Origin: Dehalococcoidia bacterium
Lineage (GTDB): Bacteria > Chloroflexota > Dehalococcoidia > Lucifugimonadales > HRBIN23
Assembly: GCA_025060295.1 (NCBI GenBank)
Contig: JANXCH010000006.1
Location: forward strand, 5,257-69,256
Length of the DNA stretch: 64,000 nt
Direction of reading: 5' to 3'
Every line of letters starts with the position of its first letter. Within the stretch, counting starts at the first letter, position 1. A program made the translations under genes and the position numbers. The notes under the pieces are model-generated. The model worked only from the letters and a program-made list of their open reading frames with translations, had not been told where the DNA came from and made no database searches. This document shows positions 1 to 64,000 of this stretch, in pieces.

Positions 1-196
1 TGCGGGAGAGGGTGGCATAGTACCGGGGGACCCCCAGTTGTCCTGTGGGGAGAGCGTGGATGTAGCGGAGCAGGTGCGTATTCTTCCGGCACTGCTCTTG
101 CACCTCGGGTGTGAGGGAGCGGAACAGGGGGCACTCAAAGAGGTGCTCCTCCGTTTCGGGGGCGTGCGTGGGAATGGCGACGCTGTGGGTGGTCAT
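1..196 (-). CDS. arlI: Archaellum assembly ATPase ArlI/FlaI, first 65 codons only (gene runs off the left edge)
   Basis: Own translation from ATG at 196: MTTHSVAIPTHAPETEEHLFECPLFRSLTPEVQEQCRKNTHLLRYIHALPTGQLGVPRYYATLSR, open to position 1. It starts 9 nt after the arlH stop, behind a GGGAAG SD-like motif. The CP.F..L...HLL.Y...LP...G.P.Y pattern matches my memory of FlaI N-termini. Too short to be certain. Confidence 0.55.
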   Translation of the reverse strand, partial: MTTHSVAIPTHAPETEEHLFECPLFRSLTPEVQEQCRKNTHLLRYIHALPTGQLGVPRYYATLSR

Positions 197-205
197 AAGC
201 TTCCC

Positions 206-919
206 TTATGCTTTGGCCTTGGTGAAGGGGATGATGCGCATACCCCAGCCCGGTTCCACATCAAAACTGATGATGTTGCCGGTGGTTTGCTCGGCACCCC
301 GCACTTTGGAAGCCACCAGCACTCGCACCACCCGCTCCCCCAGGTTTTCAATTCCCAAATGCAAATGGGCATCACAGAGGGAACTGATGCGCACCAGAAG
401 GCTTTCACTGAAGGCGTGGGAGTGGGCAGCCACGACGATGCTGGTTCCGTCATTGCAGATGCTTTTACATTCCTCAAAGAAGGCGATGACCTCCTCGGGG
501 GCGGAGTGAACGACGAAGGAGGTGATGGAATCTATGGCCACCAGGTCCCTTTTCCGCTGGGCGCGGAGAGCGGTGAGGAGGTCTTGGAGGGTGCGCTCCC
601 AGCGAATCTTGCCCTGCATGGCTTTGATGGGGTAAACCTTCAGTTTCCCCAAGAGAAGGTAGTCCGTAACATCTTGATTGAGGCTTTGCATCTGACGCAC
701 CAGGCTCTTGACCGTGTTCTCCGTGGTCAGCAGGGTAACGGTGAAGCCCCCTTTGAGGGAGCCCCAAAGCATCTGCTGGATGAGCACCGACTTGCCCGAA
801 TCCGATTGCCCCTCCACCAGCACGAGCGAGCCGGTGGGAATGCCCCCGCCTAACTTCTTATCTATCTCCGGGTTACCAGTGGAGATGATGCGTTGGCCTT
901 TGAGTGCGGTGGGTGCCAT
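206..919 (-). CDS. arlH: Archaellum protein ArlH/FlaH (single-domain KaiC/RecA-like ATPase)
   Basis: 237 aa. NPEIDKKLGGGIPTGSLVLVEGQSDSGKSVL (Walker A) and DLVAIDSITSF (Walker B-like). AAGGAGG SD 6 nt upstream of the ATG. Sits between the arlG-like and arlI-like genes as in archaeal arl operons. Confidence 0.8.
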   Translation of the reverse strand: MAPTALKGQRIISTGNPEIDKKLGGGIPTGSLVLVEGQSDSGKSVLIQQMLWGSLKGGFTVTLLTTENTVKSLVRQMQSLNQDVTDYLLLGKLKVYPIKAMQGKIRWERTLQDLLTALRAQRKRDLVAIDSITSFVVHSAPEEVIAFFEECKSICNDGTSIVVAAHSHAFSESLLVRISSLCDAHLHLGIENLGERVVRVLVASKVRGAEQTTGNIISFDVEPGWGMRIIPFTKAKA

Positions 920-1042
920 TAGCAGCCTCCTTGGGCAACGGTGTGGTGCGCGGCGTGCACACCCTGCCAGGGGATTTTGAAGTGTCGTCCCCTAGCATAG
1001 GGGGTGTAGGCACGCATATCGGACGGCGACTGCCACCTCCCA

Positions 1043-1585
1043 TTAGTCGCAGCGCGGGTCTATCCCGGTGAAGAAGGTGGACACCGCCACCCCGTTGGCA
1101 GTCGCCACGACGACCTGGTTGGCGCTGGTAGTGTTTGCACTTGGGGACAAACGGAACTGCAGCTTCACCTCCTCTAGGGGGTCCAAAAGGGTGGGTTGAA
1201 AACGCTCGGGGATAGCGTTCTCCTGGTGGATGTAGATGCCCTCCACCGTCCACTGGTTGTTGCCAAGATAGGGGCCGGGGGTATAAACCAAGCGCTTTTG
1301 GTGGTAGGTGCCGGCGGTGTCGTAATACTGTACGAACACATCCCATCGGGGGAAGTGGAAGAGGGGCACCTCCCCCGTGTTCTTCAGCACCACATATACC
1401 TGGTGCCCCGTGCTGGAGGTGCATACCGCCCCCAGCCGGCTCCGCACGGTCTGGGCCATACGGGTCTGTTCCCTTTCCCAAGCATCGGCCAGTCGGTGCA
1501 GAGAGGCGAGGGCACTGTGGCCCACAAAGGCCACGCTGGCCAGCAGAAGGGCGATGCTGACCAGGCTTGTTATGGCGCTGACCAT
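1043..1585 (-). CDS. ArlF/ArlG (FlaF/FlaG)-family archaellum protein; position suggests ArlG
   Basis: 180 aa. One N-terminal hydrophobic helix (AITSLVSIALLLASVAFVG), then a beta-rich domain with VVLKNTGEVPL...WDVFV, as I recall for FlaF/FlaG stator proteins. 12 nt downstream of the preceding paralogue. Confidence 0.65.
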   Translation of the reverse strand: MVSAITSLVSIALLLASVAFVGHSALASLHRLADAWEREQTRMAQTVRSRLGAVCTSSTGHQVYVVLKNTGEVPLFHFPRWDVFVQYYDTAGTYHQKRLVYTPGPYLGNNQWTVEGIYIHQENAIPERFQPTLLDPLEEVKLQFRLSPSANTTSANQVVVATANGVAVSTFFTGIDPRCD

Positions 1586-1597
1586 GCCGCACGGCCC

Positions 1598-2110
1598 CTA
1601 GTAGCTGAACCATTGCTCCGCGTGGGCTCCTGTGGGCGTGATGACCTTGACCAAATATGTGCCCGAGGGTTGGGGCTCGGCGAAATGAATGGAGATCTTG
1701 AGGGTAGCCATGCTTTTCCATTCGGTGTCGTTTTCCAGGGTGTAGGACCAGCTGGGGAATGCCCCGCCCGCATCGCCCACATAGGGGACGCGCAGGAAGG
1801 AGCCGGGCCTGCCGTAGAACACATCCACGTCGGTGATGCCCAGAATGCGACTACTCCCCACATTCTTCACCCAGAGCGTTACATCAAAGAGGCCGTCGCC
1901 GTCGGTGTCCTGCCACGTGCCGCCGGAGTCCAGTTCCCCTGTGGCGAACACAATGCTGATGTGGGTTTCAATGCGCTCGTTCATCTGTTGCGCCACATTG
2001 ATGATGGCGTTGCCTCCCCGCACAACCGCAGGGTACACACTACGCATCACCACTAAGGTGGCAATGACGCCAGCAATGATCAGCAGAACAGTGCTGATGG
2101 CTTTGTCCAT
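1598..2110 (-). CDS. ArlF/ArlG-family or archaellin-like protein; position suggests ArlF
   Basis: 170 aa. N-terminus MDKAISTVLLIIAGVIATLVV fits a class-III (type IV pilin-like) signal pattern (K-A-I-S-T-V). It is followed by a beta-rich domain with LWVKNVGSSRILGITDVDVFYG. Confidence 0.65.
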   Translation of the reverse strand: MDKAISTVLLIIAGVIATLVVMRSVYPAVVRGGNAIINVAQQMNERIETHISIVFATGELDSGGTWQDTDGDGLFDVTLWVKNVGSSRILGITDVDVFYGRPGSFLRVPYVGDAGGAFPSWSYTLENDTEWKSMATLKISIHFAEPQPSGTYLVKVITPTGAHAEQWFSY

Positions 2111-2161
2111 GCCTTATTGCTCCAGGCGACGCCATCACGGTGATGCCTCACAGAAGGCCCT

Positions 2162-2710
2162 CTAGCACAGCACATGCCCTGGCTCCAGGCGTGTCCATCC
2201 GTGGGGGAACGCCTTCTGGTAGGTGCGTAGGTTCTCCACAGCCACCTGTGCCAAGGCGCGATAGCGCGCAGGATGGCTGCGCAGGTAGTGCTGCAGAACA
2301 TCCACCGGGATGGCGACGGCCTGCACGTCCCCGAGGGCTGTTACGGTGGCCGGATGAGGAGCACCGTCCACCAGGGAAAGGAGGCCGATGTCGGCTCCGG
2401 GTCCCAAGAAATGTACAAAAGCCCAGAAGTCTCGGGAGCCGGGCACGGGCACCTCCATCACGGCGGCGGCTCTGCCTTCGGTCAGGAAGAGCACAGCATC
2501 CACAGGGCTACCTTGCTGCACCACAACGGTCTCCATAGGGCAACGCAGCCAGTGGGCGCGGGCCAGCAGATGCTCCAACTCCTTGCTGGAGATGGAGCGC
2601 AGGAGCCTATTGGTGCGCAAAACGCGCCATCTGTGCTCCTCGTATGACTGGGAAGGAGAGTGCTGGAGGAAACCGTCGGTGGCCGGCGGTGCGGGACGGG
2701 CCTTATGCAT
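2162..2710 (-). CDS. Stand-alone cyclic-nucleotide-binding (CAP effector) fold protein, no output domain
   Basis: 182 aa. Core VVVQQGSPVDAVLFLTEGRAAAVMEV...FLGPGADIGLLSLVDGAPHPATVTALGDVQAVAIP matches the cNMP-binding beta-barrel pattern. GAGGAG SD 8 nt upstream. 51 nt upstream of the arlF-like gene on the same strand. Confidence 0.75.
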   Translation of the reverse strand: MHKARPAPPATDGFLQHSPSQSYEEHRWRVLRTNRLLRSISSKELEHLLARAHWLRCPMETVVVQQGSPVDAVLFLTEGRAAAVMEVPVPGSRDFWAFVHFLGPGADIGLLSLVDGAPHPATVTALGDVQAVAIPVDVLQHYLRSHPARYRALAQVAVENLRTYQKAFPHGWTRLEPGHVLC

Positions 2711-2935
2711 CAGCAGTGCTCCTCTGATGACGCTGATTCCAGGATGCCCAGGAGGTAGTTGACAGAAGGAGAGGGCATCCCCTTACCTGTTCCGTCGTTA
2801 TCCTTCAAAGAGGGGTGGGGAAGTCCTGGGTAGCCGAGAAGGGCAAGACCTACAAGCCCAGTAAGGTAAAGCCTGTGGTGGGGGGATGGCGGAATTGGGC
2901 GCAGTTGAACCCAGCCGCCACACTCCCTCTGGTTC

Positions 2936-2964
2936 TTGCCTGGACGCGGTTAGTGTGCTAAGCT
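2936..2964 (+). promoter_or_regulatory. Possible sigma70-type promoter for pyrF (TTGCCT-17-TAAGCT), implying a very short or absent leader
   Basis: Consensus-like hexamers with 17-nt spacing. The -10 ends 7 nt before ATG 2972. Pattern match only. Confidence 0.25.
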
Positions 2965-2968
2965 GGCG

Positions 2969-3835
2969 GTGATGGCCACAACCCCACAATCCTTTTTCGC
3001 CCGTCTGGAGTCCTGCGCCCAGGCTCATCGCAGCCTTCTGTGCATCGGCCTAGACCCTGATCCGGCTTCGCTCCCCATACCTGACCTCACGGCCTTTCTG
3101 ACGGGAGTGATAGAAGCCACTCAAGACCTGGTGGCTGCCTATAAGCCCAACCTGGCCTTTTATGAAGGGCTAGGGGCCGAGGGCTGGAAGGCCTTGGAGG
3201 CGGTGCGTCGGGCCATTCCCCCGTCCATACCCGTGATCGCCGATGCCAAGAGGGGGGATATCGCCTCCAGCGCCCGGTGGTATGCCCGTGCCCTCTTTGA
3301 TGTATGGGGTTTTGACGCCGTTACCGTGAACCCCTACTTGGGCCAGGACAGCGTTGAGCCATTCCTGACATACGCGGATCGGGGCGTGTATCTGCTCTGC
3401 CGCACTTCCAATCCCGGTGCCCGAGATCTGCAGGACTTGGTGTTCACCTCGCCGTACGGTGGCGAGAGCCTCCCCCTTTATCAATGGGTTGCGCTATGCG
3501 CCCAGGCGTGGAACACCTATGGCAATGTGGGCCTTGTGATGGGGGCCACCTACCCCGAGGAGATGGCCCAGGTGCGTGCCCTCTGTCCTACCCTTCCCTT
3601 ATTGGTGCCCGGTGTGGGTACCCAGGGCGGACAGGTGGAGCAAGTGGTGCAGAAAGGCTTGGCCATTCACGGTCTGGGGATGATCATCAACGTGTCGCGG
3701 GCTGTGCTGTATCCTGGGGGCAGCGGGAGTTCGTGGCAGGAAAGGGTGCGTCAGGCGGCGCAGGCATGGCGGGAACGCATCACTTCTGCTTTGGAAAAAG
3801 CAGGGCGGGGGTGGGGGGATGCGCCCTCCCCTTGA
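2969..3835 (+). CDS. pyrF: Orotidine-5'-phosphate decarboxylase, type 2
   Basis: LLCIGLDPD, AAYKPNLAFYE, VIADAKRGDIASS motifs. Start is either GTG 2969 or ATG 2972. Confidence 0.85.
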   Translation: MMATTPQSFFARLESCAQAHRSLLCIGLDPDPASLPIPDLTAFLTGVIEATQDLVAAYKPNLAFYEGLGAEGWKALEAVRRAIPPSIPVIADAKRGDIASSARWYARALFDVWGFDAVTVNPYLGQDSVEPFLTYADRGVYLLCRTSNPGARDLQDLVFTSPYGGESLPLYQWVALCAQAWNTYGNVGLVMGATYPEEMAQVRALCPTLPLLVPGVGTQGGQVEQVVQKGLAIHGLGMIINVSRAVLYPGGSGSSWQERVRQAAQAWRERITSALEKAGRGWGDAPSP

Positions 3836-4061
3836 TATCCGAGTGGGGGATGTGCTGGTGTTGCGCAAACCCCACCCCTGTGGGGGAAGCGCCTGGGAGG
3901 TCTACCGAGTGGGGGCGGATATCGGCCTGCGCTGTCAAACCTGTGGGCGGCGGGTGGTGCTCCCTCGTTTTCGGGTGGAGGGTCGGGTGAAACACCTCCT
4001 GCGCCCTGCTCCAGGAAAGCCTGTGCCTACCCCGCGTGAGGGTGAAAAAGGGGGTAGTTAG
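3819..4061 (+). CDS. DUF951-family small protein
   Basis: 80 aa. VGDVLVLRKPHPCGGSAWEVYRVGADIGLRCQTCGRRVVLPR matches the DUF951 pattern (vGD.v..kK.HPCG...W.v.R.GaD....C..CgR). Overlaps the pyrF end by 17 nt. Confidence 0.7.
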   Translation: MRPPLDIRVGDVLVLRKPHPCGGSAWEVYRVGADIGLRCQTCGRRVVLPRFRVEGRVKHLLRPAPGKPVPTPREGEKGGS

Positions 4062-4090
4062 CTAGGGTATCTGGGTGCCAGCAAGGGGGC

Positions 4091-4119
4091 TTGCATACCA
4101 CGGGCAAAGGCAGTATACT
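4091..4119 (+). promoter_or_regulatory. Sigma70-type promoter TTGCAT-17-TATACT
   Basis: Near-consensus hexamers with 17-nt spacing, about 110 nt upstream of the zinc-ribbon gene start. Confidence 0.4.
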
Positions 4120-4232
4120 GCGCCCGATTGCTCCCCGGCAGAGAGGCGGGGAGTGCGGGCACGGTGCGGTTGCCCGGCAAACACCAATGGGGCAGGAGTA
4201 GGTCTCGGCCCAACACCCTCAGGAGGAGTAGC

Positions 4233-4544
4233 GTGCCATTTGCGGACAAGACCCTGACCTGTCGGGACTGCGGGAACCAGTTCGTTTTCACGGCGGGCGA
4301 GCAACAGTTTTACCAGGCGCACGGGCTTCTGCACGAGCCGGCCCGCTGTCCCCCCTGCCGGGCGGCGCGCCGGCAGAGCCGCGCCACGAGCGGGAACTCG
4401 GTTGAGGGCAACCCCGTGCCCCGTCGCACCTTCCCGGCCATCTGTGCCCAGTGCGGTCAGGAGACCCAGGTGCCCTTCCAACCCCGGCAGGGACGCCCCG
4501 TATATTGTAGCTCGTGCTTTGCTAACCTGCGAGGGACGCGCTAG
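4233..4544 (+). CDS. Zinc-ribbon protein (two CxxC...CxxC units, zf-trcl-like)
   Basis: GTG start 5 nt after AGGAGGAG. DKTLTCRDCGNQFVFTAGEQQFY...RCPPCR and AICAQCGQETQVPFQPRQGRPVYCSSCF. The longer track ORF from 4128 lacks an SD. Confidence 0.65.
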   Translation: MPFADKTLTCRDCGNQFVFTAGEQQFYQAHGLLHEPARCPPCRAARRQSRATSGNSVEGNPVPRRTFPAICAQCGQETQVPFQPRQGRPVYCSSCFANLRGTR

Positions 4545-4633
4545 ACCCTGTGCCCATTGGGTTAGTAGGGCGTATCCCGCTCCGCCCTTTTGGCCTCCCG
4601 CCTGTGGGGCATCCTGGGGCCTAGGGTGTTCTG

Positions 4634-5515
4634 ATGCTGCTTGGTGATGCGGCGGGCTTGGGGTCAGCCTTTTGCTGGGCCTGGGGAGGGGTGATCGGCC
4701 GCCTCTTGGCCCGCCGCCTCGGGGTTGTGGCCACCACCGGGTTCCGCTCCACTTTGGCGGCCATTCTCGCCTTCGGGGTCGCCTTCGGGTTGGGACGGGG
4801 AGAAGCCCTCCTGCATCTGCCCCTGGTGCCTTTGGCGGTGCTCCTGGGGTCTACCCTAGTCATGCTCATGGGGGAGACGAGCTTCCTCACAGGCCTGAAA
4901 GTGGACTATGCCTCCCGAGTGTTTGCCGTCGCCTCCAGCGGGTACATCTTCATCAGCCTGCTCCTGTCGGCTTTCCTCACCCCGGAGCGCCTCCATTGGG
5001 CTACTGCCATAGGCGGTGTGCTGGTGGCAGGGGGAATAGGCCTTCTGTTCAGCCCTGGGGAGTTCCGGTCCTTTTTACGCGGCATGCATCTCGGGGGGTT
5101 GGGCTATGGGCTAGGTGCGGCGCTCTTTTGGGCCATCGGGAGCCTGGGTGCCAACTGGGCGGTGGACTGGGTGGATGTGTTCCTGGCCCACGCCCTGCGG
5201 ATGGCCCTCATCGGCCTGCTCCTGGTGCCCTTCTCCGTGCGTCAGCAAGGGTCGTTCTCCCGCCTGCTGGCCGACCGGGTGAGCCTGGGCCTGCTGGGGG
5301 CGGGTGCTGTGGCGGCCTATGGCTCGGGCCTGCTTTTCCTGGTGGCCCTGCGCTATACAAGTTTGGGGAATGCGGTGGTGCTCAGTTCCGTAGCGCCCAT
5401 CTTCGTGGTTCCCATAGCCCGTTGGGTGGGGCGGGAGCGGGTCACCTGGAGGTTGGTGGTGGGGGTGGTAACCACCGTGGTGGGGGTGTGGGTGGCACTG
5501 GTACCTGCCCTGTAG
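4634..5515 (+). CDS. EamA/DMT-family transporter
   Basis: 293 aa, about 9-10 hydrophobic helices, two EamA-like halves. Confidence 0.75.
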   Translation: MLLGDAAGLGSAFCWAWGGVIGRLLARRLGVVATTGFRSTLAAILAFGVAFGLGRGEALLHLPLVPLAVLLGSTLVMLMGETSFLTGLKVDYASRVFAVASSGYIFISLLLSAFLTPERLHWATAIGGVLVAGGIGLLFSPGEFRSFLRGMHLGGLGYGLGAALFWAIGSLGANWAVDWVDVFLAHALRMALIGLLLVPFSVRQQGSFSRLLADRVSLGLLGAGAVAAYGSGLLFLVALRYTSLGNAVVLSSVAPIFVVPIARWVGRERVTWRLVVGVVTTVVGVWVALVPAL

Positions 5516-5581
5516 GGTCAACCGATGGCACCTACCCGTGCTCCGGTGTAGAATAAAAACAGGGTTTCCAGCGGAGGGGGT

Positions 5582-6340
5582 ATGGCAGGCCATTCCAAGT
5601 GGGCACAAATCAAGCATCAGAAGATGGCGGCCGACGCCCGACGGGGCCAGTTATTTACCAAACTCGCCCGGGAGATCACCATCGCCGCCCGCCAAGGAGG
5701 CGGGGATGTGCAAACCAACCCCCGCCTACGCCTGGCGGTGGAACGGGCACGGGAAGCCAATATGCCCATGGAAAACATCCAGCGGGCCATCCGTCGGGGC
5801 ACGGGCCAGGGGGAGGAGCAGACCCGCCTGGAGGAGGTGGTCTACGAGGGGTATGGGCCGGGGGGGATAGCCATCCTGGTGCAGGCGGTAACTGAGAACC
5901 GTAACCGCACCGTTTCGGAGATTCGTTCGGTGCTGGAGCGGGGTGGAGGGAAGATGGGGGGCGTGGGGTCGGTCTCCTGGCTCTTTGAGCAGAAGGGTGT
6001 GCTGACCCTGGAGGAGCCCAACCCCCGGCGGGCGGAGAGCATCGCCCTGGAGGCCATTGACCTGGGTGCCGAGGACTTCGTTTTGGACGGCAGTTTCCTG
6101 GAGGTGCGGTGCCCCCCCGAGCGCTTTGAAGCCCTGCGTAAAGCCCTAGAGGAGAAGGGCATTACCTTCGCCTCGGCCGAGTTGGCCTTGGTGCCCAAGA
6201 CGACAGTGCCCCTGGACCCCGCCACTAGTGAGCAGGTCGTCCGCCTCCTGGACCGCCTGGAGGACCTGGACGATGTACAAAAGGTCTATACCAATGCCGA
6301 TTTCCCCAACGAGGTGCTGGAAGGCTACCGTGCGGCCTAG
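5582..6340 (+). CDS. yebC: YebC/PmpR-family transcriptional regulator
   Basis: MAGHSKWAQIKHQK...RLRLAVERAREANMPMENIQRAI. Confidence 0.9.
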   Translation: MAGHSKWAQIKHQKMAADARRGQLFTKLAREITIAARQGGGDVQTNPRLRLAVERAREANMPMENIQRAIRRGTGQGEEQTRLEEVVYEGYGPGGIAILVQAVTENRNRTVSEIRSVLERGGGKMGGVGSVSWLFEQKGVLTLEEPNPRRAESIALEAIDLGAEDFVLDGSFLEVRCPPERFEALRKALEEKGITFASAELALVPKTTVPLDPATSEQVVRLLDRLEDLDDVQKVYTNADFPNEVLEGYRAA

Positions 6341-6350
6341 GGGGTGAGGT

Positions 6351-6857
6351 GTGCGGGTCCTGGGGATTGACCCAGGCACTCTGCGGTTGGGCTATGCCCT
6401 GGTGGAGGCCCAGGGGGACACGGTGCGCCTGGAGACCTGCGGTATCCTGACTGCTCCGCGGCGCGCTCCGTTGCCGCGGCGGTTGTCGGCTCTGTATCGT
6501 GCCCTGGTGGAGACCACTGAGCGCCTGTCCCCCCATGTGGTGGCGATAGAGGAGCCTTTCGTGCCCCGACGGGAGCAGGCCGTGGCGGTGCGCACCGCCA
6601 TCGCCGTCGGGCAGGCCCAGGGGATCGCCTTCCTCGCCGCCGATGGTTTGCCGTTAGCCACCTACGCCCCCGCAGTGGTGAAGCAGGTGGTGGCCGGTCA
6701 CGGGCGGGCTAGCAAGGGCGAAGTGGCCGAAGCGGTGCGGGTGGTGTTGGGATTGTCGGCCTCTCCTGCCTCTCTAGACAGCGTGGATGCCATTGCTATC
6801 GCCCTGTGCCATTGCATCCTGGTCCAGGGGCGGGAACGCCTGGGGGTGGCCCCGTGA
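6351..6857 (+). CDS. ruvC: Holliday junction resolvase RuvC
   Basis: MRVLGIDPGTLRLGYALVE..., 168 aa, directly followed by ruvA. Confidence 0.9.
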   Translation: MRVLGIDPGTLRLGYALVEAQGDTVRLETCGILTAPRRAPLPRRLSALYRALVETTERLSPHVVAIEEPFVPRREQAVAVRTAIAVGQAQGIAFLAADGLPLATYAPAVVKQVVAGHGRASKGEVAEAVRVVLGLSASPASLDSVDAIAIALCHCILVQGRERLGVAP

Positions 6858-7441
6858 TTCGGGCGGTGCGGGGGAAACTGGAGGCGATCGGTCAGGATAC
6901 GGTGGTGGTGCAAGTCGGCCCCGTGAGCCTGGAGGTGGGAGTGCCAGCCTCGGTCATTCCCACCCTGGGGCCTGTAGGCTCCGTGGTATGTCTGTACACC
7001 ACTTTGTTCGTGCGGGACGAACGGCCTGTTCTGTTCGGTTTTCCGACCGAGGAGGGGAGGCGTCTTTTTGAATTGCTTCTAACGGTGAACGGGATTGGCC
7101 CGCGCCTGGGGATGGCTCTTCTCGGCCACTTATCCCCCCAGGAGATCAGCCGCGCCATCATACGGGGGGATGTGGATGCCCTGGCGCAAGCCCCCGGCGT
7201 GGGACGGAAAACGGCATCCCGCATCGTATTGGAGTTGCGGGAGAGGCTGGCCAAAAGTCTGTCCCCTGTCCCTGTTGACCTCTCTGACCAGCAGGACCTG
7301 GTTTCAGCTCTGCTGGCCCTGGGCTATTCCCGTGCGGAGGCCCAGGAGGCTCTGCGGGCCGTTCCCCAAAGCCCGGCCCTTCCCTTGGAGGAGCGTCTCC
7401 GCCGTGCCTTGGAGCATCTGGCACACAAGACCTCCTCGTGA
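6854..7441 (+). CDS. ruvA: Holliday junction branch migration protein RuvA
   Basis: GTG start overlapping the ruvC stop (GTGA). VIRAVRGKLEAIGQDTVVV..., HhH motif APGVGRKTASRIVLEL. The track start at 6806 would overlap ruvC by 52 nt. Confidence 0.9.
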   Translation: MIRAVRGKLEAIGQDTVVVQVGPVSLEVGVPASVIPTLGPVGSVVCLYTTLFVRDERPVLFGFPTEEGRRLFELLLTVNGIGPRLGMALLGHLSPQEISRAIIRGDVDALAQAPGVGRKTASRIVLELRERLAKSLSPVPVDLSDQQDLVSALLALGYSRAEAQEALRAVPQSPALPLEERLRRALEHLAHKTSS

Positions 7442-7495
7442 TAGGCTGGGAACATTGTCCACTGGTATACTGCTTCTAAACAGCAGGGCAGAGCC

Positions 7496-8569
7496 ATGAG
7501 TAGCCCGGAACAGCTCCTCGCCTTGTTGGACGACGCGGCCCATCGCGCTGCGTGCGACCCTTCGGGTTTTTGGACACGTATCGCCTCTCTGCCGGACCAG
7601 ATAGCCCAGGCGCGGGAGGCGGTGGGGGAGGTGGTGCTCTCCCGGGCGGTGCGGGCGAGCACGCGCATTCTGGTGGTGGGGATGGGGGGGTCGGCTATCG
7701 GGGGGGATCTTCTAGCCAGCCTGGCGGAGGCGCGCGGGGGGCCCCAGGTGGTGGTGTGGCGGGACTTCGGCCTGCCCGCGTGGGTGGACCAGCACACCCT
7801 TGTGGTCATCAGCACTTATTCCGGGGAGACGGCCGAGACCCTTTCTGCCTTCCAGAAGGCTTTGGGCAAGGGTCTGCCTATCGTGGTGATCACCTCAGGG
7901 GGGCGGGCAGCCCAGTGGGCGGTCCAGCATCGGATCCCCCTTCTGCGCATCCCCTACAAAGGGGAACCGCGCACGGCGGTGGGGTGGCTGTTCTTCGGTC
8001 TTTTGGCACTTCTGGAGCGTGCGGGGCTGTTCCCGGGCATTCCCGCCTCCCACTGGGGCGAGACCCTGGACCTGCTGCACACACAGACGCAGGCTCTCGC
8101 CTGTGCTACCCCGGCATCCCAGAACAGGGCCAAAATCCTGGCGGCCAGCCTCTACGGGAAAGTGCCGTTGGTCTGGGGAGGAGGGTTCCTGAAGGGAGTT
8201 GCCCACCGCTGGAAGACCCAGGTCAACGAGAACGCCAAACTGCCCGCTTTCGCGGAAACCATTCCCGAGATCTTCCACAACGCGGTGGAGGGAATGGCAG
8301 GCGGGCTGGAGCACTGGGGAGTGCTGGTGCTGGCGTCGGTCTTGTTGGACCCCGAGCATCAGCGCCGCGTGGAGGCGTTGGTGGACCTGTTAACAAGGCG
8401 GGGGATATGGTGCCAACGGATAGAGGGGCAGGGGGAAAGCATGCTCACGCAAGTGGCCGGTTTGCTGTTCCTGGGGGATTGGACGAGTTATTACCTCGCC
8501 CTCCTTTACGGACGAGACCCGGCACCCGTGCCCACCATCACCGCTTTGCGCCAACAGCTAGGGGTCTAG
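7496..8569 (+). CDS. Bifunctional phosphoglucose/phosphomannose isomerase (SIS family)
   Basis: VVGMGGSAIGGD, VISTYSGETAETL, 357 aa. Confidence 0.8.
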   Translation: MSSPEQLLALLDDAAHRAACDPSGFWTRIASLPDQIAQAREAVGEVVLSRAVRASTRILVVGMGGSAIGGDLLASLAEARGGPQVVVWRDFGLPAWVDQHTLVVISTYSGETAETLSAFQKALGKGLPIVVITSGGRAAQWAVQHRIPLLRIPYKGEPRTAVGWLFFGLLALLERAGLFPGIPASHWGETLDLLHTQTQALACATPASQNRAKILAASLYGKVPLVWGGGFLKGVAHRWKTQVNENAKLPAFAETIPEIFHNAVEGMAGGLEHWGVLVLASVLLDPEHQRRVEALVDLLTRRGIWCQRIEGQGESMLTQVAGLLFLGDWTSYYLALLYGRDPAPVPTITALRQQLGV

Positions 8570-8782
8570 TGCCCGGTTACACGGTGGGCACAGCCAGGCA
8601 CAGGCTCCATCCTATTGAGGCTCCGCTTTATTCCCCGAACCCCCGGGTTTCTGAGGGTTGCGCTTGAGAAAGCCTGGGACGAGGATCGGCCCTGTTGTCC
8701 TTTCCTCCCGAAAAGCATCGGTGATGGGATGAGACCGAAAGCCTTACGCAGCAGATTTGGCTGCTTTTCCACTCTTGGGGGG

Positions 8783-10201
8783 CTAGCCTGTCCCTTCCAG
8801 TTTGCCGGGGTTGAGGATGCCCTGGGGATCCAATGCCTTTTTGATGTGGCGGAACACCTGCTGCCCCTGACCCCACTCCCGTGGGAGCAGATGGGCCAAC
8901 TTGATGCCGACGCCATGGCAATATTCCATAGTCCCCCCCAAGTCTTGCGCCAGAGCCAGGAGGGTGTCCACTAGGGAGGCGATTGTAGTCGGCTCGGCTT
9001 GCGGGTGGGCATCGGCACTGAACAGGACGGAGAAAAACTCGGGTCGCCCCCAAAGGGACCACTCCCGCACCACTACCGGGTAGCGCTGCAGGATGGCCTG
9101 GGCCTGACGACGGTATTCGGGGACACGCCCCGCCGGGATGGCCGTGTGCAGGTAGTCCATACGCCAGGGGCGAGGGCGGCGTTGGGAGGGGGGACGGGCC
9201 AGCACCTCTTGGCGGTAGCGCTCGGCGGAGCGGTGGCGTTGGGCCCAAAAGGTTTGGGCACGGGCACGGCCTAAGTCTTGCCCTCCTGCGGCGGTGCAAA
9301 TGCGTCGTGCCCGCTGGCTTGCCCCCCGGGCCTCCTCCAGGCACCCCTCAAAGCCCAGGTACAGGAGCACCTCCGAGTGCCCCTCGTTCCAGCACTCCTG
9401 GGAGAAGTCCAGCACCGAGGGACGCAGGCCCAGGTGGAACATCTCCATCACCGCGCTATATCCCGCCTCGAAGGAGGGGAATCCCCACGCCATCAGGATG
9501 CGCTTTTCGGGGGTAGGGAAAACTTCAATGGTTGCTTGCGTGATGACCCCCAGTGTGCCTTCGGTGCCGATGAACAGGGCGTTGAAGTCCAAAGCGAGGT
9601 GTTTGGGGATAGGGCGGGTCTCCAAGACCTCCCCTGTAGCGAGGACGACTTGCAAGGCTCGCACCTGGGCGCCCATGGGGCCATAGCGCCCGGCCAGGTA
9701 GCCCACCCCATTAGTGGCGATGGCCCCACCCAGGGTGGCGATGGGCTGGCTCCAGGGGTCGTGGCCCAGGAACAGCCCATACGGTGTGAGGGCTGTGTCC
9801 AAATCGCCTAAAAGGATGCCCGCCTCGGCGCGCACCAGGTGGCTCTCCTTGTCCACCTCCAGGATGCGGGCCATGCCCTTCATATCCAAGGCGATGCCCC
9901 CCTGCACTGGCACCACTCCGCCCATGACACCCGTTCCACCTCCGAAGGGCACCACCGGCACATCCCGCTGGCTGGCCCATGCCAGGAGGATGCGCACCTG
10001 CTCCACCGTGGTGGGGCGCACCACCACTTGGGGGCGCCGCTCTAGGAGCGGGGCGGCGTGGAAGGCACGCCACGCCCCCAAGGCGTCCCCACTGTGGGCA
10101 AGGATATCCTCCCCGTCGGTGGAGACGCATGACGCCCCCAGCAAGGCGGTCAGGTCCCGTGCCAAAGAGTCGCGGACGGACATAGGACACCTCAGGCGCA
10201 A
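8783..10201 (-). CDS. FAD-linked oxidase (GlcD/PCMH-type FAD-binding domain)
   Basis: VVRPTTVEQV...VPFGGGTGVMGG, 472 aa. Confidence 0.8.
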   Translation of the reverse strand: MRLRCPMSVRDSLARDLTALLGASCVSTDGEDILAHSGDALGAWRAFHAAPLLERRPQVVVRPTTVEQVRILLAWASQRDVPVVPFGGGTGVMGGVVPVQGGIALDMKGMARILEVDKESHLVRAEAGILLGDLDTALTPYGLFLGHDPWSQPIATLGGAIATNGVGYLAGRYGPMGAQVRALQVVLATGEVLETRPIPKHLALDFNALFIGTEGTLGVITQATIEVFPTPEKRILMAWGFPSFEAGYSAVMEMFHLGLRPSVLDFSQECWNEGHSEVLLYLGFEGCLEEARGASQRARRICTAAGGQDLGRARAQTFWAQRHRSAERYRQEVLARPPSQRRPRPWRMDYLHTAIPAGRVPEYRRQAQAILQRYPVVVREWSLWGRPEFFSVLFSADAHPQAEPTTIASLVDTLLALAQDLGGTMEYCHGVGIKLAHLLPREWGQGQQVFRHIKKALDPQGILNPGKLEGTG

Positions 10202-10207
10202 GGGGTG

Positions 10208-11572
10208 CTACTGAACGGGACGCCAGCGGGTGCCCTGGGGAGTATCCTCCAGGACGATACCCAAGTCCAGGAGGCGAGAGCGAATACGGTCAGCCAGAGC
10301 ATACTGGCGTGTTTTGCGAAGTTCGCCGCGCACCTCTACCAGCAGGTCAATAAAGGGGCGGGCGGTCAGATCGGTTTTGACGGGCTCCCGCAGGGTCAGG
10401 CCCAGGGTGCCAGCCAACTGGCGCAAGGTCTCTATGCCGTGCACTACCGAGGCCCCCCCTTCGCGGGCGCGGTTGAGTTCCCGCGCCAGGTCGAACAGGA
10501 CGGCCAAGGCTTGGGGGGTATTCAGGTCGTCATCCATGGCCTGGGTGAAGCGCTGGACAAAGGGAGTGGGGTCAAAGGGGGGGCCATCGGCGGGGCCAGG
10601 GCCTTCCCGTAGGGCAGCCCGCAGGCGCTCCACGGCGCGCTCGGAGGAGGCCACACCCTCCTCGCTCCAGGTGAGCGGGGAGCGGTAGTGGGAGGAGAGG
10701 AAGAACATCCGCAAAGCATCGGGGGAGAAGCGCGCCAACGCTTCTTTGATGGTTACCAAGTTGCCCAACGATTTGCTCATTTTGTCCAGGCCCAGGCGTA
10801 ACAGGCCGTTGTGCACCCACCAGCGCACAAAGGGCTCCTTCCCCGTGTAGGCCTCCGACTGGGCGATCTCGTTTTCGTGGTGGGGGAAGATCAGGTCTTG
10901 CCCACCCCCGTGGATGTCCAGGGTCTCCCCTAGGTAGCGCAAGGACATAGCGGAGCATTCGATATGCCAGCCCGGGCGTCCCTTGCCCCAAGGGCTATCC
11001 CACCAGGGCTCCCCGGGTTTAGCGGCTTTCCACAGGGCGAAGTCCATAGGGTGTTCCTTGCCCGCTTCAGGCTCCACCCGTGCCCCTGCCATCATCCCCT
11101 CTAGGGTGCGGTGGCTCAGTTTACCGTAGTTCTTGGCCGTCAACACTCGGAAATACACATCCCCTTGCGACTCGTAGGCGTGCCCCTTCTGTATGAGGCG
11201 CTGAATCATTTCAATCATCAGGCCGATGCTTTCTGTGGCGCGGGGGTATATGTGCGCCCGTTGGACATTTAGGGCGTCCATATCCTCAAAGTACTCGGCG
11301 ATGTAGCGGTCGGCCAGTTCCTGTGTGGTCAGGCCCTCCCGCTGGGCCCGCTGGATGATTTTGTCATCTATATCGGTGAAGTTTTGGACATGGCGGACCT
11401 TCCAGCCCCGGGCCTCCAGCCAGCGGCGGAGCACATCAAAGTAGACATAAGACATCGCGTGGCCCACATGGGACGGGCTATAGGGGGTGATGCCACACAC
11501 GTACATCTTGACTTCCCCTTCCAGGGGGGCGAAGTCGCGTTTTTGGGCGGTTAGGGTATCGTAGAGCCTCAT
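10208..11572 (-). CDS. cysS: Cysteine--tRNA ligase
   Basis: CGITPYSPSHVGHA (HIGH) and KMSKSLGN motifs. Confidence 0.95.
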   Translation of the reverse strand: MRLYDTLTAQKRDFAPLEGEVKMYVCGITPYSPSHVGHAMSYVYFDVLRRWLEARGWKVRHVQNFTDIDDKIIQRAQREGLTTQELADRYIAEYFEDMDALNVQRAHIYPRATESIGLMIEMIQRLIQKGHAYESQGDVYFRVLTAKNYGKLSHRTLEGMMAGARVEPEAGKEHPMDFALWKAAKPGEPWWDSPWGKGRPGWHIECSAMSLRYLGETLDIHGGGQDLIFPHHENEIAQSEAYTGKEPFVRWWVHNGLLRLGLDKMSKSLGNLVTIKEALARFSPDALRMFFLSSHYRSPLTWSEEGVASSERAVERLRAALREGPGPADGPPFDPTPFVQRFTQAMDDDLNTPQALAVLFDLARELNRAREGGASVVHGIETLRQLAGTLGLTLREPVKTDLTARPFIDLLVEVRGELRKTRQYALADRIRSRLLDLGIVLEDTPQGTRWRPVQ

Positions 11573-12051
11573 ACCTGCTCCTCTAGCAGGGCTACAGCAT
11601 AGGCAGCGATGGCCTCCTGCTGGCCGAGGGGACCAAGCCCTTCAGCGGTCTTGGCTTTGATGCTCACGTGCTGGACGGGCACACCTAAGGAGTGTGCCAA
11701 CTTCTGGCGCATGGCGTCAAGGAAGGGGCGCAGGTGGGGGCGTTCGGCGATAAGGGTGCAGTCCAGGTTGCCCAGCCGATAGCCCTGGCGGTGGAGCATC
11801 TGCATCACCTGGGCCAGAAGCCCCAGGCTGTGGGCATCTTTGTAGCGCGGGTCGGTGGGGGGGAAGTGGGTGCCAATATCGCCCAGGGCGGCGGCCCCCA
11901 GGAGGGCGTCGATGATAGCGTGGGTAAGGGCGTCCCCGTCGCTGTGGCCCAGGAGCCCCCTGGGGAAAGGGATTTCCACACCACCCAGCACCAGCCGCCT
12001 CCCCTCCACCAGGCGGTGGATGTCCCAGCCGAAGCCGATACGCGTCCTCAT
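11569..12051 (-). CDS. ispF: 2-C-methyl-D-erythritol 2,4-cyclodiphosphate synthase
   Basis: IGFGWDIHRL...GHSDGDALTHA. 4-nt overlaps with both neighbours. Confidence 0.95.
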   Translation of the reverse strand: MRTRIGFGWDIHRLVEGRRLVLGGVEIPFPRGLLGHSDGDALTHAIIDALLGAAALGDIGTHFPPTDPRYKDAHSLGLLAQVMQMLHRQGYRLGNLDCTLIAERPHLRPFLDAMRQKLAHSLGVPVQHVSIKAKTAEGLGPLGQQEAIAAYAVALLEEQV

Positions 12052-12758
12052 CCCGAGGGCTCCTGCGCCGAGGCTTTGCGGGCACGCAGGACGGCCTCAG
12101 CCAAGGGAATGTCCTCCACGGTGGTTACCTTGAGGTTCCCATAGTCCCCCAGGACAACCTTGACGGGCACACCCATCTTTTCCACCATCGTGGCGTCGTC
12201 GGTAACCGTCTCGTGCACCTGTTGGTGCGCCTTCTCCAAGAGGGCGCGGCGGAACACCTGGGGCGTCTGCACCATCCACAAGCGCTCCCGCGGGAGGGTC
12301 TCCACCACCCACAGGTCGGCGTTGACCATTTTGACGGTGTCCTTGGCAGGGACGGCCGCGATGGCGGCACCGGTGGTGGTGGCGGCACCCAGTGCCCTCT
12401 CCACGAGGTCGGGTGTCAGGCAAGGGCGGGCGGCATCGTGGACGACGATCCATTGGCACCGGGTGGGGAGGGCCTGTAAACCGTGGCGCACCGAGTCCTG
12501 CCGCCGGGCACCCCCCATACAGACCCCCTGCACTTTTGCCCATCGCCCACTGCGGAGCAAGGCGGTTCCCTGCGCCAAGTTATCGGCGCTGAGGACTACC
12601 ACCACCGTGTCCACGGAGGGGGCGCTCTGCAAGGCGTCTAACACCCAGGCCAAGGCGGGTTGTCCGCCGAGGGGGACGAAGACCTTGTCTACCCCGCCCA
12701 TGCGCTGGCTCTGACCTGCGCCCACCACAATAGCCCCTACAGCCTCACCCTGAAACAT
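12048..12758 (-). CDS. ispD: 2-C-methyl-D-erythritol 4-phosphate cytidylyltransferase
   Basis: AIVVGAGQSQRMGGVDKVF. ATG 12758 preferred (GGGGAG SD) over the TTG track start at 12794. Confidence 0.9.
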   Translation of the reverse strand: MFQGEAVGAIVVGAGQSQRMGGVDKVFVPLGGQPALAWVLDALQSAPSVDTVVVVLSADNLAQGTALLRSGRWAKVQGVCMGGARRQDSVRHGLQALPTRCQWIVVHDAARPCLTPDLVERALGAATTTGAAIAAVPAKDTVKMVNADLWVVETLPRERLWMVQTPQVFRRALLEKAHQQVHETVTDDATMVEKMGVPVKVVLGDYGNLKVTTVEDIPLAEAVLRARKASAQEPSG

Positions 12759-13812
12759 CTGCTCCCCTGCTCTGGGCTTCCCGGGGCTGTGCAAACAGAA
12801 TACGCCCCGAGGCCGTCTGATGGGTGCGCATCACCACCACATCCACAAACTGGTTGATGTAGCGTTGGCCCCCTTCAACAACCACCATTGTGCCGTCGTC
12901 CAAAAAACCTACCCCTTGCCCTGGCTCCCGGCCCTCCTGGATAAGGCGCACCTGGAGCACCTCCCCAGGCAGAATCGGGGGGTGTAAGGCGGCGGCCAGG
13001 TCGTTGATGTTGATAACGCTCAGCCCCTGCCCCTGAGCTAAACGGGCCAGGGTGCTGTCGGCGGTAAAAACCGTTGCCTTCAGGCGCTGGGCCAAGGCGA
13101 GAAAGCGGGCCTCACTGCGCTGGTCGGCAGGCCTGTTGGCGTCCACAACGGTCAAGGCGATGCGACGCTCACGGCGCAGGCGCGCCCACACCTCCAAGCC
13201 CCGACGCCCTCGTGTCCGGTGCACTGCGTCGTTTGAGGCGGCGGTGCGCCGCAACTCGTCCAGCACAAAACGGGGCACCGCCAGCGTCTCCTGGAGCACA
13301 CCCGTTCCCACCAAAGAGGCGATGCGCCCGTCTATCAGGGCGCTGGCATCCAGGAGCACCACTCGTGGCGGTGTGCGCGACGCTTGGGCGAGGCGTTCCA
13401 ACCGGGGGAAGGCTTCCAGGAGAGCCTTCTGCCGCGCCAGGGCGACCCAGGCTCCCGCTACCCCTAAGAGGAGAGTGATGGCTAGGGGCAAGTACACCCC
13501 CAAAGCCCCAGGCAGGCGTGCCAGGGCAGGGGTTGCCAGGGCACCCATAGCGAGGCCGAGGATACTTCCCAACAGACTCAGGAAAAGGGAAAGGGGTGGG
13601 GCGTGTATCAGCCAACGGATGCCCCGCAGGAGGATTCCCAGACCTATCCCAGCCCCCGCACCCCACACCAGGGGGGTAAGTCCCGACCACCACCCCACCA
13701 CTAGGATACCAACGCCCGCCAGGAGCACCATACCCAGCCCTGTCCACCGCAGGGGACGCCTCCAGCGGACGGGCAGCTTCGGGCGGGGAGGGGCCAGTGC
13801 AGGGGTGCTCAC
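12745..13812 (-). CDS. PIN/TRAM-domain membrane protein (YacL-like)
   Basis: N-terminal TM helices, PIN (VVLLDASALIDGRI) and a C-terminal TRAM-like barrel. Conserved position upstream of ispD-ispF. Confidence 0.8.
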   Translation of the reverse strand: MSTPALAPPRPKLPVRWRRPLRWTGLGMVLLAGVGILVVGWWSGLTPLVWGAGAGIGLGILLRGIRWLIHAPPLSLFLSLLGSILGLAMGALATPALARLPGALGVYLPLAITLLLGVAGAWVALARQKALLEAFPRLERLAQASRTPPRVVLLDASALIDGRIASLVGTGVLQETLAVPRFVLDELRRTAASNDAVHRTRGRRGLEVWARLRRERRIALTVVDANRPADQRSEARFLALAQRLKATVFTADSTLARLAQGQGLSVININDLAAALHPPILPGEVLQVRLIQEGREPGQGVGFLDDGTMVVVEGGQRYINQFVDVVVMRTHQTASGRILFAQPREAQSRGADVSG

Positions 13813-13932
13813 ATCCGTACCCTCAATCAGGGTGCGCTGTGGGACGGGAACAGTGCATCGGGGATTTGAGGCACCACTGGGAGGTGGTGGGGCATGAAGG
13901 ACACCCCCATTCCCTCGCCGCGCGGAAGGTAC

Positions 13933-14151
13933 TTACTCTGCCAAGCGCACACTAAGGATAGAGATGAGCAAAAACAGCACCACTAAAACGATGGTGAACT
14001 GGAACAACACCCGCTCCAGTCCCCGCCGCACCCGAAAAGTGGACTCCGCCGAAGCGAACAGGCCTGTGCCTTGGCCCCGCACCTGCAGGAGCACAGTGAG
14101 GATAAGCAGGACCGAGACCAAAATTTCAGCAATGGCTAGGGTCGTTTGCAC
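13933..14151 (-). CDS. secG: Preprotein translocase subunit SecG
   Basis: 72 aa, two TM helices, LLQVRGQGTGLF loop. Confidence 0.8.
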   Translation of the reverse strand: MQTTLAIAEILVSVLLILTVLLQVRGQGTGLFASAESTFRVRRGLERVLFQFTIVLVVLFLLISILSVRLAE

Positions 14152-14247
14152 ATTCCCACTCCTGAAGAGGCGGATGGGGCAGAGGCGCTCTCCACCCCCC
14201 TAGGCTTATCATACCACTCTGCTCCGAAGCGTTCGAGGCCCCACCGT

Positions 14248-14886
14248 CTACACCTGCACCTGGCGATGGGGAATACGGCGTTTCTCAGCGCAGATAATGG
14301 CCTCCACGGCAGCCACCGCCTCGTCCACGCGCCCGTTCTCATTGAGGACCAGGTAGTCAAACAAGGGGAGAGAAGCCATCTCTTGGCGAGCGGTCTGCAG
14401 ACGGCGTTGCAAGGCTTCCGGGGTATCCGCACCCCGCTGATACAGCCGGCGCTCCAGTTCCGCCAGGGAGGGGGGTGTAACGAAGATGAACACCGCCTGG
14501 GGCACCAGACGGCGCAGGGTGGCCGCCCCCTGCACATCCACCCGCATCAGCACATCCCGCCCCGCTTGCAGGGCCTGGCGCACCTGCTCCCGCGGCACCC
14601 CGTAGTAATGCCCATACACCTGCGCCCATTCCAGGAAGCCCTGTCGGGCGCGGATACGCTCAAACTCCTCCTGGGATAGGAAGAAGTAATCCACCCCCTC
14701 CTGCTCATGGGGCCGTTTGGGACGCGTGGTGGCTGTTACAACAAAGTGGTAGGGGCGCCCCAGTTCCCGCATGCGGGCCAGGATGGTGTCTTTGCCGGCT
14801 CCAGACGGGCCCGAGAGCACCACCAGGAGGGGTTTGGGTTGGTAACAGGTCTGCAGAAGGGTCTGGGCCAGGAAGTCGTCAGCCAC
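14248..14886 (-). CDS. gmk: Guanylate kinase
   Basis: LSGPSGAGKDT P-loop, TTRPKRPHEQEGVDYFF. Confidence 0.9.
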   Translation of the reverse strand: MADDFLAQTLLQTCYQPKPLLVVLSGPSGAGKDTILARMRELGRPYHFVVTATTRPKRPHEQEGVDYFFLSQEEFERIRARQGFLEWAQVYGHYYGVPREQVRQALQAGRDVLMRVDVQGAATLRRLVPQAVFIFVTPPSLAELERRLYQRGADTPEALQRRLQTARQEMASLPLFDYLVLNENGRVDEAVAAVEAIICAEKRRIPHRQVQV

Positions 14887-16174
14887 GCCCCTGTGCTCCG
14901 GTCAGTAGCGCCAGGTGCTTCCAAAAAGTGGGATAGGAGACGGCGGCACACTCGGCCCCCAAGATGGTGGTCTCGCCGCGGGCCAGCAACCCCGCCACCG
15001 CCAATGCCATAGCAACCCGATGGTCGCCATAACTGCGGCACACCGCCCCCTTCAAGGGCCGCGGCCCGCGGATACGCATGCCGTCGGGCAGTTCCTCTAT
15101 ATCTGCCCCCATCCGTCGGAGCTCCCGTACCATCGTGGCGATACGGTCGGACTCCTTCACCCGCAGCTCCTGGGCATCCCGAATGAGGGTGGTGCCTCGG
15201 GCATAACAGGCCGCAACGGCCAAAACAGGGAGTTCGTCAATCAGACGGGGCACCAAAGCGCCCTTGACCTCTATAGCCTCAAGGGTGCTGGTGGAGACCG
15301 TGATGTCCGCCACCGGCTCGCCTCCCTCTTCCCGCAGGTTGGCCATCTCCAGGCGGGCACCCATCTGGCGCAGGGCGTCCAGGATGCCCGTGCGGGTGGG
15401 GTTGACCCCCACACCGTGCACGGTAATACGCCCCTGGGGATGGCAGGCCCCCGCCACGAGCCAGAAGGCCGCCGAGGAGATGTCCCCCGGCACGACCACA
15501 TCTTTTGCGGTCAAAACACCCGGCTTCAGGCGCACGGTGAGGCCGTCCCGCAAAATGGCGGCCCCCATGACCTGGAACAGGCGCTCCGTATGGTCGCGGG
15601 TGGGGGCGGGCTCCACCACCACTGTCTCCCCCTGGGCGAAGAGGCCGGCCAGCAGGATGCACGATTTGACCTGGGCGCTGGCCACGGGCAGGGTGTAGAT
15701 GATGCCTTGCAGATTGCCTCCCCGAATGGCCAGGGGGGCCAAGCTGTCGCCGTTGCGCCCCCAGATCTGTGCTCCCATAGCGCGGAGGGGGGTAATGACG
15801 CGATCCATAGGACGGGAGCGCAGGGAACGGTCGCCGGTGAGGATACTCAGGAACGGCTGGCCGGCCAGCACCCCTGCCAGCAGGCGCATCGTGGTGCCGC
15901 TGTTGCCGGCATTGAGCACATCGGCCGGCTCCTGCAGGGCGCCGGCGCGCCCCTGAATAGTCAAGGAGGTGGGGTCGGCCTTGTCTATCTCTACGCCTAG
16001 CGCCCCCAGGCACGCCAGGGTGGAGGCGCAGTCCTGGCCGGGGGCATAGTTGGTGATGCGTGCCGTGCCCCGAGCCAAGCCGTTGAAGATAGCGACCCGA
16101 TGGGAAATAGATTTATCCCCTGGGGGGGTGATCTCACCCTCCAGGCGCAACGGGGGAGAAACAATCTGGCGCAT
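14879..16174 (-). CDS. aroA: 3-phosphoshikimate 1-carboxyvinyltransferase (EPSP synthase)
   Basis: PGDKSISHR, LNAGNSGTTMRLL, 431 aa. Confidence 0.95.
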   Translation of the reverse strand: MRQIVSPPLRLEGEITPPGDKSISHRVAIFNGLARGTARITNYAPGQDCASTLACLGALGVEIDKADPTSLTIQGRAGALQEPADVLNAGNSGTTMRLLAGVLAGQPFLSILTGDRSLRSRPMDRVITPLRAMGAQIWGRNGDSLAPLAIRGGNLQGIIYTLPVASAQVKSCILLAGLFAQGETVVVEPAPTRDHTERLFQVMGAAILRDGLTVRLKPGVLTAKDVVVPGDISSAAFWLVAGACHPQGRITVHGVGVNPTRTGILDALRQMGARLEMANLREEGGEPVADITVSTSTLEAIEVKGALVPRLIDELPVLAVAACYARGTTLIRDAQELRVKESDRIATMVRELRRMGADIEELPDGMRIRGPRPLKGAVCRSYGDHRVAMALAVAGLLARGETTILGAECAAVSYPTFWKHLALLTGAQGRG

Positions 16175-16177
16175 ATG

Positions 16178-17194
16178 TTATGGACGGCTTCCCGGATAGG
16201 GGGTCTTGTCCTTGCCTCGCTCCCGCTCCTGCAGTTCGCGCATCCGCTTGGCCAACCGTTCTCCCACGAACAGGGAGAGCATGGCATCCGAGGCGGTGGG
16301 GAGAGAAGGCCCCTCCTTTTGGCCAGGGGTTACCCCCGCCAACCATTTGGCCCGCTCCTGCCAGGCGGTGATGAACGCTTTCTCCAGGGCGTCGGGGGCG
16401 GTGGCGCTGTCCTTCACCAGATTGCGCAACTCGTATAGCCCTTTGATGAACTCGTCTAGCCAGTGCACGATACCGTCGCGGTTGGTGAGGCAGATATCCC
16501 GGTGCATTTGGGGGTCGCCCGAGGCTAGGCGGGTGATGTCGCGATAGCCAGTGGAGGCGACCTTGCTCATCTCCCGCCAACCGGGGCTGCGCGTGGTAAC
16601 CCCCACCAGGGCTATAGAGAGCAAGAAGGGCAGGTGGCTCACCGCTGCCACATAGGAGTCGTGCTCGTAGGCGTCAATGAAGAAGGGGGTCGCCCCGATG
16701 GTTTCGGCCAAACCTGCCACACTCTTGACGGCATCGGGGTTGGCCCCCTTGCCGGGGATGATGCAATAGGGGACGCCCCTAAACAGGTCGGGGGTGGCGG
16801 CGTCGGGGCCGCTCTCCTCTTTCCCTCCCAGGGGATGCCCTCCCACGAAGGAGACGGTATCGGGCAACAATTCCTGGGCCCATTGGAGCACCTGGCCTTT
16901 GGTGCTCCCCGTGTCGGTGATGATGGTGCCGGGGGCGACACTGGCTGCGATGGTTTCCAGCACATCCCGAATGGCCATCACGGGGGTTGCGATGATGACC
17001 ATCCGCGCCCCTTCAATGGTGGCGTGCAGGTTGTAATGCGTCTTGTCGACGGCCCCCCGTTTATGGGCGCGGGAGGCGTGGTGGGGGTCCTTATCGTGCC
17101 CCACAATTTCCACTTTGGGCAGTTTGGCCTGCTTCAGGGCCAGCCCCAGGGATGTGCCAATCAGCCCCAGGCCGATGATAGCGATACGCTCCAC
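16178..17194 (-). CDS. tyrA: Prephenate dehydrogenase
   Basis: IAIIGLGLIGTSLG Rossmann motif. PDH-domain length. Adjacent to aroA. Confidence 0.85.
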   Translation of the reverse strand: MERIAIIGLGLIGTSLGLALKQAKLPKVEIVGHDKDPHHASRAHKRGAVDKTHYNLHATIEGARMVIIATPVMAIRDVLETIAASVAPGTIITDTGSTKGQVLQWAQELLPDTVSFVGGHPLGGKEESGPDAATPDLFRGVPYCIIPGKGANPDAVKSVAGLAETIGATPFFIDAYEHDSYVAAVSHLPFLLSIALVGVTTRSPGWREMSKVASTGYRDITRLASGDPQMHRDICLTNRDGIVHWLDEFIKGLYELRNLVKDSATAPDALEKAFITAWQERAKWLAGVTPGQKEGPSLPTASDAMLSLFVGERLAKRMRELQERERGKDKTPYPGSRP

Positions 17195-17284
17195 CGACTA
17201 TCCCTCCTCGTCCCCACAGGTGTTTAGCCTTATGATAGCAGAAAGATGGGCGCGGGGGTATGATAGCCCCCAGGAGGGTGTGGT

Positions 17285-18805
17285 ATGCTGGCCAAGCTCT
17301 GCACCAGCGCTGTGCTGGGACTGGACGGCCTGGTGGTATGGGTGGAAGTGGACATCGCCCCTGGGTTGCCCTCGTTCACTGTGGTGGGATTGGCCGACAC
17401 GGCCGTGCAGGAGGCGCGCGAGAGGGTGCGGGCGGCCATCCGCAACTCGGGGTGCGAGTTCCCTCTGCGCCGGATCACTGTGAACCTGGCCCCTGCCGAT
17501 TTGAAAAAGGAGGGGCCCTCCTATGACCTCCCCATTGCTGTGGGAATCCTGCTGGCTTCGGGGCAGGTGGGAGGGGCTGTGGACGGGATGGCCTTCCTGG
17601 GGGAACTGTCCCTGGATGGGAGCCTGCGTCGCACTGCCGGCGTCCTGCCCATGGTGGGGGTGTTAAAGGAGGCCGGTATCACCCGCGTGGTGGTGCCCCA
17701 GGAGGATGCCCGGGAGGCGGGCTTGGTGCCGGGGGTGGAGGTGCTGCCCGCCGCCAACTTGAGCCAGGTCGTCCGCCATCTGCGGGGGGAGCAACCGCTT
17801 CGTCCGTTTCACCCCACGGAGACGTATGCGTCTGGTGAGGCGGTTGCCCCGTCCGTGGATATGGCCCACATCAAGGGACAGGAGCACGCCAAGCGGGCTT
17901 TGGAAATTGCCGCGACGGGGGGCCACAACCTCCTGATGATCGGTCCCCCGGGAAGCGGCAAGACCCTTCTGGCTCGTGCGCTGGTGGGCATCCTCCCTCC
18001 CCTGACGCCCGAGGAAAGCCTGGAGTGCACACGCATTCACAGTGTCAGCGGGCTGCTGCCCCCCGACAAACCGTTGGTTACCCAGCGCCCTTTCCGCTCC
18101 CCCCATTACACCATCTCCCACGCCGGCATGGTGGGCGGGGGACGCTGGCCGCGCCCCGGCGAGATCACTTTGGCCCATCGGGGGGTGCTGTTCCTGGACG
18201 AGTTGCCCGAGTTCCCGGGTCACGTCTTAGAGGCGTTGCGGCAGCCTTTGGAGGACCGGGTGGTAACCATTAGCCGTGCCCAGGGGAGCGTGACCTTCCC
18301 TGCCAACTTCATGCTGGTGGCAGCCATGAACCCCTGCCCGTGTGGCTACGCAGGGGATGGGGCGCGGCCGTGCACCTGTCCCCCGGGGGCAATTGTGCGC
18401 TATCAGAGGCGTCTGTCAGGTCCCCTGCTAGACCGCATCGACCTCTTCGTAACGGTGCGTCGGGTGGATTACGAAAAACTGGTGGATCCGACGCCAGGGG
18501 AGGCCTCTGAGGTGATACGACGCCGTGTGGCTGAAGCACGGCGGGTGCAACAGGGACGTTATAAGGGCACATCCATGCTCACCAATGCAGACTTGGGGCC
18601 TGTGGATGTGTGGGCGATGGCGGACCCAGAGCCGGAGGCCCGCACCCTGCTGATGGCGGCGGCGCGCAAGGAGAACCTGACGGCGCGCGGGTTTCACCGC
18701 ATATTGAAGGTGGCGCGCACCATTGCGGATCTCGCTGGGGCAGAGCGGGTGGGGTTGGTGCACATGGCCGAAGCCTTGCAGTATCGGCCGCGAGGATTAG
18801 GGTAG
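17285..18805 (+). CDS. YifB/ComM-family Mg-chelatase-like AAA ATPase
   Basis: 506 aa. MIGPPGSGKT, VLFLDELPEF, C-terminal Mg-chelatase-like domain. Confidence 0.9.
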   Translation: MLAKLCTSAVLGLDGLVVWVEVDIAPGLPSFTVVGLADTAVQEARERVRAAIRNSGCEFPLRRITVNLAPADLKKEGPSYDLPIAVGILLASGQVGGAVDGMAFLGELSLDGSLRRTAGVLPMVGVLKEAGITRVVVPQEDAREAGLVPGVEVLPAANLSQVVRHLRGEQPLRPFHPTETYASGEAVAPSVDMAHIKGQEHAKRALEIAATGGHNLLMIGPPGSGKTLLARALVGILPPLTPEESLECTRIHSVSGLLPPDKPLVTQRPFRSPHYTISHAGMVGGGRWPRPGEITLAHRGVLFLDELPEFPGHVLEALRQPLEDRVVTISRAQGSVTFPANFMLVAAMNPCPCGYAGDGARPCTCPPGAIVRYQRRLSGPLLDRIDLFVTVRRVDYEKLVDPTPGEASEVIRRRVAEARRVQQGRYKGTSMLTNADLGPVDVWAMADPEPEARTLLMAAARKENLTARGFHRILKVARTIADLAGAERVGLVHMAEALQYRPRGLG

Positions 18806-19092
18806 GCACCTGCCCTGTAGGTGCGGGATGTGAGAAGGCTTCTGGATCAGGATGCACAATATCTTGTCGGTGAGCGGGAAAGCCATTGGCAACAGAAACA
18901 CTTGCCCCGCCGGGGATGACGGTTTCTGGGCAAGGGTTTCTAGGGTGCCACAGGAAAAACGCCCGATCAAGGATCGTGCACACATAGGGCCTGCCCGCAC
19001 AGATCCGCTTTCACACTGGGCTGTAAAATGTAAAGACACCCTTCTCGGGTCTACGGGTGGGGTAGTGAGGCACGGGGAGAAGAGCAGAGGGT

Positions 19093-19121
19093 TTGACAGG
19101 GTGCCGTCTAAAGGCTATGAG
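19093..19121 (+). promoter_or_regulatory. Sigma70-type promoter TTGACA-17-TATGAG upstream of the cyclophilin gene
   Basis: Consensus -35 with 17-nt spacing. This argues that the track start TTG 19093 is actually the -35 box. Confidence 0.35.
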
Positions 19122-19146
19122 GTGCACACCTATGAGGATAAGGGCT

Positions 19147-19797
19147 ATGCGGAGGATGATGTTGCTTGGCCTTATCCTGATGCTTGTGCTCACTTGTGGG
19201 GCCATGGGTTGTGGGCGCGCCGCCCAACCTCCGCCTACTCCCACCCCCACGCCCGCGCCGGCGGTTGCCCCCGCGCCCGTGAAACGCTGGAGCGCTCCGC
19301 CCCCCATGCAGATCGACCCCTCCAAGCGCTACCAGGCTGTCATCACGACGACCGAGGGGGACATTGTGGTAGACCTGTTCCCCCAAGAGGCCCCCAAGAC
19401 GGTCAATAACTTCGTGTTCCTGGCGCGCCAGGGGTTCTACGACGGGGTCAGGTTCCATCGTATCATTAGGGGGTTTATGATCCAGACAGGAGATCCCACC
19501 AGCACAGGCGCGGGCGGCCCCGGATATACCTTTGAGGACGAGCCTGTGCGTCGGGATTACACGCCGGGCATTGTGGCTATGGCCAACGCCGGTCCCAACA
19601 CCAACGGAAGCCAGTTCTTCATTATGCATGGTTTCGCTCCCCTTCCCAAGGCTTACACCATTTTCGGCCAGGTGGTGCAGGGGATGGAGGTGGTGGACCG
19701 CATCGCCAATACACCCGTCACGGCTGGCCCCGGGGGTGAGGTGTCGCGCCCCCTGCGGGATGTGCGCATTGTAAGGATTACCATCCGCGAAGGATGA
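19147..19797 (+). CDS. Peptidyl-prolyl cis-trans isomerase (cyclophilin type), secreted or lipoprotein
   Basis: MRRMMLLGLILMLVLTCGAMGCG signal-like N-terminus, Pro/Thr/Ala linker, FHRIIRGFMIQTGDP. The start among several ATGs was chosen by the GAGGA SD and the promoter position. Confidence 0.85.
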   Translation: MRRMMLLGLILMLVLTCGAMGCGRAAQPPPTPTPTPAPAVAPAPVKRWSAPPPMQIDPSKRYQAVITTTEGDIVVDLFPQEAPKTVNNFVFLARQGFYDGVRFHRIIRGFMIQTGDPTSTGAGGPGYTFEDEPVRRDYTPGIVAMANAGPNTNGSQFFIMHGFAPLPKAYTIFGQVVQGMEVVDRIANTPVTAGPGGEVSRPLRDVRIVRITIREG

Positions 19798-19810
19798 GAG
19801 AGGTGGCACG

Positions 19811-20053
19811 ATGACCCCACAACAGGTGCGGCTCTATATACGCCCAGGCTGATTGCAGTGCAAGCGAACGAAAGAGTTTCTTTCGTCTAAAGGTGTCGCC
19901 TTTGAGGTGCGGGATGTGAAAAACGATCCCCAGGCACGTGAGGAGCTCATGCGCTTGGGCTATCGGAGGGTGCCCGTGACGGTGGTGGGCGACCAGGCGG
20001 TGGAGGGGTTCAACAAGGCGAAGTTGGAGCAGTTGTTGGGTTTGCGCCAGTAG
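19811..20053 (+). CDS. Glutaredoxin/NrdH-like redoxin with in-frame TGA (candidate selenocysteine) at 19850..19852
   Basis: ATG 19811 behind GAGAGGTGG. MTPQQVRLYIRPG-[TGA]-LQCKRTKEFLSSKGVAFEVRDV...VPVTVVGDQAVEGF. The TGA sits exactly at the first Cys of the y.rpgCxxC redoxin motif. The track ORF (TTG 19853) would lack strand beta1 and that Cys. Confidence 0.6.
19866..19887 (+). promoter_or_regulatory. SECIS-like hairpin downstream of the in-frame TGA
   Basis: ACGAAAG (19868..19874) pairs perfectly with CTTTCGT (19880..19886). Loop is AGUUU. An extra G19866-C19887 pair forms with A19867 bulged. The stem begins 16 nt after the TGA. Confidence 0.4.
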
Positions 20054-20340
20054 ACCCTTACCTTCCAGAATTCCGGGCAAGGCGTGGGGTGGATGGAAAC
20101 GGTGCTGGGAGGGTGCGGGGGGAAATGCTCTCAAGTGTGTGTGGGGTGCTCTGTGCCCCCTGAGGGGGAGATACCCTTGATCACACCCACGTCTGTATCC
20201 TCTGACCTCCGATCGTCTGCGGGAAGGTGGTTTCGGTGCAGAACGGGGGTAACCTCTGACTGTGTGGCCCCCCGCTTGAAATGATGCTCCAGGTTCAGGG
20301 GCGCTCGCCCCGCATCCTAGGATTGAAGGGATTATGTGCG

Positions 20341-20553
20341 TTATATCCCTGTGGGGGGACGCAGCGCCAACCCCAGCAGGCGCTCGGCGGTGCGGGTGAT
20401 GGCCTCCCAGCAAGGCGTGCACCACGGGCACCCGTCCTCCAGGGGATGGTAGCCCCCACGGCTCACCAGGTAGGCGCCGTCTTCTGCGACCACCACCGTC
20501 TCCTCATACCGCCGGGAGCATAAGCGGCACTGGGTGATGATAGTGTGGGTCAT
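20341..20553 (-). CDS. Small Cys-rich (zinc-ribbon-like) hypothetical protein
   Basis: 70 aa. CRLC near the N-terminus and CPWCTPC later. No family recognised. Confidence 0.45.
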   Translation of the reverse strand: MTHTIITQCRLCSRRYEETVVVAEDGAYLVSRGGYHPLEDGCPWCTPCWEAITRTAERLLGLALRPPTGI

Positions 20554-20661
20554 GTTCCCCCCGCTGGGCTAGCCCTAGCGTGCGACGGGGCGCCAACACC
20601 CGCTAGGAGCCACGCCCCCACTGCTTTGGGACTGCCCCCCATTCGGGGTGAGGGGATATCC

Positions 20662-21939
20662 CTAGAGGCCGTCCTCCCCGCCCTCCACCATATCCACCAC
20701 CAAGGTCGTCCAGCCAAAGTCGTGGGCCCCCATACCTTTCCCCGTGAGGGGGTTGTAAAACTCACGGAAGCCCTCCCGCTCCACCAGGGCTACGGACTTT
20801 TCCGTGATGGCATCGGCCTCGTCTCGATAGCCGTGGCGACGGAGGGCTTTGACCAGGAACCAGTTGGTATTCATCCAAGTCGGCCCCCGCCACAGGAGCC
20901 AATCCATATCGGGGGCAAAGGAGGGTTCGGCCATGCTCACCGTGGGCAATGGATAGGGTGCCCAGAAGGCTTGGGGGTCTTTCACGTGGCGCTCGACCTG
21001 ACGGCGCACGCGCTCCGGGGGAATGGAGGGGAGAATAAGGGGGAACAGTGCGGTAATGGTAAGGGTGCGCAAAGGTTTCTCTGCACGGCCCGCCAAGTCA
21101 AAATAGGCTTCGGTAGAGGGATCATAGCACTTTGTGAGAATGGCTTGCTCCACTCGCTGGGCCTGGGCCCGCCACTGCTCCGCCGCGCGGGATTCCCCCA
21201 AGGCGCGGTGCAGGTCAGCCACGGCGTAAAGGCCCTGGGCGTAGATAGCGTTGACCAGCACATCCTCCACTTCAAAACGCCCCCACTGCGCAGCGCGCCG
21301 TGCGGAGAACCTGAGCACCAGGTTCACCAGGTCGGTGAGGCGGTAGCGCCACTCCACCGCGGTGCGGCTGGGGGGACGGGGATTGCGGATGCCCAGCAAA
21401 GGGTCATAGGCGGGCTTGTGATCCAACCCCGATTCGTAGGGGGAGATGATGCTGATGAGGCCGTCGCCATCCGGGTCCCGCTCGCGGGCCAGCCAGCGGT
21501 AGTAGCGGTCCAGCGGGGGCACCATCTCCCGCAGGAATGCCCTATCTCCACTGCGCTGGAAAACCGTCTTCACGGCCTGGGCCAACACAGGAGGCTGGAT
21601 GTAGCGGGTATGGCGGGGGCGCAGGGAGGGACTGCTTTGCAGGTATGCCCAGGGTTCTAGCAACCGCTTGGGCCCCCAGTAGAGCACATGCCCGATGAAA
21701 CCGTCCCCCTCTTGCAAGGAGACCAGGGAGACCAGTTCGGCCTTGGCCTGCTCCAAGTCCCAATGGGAGAGGACGATGGCGTGGAAACAGGAGTCCCAGA
21801 ACCACTGCCACCGATAACGGCCAGGGGAGGGGCAGGTGTAGCGATAAGTTCGGCGGGAGCGGCGGTCATAGCCCTGGCGGCGATTGGACAGGAGGAGGGC
21901 TTGGGCCTGCGAGCGTATGCGCCGATAGACTGCGTTCAT
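20662..21939 (-). CDS. (alpha/alpha)6 glycoside hydrolase, GH63-like (mannosylglycerate/glucosylglycerate hydrolase-like)
   Basis: 425 aa. RWQWFWDSCFHAIVL motif typical of GH63/GH37-type six-hairpin enzymes. Size fits the short bacterial GH63 enzymes. Confidence 0.7.
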   Translation of the reverse strand: MNAVYRRIRSQAQALLLSNRRQGYDRRSRRTYRYTCPSPGRYRWQWFWDSCFHAIVLSHWDLEQAKAELVSLVSLQEGDGFIGHVLYWGPKRLLEPWAYLQSSPSLRPRHTRYIQPPVLAQAVKTVFQRSGDRAFLREMVPPLDRYYRWLARERDPDGDGLISIISPYESGLDHKPAYDPLLGIRNPRPPSRTAVEWRYRLTDLVNLVLRFSARRAAQWGRFEVEDVLVNAIYAQGLYAVADLHRALGESRAAEQWRAQAQRVEQAILTKCYDPSTEAYFDLAGRAEKPLRTLTITALFPLILPSIPPERVRRQVERHVKDPQAFWAPYPLPTVSMAEPSFAPDMDWLLWRGPTWMNTNWFLVKALRRHGYRDEADAITEKSVALVEREGFREFYNPLTGKGMGAHDFGWTTLVVDMVEGGEDGL

Positions 21940-21973
21940 GTGCCCTGCGGGTCAACTGCCTGCCCCCCTGGCG

Positions 21974-22948
21974 TTAGGGTATGCCCAACTCGGCTTTGAT
22001 CTCTTGGACGGCTGTAACCATCACCCGCAACTTTGCCAGGGCCTCCTGGGTGGTGCGGGTCTTCAGTCCGCAATCGGGGTCAATCCATAGGCGCTCCGGC
22101 GGGAAAATTTCCAGGCCTTTCCGAATGCCCGCCTTGACTTGGTCCACCGTCTCAATGCGGTGGGTGTGCACATCAATCACCCCCATGGACAGGATTTTGT
22201 CTGTGGGGTGCTTGCGGAACAGTTCCAGGAGGTCATAGTTACTGTTGGCCATCTCCAAATCCAGGACGTGCACCGGCAAGCGGACCAGTTGGTCAAAGAC
22301 GGCGGCGAAATCCCCATAGCACATATGGGTGATGACGATGCAATCCAGGCCCTTGGTCACGATCCCCAAGGCTCGGGAGGCCAGTTCCATCTCCTCGGGG
22401 CGTGTGGAGACGGCGGGTTCATCTATCTGGATGTATTTGGCGCCCGCCTTCACCAGGTCGAACGCCTCCTCCCGCACCACCTGGGCCATCGCCAGGACAA
22501 AGTCGGTGAAGGTGGGATAATACTCATTGAATGACCAATCGGCCATGGTGTAGGGGCCGGTGAGCATACCTTTGACGGGCTTGCTGGTAAGGCTTTGGGC
22601 GTACTGCCACCACTTGACGGTGATGGGGCCGCGCCGCCCCACAGGGCCAACGGCGATGGGTTTGCGGTAGTAGCGGTTGCCGTAGGAGCGCACCAGCCCG
22701 CTGATTTTGAACCCCTCCATGTTCTCGGAGAAATAGGTAACCATATCACCCCGGTATTGCTCCCCGTCCACCAGGATGTCCATGCCCAGGTCCTCCTGGG
22801 CGCGAATCCAGAAAGCGGTGGCCTCGCGCTCCAGGCGTTCCAGGTCCTCCAAGCTCATCTCGCCCCGGGCCACCTTATTGCGGGCCTGCTGAAGGGCCTC
22901 CGACTTGGGGTAACTGCCCACGGCGGTGGTGAGGAGCCCTCGGGTCAT
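21974..22948 (-). CDS. Cobalamin-independent methionine synthase, catalytic (MetE C-terminal-type) domain protein
   Basis: 324 aa. VGSYPK, Zn-ligand motifs ITHMCYGDF and IDPDCGLKTR. Confidence 0.85.
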   Translation of the reverse strand: MTRGLLTTAVGSYPKSEALQQARNKVARGEMSLEDLERLEREATAFWIRAQEDLGMDILVDGEQYRGDMVTYFSENMEGFKISGLVRSYGNRYYRKPIAVGPVGRRGPITVKWWQYAQSLTSKPVKGMLTGPYTMADWSFNEYYPTFTDFVLAMAQVVREEAFDLVKAGAKYIQIDEPAVSTRPEEMELASRALGIVTKGLDCIVITHMCYGDFAAVFDQLVRLPVHVLDLEMANSNYDLLELFRKHPTDKILSMGVIDVHTHRIETVDQVKAGIRKGLEIFPPERLWIDPDCGLKTRTTQEALAKLRVMVTAVQEIKAELGIP

Positions 22949-23919
22949 GCCAGCACCTCCTGGGCCTTGCGCGCCCCGTCCACCAGGCGCACCAGTTTCT
23001 CGTACGCCCGGTCACGAGGTAAGTATTCCAATCCACACGACGGCGACAGATAGAGGCGATCCAGCCCCACCAGGGGCTTTACCCGCCGCACACAGTCCAC
23101 CACGTCGTCCACCGTTTCCAGTTTGGTGTTGCGGGCATCCACACACCCCAGCCCCAAAATCTTATCCGAGGGGAAGGAGCGGATGATCGTGTAGTTCGCC
23201 TTTCCCAGCACAAAGTCCAGACCAAACACCTGGAAAGGCAGGCGGAAGAAGTCGGGATACAGGCCGTTGAGATCACGAAACCATGTTTGCAGCGCCAACG
23301 GAACGGTAACACCCCGCGTCAAGCGTTGCATGGCCTTCTGGAAAAGGGGGAAGTCGTCCTTCCATTTGAGGATGGCGGGCTCATCCACTTGGATGAGGGG
23401 GGGATTCTCGGCCTGAAGGGTCAGGAGTTCCTGGTTAAGGATGTCGGCCAGGTGGAGCACAAAGGTCTCCAGATCAGGATAGGCGGGATACAGGGAGAGG
23501 CGGGCCAGGGTGTAAGGGCCGGTGACCACAGGTTTGACGGGCTTGGGGCTGTGCTGACGAGCAAACTGATAGTCACGGACGCTGATAGGGCCTTGCCACG
23601 ACAGACGCTTTTCGGCTACGGGTTGGCGGTAGTAGGTGTTGGTATCAAAGTAGCGCACCAATCCGTTGATACTGAAGCCCCCAATGCGGCGGGCGAAGTA
23701 GGTTTGGCCATCCTCCCAGCGGATTTGGCCATCGGTGAGCAGGTCAATACCCGCCTGGGCCTGTTCCGCCAGCACCTCTTTGGTCACCTCGTCCTCAACC
23801 CGGTGCAACTCCTCCAGGGAGATTTTGCCCGCGTCGTAGTTGGCGATGGCGGTGCGTAGGTTGGGGGCGCGGCTGCGCCCGCCGATCTTCGGGTAGTGGC
23901 CCACCACAGTGGTCAGCAC
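22945..23919 (-). CDS. MetE N-terminal-type (non-catalytic paralogous) domain protein
   Basis: GTG 23919 four nt after GAGGTGGA, also giving 324 aa. VVGHYPKIG...DGQIRWED. Lacks the HxC Zn motif. ATGA overlap with the downstream catalytic gene. Confidence 0.75.
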   Translation of the reverse strand: MLTTVVGHYPKIGGRSRAPNLRTAIANYDAGKISLEELHRVEDEVTKEVLAEQAQAGIDLLTDGQIRWEDGQTYFARRIGGFSINGLVRYFDTNTYYRQPVAEKRLSWQGPISVRDYQFARQHSPKPVKPVVTGPYTLARLSLYPAYPDLETFVLHLADILNQELLTLQAENPPLIQVDEPAILKWKDDFPLFQKAMQRLTRGVTVPLALQTWFRDLNGLYPDFFRLPFQVFGLDFVLGKANYTIIRSFPSDKILGLGCVDARNTKLETVDDVVDCVRRVKPLVGLDRLYLSPSCGLEYLPRDRAYEKLVRLVDGARKAQEVLA

Positions 23920-24132
23920 GCTTCCACCTCGCTGTGTAGAGATAGGGACAGCCCACGCGGGGCTTTTGCTATAGTAGCGGAAAAAGGCGTTTTTCCGCAA
24001 CCGTCTCATCACGGCCGCAAAGGTGTGGGGGGCTTGGGCTTACGGTTGCATTGCCGACGCGCGCAGGGGATAATAGCGTCAACTCCTTTTCTGACAGTGT
24101 GGCAAGGGGGCTATGTGAGTAGCCAGGTGTGG

Positions 24133-24987
24133 ATGACCATTGAGGACATCATCTTAGACCAGGACCGGAGGGGGGTGTCGGCTCTGCGCCCCTACCTCCC
24201 CCGCCACTTTTGCACCCAGGCAGCGGCCTTCATCCTGGCCCATCCGGGAACGGTTTTTCTTGCTACAGGCTTCTACATCGTGACGGCCGGCGCGCCGGAG
24301 ACCGATGGCCCCCCGGGGGCAGTGGTGTTGGGGAACGCCTTGGAGGCGCTAGGCTATCGGGTGGTGTATGTCTCCGACAAGTATTGTGTGCCCATTCTGC
24401 GGGGGCTGGCGTCGCCGTCTGCACGAGTGGAGGAGTTCCCGATCACCACACCTCAGGAGAGCCAGGCCTTTGCCCAGCGCCTTCTGGAAACCTATCAGCC
24501 CGCACTGCTAATCTCCACCGAGCGGTGTAGTCTCACCCGCCAGGGTGTGTACCGCAATATGCGGGGGGTAGACATCACCCCCTACACGGCGCGCCTGGAT
24601 TACCTGTTTTTGGCCCATCCCGCCAGCGTGGGAGTGGGGGACGGCGGTAACGAAATCGGGATGGGGAAGGTGGCCGAAATTATCCCCACTGTCCCCACGC
24701 TGCCGAAGGACCCCGCTGCCACACCCACCACCCACCTGGTCATCGCCAGCGTCTCCAACTGGGGGTGCTATGGGCTCGTGGGGGCATTGTCGGCTCTGGT
24801 GGGGCGCAACCTTTTGCCCACCCCGGAGGAGGAGATGGAGCGCATCCGGGCCACAGTGCGCCTGGGCGCCGTGGACGGCATAAGCGGTCGCCCTGAGCCG
24901 TCAGTGGACTCCTTCCCCTTAGAGGTGCATGGCCAAATTGTTCTCCGTTTGCACCGTCTGCTGGAGGCACGAGGGATGCCCCGCTAG
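24133..24987 (+). CDS. DUF4392 (D-glutamate cyclase-like) domain protein
   Basis: APETDGPPGAVVLG and GDGGNEIGMG motifs. Alternative GTG start at 24115. The track N-terminal extension from 23896 is unlikely. Confidence 0.75.
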   Translation: MTIEDIILDQDRRGVSALRPYLPRHFCTQAAAFILAHPGTVFLATGFYIVTAGAPETDGPPGAVVLGNALEALGYRVVYVSDKYCVPILRGLASPSARVEEFPITTPQESQAFAQRLLETYQPALLISTERCSLTRQGVYRNMRGVDITPYTARLDYLFLAHPASVGVGDGGNEIGMGKVAEIIPTVPTLPKDPAATPTTHLVIASVSNWGCYGLVGALSALVGRNLLPTPEEEMERIRATVRLGAVDGISGRPEPSVDSFPLEVHGQIVLRLHRLLEARGMPR

Positions 24988-24990
24988 GGG

Positions 24991-25236
24991 CTAGCGGGGT
25001 GTTTGCTCACCCGCCGTAGCCCGACGCAGGATGAAGGGCAGAGGCCCCCGGACCTCGCTATGGATAACCTGACGGGGGGCGATGACGACGATACCGACGC
25101 GCGGGCCTTGCGGGGTAGCAACCACCACAGGGTCGTCTACCGCTAGGTCCAGGTCGCGGGGGTCAACAAAGTGCACCGGCCCACTGCGCTCGAAACGGAC
25201 ACCCGCCACACGATAAAGGAGGAAAGGTGTTGCCAC
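24991..25236 (-). CDS. RicT/YaaT (PSP1) N-terminal-region-like small protein, lacking the PSP1 domain
   Basis: GTG 25236 five nt after GGGAGGT, 2 nt past the holB stop. VAGVRFERSGPVHFVDPRDLDLAVDDPVVVATPQGPRVGIVV resembles the segment preceding the PSP1 domain. Same post-holB position as yaaT in Bacillus. Confidence 0.5.
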   Translation of the reverse strand: MATPFLLYRVAGVRFERSGPVHFVDPRDLDLAVDDPVVVATPQGPRVGIVVIAPRQVIHSEVRGPLPFILRRATAGEQTPR

Positions 25237-25238
25237 GC

Positions 25239-26348
25239 CTACCTCCCGGTGGGCGTAGATGCGGCGGCCGGCACAACCAGATGGGGTAAGTGGAGCATAG
25301 CGTACTCCAGGGCCAGGCTGGGGTTGACCTGAGCTTCCAAATGCATCCGTAAGGTCAAGATACACCGCACCCCTTGGGCGAAGGTTCTCCCCTCCCCAGT
25401 CTGGGCCAGGGCCTCCAGGAAACGGAGGGCGTCAGTGTTGACCACCCCCTGGGGGAAGCGCAGCCGCAAATACAGCAGGTCGCGCCACCATAAAGCCCAC
25501 AGGTCGAGGGTGTCCAGCACCCATTGGCGGTCCCTGCGCCACCGCTCGGCCAACTGCTGGGCAAAGGCGAAGCGCTCCCGCAGGCTTGCCCCCGCCAGGC
25601 GGGCGAACTCCTCCAGCAGCCCCTCCCGCTCGGCTTGGGTGAGGGGGTGGGAATGGATAGTGTCCTGGTCGGAGACCTTTCCCAGGAACCGCAAGGCCCA
25701 TCCCAGGCGTCCCTGGGCCAGGCGGGCGGCCAGGTGGGCCTCCTCAGCACTTGCCCCCCAGCGCTCCTGCAAGGCTTGCACCAGCGTCTCGGGGGCGAGC
25801 AGGCCCAAGCGCACCTCCCCGCATCGCGAGCGTAGGGTGGGCAGAAGGGCTTCAGTATTACACGAAAGGAGGAAGAACACAGTGGCGGAGGGCGGTTCTT
25901 CTAAGGTCTTGAGGAGGGCGTTGCTCGCCTCTTCGCTCAGGTGCTCTGCTCGGTCTATGATGATGGCCCGTAGGGCACCCAAGCGGGGGGTGAGGGTGCA
26001 AAGGGCCGTGAGACGGCGCACATCCTTGATAGAGATCTCCCTCCTCTGGGCGCCCTCCTGCACCCGTTTCACCTCCTCCTCATCCACAGGGTGGGTCAGG
26101 GAGAGGTAGAGGATGTCCGGGTGGGTTCGTGCCAGGGCCAGTCGACAGGAGGTGCACACGTCACAGGGCGGAGTGCCCAGACCTTCGTGGGGGCCGGAGC
26201 ACTGGGCGGCGCGGGCGATCTCCCGTGCGAAGGTCTCCTTGCCGATGCCCGCTGGGCCCGTGATCAGATAGGCGTGGCCCAGAGAGCCCCGAGCCAAGGC
26301 GTGCTGGAACAGGGCCAGCGCCCGTTGGTGCCCGACCACCCGCCACAT
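25239..26348 (-). CDS. holB: DNA polymerase III subunit delta'
   Basis: HAYLITGPAGIGKETFA and the CDVCTSCR zinc module. Confidence 0.85.
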   Translation of the reverse strand: MWRVVGHQRALALFQHALARGSLGHAYLITGPAGIGKETFAREIARAAQCSGPHEGLGTPPCDVCTSCRLALARTHPDILYLSLTHPVDEEEVKRVQEGAQRREISIKDVRRLTALCTLTPRLGALRAIIIDRAEHLSEEASNALLKTLEEPPSATVFFLLSCNTEALLPTLRSRCGEVRLGLLAPETLVQALQERWGASAEEAHLAARLAQGRLGWALRFLGKVSDQDTIHSHPLTQAEREGLLEEFARLAGASLRERFAFAQQLAERWRRDRQWVLDTLDLWALWWRDLLYLRLRFPQGVVNTDALRFLEALAQTGEGRTFAQGVRCILTLRMHLEAQVNPSLALEYAMLHLPHLVVPAAASTPTGR

Positions 26349-26359
26349 TCCCTCACGCC

Positions 26360-27673
26360 CTAAGGGAAGATGTCCAGGCTCATCATATCCTGGGGGGTCT
26401 CCCGACGGCGCATCAAACGCGCCGTTCCGTTGCGCACCAGCACCATCGCCGGCCGTCCGTTGAGGTTGTAGGTGCTGGCCATCGCCGGGGCATAGGCCCC
26501 TGCACAGGGCATGGCTATAAGGTCGCCCGGCTCCAGGCGCGGGAGCAGCACATCCCGCGCCAAGATGTCCCCGGACTCGCAGTATTTCCCCGCAATGGTA
26601 ACGGGGGTATCGGGGGTCTGGAACAGTTTGGTGGCGGCCACAGCCTCGTATACCGCCCCATACAGGGCGGGGCGGATGTTGTCCCCCATGCCTCCGTCCA
26701 CGGCCACATAGGTGCGCACACCGGGAATGACCTTCACCACGCCGACCCGATACAGGGCCACAGCGCTGGGGCCCACGATAGCCCGTCCGGGTTCCACCAC
26801 AAGGCGAGGAAGGGGCAGAGCGTGGCGAGCGCAGGCTTCCCGTAGGGCTGCAGCGATGGCGCGGGCGTAGTCGGCTGGTGTGGGGGGCCTCTGCTGGCGT
26901 GTGTAGGCTATAGCAAAACCTCCCCCTGGACTGAACTCCTCCAGGGGGGCACCACTCTGGACGGCGAAGTCCACGGCGATGGCGATGGCCTGCACATAGG
27001 GCTCCACCTCAAAGATGGGGGAACCGAGGTGGAAGTGCAGGCCCTTCAGGGCCAGGTGGGGACTGGCCCGCGCGCGGCGCACCGCCTCTCGGGCCTGCCC
27101 GTCCACCAAGGGGAAGCCGAACTTGCTGTCCACCACCCCCGTGGTGGTGTGGGTGTGGGTATGCGGATCCACCCCAGGGGTAATGCGGAGGAGGATGGGT
27201 TGCACCCTTCCCCGCTCTGCCGCCAGGCGCTCCAGCAGAGCCAACTCCTGAAAGTTGTCCACCACAATGCGCCCGATGCGGTAGTCCAGGGCCTCCCGCA
27301 GTTCCTGGGGGGTCTTGTTATTGCCGTGGAAGTAGATGGTGTCGGGGGGAAACTCCACAGCCCGAGCCACGGCCAGTTCCCCCCCAGAGACCACATCCAA
27401 TCCCAACCCCTCCTCCTGGAAGAGGCGGGCTAGGAGGGGGGTGATGTAGGCTTTACAGGCGTAAATCACCAGGGAGTTGGGGTAGGCCTCCTGGAAGGCG
27501 GTGCGGAAGGAGCGGCACTGGTGCCGCAGGGTCTCTTCGTCAAAGATGTAGAGGGGGGTGCCGAAGCGCTCGGCCAAATCTGCCACATCGCACCCGCCCA
27601 CGGCAAGGTGGCCCGCGGGCGTGGCCTGGGCGGTCAGGGGGAAAATGTGGCGGAGGGGCTCTAAAGCGTTCAT
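26360..27673 (-). CDS. lysA: Diaminopimelate decarboxylase
   Basis: IYACKAY (PLP Lys), HFHLGS, EPGRAIV, KYCESGD. Confidence 0.95.
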   Translation of the reverse strand: MNALEPLRHIFPLTAQATPAGHLAVGGCDVADLAERFGTPLYIFDEETLRHQCRSFRTAFQEAYPNSLVIYACKAYITPLLARLFQEEGLGLDVVSGGELAVARAVEFPPDTIYFHGNNKTPQELREALDYRIGRIVVDNFQELALLERLAAERGRVQPILLRITPGVDPHTHTHTTTGVVDSKFGFPLVDGQAREAVRRARASPHLALKGLHFHLGSPIFEVEPYVQAIAIAVDFAVQSGAPLEEFSPGGGFAIAYTRQQRPPTPADYARAIAAALREACARHALPLPRLVVEPGRAIVGPSAVALYRVGVVKVIPGVRTYVAVDGGMGDNIRPALYGAVYEAVAATKLFQTPDTPVTIAGKYCESGDILARDVLLPRLEPGDLIAMPCAGAYAPAMASTYNLNGRPAMVLVRNGTARLMRRRETPQDMMSLDIFP

Positions 27674-27684
27674 AGGCGCGCTCT

Positions 27685-28425
27685 TTAGGGAAGGGTCTCC
27701 AGAGGTTCCTCGCGGAACAAGAACAGGTTCTCGACGCGGGGGTCGCGCAGGGCCAATCCCTGATCGATCACCTGGTGCATGGGGATGGGGTAAATCGCAG
27801 TGCGGGAGAGGGCGCTGTCCACGCGGGTCTCCCGCAGGCGACGGGTGCCGTCCTCCAAGGTCTCCTCATAGGCGAACTCCCAGGCCAGCAGAAGCACCCG
27901 TACACCCAAGCCCTGGACTTTGCGCACCAGGGGCACGAAGTCGCCATCACAGGCGATAAGGGCGATGACATCTACCCGCCGCTGCACTGCCAGGTCATAG
28001 GCCTCCAAAGCCAACCACACATCAATGCCCGTCTCTCGGGGGCGCTCGCCGCGCTCCTCCCGTAAAAGATAGTGGGGGGTGATGCCTTCGTTGATGAGGA
28101 CCTCATCGAACACCCGGTCGGAAAGGAGCCGGTTGCGCGCACTGGCGGTGGCGGCCGAAAACCGCCCCCGAAAGTAACGGGCTTCGGTGATCAGGCAGAA
28201 GTCCACCGGGACCCGCTCCCGCTGTGCCACCAGGTGTCGGATGAACTCCTGCAATCCTCGGAGGGAGATGCGGCTGCGGCGAGGGTGACCGAACTTGTAG
28301 TAGTTGGAGACCTCGGTGAAATATCCGCCGTCATAGAACACGGCGATGCGGGTGAAGGTGGTGCCGGCGCGACCGACAGGGCCTATGGGGGTGGGGCCTT
28401 CGGATGGGGGGAACTGGTTGCCCAT
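27685..28425 (-). CDS. NYN (LabA/DUF88-like, PIN-related) domain protein
   Basis: IAVFYDGGYF... and VIALIACDGDFVPLV, typical NYN acidic motifs. Confidence 0.75.
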   Translation of the reverse strand: MGNQFPPSEGPTPIGPVGRAGTTFTRIAVFYDGGYFTEVSNYYKFGHPRRSRISLRGLQEFIRHLVAQRERVPVDFCLITEARYFRGRFSAATASARNRLLSDRVFDEVLINEGITPHYLLREERGERPRETGIDVWLALEAYDLAVQRRVDVIALIACDGDFVPLVRKVQGLGVRVLLLAWEFAYEETLEDGTRRLRETRVDSALSRTAIYPIPMHQVIDQGLALRDPRVENLFLFREEPLETLP

Positions 28426-28474
28426 AGCACCTCTTTTCTTTCCGTGTGTTGTCTGGGTAGATGGTATACACGAG

Positions 28475-29374
28475 TTAGCCTACGAGGCGGTAGGTGTCTC
28501 CCTGACGGGCGACGCGCCCCTCTTTCTCCAGTTTGATGAGATGGGTGCGCAGTTGGTTGCGGGCCAGGGTGTGCAAACGCGCTTCCAGTTCCGGGTAGAT
28601 CTCCTCCCGCAGGGCTTCCAGGGTTTTGGGGGCGTTGCGTAAAGCCGAGAGGATTTGGGCCTCCCGCTCCAGACGGTGGTGCAGGAGTTCCTGGATTTTG
28701 GCCTTCGGGTTGCGCACCAGGGGGCCATGCCCAGGGCAGATGACGGTGGCGGGGTAGTCCAAGAGCCGACGCAAGGTGTGTAGATAGAGAGCCATGTCGC
28801 CTTCATCGGGGTTGATTACGGTGGTGCCCATCCCGAGGACAGTATCTCCCGTGAAGAGGGCTCCATCGGGACGCAGGAACACGCTCAGGCTGCCCAGGGT
28901 ATGTCCCGGGGAGTGGATGAACTCCACCTCTTTACCCCCCAGGTCGAGGCGCTGGCCGTGGGCTGGGGTGTGGTGAACGCGGATGCTGACGCCCTGCTTT
29001 TCCAGGGCCTGGTCAATGGCAGGCTTCTCAGCCGGGGCGCTATAGATAGGTGCTCCCGTGGCTTGGGAGAGGGCGGCCGCTCCCCCCATATGGTCTGGAT
29101 GGCGATGGGTAAGGATGAGGGCGATGAGAGGGGGCGGTTTGAGGGTCTGGATGTAGTCCAGGCGTGCCTGAATGTGCTCGGGCTGGTTCCAGCCGGTGTC
29201 CACCAGGGCGCTGGCGCGGGTGCCGACGATCAGGTAACTATTGGGAGGGAACAGACCGGGGCCTGGGCTCTGCCCCACAGTGATAGCGTGGACACCGGGC
29301 ACGATCTCCATTGCTTCCTTACACACAAAGGTGTGGGGGTGCTCCGAGATATATGCCGTCTGCGCAATGCTCAA
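28475..29374 (-). CDS. MBL-fold metallo-hydrolase with C-terminal winged-helix-like tail
   Basis: LILTHRHPDHMGG (HxHxDH), later SPGHT and CPGHGP. Confidence 0.85.
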   Translation of the reverse strand: MSIAQTAYISEHPHTFVCKEAMEIVPGVHAITVGQSPGPGLFPPNSYLIVGTRASALVDTGWNQPEHIQARLDYIQTLKPPPLIALILTHRHPDHMGGAAALSQATGAPIYSAPAEKPAIDQALEKQGVSIRVHHTPAHGQRLDLGGKEVEFIHSPGHTLGSLSVFLRPDGALFTGDTVLGMGTTVINPDEGDMALYLHTLRRLLDYPATVICPGHGPLVRNPKAKIQELLHHRLEREAQILSALRNAPKTLEALREEIYPELEARLHTLARNQLRTHLIKLEKEGRVARQGDTYRLVG

Positions 29375-29537
29375 GAGACAGGAGGGCGTTTTGCGCCCAA
29401 TTTTCTGCCCAGGAGGAGGCGTTACGCCGGCTAGACAGGGCTTAGCGCGCCGTTCACACCTTCCAGTGCATCCTCCCTTTTATTGTAATGGCCCTGGGGG
29501 AATGGTGCAAGGGGCATATGGGGACGCCCTAGCGCCC

Positions 29538-29566
29538 TTGCCCTGTCCCTGAAGTTGGGCTAGGAT
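29538..29566 (+). promoter_or_regulatory. Possible promoter TTGCCC-17-TAGGAT for the MFS gene
   Basis: Hexamer pattern only, 18 nt upstream of ATG 29584. Confidence 0.25.
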
Positions 29567-29583
29567 GGTGCCCAAGAAAGCGT

Positions 29584-30810
29584 ATGACGACCTTTGGTCT
29601 CTCCACCCGGTTGGGTGAGGCCCTCCCGGTGCGGACTTTGACCACCGTGCTGGCCCTTGCGCTGGGCTGGGTGGTGCTCTACATGGATCGGACGACCCTG
29701 TCCCCCCTTTTGCCTGTCATCGGGAGGGAGTTCAGCCTGACGGGCACTCAGCAGGGGGCTATCGCCAGCGCCTACTTCTTCACCTATGTGGCGTTGCAGG
29801 TGCCGTCGGGTCTGCTGGGTGACCGCTTCGGCCTGAAACGGGTGCTGATGGTGATGTATACCCTGGCGGGATTGGGGATGGTCGGTGTGGGCCTATTTGC
29901 ACGCTCGTATCTGCTGTTCATGGCGTTCATCATTGTGCACGCTATCGGGGCGGGGGCCTATTATTCCACATCCTATGGCATTACGGTGAGCAGTGTACCT
30001 CCCCAGCGGCGGGGGATGAGTAGTGCCATCGTAACGGTAGGGATGGCGTCGGGGTTGGCTTTGGGGCTATCCCTGTCGGGGGTGCTCTACCAAGCATGGG
30101 GAACGTGGCGTGCGCCCTTTTTGGTGTGGGGCATCTGCACGCTAGCGATGGTTCCCCTTTTTGCGCTGGCCGTCCAGGGTCAGAGGTTCACCCCGCCATC
30201 GCCCGGGGGTTTGGGGCGCGTGGTGCGCCATCGGGGTCTCGTGCTGTTGGGCATCGCCAACTTTTTTATCCTTTGGAGCCAATGGGTTACCCTTACCTGG
30301 GCACCCAGTTTCCTTTATCAGGAGCGGGGGCTGAACTTGCGCCAGGCGGGGCTGTATACGGCCGTGGTGGCCTTGCCGGGAGTGGTGGGGGCATTACTGT
30401 GGGGGCGTCTCTCGGACCGAATCGGTAGACGCCGTCTCTTGACCCTGTTGCTTCCATTCACGATGGCCAGCCTGGTGGGGGTCGCCCTTGTTCGGCACCC
30501 GGGCCTGCTGGCTCTGGCCTTGGGGGTATACGGCTTGACGGGGGCCTTGGCCCTGAACCCCCTGATGGTCGCCTGGGCGGGGGACATGGCTCTCAAGCGC
30601 TCGGACCTGGGGGTAGGCACGGCTATCGCCGGCCTTAACGCTCTGGCGGTGGGGAGTTCTATTGTGGCGCCAGTGGTGAGTGGACGCATTCTTGACATAA
30701 CCCGTTCCTTGGAAGGGGCTTTTTTGTTGGGGGCTGTGTGGGTGGTGGTGGGATGGGCCATCCTGTGGATGGTGCCGGAGGAAAGGTCCCCAAAACCTGC
30801 AACACACTAA
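29584..30810 (+). CDS. MFS transporter
   Basis: 408 aa, about 12 TM helices, GDRFGLKR and LSDRIGRRR loop motifs. Confidence 0.85.
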   Translation: MTTFGLSTRLGEALPVRTLTTVLALALGWVVLYMDRTTLSPLLPVIGREFSLTGTQQGAIASAYFFTYVALQVPSGLLGDRFGLKRVLMVMYTLAGLGMVGVGLFARSYLLFMAFIIVHAIGAGAYYSTSYGITVSSVPPQRRGMSSAIVTVGMASGLALGLSLSGVLYQAWGTWRAPFLVWGICTLAMVPLFALAVQGQRFTPPSPGGLGRVVRHRGLVLLGIANFFILWSQWVTLTWAPSFLYQERGLNLRQAGLYTAVVALPGVVGALLWGRLSDRIGRRRLLTLLLPFTMASLVGVALVRHPGLLALALGVYGLTGALALNPLMVAWAGDMALKRSDLGVGTAIAGLNALAVGSSIVAPVVSGRILDITRSLEGAFLLGAVWVVVGWAILWMVPEERSPKPATH

Positions 30811-30922
30811 GCAAACACCAGGGTGCACAGGCGGTTTGAGCAGAGGTGTTGCAGTGAGATAATGGAAAGGGGCTGGCCTCTCGGTAGCCCCGACGCCCCG
30901 TGATGTCTGGCAGTCTGTGGGT

Positions 30923-30940
30923 GAGCATGGTGCCATGCTC
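30923..30940. promoter_or_regulatory. 18-bp palindrome GAGCATGG-TG-CCATGCTC (candidate operator)
   Basis: Perfect 8-bp arms with a 2-bp centre. Ends 12 nt before the agmatinase-family ATG, abutting its AGGAGAGAG SD. Confidence 0.3.
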
Positions 30941-30952
30941 TAGGAGAGAGAT

Positions 30953-31909
30953 ATGGACGGTTCCCGCTGGCCCGATGTGCGCCCCTGGCGGTGCTCCTTT
31001 TTCGGTGCGCCTATCTGCGAGGATCTGGAGCGCTTGGACGCACAAGTGGTTTTCATCGGCGTCCCCTTTGACCAGGGGACGACCAACCGCCCCGGGGCCC
31101 GGTTCGGCCCTCACGCCGTGCGGCAGGCCCGCGTCTACGACTATTTTTCTCTGTTCGAGCCGGAGCCCCCTCCCGCCGGGGGCCTGTATGAGGTGGACGT
31201 GGGCACCGAAATCCTCAAAGGCGTGACGATGGCCGACCTGGGGGATATCAATGTGGCCCCGTCCAACTGGGAGTTGGCTTTGGAGCGGCTGACACGGGTG
31301 GTGTCCCGTGTGATAGAGAAGGGGGCTTTCCCTGTGGTGGTGGGGGGCGACCATACCATCACTTTCCCCGTGGTGCGGGCTTTGGAGCGGTTTGCCCCCC
31401 TGGGCATTGTGCACCTGGATGCCCACTTGGACTATACCCACGACTACCAAGGGGTGCGCTACTACCACGGAAGCCCCATACGGCGGTGTGCGGAGTTGCC
31501 CTTCGTGGGGCCGATCAGCCACATTGGTATCCGAGCGGTGCGGCGCAAGCCCGTGGAGGAGGCGCGTCAGCGGGGAAACCTCATCATCTCTGCCGACCGC
31601 TTCCGCGCCCTGGGACCGAAGGGTGCCGCAGCCCTCGTGCCCTCTTCTGCTTTCCTTTACATCAGTTTGGATATTGATGTGCTTGACCCCGCTGTTGCCC
31701 CAGGCACGGGCACACCCGTGGTGGGGGGCTTGACCTACCTGGAGGTGCGGGATTTCCTGCGGGAGGTGGCGCGGAAAGGCAAGGTGGTGGGGTGCGATGT
31801 GGTAGAGGTGGCGCCGGAATACGACCACGCCCAAATCACAGCCCTGGCCGCCAGTCGGCTCATCGTGGACATCCTGGCGGCCGTTTTCCCACCTCACCCG
31901 CAACCGTAG
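30953..31909 (+). CDS. Agmatinase/ureohydrolase-family protein
   Basis: GGDHTITF, VHLDAHLDY, SLDIDVLDPAVAPGTGTP Mn-binding motifs. Confidence 0.85.
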   Translation: MDGSRWPDVRPWRCSFFGAPICEDLERLDAQVVFIGVPFDQGTTNRPGARFGPHAVRQARVYDYFSLFEPEPPPAGGLYEVDVGTEILKGVTMADLGDINVAPSNWELALERLTRVVSRVIEKGAFPVVVGGDHTITFPVVRALERFAPLGIVHLDAHLDYTHDYQGVRYYHGSPIRRCAELPFVGPISHIGIRAVRRKPVEEARQRGNLIISADRFRALGPKGAAALVPSSAFLYISLDIDVLDPAVAPGTGTPVVGGLTYLEVRDFLREVARKGKVVGCDVVEVAPEYDHAQITALAASRLIVDILAAVFPPHPQP

Positions 31910-31918
31910 GAGGGGCAG

Positions 31919-33667
31919 ATGGCGTTGCGCACTGTGTGGCGTCCTCAGCGGGATGAGGTGGTGGCCGTTCACGGGGCGGTGGCTACCAAAGACCCCCTAG
32001 CCACGGAGGTGGGTCTGGAGGTGCTCAAGCAGGGGGGGAACGCCGTGGATGCGGCGGTGGCCGTGGGCTTCTGCCTGTGCGTGGTGGAGCCGATGATGAC
32101 TTGCATCGCCGGGGTGGGGTATATGCTCATTGCCCTGCCCGGCCGGGGGGAGGAGGTGGTCATTGATTATGGTCCCCGCGCCCCTATGCGCGCACGTCCT
32201 GATATGTACCGCGTCCTGGGGGAGGCCCCCGCCCTTATTGGTCTGTACCAGGTAGAGGGGCGTGCCAACGAGGTGGGCTACCTCTCCATCGGCGTGCCTG
32301 GCACGGTGGCCGGTCTGTGCCTGGCCCACCGCCTTTACGGCTCTTTGCCCCTCCCCTTTTTGCTGGAGCCGGCTATCCACTACGCCGAGCAGGGTTTTGA
32401 AGTCAACTGGTATCTGGCTCTGTGCATTAGCAACGCTATGTCCGATTTCCAAGTGTCGCCCGCAGCCTGTGCCGTGTTCCTTCCCCGAGGGCGTCCTCCC
32501 ATCAGTTCACCCAAGCCTGCCGAGCGCCTGGTGCAACGGGACCTGGCCGAAGTGCTCAAGGCCATCGCTCGCCACGGCTCCGACGCCTTCTACAAGGGCG
32601 ATATCGCCGACGCCATTGAGCAGGATATGCGCGCCCACGGCGGGCTGATGACCCGCGCCGATTTGGAGCGCTATGAGGCGGTCGTGCGTGCCCCCTTGCG
32701 GGTTGCTTGGCGGGAAGTGGAGGTGCTTGCCCCCTGGGGGGCTAACGGCGCCATCACCGCGTTGGAGACCCTGAATATCTTGGAGAACTTTGACCTCAGG
32801 GCTTTGGGCCACAACACCATAGATTACCTGCACACCTACGCCGAGGCGGCGGGACACGCCTTCGCCGATCGTTACGCCTACCTGGGCGACCCGGAGGCGG
32901 TGGCGGTGCCTATGCGGGGCCTATTGTCGAAGGAGTATGCACGCCACATCAGTCAAACTCTCCGCCCCGACCGCACAGTGCTCCCCCTTCCCCCGGGACA
33001 GGTGCCCTGGGCCTATTACGACAGTCGTCCCCTCCATGACCCCTGGGCCTACGAGGGGCACCCGCGCCCGGCAACAGCGCCTGTCCCCTCGGCCCATGGC
33101 GGGGGCGATTGCACCACCCACTTCTGTATCGTGGATCGGGAGCGTAACCTGGTCTCCTGCACCCAGACGGCCGTCAGCTTGTTCGGTTCCAAAGTGGTTA
33201 CCCCAGGGACGGGCATCCTGTGGAATAACGCCATGCTTTGGTTCAACCCCAAGCCGGGCACGGCCAACTCCGTCGCCCCGTGGAAGCGCCCCTTGGTGAA
33301 CATGACGCCCCTTTTGGTGAAGCACGGGGGACGCCCCGTCATGGCCATCGGTGCACCAGGCGGGAGGCGCATCATTGACTGCAATACCCAGGTGTTCCTG
33401 AATATGGTGGCCTTCGGGATGGGGCCGCAGGAGGCGGTGGCCCAGCCCCGTGTAGATGTGAGCAGTGGGGAGGTGCTCCTGGACTCCCGTCTTGGGGAGG
33501 AGGTGGCCCAGGGCTTGCGCCAACGGGGACATCGGGTCGTGGTGGCCGAGGAGACCCCCGCCGATGTCAACTTCGCCACGCCCCTGGCCATCCAGGTGGA
33601 TGTTCAGAACAACCTGGTGCGGGCGGGTGTGGATGTGTTCCGGCGCGCAGAAGCGATGGGGTACTAG
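31919..33667 (+). CDS. ggt: Gamma-glutamyltransferase
   Basis: 582 aa. Autoprocessing site GGDCTTHFCIVD, GAPGGRRII. Confidence 0.9.
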   Translation: MALRTVWRPQRDEVVAVHGAVATKDPLATEVGLEVLKQGGNAVDAAVAVGFCLCVVEPMMTCIAGVGYMLIALPGRGEEVVIDYGPRAPMRARPDMYRVLGEAPALIGLYQVEGRANEVGYLSIGVPGTVAGLCLAHRLYGSLPLPFLLEPAIHYAEQGFEVNWYLALCISNAMSDFQVSPAACAVFLPRGRPPISSPKPAERLVQRDLAEVLKAIARHGSDAFYKGDIADAIEQDMRAHGGLMTRADLERYEAVVRAPLRVAWREVEVLAPWGANGAITALETLNILENFDLRALGHNTIDYLHTYAEAAGHAFADRYAYLGDPEAVAVPMRGLLSKEYARHISQTLRPDRTVLPLPPGQVPWAYYDSRPLHDPWAYEGHPRPATAPVPSAHGGGDCTTHFCIVDRERNLVSCTQTAVSLFGSKVVTPGTGILWNNAMLWFNPKPGTANSVAPWKRPLVNMTPLLVKHGGRPVMAIGAPGGRRIIDCNTQVFLNMVAFGMGPQEAVAQPRVDVSSGEVLLDSRLGEEVAQGLRQRGHRVVVAEETPADVNFATPLAIQVDVQNNLVRAGVDVFRRAEAMGY

Positions 33668-33737
33668 CACCGTTGGGGGGAATAAACCTTACGAACGGCT
33701 CCCTCGCCCAGTAACCGGGAGCCAGGGAAGGAGCGGC

Positions 33738-34202
33738 ATGGCCACATCTCCAGCCACACGGGAGGCCCTGATGGAATCCTTTGACCGGCGCGTGCAAGAG
33801 GCGATTCGTTGGTATGAGACATCGGCATCCACAGCTTCTGGGAAGGTGGGCACTTGGGGGCCTAAAGAGGTGCTGGCCCACTGTATCTTCTGGCATCAGG
33901 TTACCGCCGAAGGGATGGAATCGGTTGCCCGAAACGGACCTCCACGCCGCACCACCGCCCCAACCGATGATCTGAATGCGCAAGCTGTGGCTCAGCGGGC
34001 GGGGAAGACCCTAGCCGACCTGGTGGCCGAAGCGCGCCAGGTGCACCAGCGCCTCGTGCAGGCGGCGCGCTCCATCTCCAACTGGGACAGCATCGTTTTG
34101 GTGCGGGTGGATGGTACCACCCAAACCGTTCGCCAGCGCCTGGAGCGTATCCCCAACCACTGGTGGGAGCACATCGCCCAACTGGAGGGCAAGGCGAGTT
34201 AG
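33738..34202 (+). CDS. DinB/ClbS-like four-helix-bundle protein (tentative)
   Basis: ATG 33738 behind GGAAGGAG, 154 aa. WGPKEVLAHCIFWH and HWWEHI His-containing helices. The track start at 33465 overlaps ggt. Confidence 0.45.
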   Translation: MATSPATREALMESFDRRVQEAIRWYETSASTASGKVGTWGPKEVLAHCIFWHQVTAEGMESVARNGPPRRTTAPTDDLNAQAVAQRAGKTLADLVAEARQVHQRLVQAARSISNWDSIVLVRVDGTTQTVRQRLERIPNHWWEHIAQLEGKAS

Positions 34203-34210
34203 GAGGCTGT

Positions 34211-34639
34211 ATGTCCCGCATCCCTGACTTGCAGGAGAAATATGAGCGCCTCGACCGCAAACTGCCCATGAAGGGCGAGGAGGCCATAGACAGCGCCAGC
34301 CTTCTGGCCTTTGACTACGCGTATCCCGACCAGCCCGCTGAGGTGACCATTGAAACCGATGAGTTTACGGCGGTGTGCCCCTGGACGGGCCTCCCGGATT
34401 ACGGCAAACTGACTATTACCTATGTGCCACGCTACGCATGCGTGGAACTTAAGTCCTTGAAGTACTACCTCCTGTCCTTTCGGGATGTGGGCATCGTTCA
34501 GGAGCACGCCGCCAATCGCATACTGCGCGACCTGGTGGCTCTGTGTCGGCCGCGCTGGATGCGGGTGCGCCTAGACTACAAGGTGCGCGGGGGCATCCAC
34601 ACCACCGTCACGGTGGAGTATCGGGAGCCAACCGCCTAG
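34211..34639 (+). CDS. queF: NADPH-dependent 7-cyano-7-deazaguanine reductase
   Basis: ATG 34211 behind AGGAGG. FTAVCPWTGLPDYG (catalytic Cys) and VELKSLKYYL QueF motif. Confidence 0.9.
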   Translation: MSRIPDLQEKYERLDRKLPMKGEEAIDSASLLAFDYAYPDQPAEVTIETDEFTAVCPWTGLPDYGKLTITYVPRYACVELKSLKYYLLSFRDVGIVQEHAANRILRDLVALCRPRWMRVRLDYKVRGGIHTTVTVEYREPTA

Positions 34640-34710
34640 GCACGCTTCAGGCTGTGCACGGCGGGCAGCCACCTGTACCCATTCCCCTTGATGCTATGGG
34701 GTAGGAGACG

Positions 34711-35445
34711 ATGCCCTCCTCTCCGCGCTTCCTAGTGGTGGCTGGGCTTTTCCTGACCGCCCTTATCACGGCCAACATCACCGCGGTGAAGTTATTCCAG
34801 GTGGCCTCGGTGTCCCTCCCCTGGGGGGGACAGGTGCTGGTGGTTCTGCCCGCGGGGGTGCTGGTGTTCCCCCTGAGTTACATCGTCAACGATGTGCTCA
34901 CGGAGGTCTATGGCTACCGTAGCGCGCGGGCGGTCATCTGGCTGGGCTTTTTGTGCAATGGGGTGGCGGTGCTGTTCATCTGGCTCGGGGGCCTTTTGCC
35001 CCCCGCTCCCGGCTGGGAGGGGCAGGAGGCGTATCAACGCATCTTGGGCTATACGCCTCGCCTGGTGGCCGCGTCCTTCGCCGGCTACCTGGTGGGGGAA
35101 CTGGCCAACGCGCGTGTGCTGGCGCGTCTGAAGGTGGCCACGCGGGGGCGGTGGCTGTGGTTTCGCACCATCACCTCCACCCTGGTGGGGCAGGGCCTGG
35201 ACTCCCTGGTATTCATCACCATCGCCTTTGTGGGCACGGTGGGTGCGGGCCTGCTGGTGCAGATCGTCATCACCCAGTGGCTAGCCAAAAGCCTCTATGA
35301 GGCTCTAGCCACCCCCTTGACTTACCTGGTGGTGGGCTACATCAAACGCCGTGAAGGGGTGGACACCTACGACTACGGTCTTACCGTGAACCCGCTGCAG
35401 GTTCTGCGGGGGGGGCAAAAGTCTCCAGGTTCCCCCACCCGATAG
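34711..35445 (+). CDS. yhhQ: Queuosine-precursor transporter (YhhQ/DUF165 family)
   Basis: LSYIVNDVLTEVYGY, 6 TM helices, adjacent to queF. Confidence 0.85.
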   Translation: MPSSPRFLVVAGLFLTALITANITAVKLFQVASVSLPWGGQVLVVLPAGVLVFPLSYIVNDVLTEVYGYRSARAVIWLGFLCNGVAVLFIWLGGLLPPAPGWEGQEAYQRILGYTPRLVAASFAGYLVGELANARVLARLKVATRGRWLWFRTITSTLVGQGLDSLVFITIAFVGTVGAGLLVQIVITQWLAKSLYEALATPLTYLVVGYIKRREGVDTYDYGLTVNPLQVLRGGQKSPGSPTR

Positions 35446-35866
35446 CCCGTGTAACTTCTACGGCAATGAGGGGTGGTGTCCCCAAAGGCAGGTGGCGGTA
35501 TTGGGGATACTTGTCCTGCAAAGCCGTTACGGCTGCGGAGTAGTCCTCCCCCTGTGTCTGCAGGGAGGCGTGCCCCAGAAGGAGCACATAGGCCAGCCGC
35601 TCCCAATCCTCATCCCAGTGGTCCACCAGAAAGGCCACGCGCGGGTTGGCGCGGATGTTGCGCACCCGCTTGAGGTCTAGAGGGTTGACCCGCTTGGGCT
35701 TGGTGTCCAGGGGGATGAACAGGCGTCGCCCTTGCACCACGAACACCACGGGCACCAGGTGGGGCTGGCCGTAAGCATCGGCTGTGGCCAAGAACCCTCT
35801 GCGGGCCGACGCTACCACCCGCCACAGGACGTCACCGTCCCCTAGAGGCCGAGATCCTCCAACCAC
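35381..35866 (-). CDS. PPOX-class (pyridoxamine-phosphate-oxidase-like, probably F420-dependent) protein
   Basis: GFLATADAYGQPHLVPVVF...RNIRANPRVAFLVDHW split-barrel pattern. Start uncertain. The 3' end overlaps yhhQ convergently by 65 nt. Confidence 0.65.
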   Translation of the reverse strand: MVGGSRPLGDGDVLWRVVASARRGFLATADAYGQPHLVPVVFVVQGRRLFIPLDTKPKRVNPLDLKRVRNIRANPRVAFLVDHWDEDWERLAYVLLLGHASLQTQGEDYSAAVTALQDKYPQYRHLPLGTPPLIAVEVTRAIGWGNLETFAPPAEPAAGSR

Positions 35867-36618
35867 TTCAGCACCAGGAGGTTGAACAGGTCCGGTTGGT
35901 CAATATTGGAGCCGTGCCCTGCTTTGGGGATGAACGAAAGAAAAGACCCCTTGATATGCTGGGCCATATAGTAGGATGCGGCAATGAAAGGCTTATCGCG
36001 GGTGCCGCACAGGATAAGTGTGGGGGCGGTGATTTTGTCTAGGGGGAGCATGGGGATGTTGGCCATCACTCGGCGGGCTACGTGGGCCAGCCCGATGGGG
36101 TTCAGGCGACGCATCACCTCTGGGGGCGTGTAGTAGTCGTCCACAGCGTAGGGGCTGCGCATGAAAGCCTCCATCCCCCCCGTCTCCAATAGACGTGCGC
36201 GCTCCTCGCACTCCGTGTTCCAGTCCGCCAGGCGTTGGGGGTTGCGGAAGCCGGGGCCCGTGTCCATCAGAATAAGGCTTTTGACCATCTCCGGGCGGGC
36301 CAAAGCGAACTCCATAGAGATGACACCCCCCAGGGAGAGACCCCCCACCACCGCCTCCCGCACCCCCAAGTAACGCAGGAGTTGGTACAAATCCTCTACG
36401 GCAATGCTTCGGGAATAGAGGGAGGGGTCGCGGGGTGCCTCGGTTTGACCGTGTCCGCGCATGTCGTAGATAATGAAGCGGTATTTTTGGGAAAGGGCGG
36501 GCACCTGGGGCTTCCAGGAGACTGTGGTGCCTGCATATCCGTGGGTAAATACCACGGGATATCCGCTTCCGTGCTCCTCATAGTAGAGGCGGATACCGTT
36601 GATGCTGGCGAAGGGCAT
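35842..36618 (-). CDS. Alpha/beta hydrolase
   Basis: VVFTHGYAG, nucleophile elbow GLSLGG, 258 aa. Confidence 0.85.
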   Translation of the reverse strand: MPFASINGIRLYYEEHGSGYPVVFTHGYAGTTVSWKPQVPALSQKYRFIIYDMRGHGQTEAPRDPSLYSRSIAVEDLYQLLRYLGVREAVVGGLSLGGVISMEFALARPEMVKSLILMDTGPGFRNPQRLADWNTECEERARLLETGGMEAFMRSPYAVDDYYTPPEVMRRLNPIGLAHVARRVMANIPMLPLDKITAPTLILCGTRDKPFIAASYYMAQHIKGSFLSFIPKAGHGSNIDQPDLFNLLVLKWLEDLGL

Positions 36619-36694
36619 GCGTCCTCCTTAGCCCGCACGGGGGCGGGGTGCGCTATCATACTACTCTGTAAGCTGTCGCCCAGCAAGGAGGAGT

Positions 36695-37696
36695 ATGACC
36701 AGCCCGCGTTTTCGTGTGGTGCACTTGGGGCCGATGAACGATCGGCATGTGGTGGTGGAGAGGGAGGTGTTGAGTGCCATCGGAGCGGACTTGATCCCAG
36801 CGCCCCGTCCCCAAACCGAGGATGACATTTTGCGCCACGCTGGCGATGCCGACGCCATTATAGCTGTCACAGGGCCGTTCACCCGGCGGGTGTTGCACAA
36901 CCTCAAGCGATGCAAGGTGGTGGTGCGCACCGGTGTAGGGGTGGACACCATTGACATCCCCGCTGCCACCGAGGCGGGTATTGCCATTGTGAATGTGCCG
37001 GACCTGTGGACACGGGAGGTGGCCACCCACGCGTTGGCCATGCTTCTGGCCCTTGCACGCCGACTGAAGGCACTCGACCAGGCGGTGCGGGAGAACCGCT
37101 GGCGCTCGGTTCTGGAGCCTCCCGTGCCCCACTTCTACGGCCAGACGGTGGGCATCGTGGGGTTAGGGCGCATCGGCCGTGCCTTCGCCCGACGGGCCAG
37201 GGGCTTTGAGTTCCGCATCATCGCCTACGACCCCTATATCCCCCGCTCGGTCTTTGACGAGGAGGGGGTGGAGCCTGTCGCCTTCCCCGACCTTCTGCGC
37301 CAGTCGGATTTCGTCACTATCCACACCCCCTTGACGCCCGAGACGCGCCATATGTTCAACGCTTCCACTCTGCGCCTGATGAAACCCAACGCCATCCTGG
37401 TGAACACCGCTCGGGGCGCCGTCATAGATGAAAAGGCCCTCATCCGCGCTTTGCAAGAGAGGTGGATCGCCGGGGCGGCGTTGGATGTGTTGGAGCAAGA
37501 GCCTCCCGCCCCCGACAACCCTCTGCTCCAGATGGACAATGTGCTCCTCTCCCCCCATGCGGCCTATTACTCGGACAAGGCGGTGGAGGGCTTGCCCCGC
37601 CGTTGTGCCGAAGAGGTGGCGCGGGTGTTGCAGGGGCGGATGCCTCTGCACCTGGTCAACCCTGCTGTGGGCGAGCGGTTAGCCCTGCGCCCATAG
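36695..37696 (+). CDS. D-isomer-specific 2-hydroxyacid dehydrogenase family protein
   Basis: GIVGLGRIGRAFA NAD motif, NTARGAVID, SPHAAYY. Confidence 0.85.
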   Translation: MTSPRFRVVHLGPMNDRHVVVEREVLSAIGADLIPAPRPQTEDDILRHAGDADAIIAVTGPFTRRVLHNLKRCKVVVRTGVGVDTIDIPAATEAGIAIVNVPDLWTREVATHALAMLLALARRLKALDQAVRENRWRSVLEPPVPHFYGQTVGIVGLGRIGRAFARRARGFEFRIIAYDPYIPRSVFDEEGVEPVAFPDLLRQSDFVTIHTPLTPETRHMFNASTLRLMKPNAILVNTARGAVIDEKALIRALQERWIAGAALDVLEQEPPAPDNPLLQMDNVLLSPHAAYYSDKAVEGLPRRCAEEVARVLQGRMPLHLVNPAVGERLALRP

Positions 37697-37704
37697 GAGG
37701 GCCT

Positions 37705-38973
37705 GTGCCCCCCACGTTAGAGGACATTGTCCGCCGACGCATTCAAGAGAAAGGGCCTATCCCCTTCGCCGAGTTCATGGAGATGGCCTTGTATCATCCC
37801 GCGGGTGGGTATTACCGGCGGGGGAAGGGGCGCGGGGCGAGAGGGGATTATTTCACCAGCCCCCAGGCTCATCCCGCTTTTGGGGCCCTTTTGGCTGTGC
37901 AAGTGTACCAGGTGTGGGAAGTGCTGGGGAGGCCGTCGCCTTTTGTGGTGGCGGAGCAGGGAGCGGGGGATGGCCTTTTGGCCCTCGCCTTTATGGACTT
38001 CGCTGAGCGCCTGACTGCCTCTTTTGCCCAAGCCCTGCGGTATGTGGCCATAGATCTGGACACCCCTCCCAGTCCTGACTGGGCACGGCAGAGGGGAGGG
38101 CAGCGCCTACGCAGCGCCGCGTTGCCTCTGCGGGGCGTGGTGGGGTGTCTCATAGCCAATGAGATGGTCGACGCCTTCCCGGTGCATCGCTGGCGTGTGA
38201 AGGGCGGGTCGCTGGAAGAGGCGTATGTGGCGCTCCGGGGGGACGGTCTGGGTGAGATGTGGGGGCCTCCGTCCACCCCTGCTCTGGAGGCGTGGGTGCG
38301 GGCTTTGGGGATCCCTCTTGTGGAGGGAACGGAGGGGGAGGCGTGCGTGCGGTTGCCAGCCTGGACAAGGGATCTGGCAACTGCCCTGGGACAGGGCTTG
38401 GCTATCATCATAGACTATGGGGGTATGCCAGCGGAGCTTTACCGCACGGGGCGTGGGGGCACCGTGAGGGCCTTCCGCCAGCACATGGCCACGGGCGATC
38501 TGTATCGGCATGTGGGCCAGCAGGACATCACCGCCTCGGTGGACTTTGCGTCCCTGGTGCGCTGTGCGCGGGAGGCAGGCTTGGAGGTGATGGGGTGGGT
38601 GCGTCAGAGGGTGTTCCTACGCAACTTGGGGTGGGATGCCTTGCGGCGCGCTCTTGTGGCGTCCCGTTTGCCCCCAGCCGAAGCCGAAGCCAACCGCTTC
38701 GGTCTGCAAGCCCTGGTGCAGGAGGAGGGGCTTGGGGGGTATGGAGTGCTCCTGCTGGGAAAAGGGGTGCCTTCGTTCCCCGTGTGGGGGGTAGATGGTC
38801 TATCCCCGGACGGGGTAACCCTCGTGCAGGGGGCATTGGCGGGTGGCGTTCCTCTGCTCACCCCTGCCCATGCCCCCCTGCTGCAGGGGCGCTACCCCCA
38901 TCAGGCCGTTGGGGCGCAGGCGTTGGAGGTGTGGACACCGTCTTGCACCCGCCAGAGGGGCGCCGTATCATGA
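37705..38973 (+). CDS. MidA/DUF185-family SAM-dependent methyltransferase
   Basis: GTG 37705 behind AGGAGGG. IPFAEFMEMALYHP, DYFTSP, VAEQGAGDGLLA. The track start at 37462 overlaps the previous gene. Confidence 0.8.
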   Translation: MPPTLEDIVRRRIQEKGPIPFAEFMEMALYHPAGGYYRRGKGRGARGDYFTSPQAHPAFGALLAVQVYQVWEVLGRPSPFVVAEQGAGDGLLALAFMDFAERLTASFAQALRYVAIDLDTPPSPDWARQRGGQRLRSAALPLRGVVGCLIANEMVDAFPVHRWRVKGGSLEEAYVALRGDGLGEMWGPPSTPALEAWVRALGIPLVEGTEGEACVRLPAWTRDLATALGQGLAIIIDYGGMPAELYRTGRGGTVRAFRQHMATGDLYRHVGQQDITASVDFASLVRCAREAGLEVMGWVRQRVFLRNLGWDALRRALVASRLPPAEAEANRFGLQALVQEEGLGGYGVLLLGKGVPSFPVWGVDGLSPDGVTLVQGALAGGVPLLTPAHAPLLQGRYPHQAVGAQALEVWTPSCTRQRGAVS

Positions 38974-38998
38974 GCGTTGACGGTGAGGAGTGTGGGCC

Positions 38999-39544
38999 AT
39001 GCAGGAGATGGTGATAGACAGCATCCGGGTCAGCCTGATGAACTACCAGCGGGTGGTCATTCTCAAAGAGAAGGGGGCGGACCGTTACCTGCCCATCTGG
39101 ATTGGCCCTGCGGAGGCGGACTCCATCGCCATCAAGTTGCAGGATGTGCAGGTGCCCCGTCCCCTCACCCATGACCTTCTGCGCAACATTATTTACGCGC
39201 TCGGGGCGCGGGTGGCTTATATCGTGGTCAACGACCTGAAGGACGACACCTTCTACGCCAAAATCGTTTTGGAAGTGGATGGGAAGTCTTTGGACATCGA
39301 TGCCCGTCCCAGCGATGCCATCGCCATTGCAGTGCGGGTGAACGCCCCCATCTATGCCGAGGAGTCGGTGCTGGAGAAGGCCGGCATCCCTGGCACGAAG
39401 GAGGGAGAGGCCGAGGGTGAGGTGCGTTCCAAAGGGGAGAAAGTGGAGAAAGTGACCGAGGAGGAGATGCGCAAACTGGGTGCCTTCAAGGAGTTCATTG
39501 AGGGCTTGAACCTGGAGGACCTGGGCAAGGGGAAGACCTCTTGA
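38999..39544 (+). CDS. Bifunctional nuclease (DUF151/BFN) family protein
   Basis: YLPIWIGPAEADSI, RPLTHDLL, DARPSDAIA motifs. ATG 38999 lies 8 nt after GGTGAGGAG. Confidence 0.8.
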   Translation: MQEMVIDSIRVSLMNYQRVVILKEKGADRYLPIWIGPAEADSIAIKLQDVQVPRPLTHDLLRNIIYALGARVAYIVVNDLKDDTFYAKIVLEVDGKSLDIDARPSDAIAIAVRVNAPIYAEESVLEKAGIPGTKEGEAEGEVRSKGEKVEKVTEEEMRKLGAFKEFIEGLNLEDLGKGKTS

Positions 39545-39589
39545 CCCGAGGGGACACGGGCTCGACGAGTTCGGAGGGGGCGGGTGGTA

Positions 39590-39618
39590 TTGACCTGCCC
39601 CCTCCCTCTGTGATAAAC
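39590..39618 (+). promoter_or_regulatory. Candidate atp operon promoter TTGACC-17-ATAAAC (TG at the extended -10 position)
   Basis: Hexamer pattern 24 nt upstream of the atpZ-like start. The -35 lies in the loop of the hairpin 39573..39605. Confidence 0.35.
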
Positions 39619-39625
39619 TGCACAA
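39608..39625. promoter_or_regulatory. Rex-box-like inverted repeat CTGTGA-TAAACT-GCACAA
   Basis: 10 of 12 positions match the TTGTGA-N6-TCACAA Rex operator core as I remember it. Overlaps the putative -10. rex lies at the far end of the operon. Confidence 0.3.
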
Positions 39626-39641
39626 GCGTGGAGGAGGGGGT

Positions 39642-39860
39642 GTGGCCTGGTGGGTTCCTGCCCTGCGCGTTGCTGGGATAGGCTTCTATATAGCCCTTTC
39701 CATCGTGGGGGGAATCGGGGGGGGCTGGCTCCTAGATAAGTGGTTAGGGACAAAACCGTGGCTCACCTTGGGGGGAGTGGTGCTGGGGAGTGTGGTGGCC
39801 TTCTACGGGGTCTACCGGATGGTGGCACCCCTCCTCCGAAACGGTGCGCCCAAGAATTAG
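39642..39860 (+). CDS. AtpZ/AtpI-like small membrane protein of the F1Fo operon
   Basis: 72 aa, two TM helices (GFYIALSIVGGIGGGWLLD, LGGVVLGSVVAFYGVY). First gene of the atp operon. Confidence 0.65.
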   Translation: MAWWVPALRVAGIGFYIALSIVGGIGGGWLLDKWLGTKPWLTLGGVVLGSVVAFYGVYRMVAPLLRNGAPKN

Positions 39861-39875
39861 GGAGGACGACACTCC

Positions 39876-40787
39876 GTGGGTCGGGGCACACGCTGGCTGG
39901 TGCTAGCGGCCCTGGTGGTGGGGGCCCTGGGTCTGGGCGGTTTGCTGACCGGGGCCATCGGCTCCGCTTTCCTGGGGCGGGAGCCGTTGCTGCATCGTCC
40001 TCACGTGCACCTGGCGGCCGATATTTTGCCCTGGAGCATAGGCCCCTTCCCGCTACGGAACACCCTCCTCTCGGCGTGGTTGGCCACCCTGGTGATTGTG
40101 GTGCTGTTCGTTGGGGGGGCGCGCACGCTGAAGATGGTGCCTGGCCGGTGGCAGAACCTGATTGAGGTGTTCATTGAGAGCCTTTACCGCTTCATTGAGA
40201 GCGTCGTGGGCACTAAATACGCCCGCGCCTTCTTCCCCGTCATCGCCACTATATTCATCTTTGTGGCTTTCAACGCCTGGCTGGCCCTTCTGCCTATTTA
40301 TCCCTCCCTGGGCTTCAAAGAGAAGGTGGTCAAAGAGGGGCACGTTGAGACGGTATTCGTCCCCCTTCTGCGCAGTGCGGGGACGGATCTGAATATGCCC
40401 CTGGCCCTTGCGCTGGTATCCTTCGTTTTTGTGGAGTTTTGGGGCTTCCGCGCCCTGGGTTTGGCGTACTTGGGGAAGTTCATCCGATTGGGCAACCTCC
40501 TACGGGGCAAGATTTTTCAGGGATTTGTGGATCTTTTCGTAGGTGTCTTGGAGCTGGCTAGCGAGTTCATTCGCATTGTGAGTTTTACTTTCCGTTTGTT
40601 TGGGAACATGACCGCTGGGGAAATTCTCCTCCTCGTGTCGGCCTTTTTGGTGAGTTTTGTGTTCTCCGTGCCCTTCTACGGGCTGGAAATCCTGGTAGGC
40701 TTTGTGCAGGCGCTGATCTTTGCCGGCCTGACCACGGTATTCGTGGCCCTGGCGGTGGCCGAGCATGGCGAAGGGGAGCATCATTAG
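39876..40787 (+). CDS. atpB: F0F1 ATP synthase subunit a
   Basis: FRLFGNMTAGE with the essential Arg, multi-TM, 303 aa. Confidence 0.9.
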   Translation: MGRGTRWLVLAALVVGALGLGGLLTGAIGSAFLGREPLLHRPHVHLAADILPWSIGPFPLRNTLLSAWLATLVIVVLFVGGARTLKMVPGRWQNLIEVFIESLYRFIESVVGTKYARAFFPVIATIFIFVAFNAWLALLPIYPSLGFKEKVVKEGHVETVFVPLLRSAGTDLNMPLALALVSFVFVEFWGFRALGLAYLGKFIRLGNLLRGKIFQGFVDLFVGVLELASEFIRIVSFTFRLFGNMTAGEILLLVSAFLVSFVFSVPFYGLEILVGFVQALIFAGLTTVFVALAVAEHGEGEHH

Positions 40788-40796
40788 GAGGGATAT

Positions 40797-40892
40797 ATGA
40801 CGTTCGTTCTTTTCCTTACCTTCGGATTGGTGGTGTTGGCAGTGTTGGGGGCAATGCTGGCGGTAGTGTTCGCTTTGTACACTAAAGATTAG
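40797..40892 (+). CDS. Unannotated 31-aa single-TM small ORF between atpB and atpE
   Basis: Own translation: MTFVLFLTFGLVVLAVLGAMLAVVFALYTKD. AGGAGGG SD 5 nt upstream, overlapping the atpB stop. Too short for the ORF track. Confidence 0.4.
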   Translation: MTFVLFLTFGLVVLAVLGAMLAVVFALYTKD

Positions 40893-41180
<288 letters not shown>

Positions 41181-41225
41181 CAACCCGAGCGTTCGGTACA
41201 TTCCTGCCCACCAGGAAGGAGCGGT

Positions 41226-41726
41226 ATGGCCCAACTGGGGTTTGATATCCCCAGCCTCGTCGCATACCTGATTAACTTCTCCATCCTCCTGGCCATCCTG
41301 TACTTCTTTGTCTACAAGAGGGTGCTGGGGATGCTGGATGCCCGCTCCCAGCGTATTAAGGAGGCCATGGAGGAGGCGGAGCGGGTCAAAAAGGAATCGG
41401 CCCGCGCGCAGGAGGAGATGCAGAGGCAACTGGAGCAGGCCCGCCGGGAGAGTCAGGCTATCTTGGAGCAGGCCCGCCAGATGGCCGAGCGCTACCGGGA
41501 GGAGGAGCGTCAGCGCGCCCGCCAAGAGGTGGAGGCTACTTTGGAACGTGCCCGCCGTGAAATCCAGGCGGAACGGGATGCGGCCATTGAAGAGGTCCGC
41601 CGCCACTTCGCCGACCTTGCCGTCCGGGCGGCGGAGCGTGTCTTGGAGCGCAGTCTCGACCGGGAGGCGCACCGCCACCTGGTGGAGCGGGTGCTGGACG
41701 AGGCCGAAACCCTGCGGAGGACCTAG
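41226..41726 (+). CDS. atpF: F0F1 ATP synthase subunit b
   Basis: N-terminal TM helix followed by a long charged coiled coil. Confidence 0.9.
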   Translation: MAQLGFDIPSLVAYLINFSILLAILYFFVYKRVLGMLDARSQRIKEAMEEAERVKKESARAQEEMQRQLEQARRESQAILEQARQMAERYREEERQRARQEVEATLERARREIQAERDAAIEEVRRHFADLAVRAAERVLERSLDREAHRHLVERVLDEAETLRRT

Positions 41727-41729
41727 TCC

Positions 41730-42272
41730 GTGCCGGGACGCAGCCTTCCCTCCCCTAAACGGTATGCCCAAGCCGTCTGGGACATCGCCAGGGAGCAGGG
41801 CACGGTGGACACCTGGCGGAGGGATCTGCAGGCGATGGCCGAACTAGCCCGCCGCGAGGAGGTGGTGGCTTTTCTGGATAACCCCAGTATCCCCGTGGCG
41901 GAGCGAGTGGCTCTGGTGCGCCAGATGCTTCCCGACTTGGGGCCGTTGGCGTACAACCTGGGAGCACTCCTGGCGGAGCGGCAGGGCTTCCGCACTTTGC
42001 CCCTTCTTTTCCAGGAGTTTCAGCGCTTGGCCGACGAAGCGGAGGGTATCCTGCGGGTGGAGGTAACGGCAGGGGCACCCTTGACCGATAGCGACCAGCA
42101 AGACCTGGCCGAGCGCCTGGGGCGCACCCTGGGGAAACGGGTTGTCCTGTCGGTGCGCACTGACCCCTCCCTCCTGGGGGGTGTGGTGCTCCGCATCGGC
42201 GACCGGGTGCTGGACGGCAGTGTGCGGGGACGTCTCCAGGCCCTGCGCAAGACCCTGGTGGAGGTCGGGTAA
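41730..42272 (+). CDS. atpH: F0F1 ATP synthase subunit delta
   Basis: [13 protein letters not shown]...[24 protein letters not shown] pattern. Confidence 0.9.
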
Positions 42273-42295
42273 CACTTCGGCTGTGGAGGAAGCCC

Positions 42296-43855
42296 ATGAC
42301 CATCCGTGGACAGGATATCGTCAGCGTTCTGCGCCGACAAATTGAGGGCTACGAGGCCCGAGTGAGTATGGTGGAGGTGGGGACGGTGGTGGAGGTGGGA
42401 GACGGCATCGCCCGGGTGCACGGCCTGGCGGGATGCCGCTACAGCGAACTGGTGGAGTTCCCCGGCGGGACCCTGGGGATCGCCCTCAACTTGGAAGAGG
42501 ATAGTGTGAGCGTCGTGCTCCTGGGGGGCGAGGCGGAGGTGAAAGAGGGAGACACCGCCCGCACCACCGGCCGCATCATTGAGGTGCCGGTGGGGGAGGC
42601 CCTCTTGGGGCGTGTGGTGGACGCCTTGGGCCGCCCCCTGGACGGCAAAGGCCCTATCAAGACCTCCCGCTTCCGCCCCGTGGAACGAGTCGCCCCCGAT
42701 GTTACCAAGCGCAAGAGCGTGGACACCCCCGTCCAGACGGGCATCAAGGCCATTGACGCCATGATCCCCATCGGGCGCGGCCAGCGGGAGCTCATTATCG
42801 GCGACCGTTCCACAGGAAAGACTGCCCTGTGTCTGGACACCATCATCAACCAGAAGGGACAGGACCTCTACTGCATCTATGTGGCCATCGGTCAGAAGGC
42901 GGCTAAGGTAGCCCAGGTGGTGGGCATCCTAGAGCAGTATGGAGCCTTGGAGCATACCATCGTGGTGGTGGCCAGCGCCGCGGACTCCGCCGCCCTCCAA
43001 TACCTGGCACCCTACGCCGGGTGCGCCATGGGCGAGGAGTTCATGGAGCAGGGCAAGGACGCCCTGGTGATCTACGACGATCTGACCAAGCACGCCTGGG
43101 CCTACCGCCAGTTGTCCCTGCTCCTGCGCCGGCCGGCGGGACGGGAGGCCTACCCAGGGGATGTGTTCTACCTGCACAGCCGCCTTTTGGAGCGCGCCGC
43201 CAAACTCCACCCCGACTATGTGCGGGAACTGGCCGCCCAGCAGGGAATCCATTTGCCCCCAGACCACAACCGAGGCTCCTTGACGGCCCTGCCCATTATT
43301 GAGACCCAGGCAGGGGACATCTCCGCTTACATCCCCACAAATGTCATCTCCATTACCGACGGGCAGATCTATCTGGAGACCGACCTGTTCAATGCGGGCA
43401 TTCGCCCCGCCATCAACGTGGGGTTGTCGGTGTCCCGCGTGGGGGGGGCTGCCCAGACCCGCGCCATGAAGCGCGTCGCAGGACGCCTGCGCCTGGACCT
43501 GGCCCAGTACCGGGAGTTGGCCACCTTCGCCCAGTTCGGCACCGCCGACTTGGACCCCACCACCCGCCGCCAACTGGAGCGGGGCCAGCGCATCACCGAG
43601 GTGCTCAAACAGCCCCAGTTCCAGCCCGTCCCCTTGGAGCACGAGGTGATGGTGATTTACGCCGTAGTGAACGGCTACCTGGACGATGTGCCCATCCCCC
43701 AGGTGCAGCGGTGGGAGGCCGAGTTCCGCCGCTTCATGGACACCGCCCACCCCGAGGTGGGGCGCGCCATCCGAGAGAGTAAAGACCTGACCAAAGAGAC
43801 CGAGGAGGCCCTCAAGAAGGCCATCACCGAGTTTAAGCAGGGCTTCAAGGCATAG
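42296..43855 (+). CDS. atpA: F0F1 ATP synthase subunit alpha
   Basis: GDRSTGKT Walker A, 519 aa. Confidence 0.97.
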
Positions 43856-43862
43856 GGGGCGG

Positions 43863-44027
43863 TATGGGGACACCGTTGGTGGTCCAATTGGTGGTAGTGT
43901 TGGCAATTATCGGGGCGGTGGCCCTTTTTGCAGCCGGCGTGGTGATGGGGAATACGGCCTTGGCCGCGGGGTCATTTGTTGGGGGGCGCTCCTGGCGGCT
44001 TTTTTCGTGTTCGCCCTCCGACGCTAA
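43863..44027 (+). CDS. Unannotated 54-aa two-TM small ORF between atpA and atpG
   Basis: Own translation: MGTPLVVQLVVVLAIIGAVGPFCSRRGDGEYGLGRGVICWGALLAAFFVFALRR. GGGGGCGG SD-like motif. ATG lies 7 nt after the atpA stop. Confidence 0.35.
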   Translation, partial: YGDTVGGPIGGSVGNYRGGGPFCSRRGDGEYGLGRGVICWGALLAAFFVFALRR

Positions 44028-44040
44028 CACGTGAACCCCA

Positions 44041-44217
44041 ATGGAGCAGAAGATAACTTGGACGATGTTGATTGTCATGACCCTCGCCCTTTTAGGGTGC
44101 AGTCTCTTTATCTTGCTCTCCAAGACTTTTACGGCTGATAGAGAGAAGTGGGCCACTGGTGTGATCGGGGGCCTCATGGGCTTCTGGTTCAACGAGGCTC
44201 CCAGGGTGAAGAGGTAG
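44041..44217 (+). CDS. Unannotated 58-aa membrane small ORF immediately upstream of atpG
   Basis: Own translation: MEQKITWTMLIVMTLALLGCSLFILLSKTFTADREKWATGVIGGLMGFWFNEAPRVKR. The stop TAG is 1 nt before the atpG ATG. No clear SD, but it starts 13 nt after the previous sORF stop. Confidence 0.4.
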   Translation: MEQKITWTMLIVMTLALLGCSLFILLSKTFTADREKWATGVIGGLMGFWFNEAPRVKR

Positions 44218-44218
44218 C

Positions 44219-45082
44219 ATGCCTACCCTACGGCAAATCCGCCGGCGCATCCGCAGTGTCCAGAACACGGCCAAGGTAACAAAGGCCATGGAGATGGTGG
44301 CCGCCGCCAAGATGCGGCGCGCTCAACAGGCCACCCTGGCTGGCCGCCCCTATGCCCAACGCATTTTGGAACTTCTGGGGCACCTGGCAGCCCAGCCAAT
44401 GGAGGAGGAGAACATCCCTCCCCTCCTCCAGCGGCGGCCTGTGCAAAGGGTGGAACTGGTGCACATCACCCCCGACCGGGGTTTGTGTGGTGCGCTCCCC
44501 AGCAACCTCAACCGCACCGCGCTACGCTTTATGCTGGATCAGCAGGTGCCGGTGAGCGTCATCGCTGTGGGACGCAAGGGGCGGGACTTCATGGCCCGCT
44601 ACGGGCGCGACCTGCGCGCCGTGTTCACCAACTTGGGCGACCGCCCTACCATCGCTGACCTGCGCCCCCTCCTACGCCTAGTGATAGATGACTTCACTTC
44701 CGGCTACGCCGATGCCGTTTACCTGGTGTATGCCCAGTTCGTGAATACCGTCGTGCAAAGGCCCGTGGTGCAACAACTGCTCCCCGTGGTGCCGGCCCGT
44801 CTGCCCCCCGGCACGACCGTGGGCTACATCTACGAGCCGCGCAGTCTAGAAGTGCTGGAGGCCCTCCTGCCCCGCTATGTGGAGATGGAGGTCTACCACG
44901 CCGTTCTGGAGAGTTTGGCCAGTGAGCATTCGGCCCGTATGGTGGCTATGCGCAACGCCACCGATAACGCCAAATCCCTGGTGCGGGAACTGACACTCCT
45001 GGCCAACAAGGTGCGCCAAGAGACCATCACCAAAGAGTTGCTGGACATTATCGGCGGCACGTTGGGGTTGAGGACCCGCTAA
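44219..45082 (+). CDS. atpG: F0F1 ATP synthase subunit gamma
   Basis: MPTLRQIRRRIRSVQNTAKVTKAMEMVAAAKMRRAQ. Confidence 0.95.
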   Translation: MPTLRQIRRRIRSVQNTAKVTKAMEMVAAAKMRRAQQATLAGRPYAQRILELLGHLAAQPMEEENIPPLLQRRPVQRVELVHITPDRGLCGALPSNLNRTALRFMLDQQVPVSVIAVGRKGRDFMARYGRDLRAVFTNLGDRPTIADLRPLLRLVIDDFTSGYADAVYLVYAQFVNTVVQRPVVQQLLPVVPARLPPGTTVGYIYEPRSLEVLEALLPRYVEMEVYHAVLESLASEHSARMVAMRNATDNAKSLVRELTLLANKVRQETITKELLDIIGGTLGLRTR

Positions 45083-46525
<1,443 letters not shown>

Positions 46526-46537
46526 GGGGGGTGGTCT

Positions 46538-46990
46538 ATGCCCAAGATGCGTTTGGAGATTGTTACGGCCGAACGGGTGGTGTTTAGCGACGATGTGGAC
46601 CTGGTGGTGGCCCCCGGGGTGGAGGGGGAACTTGGCATCCTCCCCCATCACGCTCCTCTGTTGACCATTCTCCAGCCCGGAGAAATTCGGGTGGTCAAGG
46701 AGGGTAAGGAGCAGTTTATGGCGGTGAGCGGGGGGTTTCTGGAGGTGCTGGGGAATAAGGTTACTATCCTGGCCGACGCCTGCGAATACGCCGAGGAGAT
46801 TGACTTAGAGAGGGCTCGGCAGGCCATGGAGCGGGCCCAAAAGGCCCTGGCCACCCGTCAGGCTGATGTGGACCTGGCCCAGGCGCTGGCTGCCTTGCGC
46901 CGAGCCCAGGTGCGGATGGCTGTGGCGCGTCGGCGGCGTGCCGCTGGCGGACCACCCCCCGGTGCACCCCTGCCTGGGGCGGGCCCTTAG
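46538..46990 (+). CDS. atpC: F0F1 ATP synthase subunit epsilon
   Basis: LEIVTAERVVFSDDVDLVVAPGVEGELGILPHHAPL. Confidence 0.9.
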   Translation: MPKMRLEIVTAERVVFSDDVDLVVAPGVEGELGILPHHAPLLTILQPGEIRVVKEGKEQFMAVSGGFLEVLGNKVTILADACEYAEEIDLERARQAMERAQKALATRQADVDLAQALAALRRAQVRMAVARRRRAAGGPPPGAPLPGAGP

Positions 46991-47664
46991 CGCTGCGGGG
47001 TTGTGGGGACCTTGTGGGACGCGCGGGCCTCGGCGGTCAGGTAGTAGGTCATGGCCTGGAGGGCCAGCACAGGGTCTATGGTCTGCACCCGCACGCCGGG
47101 GGGCACCTTAGGGGTAATGGGGGCGTAGTTCAGGATGGCCCGAATGCCCGCCTGCACGAGCAGGTCAATCACTTCTTGGGCCTGGTCCCGCGGCACCGCC
47201 ACAATGGCTATCTGAATATCCTGCTGTTTCACTATGCGGGGGAGTTCGCTGATGGGCTGAACCATAAGTCCCCCGATGACTTGCCCAATCTGGCGGGGGT
47301 CGTTGTCTAGGGCCGCTACAATCCTGAAGCCCTCCGGGGCGAAGCCGGGATAACTAATAATGGCCCGCCCCAGCCGTCCCACACCGACCACGGCTACATA
47401 CCAGTCTCTATCTAATCCCAAAATGCTCTGTAAGGCGGTCAAAAGGGTTTGCACATTGTATCCGCTCCCCTGTTTGCCGAAGCGTCCGAAGGCGCTAAGG
47501 TCTTTGCGGATTTGCGCAGGGGTGGTATGTAAACGCTCCCCCAAATCCCTGGAACTGACTACCTCTATTCGGCGCTGGGCCAGTTCCTTCAGCGCCCGCA
47601 CATACAGGGGCAGGCGCTCCACCACCACTTCCGGCACTTCTAATCGTCCTTCTTGTTTGGGCAT
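46987..47664 (-). CDS. rex: Redox-sensing transcriptional repressor Rex
   Basis: ATG 47664 (MPKQEGRLEVPEVVVERLPLYVRAL). RKDLSAFGRFGKQGSGY and VVGVGRLGRA Rossmann motifs. The track start at 47787 adds an implausible 41 aa. Confidence 0.9.
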   Translation of the reverse strand: MPKQEGRLEVPEVVVERLPLYVRALKELAQRRIEVVSSRDLGERLHTTPAQIRKDLSAFGRFGKQGSGYNVQTLLTALQSILGLDRDWYVAVVGVGRLGRAIISYPGFAPEGFRIVAALDNDPRQIGQVIGGLMVQPISELPRIVKQQDIQIAIVAVPRDQAQEVIDLLVQAGIRAILNYAPITPKVPPGVRVQTIDPVLALQAMTYYLTAEARASHKVPTTPQR

Positions 47665-47789
47665 CCTTGTGCTCTCCCGTGTTCTATTGGCTTCTCTTCC
47701 CCTGTGCGCCCTGGGCGAAAGGTATAAGCAGGGATATTCCCCTGGGCAGATCCACATAGGGATCCCCAGGCAGGGGATTGTCTGCACTT

Positions 47790-47818
47790 ATGATATCTGT
47801 CTCTAGGCGTGCGGTCAA
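47790..47818 (-). promoter_or_regulatory. Candidate rex promoter TTGACC-17-TATCAT
   Basis: Near-consensus hexamers with 17-nt spacing on the minus strand, about 120 nt upstream of the rex ATG. Confidence 0.35.
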
Positions 47819-47851
47819 CGCAAATGCTCTGGGTGGGTTCTTTTTCTGTCG

Positions 47852-47881
47852 TTGACACCCCTTCAACCCCTCTGGTAGCCT
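47852..47881 (+). promoter_or_regulatory. Candidate folC promoter TTGACA-18-TAGCCT
   Basis: Consensus -35, weaker -10. Back-to-back with the rex promoter. Confidence 0.3.
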
Positions 47882-47923
47882 GAGGACAGCGTGCCCCGAT
47901 CCCCAGAAAGGAGACCCCTCACG

Positions 47924-49300
47924 ATGGACTATCGGGAGGCGTTGCGCTATCTGCTGGGTTTAGCCGATTGGGAACGGGTCGCCGTTCCCCGCGGGCAGCG
48001 CCCTCGGTATGACCTCAGGCGGATGGACGCTTTGGTGGAGTACCTCGGCTCGCCGCATAAGGCTGTCCCCGCTATCCACATCACAGGCACCAAGGGCAAG
48101 GGGAGCACCTCGGCTATGCTGGCGAGCATTCTCACCGCTGCCGGCTATAAGGTGGGGTTGTATACCTCGCCCCACTTGCACACCTTCTGTGAGCGTATCC
48201 GCTTCGGCCTGGAGCCCATCGCCCCCGAAGCCTTCGCCCGCTTGGTGGAGAAGGTCCGCCCCGCCGCCGAGGCCCTGGCCCAGGAGGGCACCTGGGGACG
48301 GGTGACGACCTTTGAGTTCCTGACCGCTATGGCCTTCGTGGGCTTCCGCGACGCGGGGTGTGAGGTGCAGGTGGTGGAGGTAGGCTTGGGTGGTACCCTG
48401 GATGCTACCAACGTCATACCCCCACCGTTGGTGAGCGTGATCACCTCCATTAGCCTTGACCATACGCAGATTTTGGGAGATACGGTGGCCCTTATCGCCC
48501 GGGACAAAGCGGGGATTATTAAGCCGGGGAGCCACGCCGTAACAGCACCCCAGGCCGAGGCAGCTATGGAAGAAATCCGCCAGCGCGCCCAGGCCGTGGG
48601 GGCACCCCTCATCGAGGTGGGGGCGACCTATCGTTGGGTGCGGGGACCTTGGACACTGGAGGGCCAGCATTTCATCTTGGAAGGCCCTCAGGGGCGGCTG
48701 GAGGCATGGCTTCCTTTGCTGGGTGCATACCAGTTGGAGAATGCGGCGTGCGCCCTGGCCGCTATCCAGATTGTGCGCCAGAGGGGTCTTGTCATCCCCG
48801 ATGCTGCTGTGGTGGAGGGGTTCCGGCGGGTGCGCTGGCCGGCCCGCATGGAGGTGTTACGGCGCCGCCCCTTGGTGGTGGCCGACGGGGCCCACAACCC
48901 CTATTCGGTGCAACGGCTGGTGGAGGCGGTGCAGGAGTATTTCGGCCCCCGTCGCGTGCTGGTGGTCTTTGGAGCCTCCTCGGATAAGGATATCGCGGGC
49001 ATGGCCCAAGCCCTGGTGCCCTTGCGTCCCCTGGTGTTGGCTGCCCAGTCGCGCCACCCCCGCTCGTTAGAGGCGGACGCTTTGCGGAGGGTGTTGGAAT
49101 CGCAGGGGCTGATGGTGGTGCATGGGGGACGGGTGCAGGATGCTCTGTCCCAAGCCCTGTTCCAGGCGGGGGAGGATGACCTGGTGCTGGCGACGGGCTC
49201 CCTGTTCGTGGCGGCCGAGGTGCGGGAGGCACTGTTGGGCATCGCGGCTGAGGTGTATCCCGAAATTCCTCCGGTGCGAGTGAGCGCCGAAGTTCGGTGA
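47924..49300 (+). CDS. folC: Bifunctional folylpolyglutamate synthase/dihydrofolate synthase
   Basis: ATG 47924 (MDYREALRYL) behind AAAGGAGA. HITGTKGKGST. Confidence 0.9.
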   Translation: MDYREALRYLLGLADWERVAVPRGQRPRYDLRRMDALVEYLGSPHKAVPAIHITGTKGKGSTSAMLASILTAAGYKVGLYTSPHLHTFCERIRFGLEPIAPEAFARLVEKVRPAAEALAQEGTWGRVTTFEFLTAMAFVGFRDAGCEVQVVEVGLGGTLDATNVIPPPLVSVITSISLDHTQILGDTVALIARDKAGIIKPGSHAVTAPQAEAAMEEIRQRAQAVGAPLIEVGATYRWVRGPWTLEGQHFILEGPQGRLEAWLPLLGAYQLENAACALAAIQIVRQRGLVIPDAAVVEGFRRVRWPARMEVLRRRPLVVADGAHNPYSVQRLVEAVQEYFGPRRVLVVFGASSDKDIAGMAQALVPLRPLVLAAQSRHPRSLEADALRRVLESQGLMVVHGGRVQDALSQALFQAGEDDLVLATGSLFVAAEVREALLGIAAEVYPEIPPVRVSAEVR

Positions 49301-49388
49301 GGCGTGTGGGCACGGGACGGCCGCAGCGTGGGTTTCCCCACATAGGACCTTTTGCCAAAATGCAACAGGATTCAAGGAGATGGACAGT

Positions 49389-50636
49389 ATGGACAGGCGA
49401 CGGCGCGTGGTGATCACCGGGATGGGAGCGATGACGCCCTTGGGGCACTCGGTATCGGCCTTTTGGGAGGGGTTGGTGGCGGGGAAGTCCGGGGTGGGGC
49501 CCATTACCCTGTGTGATGCCTCCGAGTTCCCTTGCCGTATTGCCGGGGAGGTCAAAAACTTCAACCCGGACGAGTATATGGATCGGCGGGAGGCACGGCG
49601 CATGGCACGCTTTAGTCAACTGGCCGTGGCCGCCGCCTACCAGGCGGTGAAGGATGCGGGGTTAGACCTGTCCCGGGAGGATACCACCCGCTGTGGGGTG
49701 CTGTTGGGTAACGGCAACGGGGGCTTCCCCACCACTGAGGAGCAGTGTCGGATTCTCGTGGCCAAAGGGGGGATGCGGGTCTCACCCTTCTTTATCCCCA
49801 TGATTCTGCCTAACATGGCAGCGGCCAATGTGAGCCGTCTCCTGGGCTTGCGGGGCTACACCAGCACCTGCATTACTGCGTGCGCCGCTTCCACCCAGGC
49901 CATCGGGGAAGCAGCAGAGGTCATTCGGCAAGGGCGCGCCGATGTGATGCTCACCGGGGGCACGGAGGCGGGCATTAGCCCCCTGGGGCTGGCCGGGTTC
50001 TGTGTGATGAAGGCCCTTACCACCCGCAACGAGGAGCCCGAGAAGGCCAGTAGGCCCTTTGACGCCCAGCGGGATGGCTTCGTGCCCGCGGAGGGGGCGG
50101 CTATCCTGGTGCTGGAGGCTCTGGAGCACGCTCAGCGGCGGGGTGCACGCATCTTGGCAGAGGTGGCCGGCTACGGAGTTACTTCGGACGCTTACCATTT
50201 GGTCCAGCCCGACGAGCAGGGGGATGGGGCTGCTCGGGCGATGCACTTGGCCCTGGCCGATGCGGGCGTTTCCCCCCAGGAGGTGGACTACATCAACGCC
50301 CACGGCACCTCCACGCCCTTGAACGACGCCCTGGAGACCCTGGCCATCAAGAAGGTCTTCGGGGAGTATGCCTATCGGGTGCCCATCAGTTCCACCAAGT
50401 CCATGGTGGGGCATGCATTGGGGGCATCGGGGGCCTTGGAGGCGGTGGCATCGGTGCAGACCATCCTTACAGGCATCATCCACCCCACCATCAACCTGGA
50501 GTTTCCCGACCCGGCCTGCGACCTGGATTATGTGCCCCGTGTGGCGCGGCACAAGGAGGTGCGGGTCGTGCTCTCCAACTCCTTTGGCTTCGGCGGGCAA
50601 AACGCCTGCGTCGTGTTCCGCCGGTGGGAGGGATAG
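49389..50636 (+). CDS. fabF: Beta-ketoacyl-ACP synthase II
   Basis: RRVVITGMG, TACAAS (active Cys), NAHGTSTP, GHALGASG. ATG 49389 preferred over 49380 on SD spacing. Confidence 0.95.
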   Translation: MDRRRRVVITGMGAMTPLGHSVSAFWEGLVAGKSGVGPITLCDASEFPCRIAGEVKNFNPDEYMDRREARRMARFSQLAVAAAYQAVKDAGLDLSREDTTRCGVLLGNGNGGFPTTEEQCRILVAKGGMRVSPFFIPMILPNMAAANVSRLLGLRGYTSTCITACAASTQAIGEAAEVIRQGRADVMLTGGTEAGISPLGLAGFCVMKALTTRNEEPEKASRPFDAQRDGFVPAEGAAILVLEALEHAQRRGARILAEVAGYGVTSDAYHLVQPDEQGDGAARAMHLALADAGVSPQEVDYINAHGTSTPLNDALETLAIKKVFGEYAYRVPISSTKSMVGHALGASGALEAVASVQTILTGIIHPTINLEFPDPACDLDYVPRVARHKEVRVVLSNSFGFGGQNACVVFRRWEG

Positions 50637-50647
50637 CCCCCGGGGCG

Positions 50648-50890
50648 TTAGGCGGAGGAGGGGGAGGGGAGCATCTCCCCCAGGATCTGCTCCAAGGCCC
50701 TCGTATGGCTACAGGTGTTTTGCCTTTGGAAGAAGGGGCAGGTGCACGCCCAGCGCCCGGCATCGTAGGTCACGGTGTAGGTGTCGTGTTCGCCGCGGAA
50801 GGTGGCGGTGAACTGCTGAAAGGTTACCCGCTCCCGCTCCTGGGCATAGAGCCTGGCCTTTTCTATCTTGCTGATCAGGCTGGAGTGCAT
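50648..50890 (-). CDS. SWIM zinc-finger small protein
   Basis: CTCPFFQRQNTCSHT (CxC-x9-CxH). ATG 50890 behind AGGGGG preferred over GTG 50926. Confidence 0.6.
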   Translation of the reverse strand: MHSSLISKIEKARLYAQERERVTFQQFTATFRGEHDTYTVTYDAGRWACTCPFFQRQNTCSHTRALEQILGEMLPSPSSA

Positions 50891-50952
50891 TCCGCCCCCT
50901 TGCAAGAGGATAAGGGTTTCCCCCACATCCTAATCCGCTTCCCAGGCGGGGG

Positions 50953-52218
50953 TCAACAGGGGAATCCGACCACTCCGCGGCAGCGCAGGGCGTCCAAGTC
51001 CTGGGGGGAAAGGCCCAGGTCCCCGCAGAGAACCTCGTGCGTGTGCTCGCCTAGGAGGGGAGGGCGGAAACGCACAGTGGGAGGGGTGGCCGTGAGGCGG
51101 GGCACCAGACCGGGGTAGAGGATGTCCTTGCCCAGTTCGGGGTGATGCACACGGATGAAGAAGCCCCGTTCCACTAGGTGGCGGTTCTCGGTGAGATCGC
51201 GCATAGTGCTAATGGGGTAAAGGATGATGCGGTATTTCAAGGCCCCTTCAAACAGTTCGGCCTTGGTTTTGCTCTTGAAGAAGCGGGCGATAGGCTCCTG
51301 GAGGAGGTCAATCTCCTCCTGGGGCATGAGGCGGATGTCTTGAGTCTCAAAGGGGTAGAGGACGAGGAAATCGGGGGCGGCTCCCTCCTCTTGCATCCAG
51401 CGCACCAAGTTGCGGGTGGACTCGCCGCCCACAGGGCCAGCGCCTATAGAGAAGCAGACATAACCGTCTTTGCACTCCCAGTTGAGGCGGAAGCGGGTGC
51501 CGGCGGCTCCGGCCAGTAAACGCTCGGCTCCCTGGCGGGTGATGTTCACCCGGTTCAGGTCCCAGGTCACGGTGGCGTTCATAAGCGACCAGATGACGCC
51601 TTGCTGGGCAGAGACATCCACCTGCTGCCCCTGGCCGGAGCGGTGGCGCTCCCACAGGGCTATAAGGGTGGCCACGGCGGCATCCCCCGCGGCGTGAAGA
51701 TAGGCCTGGGGGAAACTGATGCGCAAAGGCGGGCGGTCTGGGTCGCCGGTGATGAACATCAAACCGCCCATGGCTTGGAGGACGATGTCCGGTGCCTGGG
51801 AGGAGGCATAAGGGCCGTCCTGGCCGAAGCCGGTGATGCGGGTGTAGATGAGGCGGGGGTTGAGGGCCGACAGGTCCGCATAGCCCAGGCCCCACTTTTC
51901 CATCGTGCCGGGAGGATAACTCTCCAGAAGGATATCCGCTCGGCTCACCAAGCGGCGCAGGAGGGCGCGCCCGTCAGCAGTGGTGATGTCCAGGGCGATG
52001 GCGCGCTTATTGAGGTTGTAAAACCAAAAGGTGAGGCTACGGTTGGGGTGGGGTGCCTGCCCATAAAAAGGGGGGCGACGACGAGCGGGGTCGCCGTGCA
52101 GGGGCTCCACTTTCACCACATCGGCGCCCATATCTCCCAGCAGGCGGCCAGCCAGGCTGGCGTGCTCGGTGGTCAAGTCCACCACGCGGTACGGAGCGAG
52201 AGGCATGTCCCTCACCAT
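50953..52218 (-). CDS. CaiB/BaiF-family (class III) CoA-transferase
   Basis: YRVVDLTTEHASLAGRLLGDMGADVVKVEP. ATG 52218 lies 5 nt after GGAGG. Confidence 0.85.
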   Translation of the reverse strand: MVRDMPLAPYRVVDLTTEHASLAGRLLGDMGADVVKVEPLHGDPARRRPPFYGQAPHPNRSLTFWFYNLNKRAIALDITTADGRALLRRLVSRADILLESYPPGTMEKWGLGYADLSALNPRLIYTRITGFGQDGPYASSQAPDIVLQAMGGLMFITGDPDRPPLRISFPQAYLHAAGDAAVATLIALWERHRSGQGQQVDVSAQQGVIWSLMNATVTWDLNRVNITRQGAERLLAGAAGTRFRLNWECKDGYVCFSIGAGPVGGESTRNLVRWMQEEGAAPDFLVLYPFETQDIRLMPQEEIDLLQEPIARFFKSKTKAELFEGALKYRIILYPISTMRDLTENRHLVERGFFIRVHHPELGKDILYPGLVPRLTATPPTVRFRPPLLGEHTHEVLCGDLGLSPQDLDALRCRGVVGFPC

Positions 52219-52322
52219 AGGCACCTCCTCCCCAAAGGGTGAACAATCGTGCGGAATCTGTCAAGAGGGTGGGGCGGATGTCCTATACCAAGAAGCGTAG
52301 GGGCTTCCGTTTCCCTTTTGAG

Positions 52323-52943
52323 CTAGCCCATTGCGTGGCGCCCCTCAAAGGCACGCTGGAGGGTGAGGGCGTCGGCGTATTCCACCTCGGCGCCGGCGGG
52401 CAGGCCACGAGCCAGGCGGGTGATGCGCAAGCCCAGGGGAGCCAGCAGGCGGTGCAGATACATGGCTGTCGCCTCCCCCTCCAGGGTGGGGTTCGTGGCG
52501 AGGATGACCTCTTGGATAGGGGCCGTCTTCACGCGTTCCACAAGTTCGCGGATCTTCAGGTCCTCGGGGCCGATACCCTCCAGGGGCGAGAGGGCCCCGT
52601 GGAGCACATGGTAGAGGCCCTTGTACACCCCGGTGCGTTCCAGGGCGAGCACATCCAGGGGTTGCTCCACCACGCAAAGAAGGGCGGTGTCCCGTTTAGG
52701 GTCGGTGCAGAGGGCGCAGGGGTTCTGGTCGGCCAGGTTCTGGCAGAGCGAGCACCAGACCACCTGCTCCTTGACGGCCAGGATGGCTTCGGCCAGGGCA
52801 CGGGCCTCCTGGACGGGGATGCGCAGAAGGTGATAGGCGAGGCGCTGGGCGGTCTTGGGGCCAACGCCAGGCAGTTTGTTGAGCTCTTGGATAAGGCGGG
52901 CGATGGGTTGAGGGGTGGTGGAGGGGAGAGCGCGGTTGGTCAT
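52323..52943 (-). CDS. recR: Recombination protein RecR
   Basis: LPGVGPKTAQRLAYHLL HhH, CSLCQNLADQNPCALC zinc finger, Toprim domain. Confidence 0.95.
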   Translation of the reverse strand: MTNRALPSTTPQPIARLIQELNKLPGVGPKTAQRLAYHLLRIPVQEARALAEAILAVKEQVVWCSLCQNLADQNPCALCTDPKRDTALLCVVEQPLDVLALERTGVYKGLYHVLHGALSPLEGIGPEDLKIRELVERVKTAPIQEVILATNPTLEGEATAMYLHRLLAPLGLRITRLARGLPAGAEVEYADALTLQRAFEGRHAMG

Positions 52944-53073
52944 ATCCTTCCGCTGTGCGTCAGCCCACTGTGGAGCGTCGTGGAACGGGCGTGCGTTGTG
53001 AGGTTGTGGTGGTGAAAAGGCGCTGTTGCATCCCCGCGCACGAAGGGAACATGTGCTAACACTCCTACGCTCA

Positions 53074-53376
53074 TTATAGTCCGGGAATTTTGAGGCCCCC
53101 CGTTACCTGGCTGATGCGCTGGGCGGCCATCTCCTCGGCTTTCTGGAGGCCCTCGTTCACCGCTGCCTGCACCATCTCTTCCAGCAGGCTGGGGTCTTGG
53201 GGGTCCAAAGCGGAGGGATCTATGGTAACCTTCTGGATGCGCAGTTTGCCCGTTACCACCACCTTGACCGCTCCTCCACCTGCCGAGGCCTCCACGGTGG
53301 CTGTCTCTAGCTCCTCTTGCACCTTGGCCAGACGGGCTTGCATCTGTTGTAACTGTCGGAGCATATTGCGGTTCAC
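53074..53376 (-). CDS. ybaB: YbaB/EbfC nucleoid-associated protein
   Basis: 100 aa. MLRQLQQMQARLAKVQEEL...GGGAVKVVVTG. Overlaps the dnaX stop. Confidence 0.9.
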   Translation of the reverse strand: MNRNMLRQLQQMQARLAKVQEELETATVEASAGGGAVKVVVTGKLRIQKVTIDPSALDPQDPSLLEEMVQAAVNEGLQKAEEMAAQRISQVTGGLKIPGL

Positions 53377-54974
53377 GGCTTTTCCTCCTGTGGGGAGTCG
53401 GCGGGGTGCTCGCCCACGATGCGCCCTCCCAGTTGCAGGGCAGTGCGAAGTAGGTGGCCCTGGGGGCGGAGTGTGGAGGGGCTTTCCCCTTCCGCCAGTT
53501 CCAAACGCACTGTATAGGGGTGGCCGAAGATTTTGGCCACCGCCTCGTCCAAGGCGGCTTTACTGGCGGGATGTTCCAGTTCGTCTCGCAGGCGCTCCCA
53601 GTGCGTCCTGTGGCGGAAAAAGATGGTGAGGATGTCGCCTTCGAGCGTGTAGCGCTCGTAGCCGCGCAGGAGGGGGCCCAAGGGGAAGCGCTTGTTGCGC
53701 ACACGCTCCAGGGCACGACACAGGTCGCGCCAGCGGGGATCGGCGCGTTCCGCAGATGGTGGGGGTGGTGGGGACGGGGATGCTGGGGTAAGTGGGGGCG
53801 GGCGCACGGGAGGGGTTGGGTACAGGGCGGGGGCAGAGGGCGGTGGTGTGGAACGGGGTGATGGGGAGGGGCTAACCGTCGGCGCAGGGGACGGCTCCGC
53901 CAGAACCTCTACCACCGCCAGTTCCAAGGGTAGGCTGGAGAAGGCGTCGCCGCGGAAGGTCACGCTCCCCAGTGCCCGCACCGCCCCCAGCAGACGCTCC
54001 CACGTCCAGGCAGACGCCAGAGAGCGTAGGGCCTCCACGGTTTCGGGGGGGACATCCTCCACAGGTGCGCCCGCCTTAAGGCGTAGGGTATTCTGCAGCA
54101 AAGTCATCACGACACGGTGGAAGGCACGGGGGTCGCCCTCGCTGGCGGCCACTCCCTGGGCAATAGCCGATAAAGCACCCGCAACATCCCCCTTACTGAG
54201 ACTATGCAAAAGGGCGAGGGCAAAGGGGTTGTCCCGCAGGCCCAGAAGTTCTGCTACCTGTTGGGGGCCAATCTCGGGGCCATAGGTGGTAACCACCTGC
54301 TCCAAAAGGTTACAGGCATCCCGCAGGCTTCCCCGGGCGGCCGTGGCGAGAAGGTGCAGGGCCTCTGTCCCTATCTGCCACCCCTCCTGCTGGGCGATGT
54401 GGGCCAGGCGCTGGGCAACGGCCGAGGGGGATAGGCGGTGAAAGTCGTAGCGCTGACAGCGGGAGACCACGGTAGGGGGGAGGCGGTAGGCTTCGGTGGT
54501 GCATAGGATGAACAGCACATGGGGCGGAGGCTCCTCTAAGGTCTTCAGGAGGGCATTGAAGGCCTCGTGGGTGAGCATGTGGGCCTCGTCCAGGATGTAC
54601 ACCCGGTAGCGCCCGCTGCCTTGGCCCATAGTGAGCACTGCCTCGCGGATGGCGCGCACATCCTCAATGCCCCGATGGCTGGCGGCGTCCAGTTCCACCA
54701 CCAGGAAGGGGTCGCCTTGCTCTACGGCCCGACACTGGGGGCAGGTGGTGCAGGGTTCCCCCTCCTGGGGGGCTTGGCAGTTGACCGCTTTGGCGAGGAT
54801 GCGGGCGATGGTGGTCTTTCCCGTGCCCCGGGGGCCCGCAAACAGATAGGCGTGCACGATTTTGCCCTGAGCCACGGCGCGGCGCAGGGCCTGCACCGTC
54901 CATTCCTGCCCGACAACTTCACTGAAGCGGCGGGGGCGATACTTACGGTACAGGACGAGCCCTTGCGATGCCAT
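53373..54974 (-). CDS. dnaX: DNA polymerase III subunit gamma/tau
   Basis: HAYLFAGPRGTGKTT, zinc module CTTCPQC, Pro-rich linker. Confidence 0.9.
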   Translation of the reverse strand: MASQGLVLYRKYRPRRFSEVVGQEWTVQALRRAVAQGKIVHAYLFAGPRGTGKTTIARILAKAVNCQAPQEGEPCTTCPQCRAVEQGDPFLVVELDAASHRGIEDVRAIREAVLTMGQGSGRYRVYILDEAHMLTHEAFNALLKTLEEPPPHVLFILCTTEAYRLPPTVVSRCQRYDFHRLSPSAVAQRLAHIAQQEGWQIGTEALHLLATAARGSLRDACNLLEQVVTTYGPEIGPQQVAELLGLRDNPFALALLHSLSKGDVAGALSAIAQGVAASEGDPRAFHRVVMTLLQNTLRLKAGAPVEDVPPETVEALRSLASAWTWERLLGAVRALGSVTFRGDAFSSLPLELAVVEVLAEPSPAPTVSPSPSPRSTPPPSAPALYPTPPVRPPPLTPASPSPPPPPSAERADPRWRDLCRALERVRNKRFPLGPLLRGYERYTLEGDILTIFFRHRTHWERLRDELEHPASKAALDEAVAKIFGHPYTVRLELAEGESPSTLRPQGHLLRTALQLGGRIVGEHPADSPQEEKP

Positions 54975-54976
54975 GG

Positions 54977-55486
54977 TTACCCCCGCAGGGAAAGGCCCAG
55001 CATCTCCAGTGCTTGACGTTCCAACTTCTGCATGACGATCTCTTGGGCAGGCTCCTGATGGTCATAGCCTAGCAGGTGCAGGACTCCGTGAATGATGAGG
55101 TGGGCGACCTCTGCTTGCACCGGACGACCGGCCTGCTGTGCCTGGCGCACCGCTTGGGGATAGCAGAGAACCACCTCCCCCAGATGGCGTATGCCGGGGG
55201 GTTGGGGCCAGGGGGTTGGGTCGTAGGGGGGAGGCTCTCCCTCCCCTTCGTACGGGCCGGCGTGGGTAAAGGCGAAGGCGAGCACATCGGTCACCTCGTC
55301 CAGGCCCCGATAGGTGTGATTGAGCCGGCGCACCGTCTCGTCGTCGGCGATGACCACGTCGACGCTGGCTGCCCCCTCTTCGGGGTGGACGGCAAGGGCA
55401 GCCGAAACCACCTGGGTGAGCCACCACTTGGCAAGGCGGCGACGAAACGGGGGAAAGAGGGTAACGGATACCGTGTGCGTCTGCAT
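54977..55486 (-). CDS. ybeY: rRNA maturation endoribonuclease YbeY
   Basis: HLIIHGVLHLLGYDH. Confidence 0.9.
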   Translation of the reverse strand: MQTHTVSVTLFPPFRRRLAKWWLTQVVSAALAVHPEEGAASVDVVIADDETVRRLNHTYRGLDEVTDVLAFAFTHAGPYEGEGEPPPYDPTPWPQPPGIRHLGEVVLCYPQAVRQAQQAGRPVQAEVAHLIIHGVLHLLGYDHQEPAQEIVMQKLERQALEMLGLSLRG

Positions 55487-55538
55487 ACCTTCTCAGGCCA
55501 AGGTAACACACGGCAAGAAGGCCTTCAAGGAGCGGCTG

Positions 55539-56102
55539 TTACAGTGTGGGCAGGCGCCGCAGGTACTCTTCTGCGAAGCGCTGGGCTTCCCGCAGGTGGG
55601 CCTCATAGAGAGGACGCCACGGGGCAGGCATATGGGTGCGGAAGTAATCGGCTGTCAGGAGGGGGCCCTCTCGGAGGGGGGCGCACTCCACCGCATGCCC
55701 CAGGAACAGGGTGCTGGGCCCCGTGTCCAGGGTCGCTTCCACCCGGCAGTCAAAAAAGGCCAAAGCGTCCTTCAGAATGGGGCTGCCGGTGCGGCGCACC
55801 TCCCACTCGTCGGGGCGCAGTTTCTCCCCCTCCCGACGGGAGAAGAAGCCGAAGCGCCACACCAACTCCATTTGGTCGGTGCGTAACAAGTGGAGTGCGA
55901 AGGCCTTGCTGTGGAGAATGAGGTCATGGGTGAAGGCGCGTTTAGAGATGAGCACCAGGACACGGGGATACGCCGGGGTAAGGGAGGCGCGCAGGGCGGA
56001 GTTGGAGATCATGGCGTTGGGGATGCCCTCCCAGGCGCTGGTAACCACCACCACGGGCGATGCCAGGTGGCGCAGGAGGCGGTAGGTGGTGTCGGCATCC
56101 AT
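55539..56102 (-). CDS. Flavin reductase-like (split-barrel FMN-binding) domain protein
   Basis: LASPVVVVTSAWEG...ISNSALRASLTP pattern, 187 aa. Confidence 0.7.
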   Translation of the reverse strand: MDADTTYRLLRHLASPVVVVTSAWEGIPNAMISNSALRASLTPAYPRVLVLISKRAFTHDLILHSKAFALHLLRTDQMELVWRFGFFSRREGEKLRPDEWEVRRTGSPILKDALAFFDCRVEATLDTGPSTLFLGHAVECAPLREGPLLTADYFRTHMPAPWRPLYEAHLREAQRFAEEYLRRLPTL

Positions 56103-56146
56103 GCCTGCACTCCGGGGACGGGGGTTGGCCCTATCCTACCATACCC

Positions 56147-57248
<1,102 letters not shown>

Positions 57249-57294
57249 GAAAATTGAGCCAGGCACCACCTGGCACCCCATGAGGAGGTGGAGC

Positions 57295-57762
57295 ATGACC
57301 CTGCGGCGTTGGGAACCCTTCCGCGAACTGGAGGCCGCTGCGCGGCGGATGGAGCGGATGATGGACGAGTTGTTCGGCCCCTCGCGGCTTCTGGAGCCGG
57401 CCCGAGAAGTGTGGGCACCCCGGCTGGATGTGTTCCAAGAGAAGGACAAGGTGGTGGTGAAGGCCAACCTGCCCGGCGTGCCACCTGACAAGGTGGAGGT
57501 GAGTTTCCAGGAGAATGTCCTCACTATTGAGGGGGAGGTGAAGGAGGAGCGGGAGGTCAAGGAGGAGGACTACCTGCTCCGGGAGAGGGCCTACGGCTCC
57601 TTCTACCGGAGTGTTACCCTGCCCGCCGGGCTGGACACGGATAAGGCCGAGGCCCACTACGAGAACGGGGTACTGACCATTACCATTCCCCGTCTGCCGG
57701 AGGCCCAGCGCAAGACCATTCGGGTGCGCACGGGCAAGACCGTGGAGGGGAAGACTGTCTAA
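57295..57762 (+). CDS. Hsp20/alpha-crystallin small heat-shock protein
   Basis: ATG 57295 behind GAGGAGGTGG. APRLDVFQEKDKVVVKANLPGV...GVLTITIP. Confidence 0.9.
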   Translation: MTLRRWEPFRELEAAARRMERMMDELFGPSRLLEPAREVWAPRLDVFQEKDKVVVKANLPGVPPDKVEVSFQENVLTIEGEVKEEREVKEEDYLLRERAYGSFYRSVTLPAGLDTDKAEAHYENGVLTITIPRLPEAQRKTIRVRTGKTVEGKTV

Positions 57763-57781
57763 CCGCTCTGGGCGCAGCGGG

Positions 57782-57812
57782 CTGGGGCCTGGGGCACTCC
57801 CCCAGGCCCCAG
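57782..57812. terminator. Strong hairpin between convergent hsp20 and pfkB-family genes (bidirectional terminator candidate)
   Basis: CTGGGGCCTGGGG / CCCCAGGCCCCAG, a perfect 13-bp stem with loop CACTC, followed by TGTTTAT on the plus strand. Confidence 0.6.
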
Positions 57813-57820
57813 TGTTTATC

Positions 57821-58660
57821 CTATCCATGCCATAGCCGGTGCCACTGGGGCGTGGCCAGCAGACGGGCCACCTGGCATCGGTAGGGCACGCCAGCCAGCC
57901 CCACCCTCCCCACGCACAAGGCCCCAGCGGCCGCCGCCCATCGCACCGCCTCCCACGCTGATCCCGTCTCCCACAGGCGGAGCAGGAACGTGGCGGCGAA
58001 CACATCCCCCGCCCCTGTGGGATCCACTTCTTCCCTCGGGACAACGGGCACCGAGTAGGCTTGACCCCTCACCCACAGCACGGCGCCATCCCGTCCACAG
58101 GTCTTGACCACCAGAGGCACCTTTTGGGCCCACACCGGGAATACGCTGGGATCCTCTACATCCTCTTGGGAAGCGATAAGGACGTCCAGACGCGCCAAGG
58201 GGAAATCGGAGGCAAGGGCACAGGGGAAAATCACTCCGTCACCGCTCCAGTGGCGCAGCCAGCCTTGGAGCGCTGCGCCGATAACGGCTTTGGGGAAGCA
58301 GTCCACAAAGGCGGGGGAGACCTCCTGGGCAACCGGAGCAAGAAGGACAAGGGACGCATCCCGCCAGGACGGGGGGAGGTCGGCCGGCTCTAGCAACGGG
58401 GCACGGCTCAAAAGGCGCTGACGGCGTGTTCCTCCCTCTTGGTAGCGGTTTTCAAAGGCGGTGCACAGGGGGCCGGGCTTGCAATGGACCTCTACCCCCC
58501 GTAGGGAGGGGGCACGGTCGCCGGCGGTGAGCAGAGCCGCGGACACCCCCCAGCGGGCAGCCGTCAGGGCGGCGTACACGGCTGCGCCACCCCAGCGCCA
58601 GCGGCGGGGGGTGCGATCCCGCACGGCGTGGCCGATGGCCAGGAACTGGGGGGCAGGCAC
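57821..58660 (-). CDS. PfkB-family carbohydrate kinase
   Basis: DPTGAGDVFAATFLL signature, 279 aa. Confidence 0.8.
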   Translation of the reverse strand: MPAPQFLAIGHAVRDRTPRRWRWGGAAVYAALTAARWGVSAALLTAGDRAPSLRGVEVHCKPGPLCTAFENRYQEGGTRRQRLLSRAPLLEPADLPPSWRDASLVLLAPVAQEVSPAFVDCFPKAVIGAALQGWLRHWSGDGVIFPCALASDFPLARLDVLIASQEDVEDPSVFPVWAQKVPLVVKTCGRDGAVLWVRGQAYSVPVVPREEVDPTGAGDVFAATFLLRLWETGSAWEAVRWAAAAGALCVGRVGLAGVPYRCQVARLLATPQWHRLWHG

Positions 58661-58664
58661 GGCC

Positions 58665-59438
58665 CTAGGGGGAGGGGGTGTTGGACGCAGGGGGGAGGGG
58701 TTGAGGCGTGCCTTCCTGCCCCGGGCTGTGCCGCGCTGGAGCGGGGCCCTGAGGACGCCCCTGGCGGGGACGATGGGGGGCCCGCCCCTTGGGCACCACC
58801 ACCACCTTACGCTTTTCCCCTTCCCCTACGCTTTCGGTCTTCACGGCCGGGTGGTTGGCCAGGGCCAGGTGGATGATGCGCCTCTCGGCGGGGGGCATAG
58901 GCTCCAGCGACACCGGGTGCCCCGTTTGGGCGACCCGTTCGGCGACCCGAAGGGCGAGGTTCTGCAAGGCTTTGGTGCGGCGCTCCTTGTAGTGCTCCAC
59001 ATCCAGCAGGATTGGGGTATCACTCCCACCCAGGCGGTGGGCCGTGATGAGGTTGACCAAAAACTGTAAGGCGCGCAGGGTCTCCCCTTTGCGCCCAATA
59101 AGGAGGCCGGCGTCTTCCCCGGTGATTTCAATGACGGTGGCCTTGGGGCTATCGGAACGGGGCTGGCCCAGGGTGGCAGTGGCCGACACCCCCATGCTTT
59201 TCAGCAGGGTGTCTACCACCTCTTTGGCTGTTGCAGCGGCCGGGGGAAGGGATACTTTGGGAACCCTGCGCACCCGCACCCGAGCCAACTCGGCCCCAAA
59301 ACCCAAGAAGCCCGATTTCCCCCGGGAGAGGATTTCCACCTCCACCTCGTCCCGTGTGGCTTCTAACTGCCGTAAGGCCAGTTCGATGGCCTCCTCCACC
59401 GTTCGGGCAGAAACCTCAACCTGCTGCTGCTCCTGCAT
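58665..59438 (-). CDS. Jag/KhpB RNA-binding protein (Jag_N, KH, R3H)
   Basis: ARTVEEAIELALRQL, KH region, R3H ERRIIHLAL. Directly downstream of yidC. Confidence 0.85.
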   Translation of the reverse strand: MQEQQQVEVSARTVEEAIELALRQLEATRDEVEVEILSRGKSGFLGFGAELARVRVRRVPKVSLPPAAATAKEVVDTLLKSMGVSATATLGQPRSDSPKATVIEITGEDAGLLIGRKGETLRALQFLVNLITAHRLGGSDTPILLDVEHYKERRTKALQNLALRVAERVAQTGHPVSLEPMPPAERRIIHLALANHPAVKTESVGEGEKRKVVVVPKGRAPHRPRQGRPQGPAPARHSPGQEGTPQPLPPASNTPSP

Positions 59439-59452
59439 GAGGGGCTGGCTCC

Positions 59453-60280
59453 TTACGAGGGGGGGGCCTTTTTGGACTTGGCGCTAGCCTCTTGGGCAGG
59501 TGGAGGCGCAGAAGCCTCCGCAGCCGGAGCCTCCCGAGGCCGGCGCTTCCACAACTCCTCTAGGCCACCCCAGCCGGTTACGAAGTATTGCATCACAATC
59601 CCCACCAGGTTGGATACCACCCAGTACAGGGCCAGTCCACTGGGGAACTGAAAGGTGAAAAAGGTGAACATCAGGGGCATCATCCACAGAAGGATTTGGT
59701 TGGTTTGCTGTTGGCGCGGGTCTTGGGTCGGGTAGGTGGTCATCTTCTGCTGCACCCACATGGACAGGCCCACCAGGAGGGGAAGCACAGGGGTGGGATC
59801 CGGGCGTCCCAGGTCAAGCCACAGGAAGCGGTTGGCCAACGGGATTTGCTGGTGGGCCAGGGCCAGCCAGGAATAGAGGCGTTTGGAGAGGGCCAAAAGG
59901 GACTCGGGTGTAGACGGAACAGCTTCTACGAGGGCCTGGTACAGGCCGATCCAGATGGGGAACTGGATCAGCATAGGGCCTAAACAACCCAGGGGGCTGA
60001 TCCCCGCCTGCCGATACAGGCGCATGGTCTCTTCCGAGCGTTTGCGAGGGTCTTTAGCGTAGCGCTTCTGAATCTCGGCCAGTTTGGGTTGCAGGTCGGC
60101 CATGGCTTTGGTCTGGCGCAACTGCTTGAGGGTGAGGGGGAAAGTAACAAGGCGGATAAAGATGGTGAACAGGATGATGGCGATGCCCAGGTTGTGCCCT
60201 ACGAGGGCATACAAGGCTACCAGGGTGTTGACCATGGGCCTCAGGATGCCCTCGTTCCACAGGAGTCCAATGAACTCCAC
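59453..60280 (-). CDS. yidC: Membrane protein insertase YidC (short form)
   Basis: 275 aa. TFPLTLKQLRQTKAM, GCLPMLIQFPIWIGLY-type core, basic C-terminal tail. Confidence 0.9.
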   Translation of the reverse strand: MEFIGLLWNEGILRPMVNTLVALYALVGHNLGIAIILFTIFIRLVTFPLTLKQLRQTKAMADLQPKLAEIQKRYAKDPRKRSEETMRLYRQAGISPLGCLGPMLIQFPIWIGLYQALVEAVPSTPESLLALSKRLYSWLALAHQQIPLANRFLWLDLGRPDPTPVLPLLVGLSMWVQQKMTTYPTQDPRQQQTNQILLWMMPLMFTFFTFQFPSGLALYWVVSNLVGIVMQYFVTGWGGLEELWKRRPREAPAAEASAPPPAQEASAKSKKAPPS

Positions 60281-60420
60281 TGGACAGTCCTTCCGTTGCC
60301 GTGAGCGGGGGCCAGGCCCCCTATGGGGCCGTTAGTTTCGGCCGCTGAAAACTATGGGATGAAAAAAGGCCTGCCCCTTTCCTTTGTCATACTTGACGAT
60401 ACCAAAAGAGGCCTGGGGCG

Positions 60421-60888
60421 TCAATGGGCGATGTCGGGCGCCGAGGGACGGTTTCTTACCTGGGCCTCCAAGGCTTGCAGGCGCTCCAGCAGTGCCCGCT
60501 CCCGTTCCCAGCGGGCCGTGACATCCCGCATCAGGGCCCCGATGCCCACCACCTGCCCATCCCCCCCTTTGAGCAAAACGATGGTGAACTCTAGGGAGAT
60601 GCGGGAGCCGTCTTTACGGAGGGCAGGTACCGCCAGCACCGTGTGGCCGTATTTGGTTACCCCCGTTTCCATCACCCGCCGATACCCCTCCCAATGGCGT
60701 GGGCGATGGCGCTCGGGGATAATGAGGTCTAGGGAGTGCCCTACCGCCTCCTGGGCCGTCCAGCCGAAGGTGGCCTCTGCGCCACGGTTCCAGAAGCGAA
60801 TCCTCCCCTCCCTATCCGCCACGATGATGGCGTCCATGCTCTGGTCTAGAATCTGCTGGCCGAGCCACGCTCTATCGTCCAGGGTCAA
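60421..60888 (-). CDS. Stand-alone PAS-domain sensor protein
   Basis: MDAIIVADREGRIRFWNRGAEATFGW...ALRKDGSRISLEFTI, 155 aa, no output domain. Confidence 0.8.
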   Translation of the reverse strand: MTLDDRAWLGQQILDQSMDAIIVADREGRIRFWNRGAEATFGWTAQEAVGHSLDLIIPERHRPRHWEGYRRVMETGVTKYGHTVLAVPALRKDGSRISLEFTIVLLKGGDGQVVGIGALMRDVTARWERERALLERLQALEAQVRNRPSAPDIAH

Positions 60889-60897
60889 AGATGCCTC

Positions 60898-61593
60898 CTA
60901 TGGGATGGCTGTCAAGCCTTGCAGGGCTGCCGCACGGAGGCGGGCCAACGCCTGGGCCACCGTCTCGCCTGGGTGGAAGATGGCCGAGCCGGCCACCAGC
61001 ACCCGCGCCCCCGCCTGCACCGCTTGTGGTGCTGTCTGGGGGTTGATGCCCCCGTCTACCTCCAACTCGATGGGGAGGCCCCGGGTGTCCAGCATCCTTC
61101 GCAGGCGACGCACCTTCTCCAGGGTGGAGGGGATGAAGGCCTGGGCGGGAAAGCCGGGGTTGACCGACATCACCAGAACCAGGTCCACATCGGGGAGGAG
61201 TTCCTCTATAGCCGAGAGGGGTGTGGCGGGGTTGAGGGCGACACCCGCCCGTTTGCCCAGACTTTTTATCTGATGCACGACCCGATGCAAGTGAATGCAC
61301 GCCTCGGCGTGGACAGTGAGGATGTCGGCGCCGGCCTGGACGAACAAGGGAATGAACGCCTCGGGGCGCTCTATCATCAGGTGCACATCAAAGGGCACGG
61401 GGCTGTAGGGGCGCAGGGCTTCCACCATACGGGGACCAAAGGTGAGGTTGGGGACGAAGTGCCCGTCCATGATGTCTAGGTGGATGTAATCTGCGCCTGC
61501 CCGCACCGCCTCGGCCACCTGCTCGCCCAGGCGGGCGAAGTCAGCCGAGAGCACCGACGGGGCGATTTTGAGGGTACTAAGGGGGGCGCTCAT
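60898..61593 (-). CDS. rpe: Ribulose-phosphate 3-epimerase
   Basis: ATG 61593 in an ATGA overlap with the argH stop. APSVLSADF, HLDIMDGHFVPN. Confidence 0.9.
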   Translation of the reverse strand: MSAPLSTLKIAPSVLSADFARLGEQVAEAVRAGADYIHLDIMDGHFVPNLTFGPRMVEALRPYSPVPFDVHLMIERPEAFIPLFVQAGADILTVHAEACIHLHRVVHQIKSLGKRAGVALNPATPLSAIEELLPDVDLVLVMSVNPGFPAQAFIPSTLEKVRRLRRMLDTRGLPIELEVDGGINPQTAPQAVQAGARVLVAGSAIFHPGETVAQALARLRAAALQGLTAIP

Positions 61594-62978
61594 TTTTCCG
61601 CAACGGGATCCGTAGCCTTGCCCTGCTCCCAACAGCGGCGGGCGTGCTCCCACTGGGCGCGCACCTGGGCGGGGGCCGTTCCCCCGGGCACGGCACGGGC
61701 GTGCACCGAGGCCAGGGCATCCAGGCGGAGCACATCCTCAGCAAACAGGGGCGAAAAACGCCGGAGTTCCTCGACTGTCACATCGCGCAGTCCTTTGCCC
61801 TGGGCCAGGGCATAGCGGCAAATCTCGGCGACGAGAGTGTGGGCTTGGCGGAAGGGCATCCCCTTACGCACCAGGTAATCGGCGAAGTCGGTGGCCAGCA
61901 GGGTGCCCCCCTCCGCCGCCTGGCGCATCCGCTCCGTGTTCACCTCCATTCCTTGAAGCATCGCAGTCATGACCTCTAGAGAGGGCAGGAGGGTGTCCAC
62001 CGTGTCAAAGAAGCCCTCCTTATCCTCCTGCAGGTCGCTGTTGTAGGTGAGGGGAAGACCCTTGAGCACTATCAGCAGGCCCACCAGGTGCCCTACGACC
62101 CGTCCTACCTTGCCCCGCATGAGTTCGGCGAACACAGGGTTGCGCTTTTGGGGCATAATGCTGGAGCCGGTGGTATACGCCTCGGCGAGACGGATGAAGC
62201 CGAACTCCTCCGACGACCAGATCACCAACTCTTCGGCCAGGCGCGATAGGTGCACCATGCACAGGGCGGCGGCAGAGAGGTAGTCCACGAAGAAGTCTCT
62301 ATCCGAGACGGCGTCCATGCTGTTCTCGCTGATGCGGGAAAAGCCCAGTTCCCGTGCCACAAACTGCCGGTCCACGGGGTAGGGAACGCCCGCCAATGCA
62401 CCGCTCCCCAGAGGGAGCGCATCGGTGCGCTCGTACGCTTGGCGGAAGCGCTGGGCGTCCCGCTCCAGCATCCAGAAGTAGGCCAGCAAATGATGGGCGA
62501 GCACGACGGGCTGGGCGCGCTGTAAATGGGTATAGCCGGGGAGAACGGTTTCGGTGTGAGCTTCAGCCTTCTGAAGGATGACACCCTGGAGGGCGCGCAC
62601 CCGCCGAAGGGTCTCCCCGATGACCTCTTTGGCGTACAGGCGCATGTCCGTGGCCACCTGGTCGTTGCGGGAGCGAGCAGTATGGAGACGCCCTGCCGTT
62701 TCCCCAATAAGGTCGTGCAGGCGCGCCTCAATATTGATGTGCACATCTTCCAGGTCCTCGCGCCAGGGGAAGGTGCCCGCTTCAATCTCCCGCCGAATGG
62801 CTCCCAAGCCCATCACGATGAGTTCAGCGTCTTTAGGGGAGATGATGCCCTGCTGGGCCAGCATACGGGCGTGGGCGATGGACCCGGCGATGTCCTGCCG
62901 GTACAGGCGCCGGTCAAAGCGCAAGGAGGCGGCGTAGGCGATGTGGGGCTTGCTTTTGCCGGCTTCAAAGATGCTCAT
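61590..62978 (-). CDS. argH: Argininosuccinate lyase
   Basis: GSSIMPQKRNP signature, 462 aa. Confidence 0.95.
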   Translation of the reverse strand: MSIFEAGKSKPHIAYAASLRFDRRLYRQDIAGSIAHARMLAQQGIISPKDAELIVMGLGAIRREIEAGTFPWREDLEDVHINIEARLHDLIGETAGRLHTARSRNDQVATDMRLYAKEVIGETLRRVRALQGVILQKAEAHTETVLPGYTHLQRAQPVVLAHHLLAYFWMLERDAQRFRQAYERTDALPLGSGALAGVPYPVDRQFVARELGFSRISENSMDAVSDRDFFVDYLSAAALCMVHLSRLAEELVIWSSEEFGFIRLAEAYTTGSSIMPQKRNPVFAELMRGKVGRVVGHLVGLLIVLKGLPLTYNSDLQEDKEGFFDTVDTLLPSLEVMTAMLQGMEVNTERMRQAAEGGTLLATDFADYLVRKGMPFRQAHTLVAEICRYALAQGKGLRDVTVEELRRFSPLFAEDVLRLDALASVHARAVPGGTAPAQVRAQWEHARRCWEQGKATDPVAEK

Positions 62979-62982
62979 AGCC

Positions 62983-64000
62983 CTACACCTTATACCTCTG
63001 CAAAAGTTGACGGGCGATGACCAGGCGCTGGATTTCGTTGGTGCCCTCGCCGATGATCATGAGGGGCGCGTCCCGATAATAGCGCTCCAAAGGGAGGTCG
63101 CGCAGGTAGCCCACGCCTCCGTGGATGCGCAGCGCGTTCAGAGTAACCTCGGCGCACACCTCGCTGGCCAGCAGTTTGGCCATGCCCGCCTCCAGGTCAG
63201 CACGTTCCCCGGCGTCCTTTTTGCGCGCCGCCTCATAGGTGAGTAAGCGGGCGGCTTGGATTTTGGTATACATATCAGCCAGCATCAGTTGCACCGCCTG
63301 GTGCTCGGCGATGGGTTTGCCGAAGGCCTTGCGCTGTTGGGCATAGCGGATGGCGCGTTCAAAGGCGGCGGTGGCCACCCCCACTGCACGCGCTGCCACA
63401 TTAATCCGTCCCCCCTCTAGCCCGCTCATCACCTGCTTGAAGCCTTCCCCTTCCTTACCGCCCACCAGGTTCTCGGCGGGGCAGCGGTACTCGGTGAAGA
63501 TCAACTCCACCGTGTCCACACCCCGGTAGCCCATTTTGTCCAGTTCCCTGCCCACGCTGAAGCCTGGCCCCTTCTCCACGATGAAGCAGGACATGCCCTT
63601 ATAAGGCGGTTGAGCGGTGGGGTCAGTCTTGGCTAACAGGGCAAAGGTGGTGCCGTGCAGGCCATTGGTGATGAACATCTTGGTGCCGTTGATGATGTAC
63701 TCCTCCCCGTCCCGCCGGGCGGTGGTCTGAATGGACTGGACATCGCTTCCGGCGTTAGGCTCGGTAAGGGCCAGGCCTCCCCTCTTGTCGCCCCGCGCCA
63801 AGGCGGGGAGGAACCGTCGCTTCTGGTCCTCGGTGCCGTAGTGCACTAGGATGTGGGTGAGAATATGATGGGAGCCGATGATGCCACTGACAGCCATCCA
63901 CCCCCGAGAGATCTCCTCAAAGATCATGGCGAAGGTGGTGTAGTCCAACCCCAGCCCGCCATACTCCTCGGGGACATTCAAGCCGAAAAGCCCCATCTCC
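62983..64000 (-). CDS. Acyl-CoA dehydrogenase (N-terminus beyond the right edge)
   Basis: The reading frame is open to the window end. LTEPNAGSD, ...YYRDAPLMIIGEGTNEIQR. Confidence 0.9.
   Translation of the reverse strand, partial: EMGLFGLNVPEEYGGLGLDYTTFAMIFEEISRGWMAVSGIIGSHHILTHILVHYGTEDQKRRFLPALARGDKRGGLALTEPNAGSDVQSIQTTARRDGEEYIINGTKMFITNGLHGTTFALLAKTDPTAQPPYKGMSCFIVEKGPGFSVGRELDKMGYRGVDTVELIFTEYRCPAENLVGGKEGEGFKQVMSGLEGGRINVAARAVGVATAAFERAIRYAQQRKAFGKPIAEHQAVQLMLADMYTKIQAARLLTYEAARKKDAGERADLEAGMAKLLASEVCAEVTLNALRIHGGVGYLRDLPLERYYRDAPLMIIGEGTNEIQRLVIARQLLQRYKV

Follow-up and report, generated by a model that had tools for sequence, protein, structure and literature searches.

Archaella in bacteria were described in 2025. 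Archaellum loci with the arlG-arlF (arl2) gene order are present in 243 of 3,780 Chloroflexota genomes, and Litorilinea aerophila swims with an archaellum (Sivabalasarma et al., Nat Microbiol 2025, PMC12488501). Swimming has so far been demonstrated for L. aerophila only. The Chloroflexota archaellum clade comprises Dehalococcoidia and Anaerolineae and is sister to Methanotecta; in Chloroflexota outside SAR202 the prepilin peptidase is of the bacterial PilD type, and a second, pilus-type transfer has entered two Anaerolineales genomes (PMC12488501). The distribution of archaella over the phylum has been mapped (PMC12488501; bioRxiv 10.64898/2026.05.11.724246), and for L. aerophila PilN and PilO have been put forward as a scaffold that crosses the envelope (PMC13319060). 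A whole motility machine has crossed between domains of life, and that discovery is already made. The locus analyzed here is one more example of exactly this kind and leaves the understanding of how archaella work unchanged. It is a well-resolved example from a divergent branch with few close relatives in the collections searched; each of its proteins is a singleton 90% cluster. A first-pass annotation, prepared from the sequence alone, had supposed that such clusters were reported for only a few Chloroflexota, which the published count contradicts.

The window, a stretch of 64,000 nucleotides, carries four co-directional minus-strand genes at positions 1..2110: arlG (1598..2110), arlF (1043..1585), arlH (206..919) and the start of arlI (196..1). 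We identify this region, with high confidence, as the promoter-proximal half of an arl2-type operon (arlG-arlF-arlH-arlI-arlJ) in a Dehalococcoidia chromosome, descended from the described archaeon-to-Chloroflexota transfer. The first three genes are complete ORFs of 170, 180 and 237 aa, exactly where the first-pass annotation had placed them in its run of four consecutive minus-strand genes. The nine-nucleotide gap it reported next is also found, between the arlH stop codon (208..206) and the arlI ATG (196..194), and the arlI ORF leaves the window after 65 codons. ArlG is an archaellum stator protein with an N-terminal transmembrane helix followed by an Ig-like beta-sandwich, and ArlF is a probable second stator protein of the same architecture. 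ArlH is a single-domain KaiC/RecA-like ATP-binding protein and the partner of ArlI, the ATPase that assembles and turns the archaellum. A consensus scan of positions 1..3100 returned no promoters, and terminators did not exceed the shuffle expectation.

A public counterpart, contig L001 of assembly GCA_033580395.1, differs from the window by one mismatch over 7,768 overlapping bp and extends it to the left. Full-length arlI and arlJ lie immediately left of the window, followed by u148 (a 148-aa gene without credible family match in profile searches), an inverted module of an arlCDE-like gene and arlB, a LuxR-type regulator, a DUF5658 gene and a bacterial-type prepilin peptidase. Since this continuation carries the remaining arl genes and a prepilin peptidase, the machinery is complete. 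The archaellin gene arlB (L001 12444-13079, minus strand) encodes a protein with a Pfam score of 97.1 bits and a match to the archaellum filament entry 9i5h (E = 5.6e-38). MRNLFKTLKSVGRNQHG forms its leader and ITGLETAIILIAF comes next, which puts G at -1 and E at +5, and its mature N-terminus aligns with 9i5h at I18. The peptidase (L001 14867-15661) matches Peptidase_A24 (55.3 bits) and A24_N_bact (24.8 bits), and on these domain matches the predicted class III signal peptidase of the locus is of the bacterial PilD type. The arlCDE-like gene, u313 (L001 11422-12363, minus strand), matches Arch_fla_DE weakly in direct search (E = 0.18). In four jackhmmer rounds its product joins a family that fills the slot between arlB and arlG (54 of 59 ORFs), and the archaeal members of this family score 17-21 bits on Arch_fla_DE (threshold 21). 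The weak direct match and the family linkage together suggest an ArlC/D/E-like protein.

The locus shares its host phylum with L. aerophila and the other Chloroflexota arl2 loci, and of the two classes that make up the published clade, Dehalococcoidia is that of the host. Also shared are the gene set (arlB, arlCDE-like, arlG, arlF, arlH, arlI and arlJ) and the bacterial PilD. The layout differs. In relatives, arlB and the arlCDE-like gene lie upstream of arlG, whereas here the two genes are downstream of arlJ on the opposite strand. PilD is described as encoded outside the locus (PMC12488501), whereas here about 1.8 kb separate the peptidase gene from arlB and about 4 kb separate it from arlJ. 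Here arlG is also preceded by a gene for a cNMP-binding domain. Compared with L. aerophila and its proposed scaffold, no PilN/PilO homologue was seen in the 17.5 kb locus. The gene order G-F-H-I-J, with arlG upstream of arlF, is of the arl2 type; related loci are alike in this, and archaeal arl2 clusters (Sulfolobus acidocaldarius, Archaeoglobus fulgidus, Methanotecta) share it, with three archaeal loci (L010, L077, L078) showing the same synteny. The archaeal clusters differ in host and envelope, and in having a PibD/FlaK peptidase instead of bacterial PilD. The first-pass annotation had called the order canonically archaeal; the first protein is ArlG and the second ArlF here, whereas the euryarchaeal order is arlF-arlG. 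A search of supplementary data of PMC12488501 found no mention of this genome by assembly (GCA_033580395), locus tag or protein accession.

The three complete window proteins all find their best solved-structure matches in S. acidocaldarius (FlaG, FlaF and FlaH). ArlH scores 273.7 bits on the NCBIfam FlaH subfamily model NF004723 (cut-off 194) and 206 on the ArlH equivalog model (cut-off 215). In the PDB it matches S. acidocaldarius FlaH 4yds best, over the full length (E = 7.7e-33), and M. jannaschii FlaH 4wia next, and its Walker A (GQSDSGKS) and Walker B (LVAIDS) motifs align with those of FlaH. The string GGGIPTGSLVLVEGQSDSGKS, cited by the first-pass annotation as typical of FlaH, is present in the 237-aa protein, and NCBI names the exact protein ‘flagellar accessory protein FlaH’. 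A RecA-like core with Walker A/B is common to ArlH, circadian KaiC and RadA/RecA. We rejected a KaiC or RadA identity because ArlH passes the FlaH model and scores far below the cut-offs of the KaiC equivalogs (72.4 bits versus 408 and 22.9 versus 546) and of RadA (31 versus 403). Circadian KaiC has two tandem RecA-like domains in about 500 aa, whereas ArlH is a single 237-aa domain set in an arl operon.

With full-length ArlI (578 aa, from L001), the FlaI equivalog of NCBIfam gives 662.7 bits (cut-off 550). ArlJ, also from L001, is encoded directly after arlI. It matches only ArlJ/FlaJ families in NCBIfam (342.6 bits), all under the equivalog cut-offs (400-570), and Pfam T2SSF in two stretches (37.9 bits, threshold 25.2); these matches point to ArlJ at the family level and not at the equivalog level. 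The 180-aa protein reaches 23.5 bits on Pfam FlaF_Ig-like, under the 28.4 threshold. ArlF is its only NCBIfam match (E = 0.004, below the equivalog cut-off), and S. acidocaldarius FlaF 4p94 its best PDB sequence match (E = 0.0048). The AlphaFold model is of low confidence (pLDDT 58.4), with FlaF 4p94_B as best Foldseek match (E = 7.8e-7) and FlaG behind it. FlaF heads every one of these searches, in each case under curated cut-offs. Identification as ArlF is supported by synteny, the gene filling the arlF slot at 48 of 80 loci, and by precomputed PF22201 matches in close homologues (70-72% identity). The sub-equivalog scores of ArlF, ArlG and ArlJ, and of ArlH on its equivalog model, fit a divergent bacterial branch.

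For the 170-aa protein, ArlG is the only NCBIfam match (E = 5.8e-7, under the equivalog cut-off), and S. acidocaldarius FlaG 5tug is the best PDB sequence match (E = 0.0024). Its AlphaFold model (pLDDT 87.8) has a helix at residues 2-48 followed by a beta-sandwich, and the top Foldseek match in the PDB is FlaG 5tuh_A (E = 1.2e-8, TM 0.86 over the target). The 372 homologues include L. aerophila FKZ61_014880 (170 aa, 43% identical) and proteins named ‘archaellum component FlaG’ by JGI. The gene occupies the syntenic arlG slot beside arlF at 62 of 80 related loci, archaeal arl2 loci included. A KNxG...DVF signature noted previously is real and conserved, with K82, N83, D96, F98 and G100 invariant over 65 homologues. 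The modeled N-terminal helix and FlaG-fold Ig-like domain agree with a stator ArlG.

The first-pass annotation had also suggested that this protein could be a processed, archaellin-like subunit, on account of a class III signal-like motif (DKA-ISTV). As a minor archaellin it would belong to the filament and not to the stator. The protein passes the Pfam Arch_flagellin gathering threshold (47.5 bits versus 29.5) and is named ‘flagellin’ by NCBI, but PF01917 spans FlaF and FlaG besides archaellins (homologues carry the JGI label ‘FlaF/FlaG flagellin family’), and the sole NCBIfam match is to ArlG. The model can also be aligned with structures of archaellins (9eq7, E about 2e-6, TM 0.67 over the query), which rank behind FlaG. 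Cutting after A4 would leave the N-terminus MDKA-ISTV with K at -2 and, next to the cut at -1, a small residue. Of 78 archaellin orthologues examined, 76 have the LE[TA]AI motif, and every one of these carries G at -1 and E at +5; their leaders measure 9-24 aa. Among the 46 ArlG orthologues starting M[DE]K, none has G at position 4 and none has E at the would-be +5. In 30 of these 46, position 4 holds V, T, I or M, residues that we take to be incompatible with a class III cleavage site. The string is a conserved ArlG N-terminus lacking G(-1) and E(+5). Tsai et al. 2020 (cited in PMC13319060) report that Sulfolobus ArlG loses part of its N-terminus upon secretion; ArlF and ArlG have no class III signal peptide (PMC13319060). 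We rejected the processed archaellin as very unlikely because the class III site is absent and the best model match is FlaG; the true archaellin lies outside the window.

In a neighbor-joining tree of 79 ArlI sequences, four of them archaeal, the query groups with L002 and L003 (96/100) inside the Chloroflexota sequences, which split from the archaeal ones in 100/100 replicates. Among the matches listed, ArlI is 69% identical to that of the closest species-representative locus and 52-54% identical to those of archaeal loci. The T2SSE/T2SSF superfamily, of which ArlI and ArlJ are members, is broad, and with a pilus-type transfer into two Anaerolineales genomes on record (PMC12488501), the locus might be read as a non-rotating archaeal-type type IV pilus, adhesive or bindosome-like. 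Against this, ArlI passes the FlaI equivalog cut-off and reaches 202.7 bits on the bindosome BasE model, where the cut-off is 1000. ArlH, ArlF and ArlG, to our knowledge specific to archaella, are all present. The archaellin matches an archaellum filament entry, and ArlI nests with Chloroflexota archaellum loci. On the FlaI score, the presence of ArlF, ArlG and ArlH and the similarity of ArlB to 9i5h, we rejected a non-motility pilus as highly improbable and retain the motility archaellum.

The following mechanism for this archaellum is modeled on the archaeal system and L. aerophila. The bacterial-type PilD would cut the class III leader of ArlB after G17. An ArlI hexamer would dock on the ArlJ membrane platform and spend ATP on filament assembly first and on rotation second, while ArlH would bind ATP and modulate ArlI. 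ArlG and ArlF, each with one N-terminal helix as anchor and an extracytoplasmic Ig-like domain, would form a stator coupling the motor to a rigid layer of the envelope, presumably through a binding partner in the envelope, so that torque turns the filament. The ArlC/D/E-like protein would be a cytoplasmic accessory part. By the same analogy, the host probably expresses and assembles this archaellum and swims with it.

Compared with the orthologous locus L084, dN/dS is 0.108 for ArlG, 0.221 for ArlF, 0.051 for ArlH, 0.080 for ArlI and 0.139 for ArlJ, figures that are approximate at a partly saturated dS of about 0.8-1.05. Purifying selection acts on the arl genes. The arlB module has an arrangement that differs from most relatives, as might be expected of a decaying relic out of use, but every gene is intact, dN/dS is low when measured on a relative with dS of about 1, and the rearranged layout is kept in a second species; decay is hardly credible. 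Locus architecture can shift, with the arlB module inverted and PilD nearby, while purifying selection persists on the remainder of the operon. With the FlaH subfamily score (273.7 versus 194), the Arch_flagellin score (47.5 versus 29.5) and dN/dS of 0.05-0.22, the cluster is beyond chance, and the four window genes are genuine archaeal-type archaellum genes. The central proposal of the first-pass annotation, archaellum motor genes (two arlF/G-like genes, arlH and arlI) in a bacterium, is borne out by profile, PDB and model matches. It also withstands the refuting condition set with it, since 206..919 fits FlaH far better than KaiC or RadA and arlI and arlJ adjoin the window on its left.

The host is an uncultured Dehalococcoidia-class Chloroflexota bacterium known only from MAGs. 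At NCBI the exact proteins are listed under ‘Dehalococcoidia bacterium’ or ‘Chloroflexota bacterium’. RuvA, RuvC, YebC, PyrF, F-type ATP synthase subunits, DnaX, YbaB, RecR, YbeY, IspD/IspF, SecG and Rex, encoded on the same DNA, confirm the bacterial housekeeping context that had been recognized from the sequence. Scanning the whole window for Rfam families and tRNAs found nothing, so it offers neither a 16S nor a tRNA as host marker. An assembly or binning artefact, with an archaeal fragment mis-joined to bacterial DNA, has next to no probability: the organism is known from metagenome assemblies alone and GC in the arl region (0.60) is slightly under that of most of the window (0.62-0.66), but the PyrF-cNMP-arlG junction of the window recurs in GCA_033580395.1 and, for another species, in two more assemblies (L084, NCBI; L085, Logan), the peptidase of the locus is bacterial-type (A24_N_bact) and the nearest ArlI relatives among the matches listed are all Chloroflexota MAGs, and we rejected a chimera on the repeated junction. 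Flank queries by tblastn (RuvA, RuvC, YebC, EamA, DUF951, PyrF, HpcH and MrrN) had no match in any of the 80 related loci. Flank synteny thus gave no placement of the host, and the setting of the arl cluster differs from lineage to lineage.

The gene between PyrF and arlG (2162..2710, minus strand) lies 51 nt upstream of arlG and encodes a stand-alone cNMP-binding-domain protein of 182 aa as an ORF and 152 aa in the NCBI call. Its product matches Pfam cNMP_binding (46.7 bits) and has no HTH domain. It likewise adjoins arlG in L084/L085 (64% identity), L086 (46%) and L089, and consecutive locus tags show the same for bacterium HR23; it is absent from all 80 species-representative loci. Neither this gene upstream of arlG nor the inverted arlB module is mentioned in the archaellum papers compared. 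The cNMP protein may be part of the archaellum machinery. We tentatively raise the possibility, which we hold to be rather unlikely, that a stand-alone cNMP-fold protein was recruited into the archaellum operon of a small, possibly thermophilic Dehalococcoidia sub-lineage (the source MAG, GCA_046294495.1, bacterium HR23 and two MAGs at greater distance), where it may serve as a signal input particular to this lineage or as a regulator associated with the motor. If so, it could partly make up for the CheF adaptor, which Chloroflexota lack; a conserved cNMP gene by arlG bears on the signal route to the archaellum motor in bacteria without CheF. The canonical phosphate-binding Arg-Ser/Thr-Ala motif is His-Pro-Ala in this protein, so its ligand may not be a cyclic nucleotide. 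The dN/dS of the gene is 0.20.

Three complete open reading frames lie on the minus strand at the left end of the window, as first annotated, at 1598..2110 (170 aa), 1043..1585 (180 aa) and 206..919 (237 aa). Nine nucleotides beyond the stop codon of the third (208..206), an ATG (196..194) opens a frame on the same strand that continues for 65 codons to the window edge.

The 237-aa protein, which contains the P-loop string quoted in the first-pass annotation, is identified as ArlH. Its score exceeds the cut-off of the NCBIfam FlaH subfamily model (273.7 bits against 194) and falls narrowly short of that of the ArlH equivalog model (206 against 215); among other RecA-like models, KaiC gives 72 against 408 and RadA 31 against 403. 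The closest solved structure is Sulfolobus acidocaldarius FlaH (4yds, E=7.7e-33), which aligns end to end, including Walker A (GQSDSGKS) and Walker B (LVAIDS).

The 170-aa protein is identified as ArlG. It passes Pfam Arch_flagellin (47.5, threshold 29.5), a family that takes in FlaF and FlaG too, and its only NCBIfam match is ArlG. S. acidocaldarius FlaG is the top match in a PDB sequence search. An AlphaFold model built with 65 homologues (pLDDT 87.8) has a helix spanning 2-48 and, after it, a beta-sandwich; its top structural match is FlaG (5tuh_A, E=1.2e-8, TM 0.86 over the target), with archaellins and FlaF behind. The KNxG...DVF signature noticed earlier is real: a 65-sequence alignment of homologues shows no variation at K82, N83, D96, F98 or G100. 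Evidence that the 180-aa protein is ArlF is weaker but consistent. FlaF is its best match, under threshold for FlaF_Ig-like (23.5 bits, threshold 28.4), at E=0.004 for NCBIfam ArlF and at E=0.0048 for FlaF 4p94 in the PDB. Its AlphaFold model, from only five homologues, is of low confidence (pLDDT 58.4) and matches FlaF (E=7.8e-7) above FlaG.

An exact-protein look-up led to a contig extending leftwards (L001; JAVQUM010000006.1, GCA_033580395.1), which differs from window positions 1..7768 by one mismatch. In this assembly the window DNA is broken at about 7768, one part lying at the start of JAVQUM010000006.1 and the other at the end of JAVQUM010000001.1; the window itself therefore stems from the second, more contiguous assembly (138.6 kb contig, NZ951 locus tags). 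Downstream of arlH, L001 carries full-length arlI (578 aa; FlaI equivalog 662.7 bits against 550), then arlJ, whose sole matches are ArlJ families, with T2SSF over the Pfam threshold. The gene identities therefore give the order arlG-arlF-arlH-arlI, and the original interpretation, archaellum motor genes in a bacterium, was essentially right. A KaiC/RadA-type ATPase with no FlaI or FlaJ genes to its left is clearly contradicted, as FlaH models win and both ArlI and ArlJ are present.

The other components sought leftwards, an archaellin (arlB) and a prepilin peptidase, are also on L001. On the strand opposite to arlG-arlJ, 11422-13079 encodes a 313-aa protein and then a 211-aa archaellin (Pfam 97.1 bits; 9i5h, E=5.6e-38, mature end aligned at I18). 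Next, at 13722-15661, come genes for a GerE/LuxR-type regulator, a DUF5658 protein and a prepilin peptidase of the A24 family that has the bacterial N-terminal domain. The 313-aa protein joins a family that, in related loci, fills the slot between arlB and arlG (45 of 59 ORFs in jackhmmer round one, 54 of 59 at convergence), and archaeal members of this family touch the Arch_fla_DE threshold. It is most likely an ArlC/D/E-type component. The 148-aa protein after arlJ (10851-11297) has no family match. It is Pro/Ser-rich with a short C-terminal helical segment, and recurs in a second species (L084, 13053-13499; 51% identity, dN/dS 0.21) and in L002 (7671-7841), a locus related by ArlI.

The first-pass annotation had also proposed that the 170-aa protein could be a processed archaellin-like subunit, cleaved at a class III site in MDKA-ISTV. 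The motif xxxLE(T/A)AI occurs in 76 of 78 archaellin orthologues, all 76 with G at -1 and E at +5, after leaders of 9-24 residues. An M(D/E)K start is found in 46 of 63 ArlG orthologues, with V (19), A (16), T (7), I (3) or M (1) at position 4. Because none of these 46 has G at position 4 or E at the would-be +5, we reject the site; MDKA-ISTV is the conserved ArlG N-terminus. According to PMC13319060, neither ArlF nor ArlG has a class III signal peptide, although ArlG of Sulfolobus is shortened during secretion by a different route.

The bacterial setting holds. RuvA, RuvC, YebC and PyrF are encoded on the same DNA as the arl genes, as are F-type ATP synthase subunits (a, c, delta, alpha, gamma, epsilon), DnaX, YbaB, RecR, YbeY, Rex, IspD/IspF, SecG and CysS. 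An archaeal piece joined to bacterial DNA during assembly is ruled out, since the junction from pyrF through a cNMP-binding-domain gene to arlG recurs in independent assemblies and in the second species (L084 at NCBI, L085 in Logan). Proteins identical to these are on record at NCBI from two MAG assemblies, one labelled 'Dehalococcoidia bacterium' and the other 'Chloroflexota bacterium'; there the ATPase bears the name 'flagellar accessory protein FlaH', and ArlG is called 'flagellin'. Scans of the full 64 kb gave no tRNA gene and no Rfam family reaching its gathering score.

Such clusters had been thought known from only a few Chloroflexota, which is incorrect: archaellum loci are published for 243 of 3,780 Chloroflexota genomes, with arlG-arlF (arl2) order, a Dehalococcoidia and Anaerolineae clade sourced from Methanotecta-like euryarchaea, and demonstrated swimming and a solved archaellum structure for L. 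aerophila (Sivabalasarma et al., Nat Microbiol 2025, PMC12488501). A 2026 preprint analysed 226 Chloroflexota archaellum genomes (bioRxiv 10.64898/2026.05.11.724246). The present locus agrees with published Chloroflexota archaella in every respect tested and is a further example of them.

Scanning species-representative genomes with ArlI gave at least 80 loci, nearly all in Chloroflexota MAGs. Among the matches listed, the best identities are 69% and 66%, and the few archaeal loci reach 52-54%. A neighbor-joining tree (79 ArlI sequences, 543 columns) groups the query with L002 and L003 within Chloroflexota (96/100 replicates) and splits the Chloroflexota set from four archaeal sequences (100/100). 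Against L084, dN/dS is 0.05-0.22 for arlG, arlF, arlH, arlI and arlJ (dS ~0.8-1.05); judged by these substitution rates, the arl genes are kept by selection.

The usual order among the loci listed is arlB, (arlCDE-like), arlG, arlF, arlH, arlI, arlJ, (pilD). Whereas most relatives have the arlB/arlCDE-like module upstream of arlG, here it is inverted downstream of arlJ and convergent with the operon, a layout shared with L084. The 2025 paper places the peptidase outside the locus (PMC12488501), but in 27 of the 80 loci listed a PilD homologue is encoded no more than about 10 kb from arlJ. The GerE/LuxR-type regulator and small DUF5658 membrane protein recur beside arl loci (L001; L084, 16944-18894; a more distant MAG, L086, 16787-17644; L031, 881-1965), with a bacterial-type PilD also beside them in L001 and L084.

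The one element with some novelty is a stand-alone cNMP-binding-domain gene without an HTH domain (2162..2710, minus strand), 51 nt upstream of arlG. Homologues with 46-65% identity occupy the same position beside arlG in L084 (7214-7762)/L085, L086 (9389-9910), another distant MAG (L089, 4673-5188) and bacterium HR23; the L089 copy is part of the operon, flanked by the arlCDE-like gene and arlG. None of the 80 Chloroflexota and archaeal representative arl loci listed has the gene, and the text of PMC12488501 mentions no cNMP or cyclic-nucleotide element. The family comprises only eight 90% clusters, its arl-linked gene occurs in a small Dehalococcoidia sub-lineage, and one homologue (L088) has no arl linkage. 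The ligand is uncertain because the phosphate-binding motif R-[ST]-A reads H-P-A on sequence inspection, and any role in the archaellum operon is speculative.

By analogy with the archaeal system and L. aerophila, PilD would mature ArlB, and ArlI, modulated by ArlH, would assemble and then rotate the filament on ArlJ using ATP. ArlG and ArlF would form the stator and the ArlCDE-like protein the cytoplasmic part. No pilN or pilO genes were seen near the arl locus. ArlF orthologues, usually 165-180 aa, are twice as long (about 377-387 aa) in L035, L055, L058, L064, L065, L066 and L076 (labelled Anaerolineae, Aggregatilinea or Thermoflexus), which suggests that the stator protein of these loci carries an additional extracytoplasmic domain. 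Two Chloroflexota MAG loci carry a tandem arlI pair (L063, 8270-11686; L075, 8252-11674), and L031 has arlJ between arlF and arlH.
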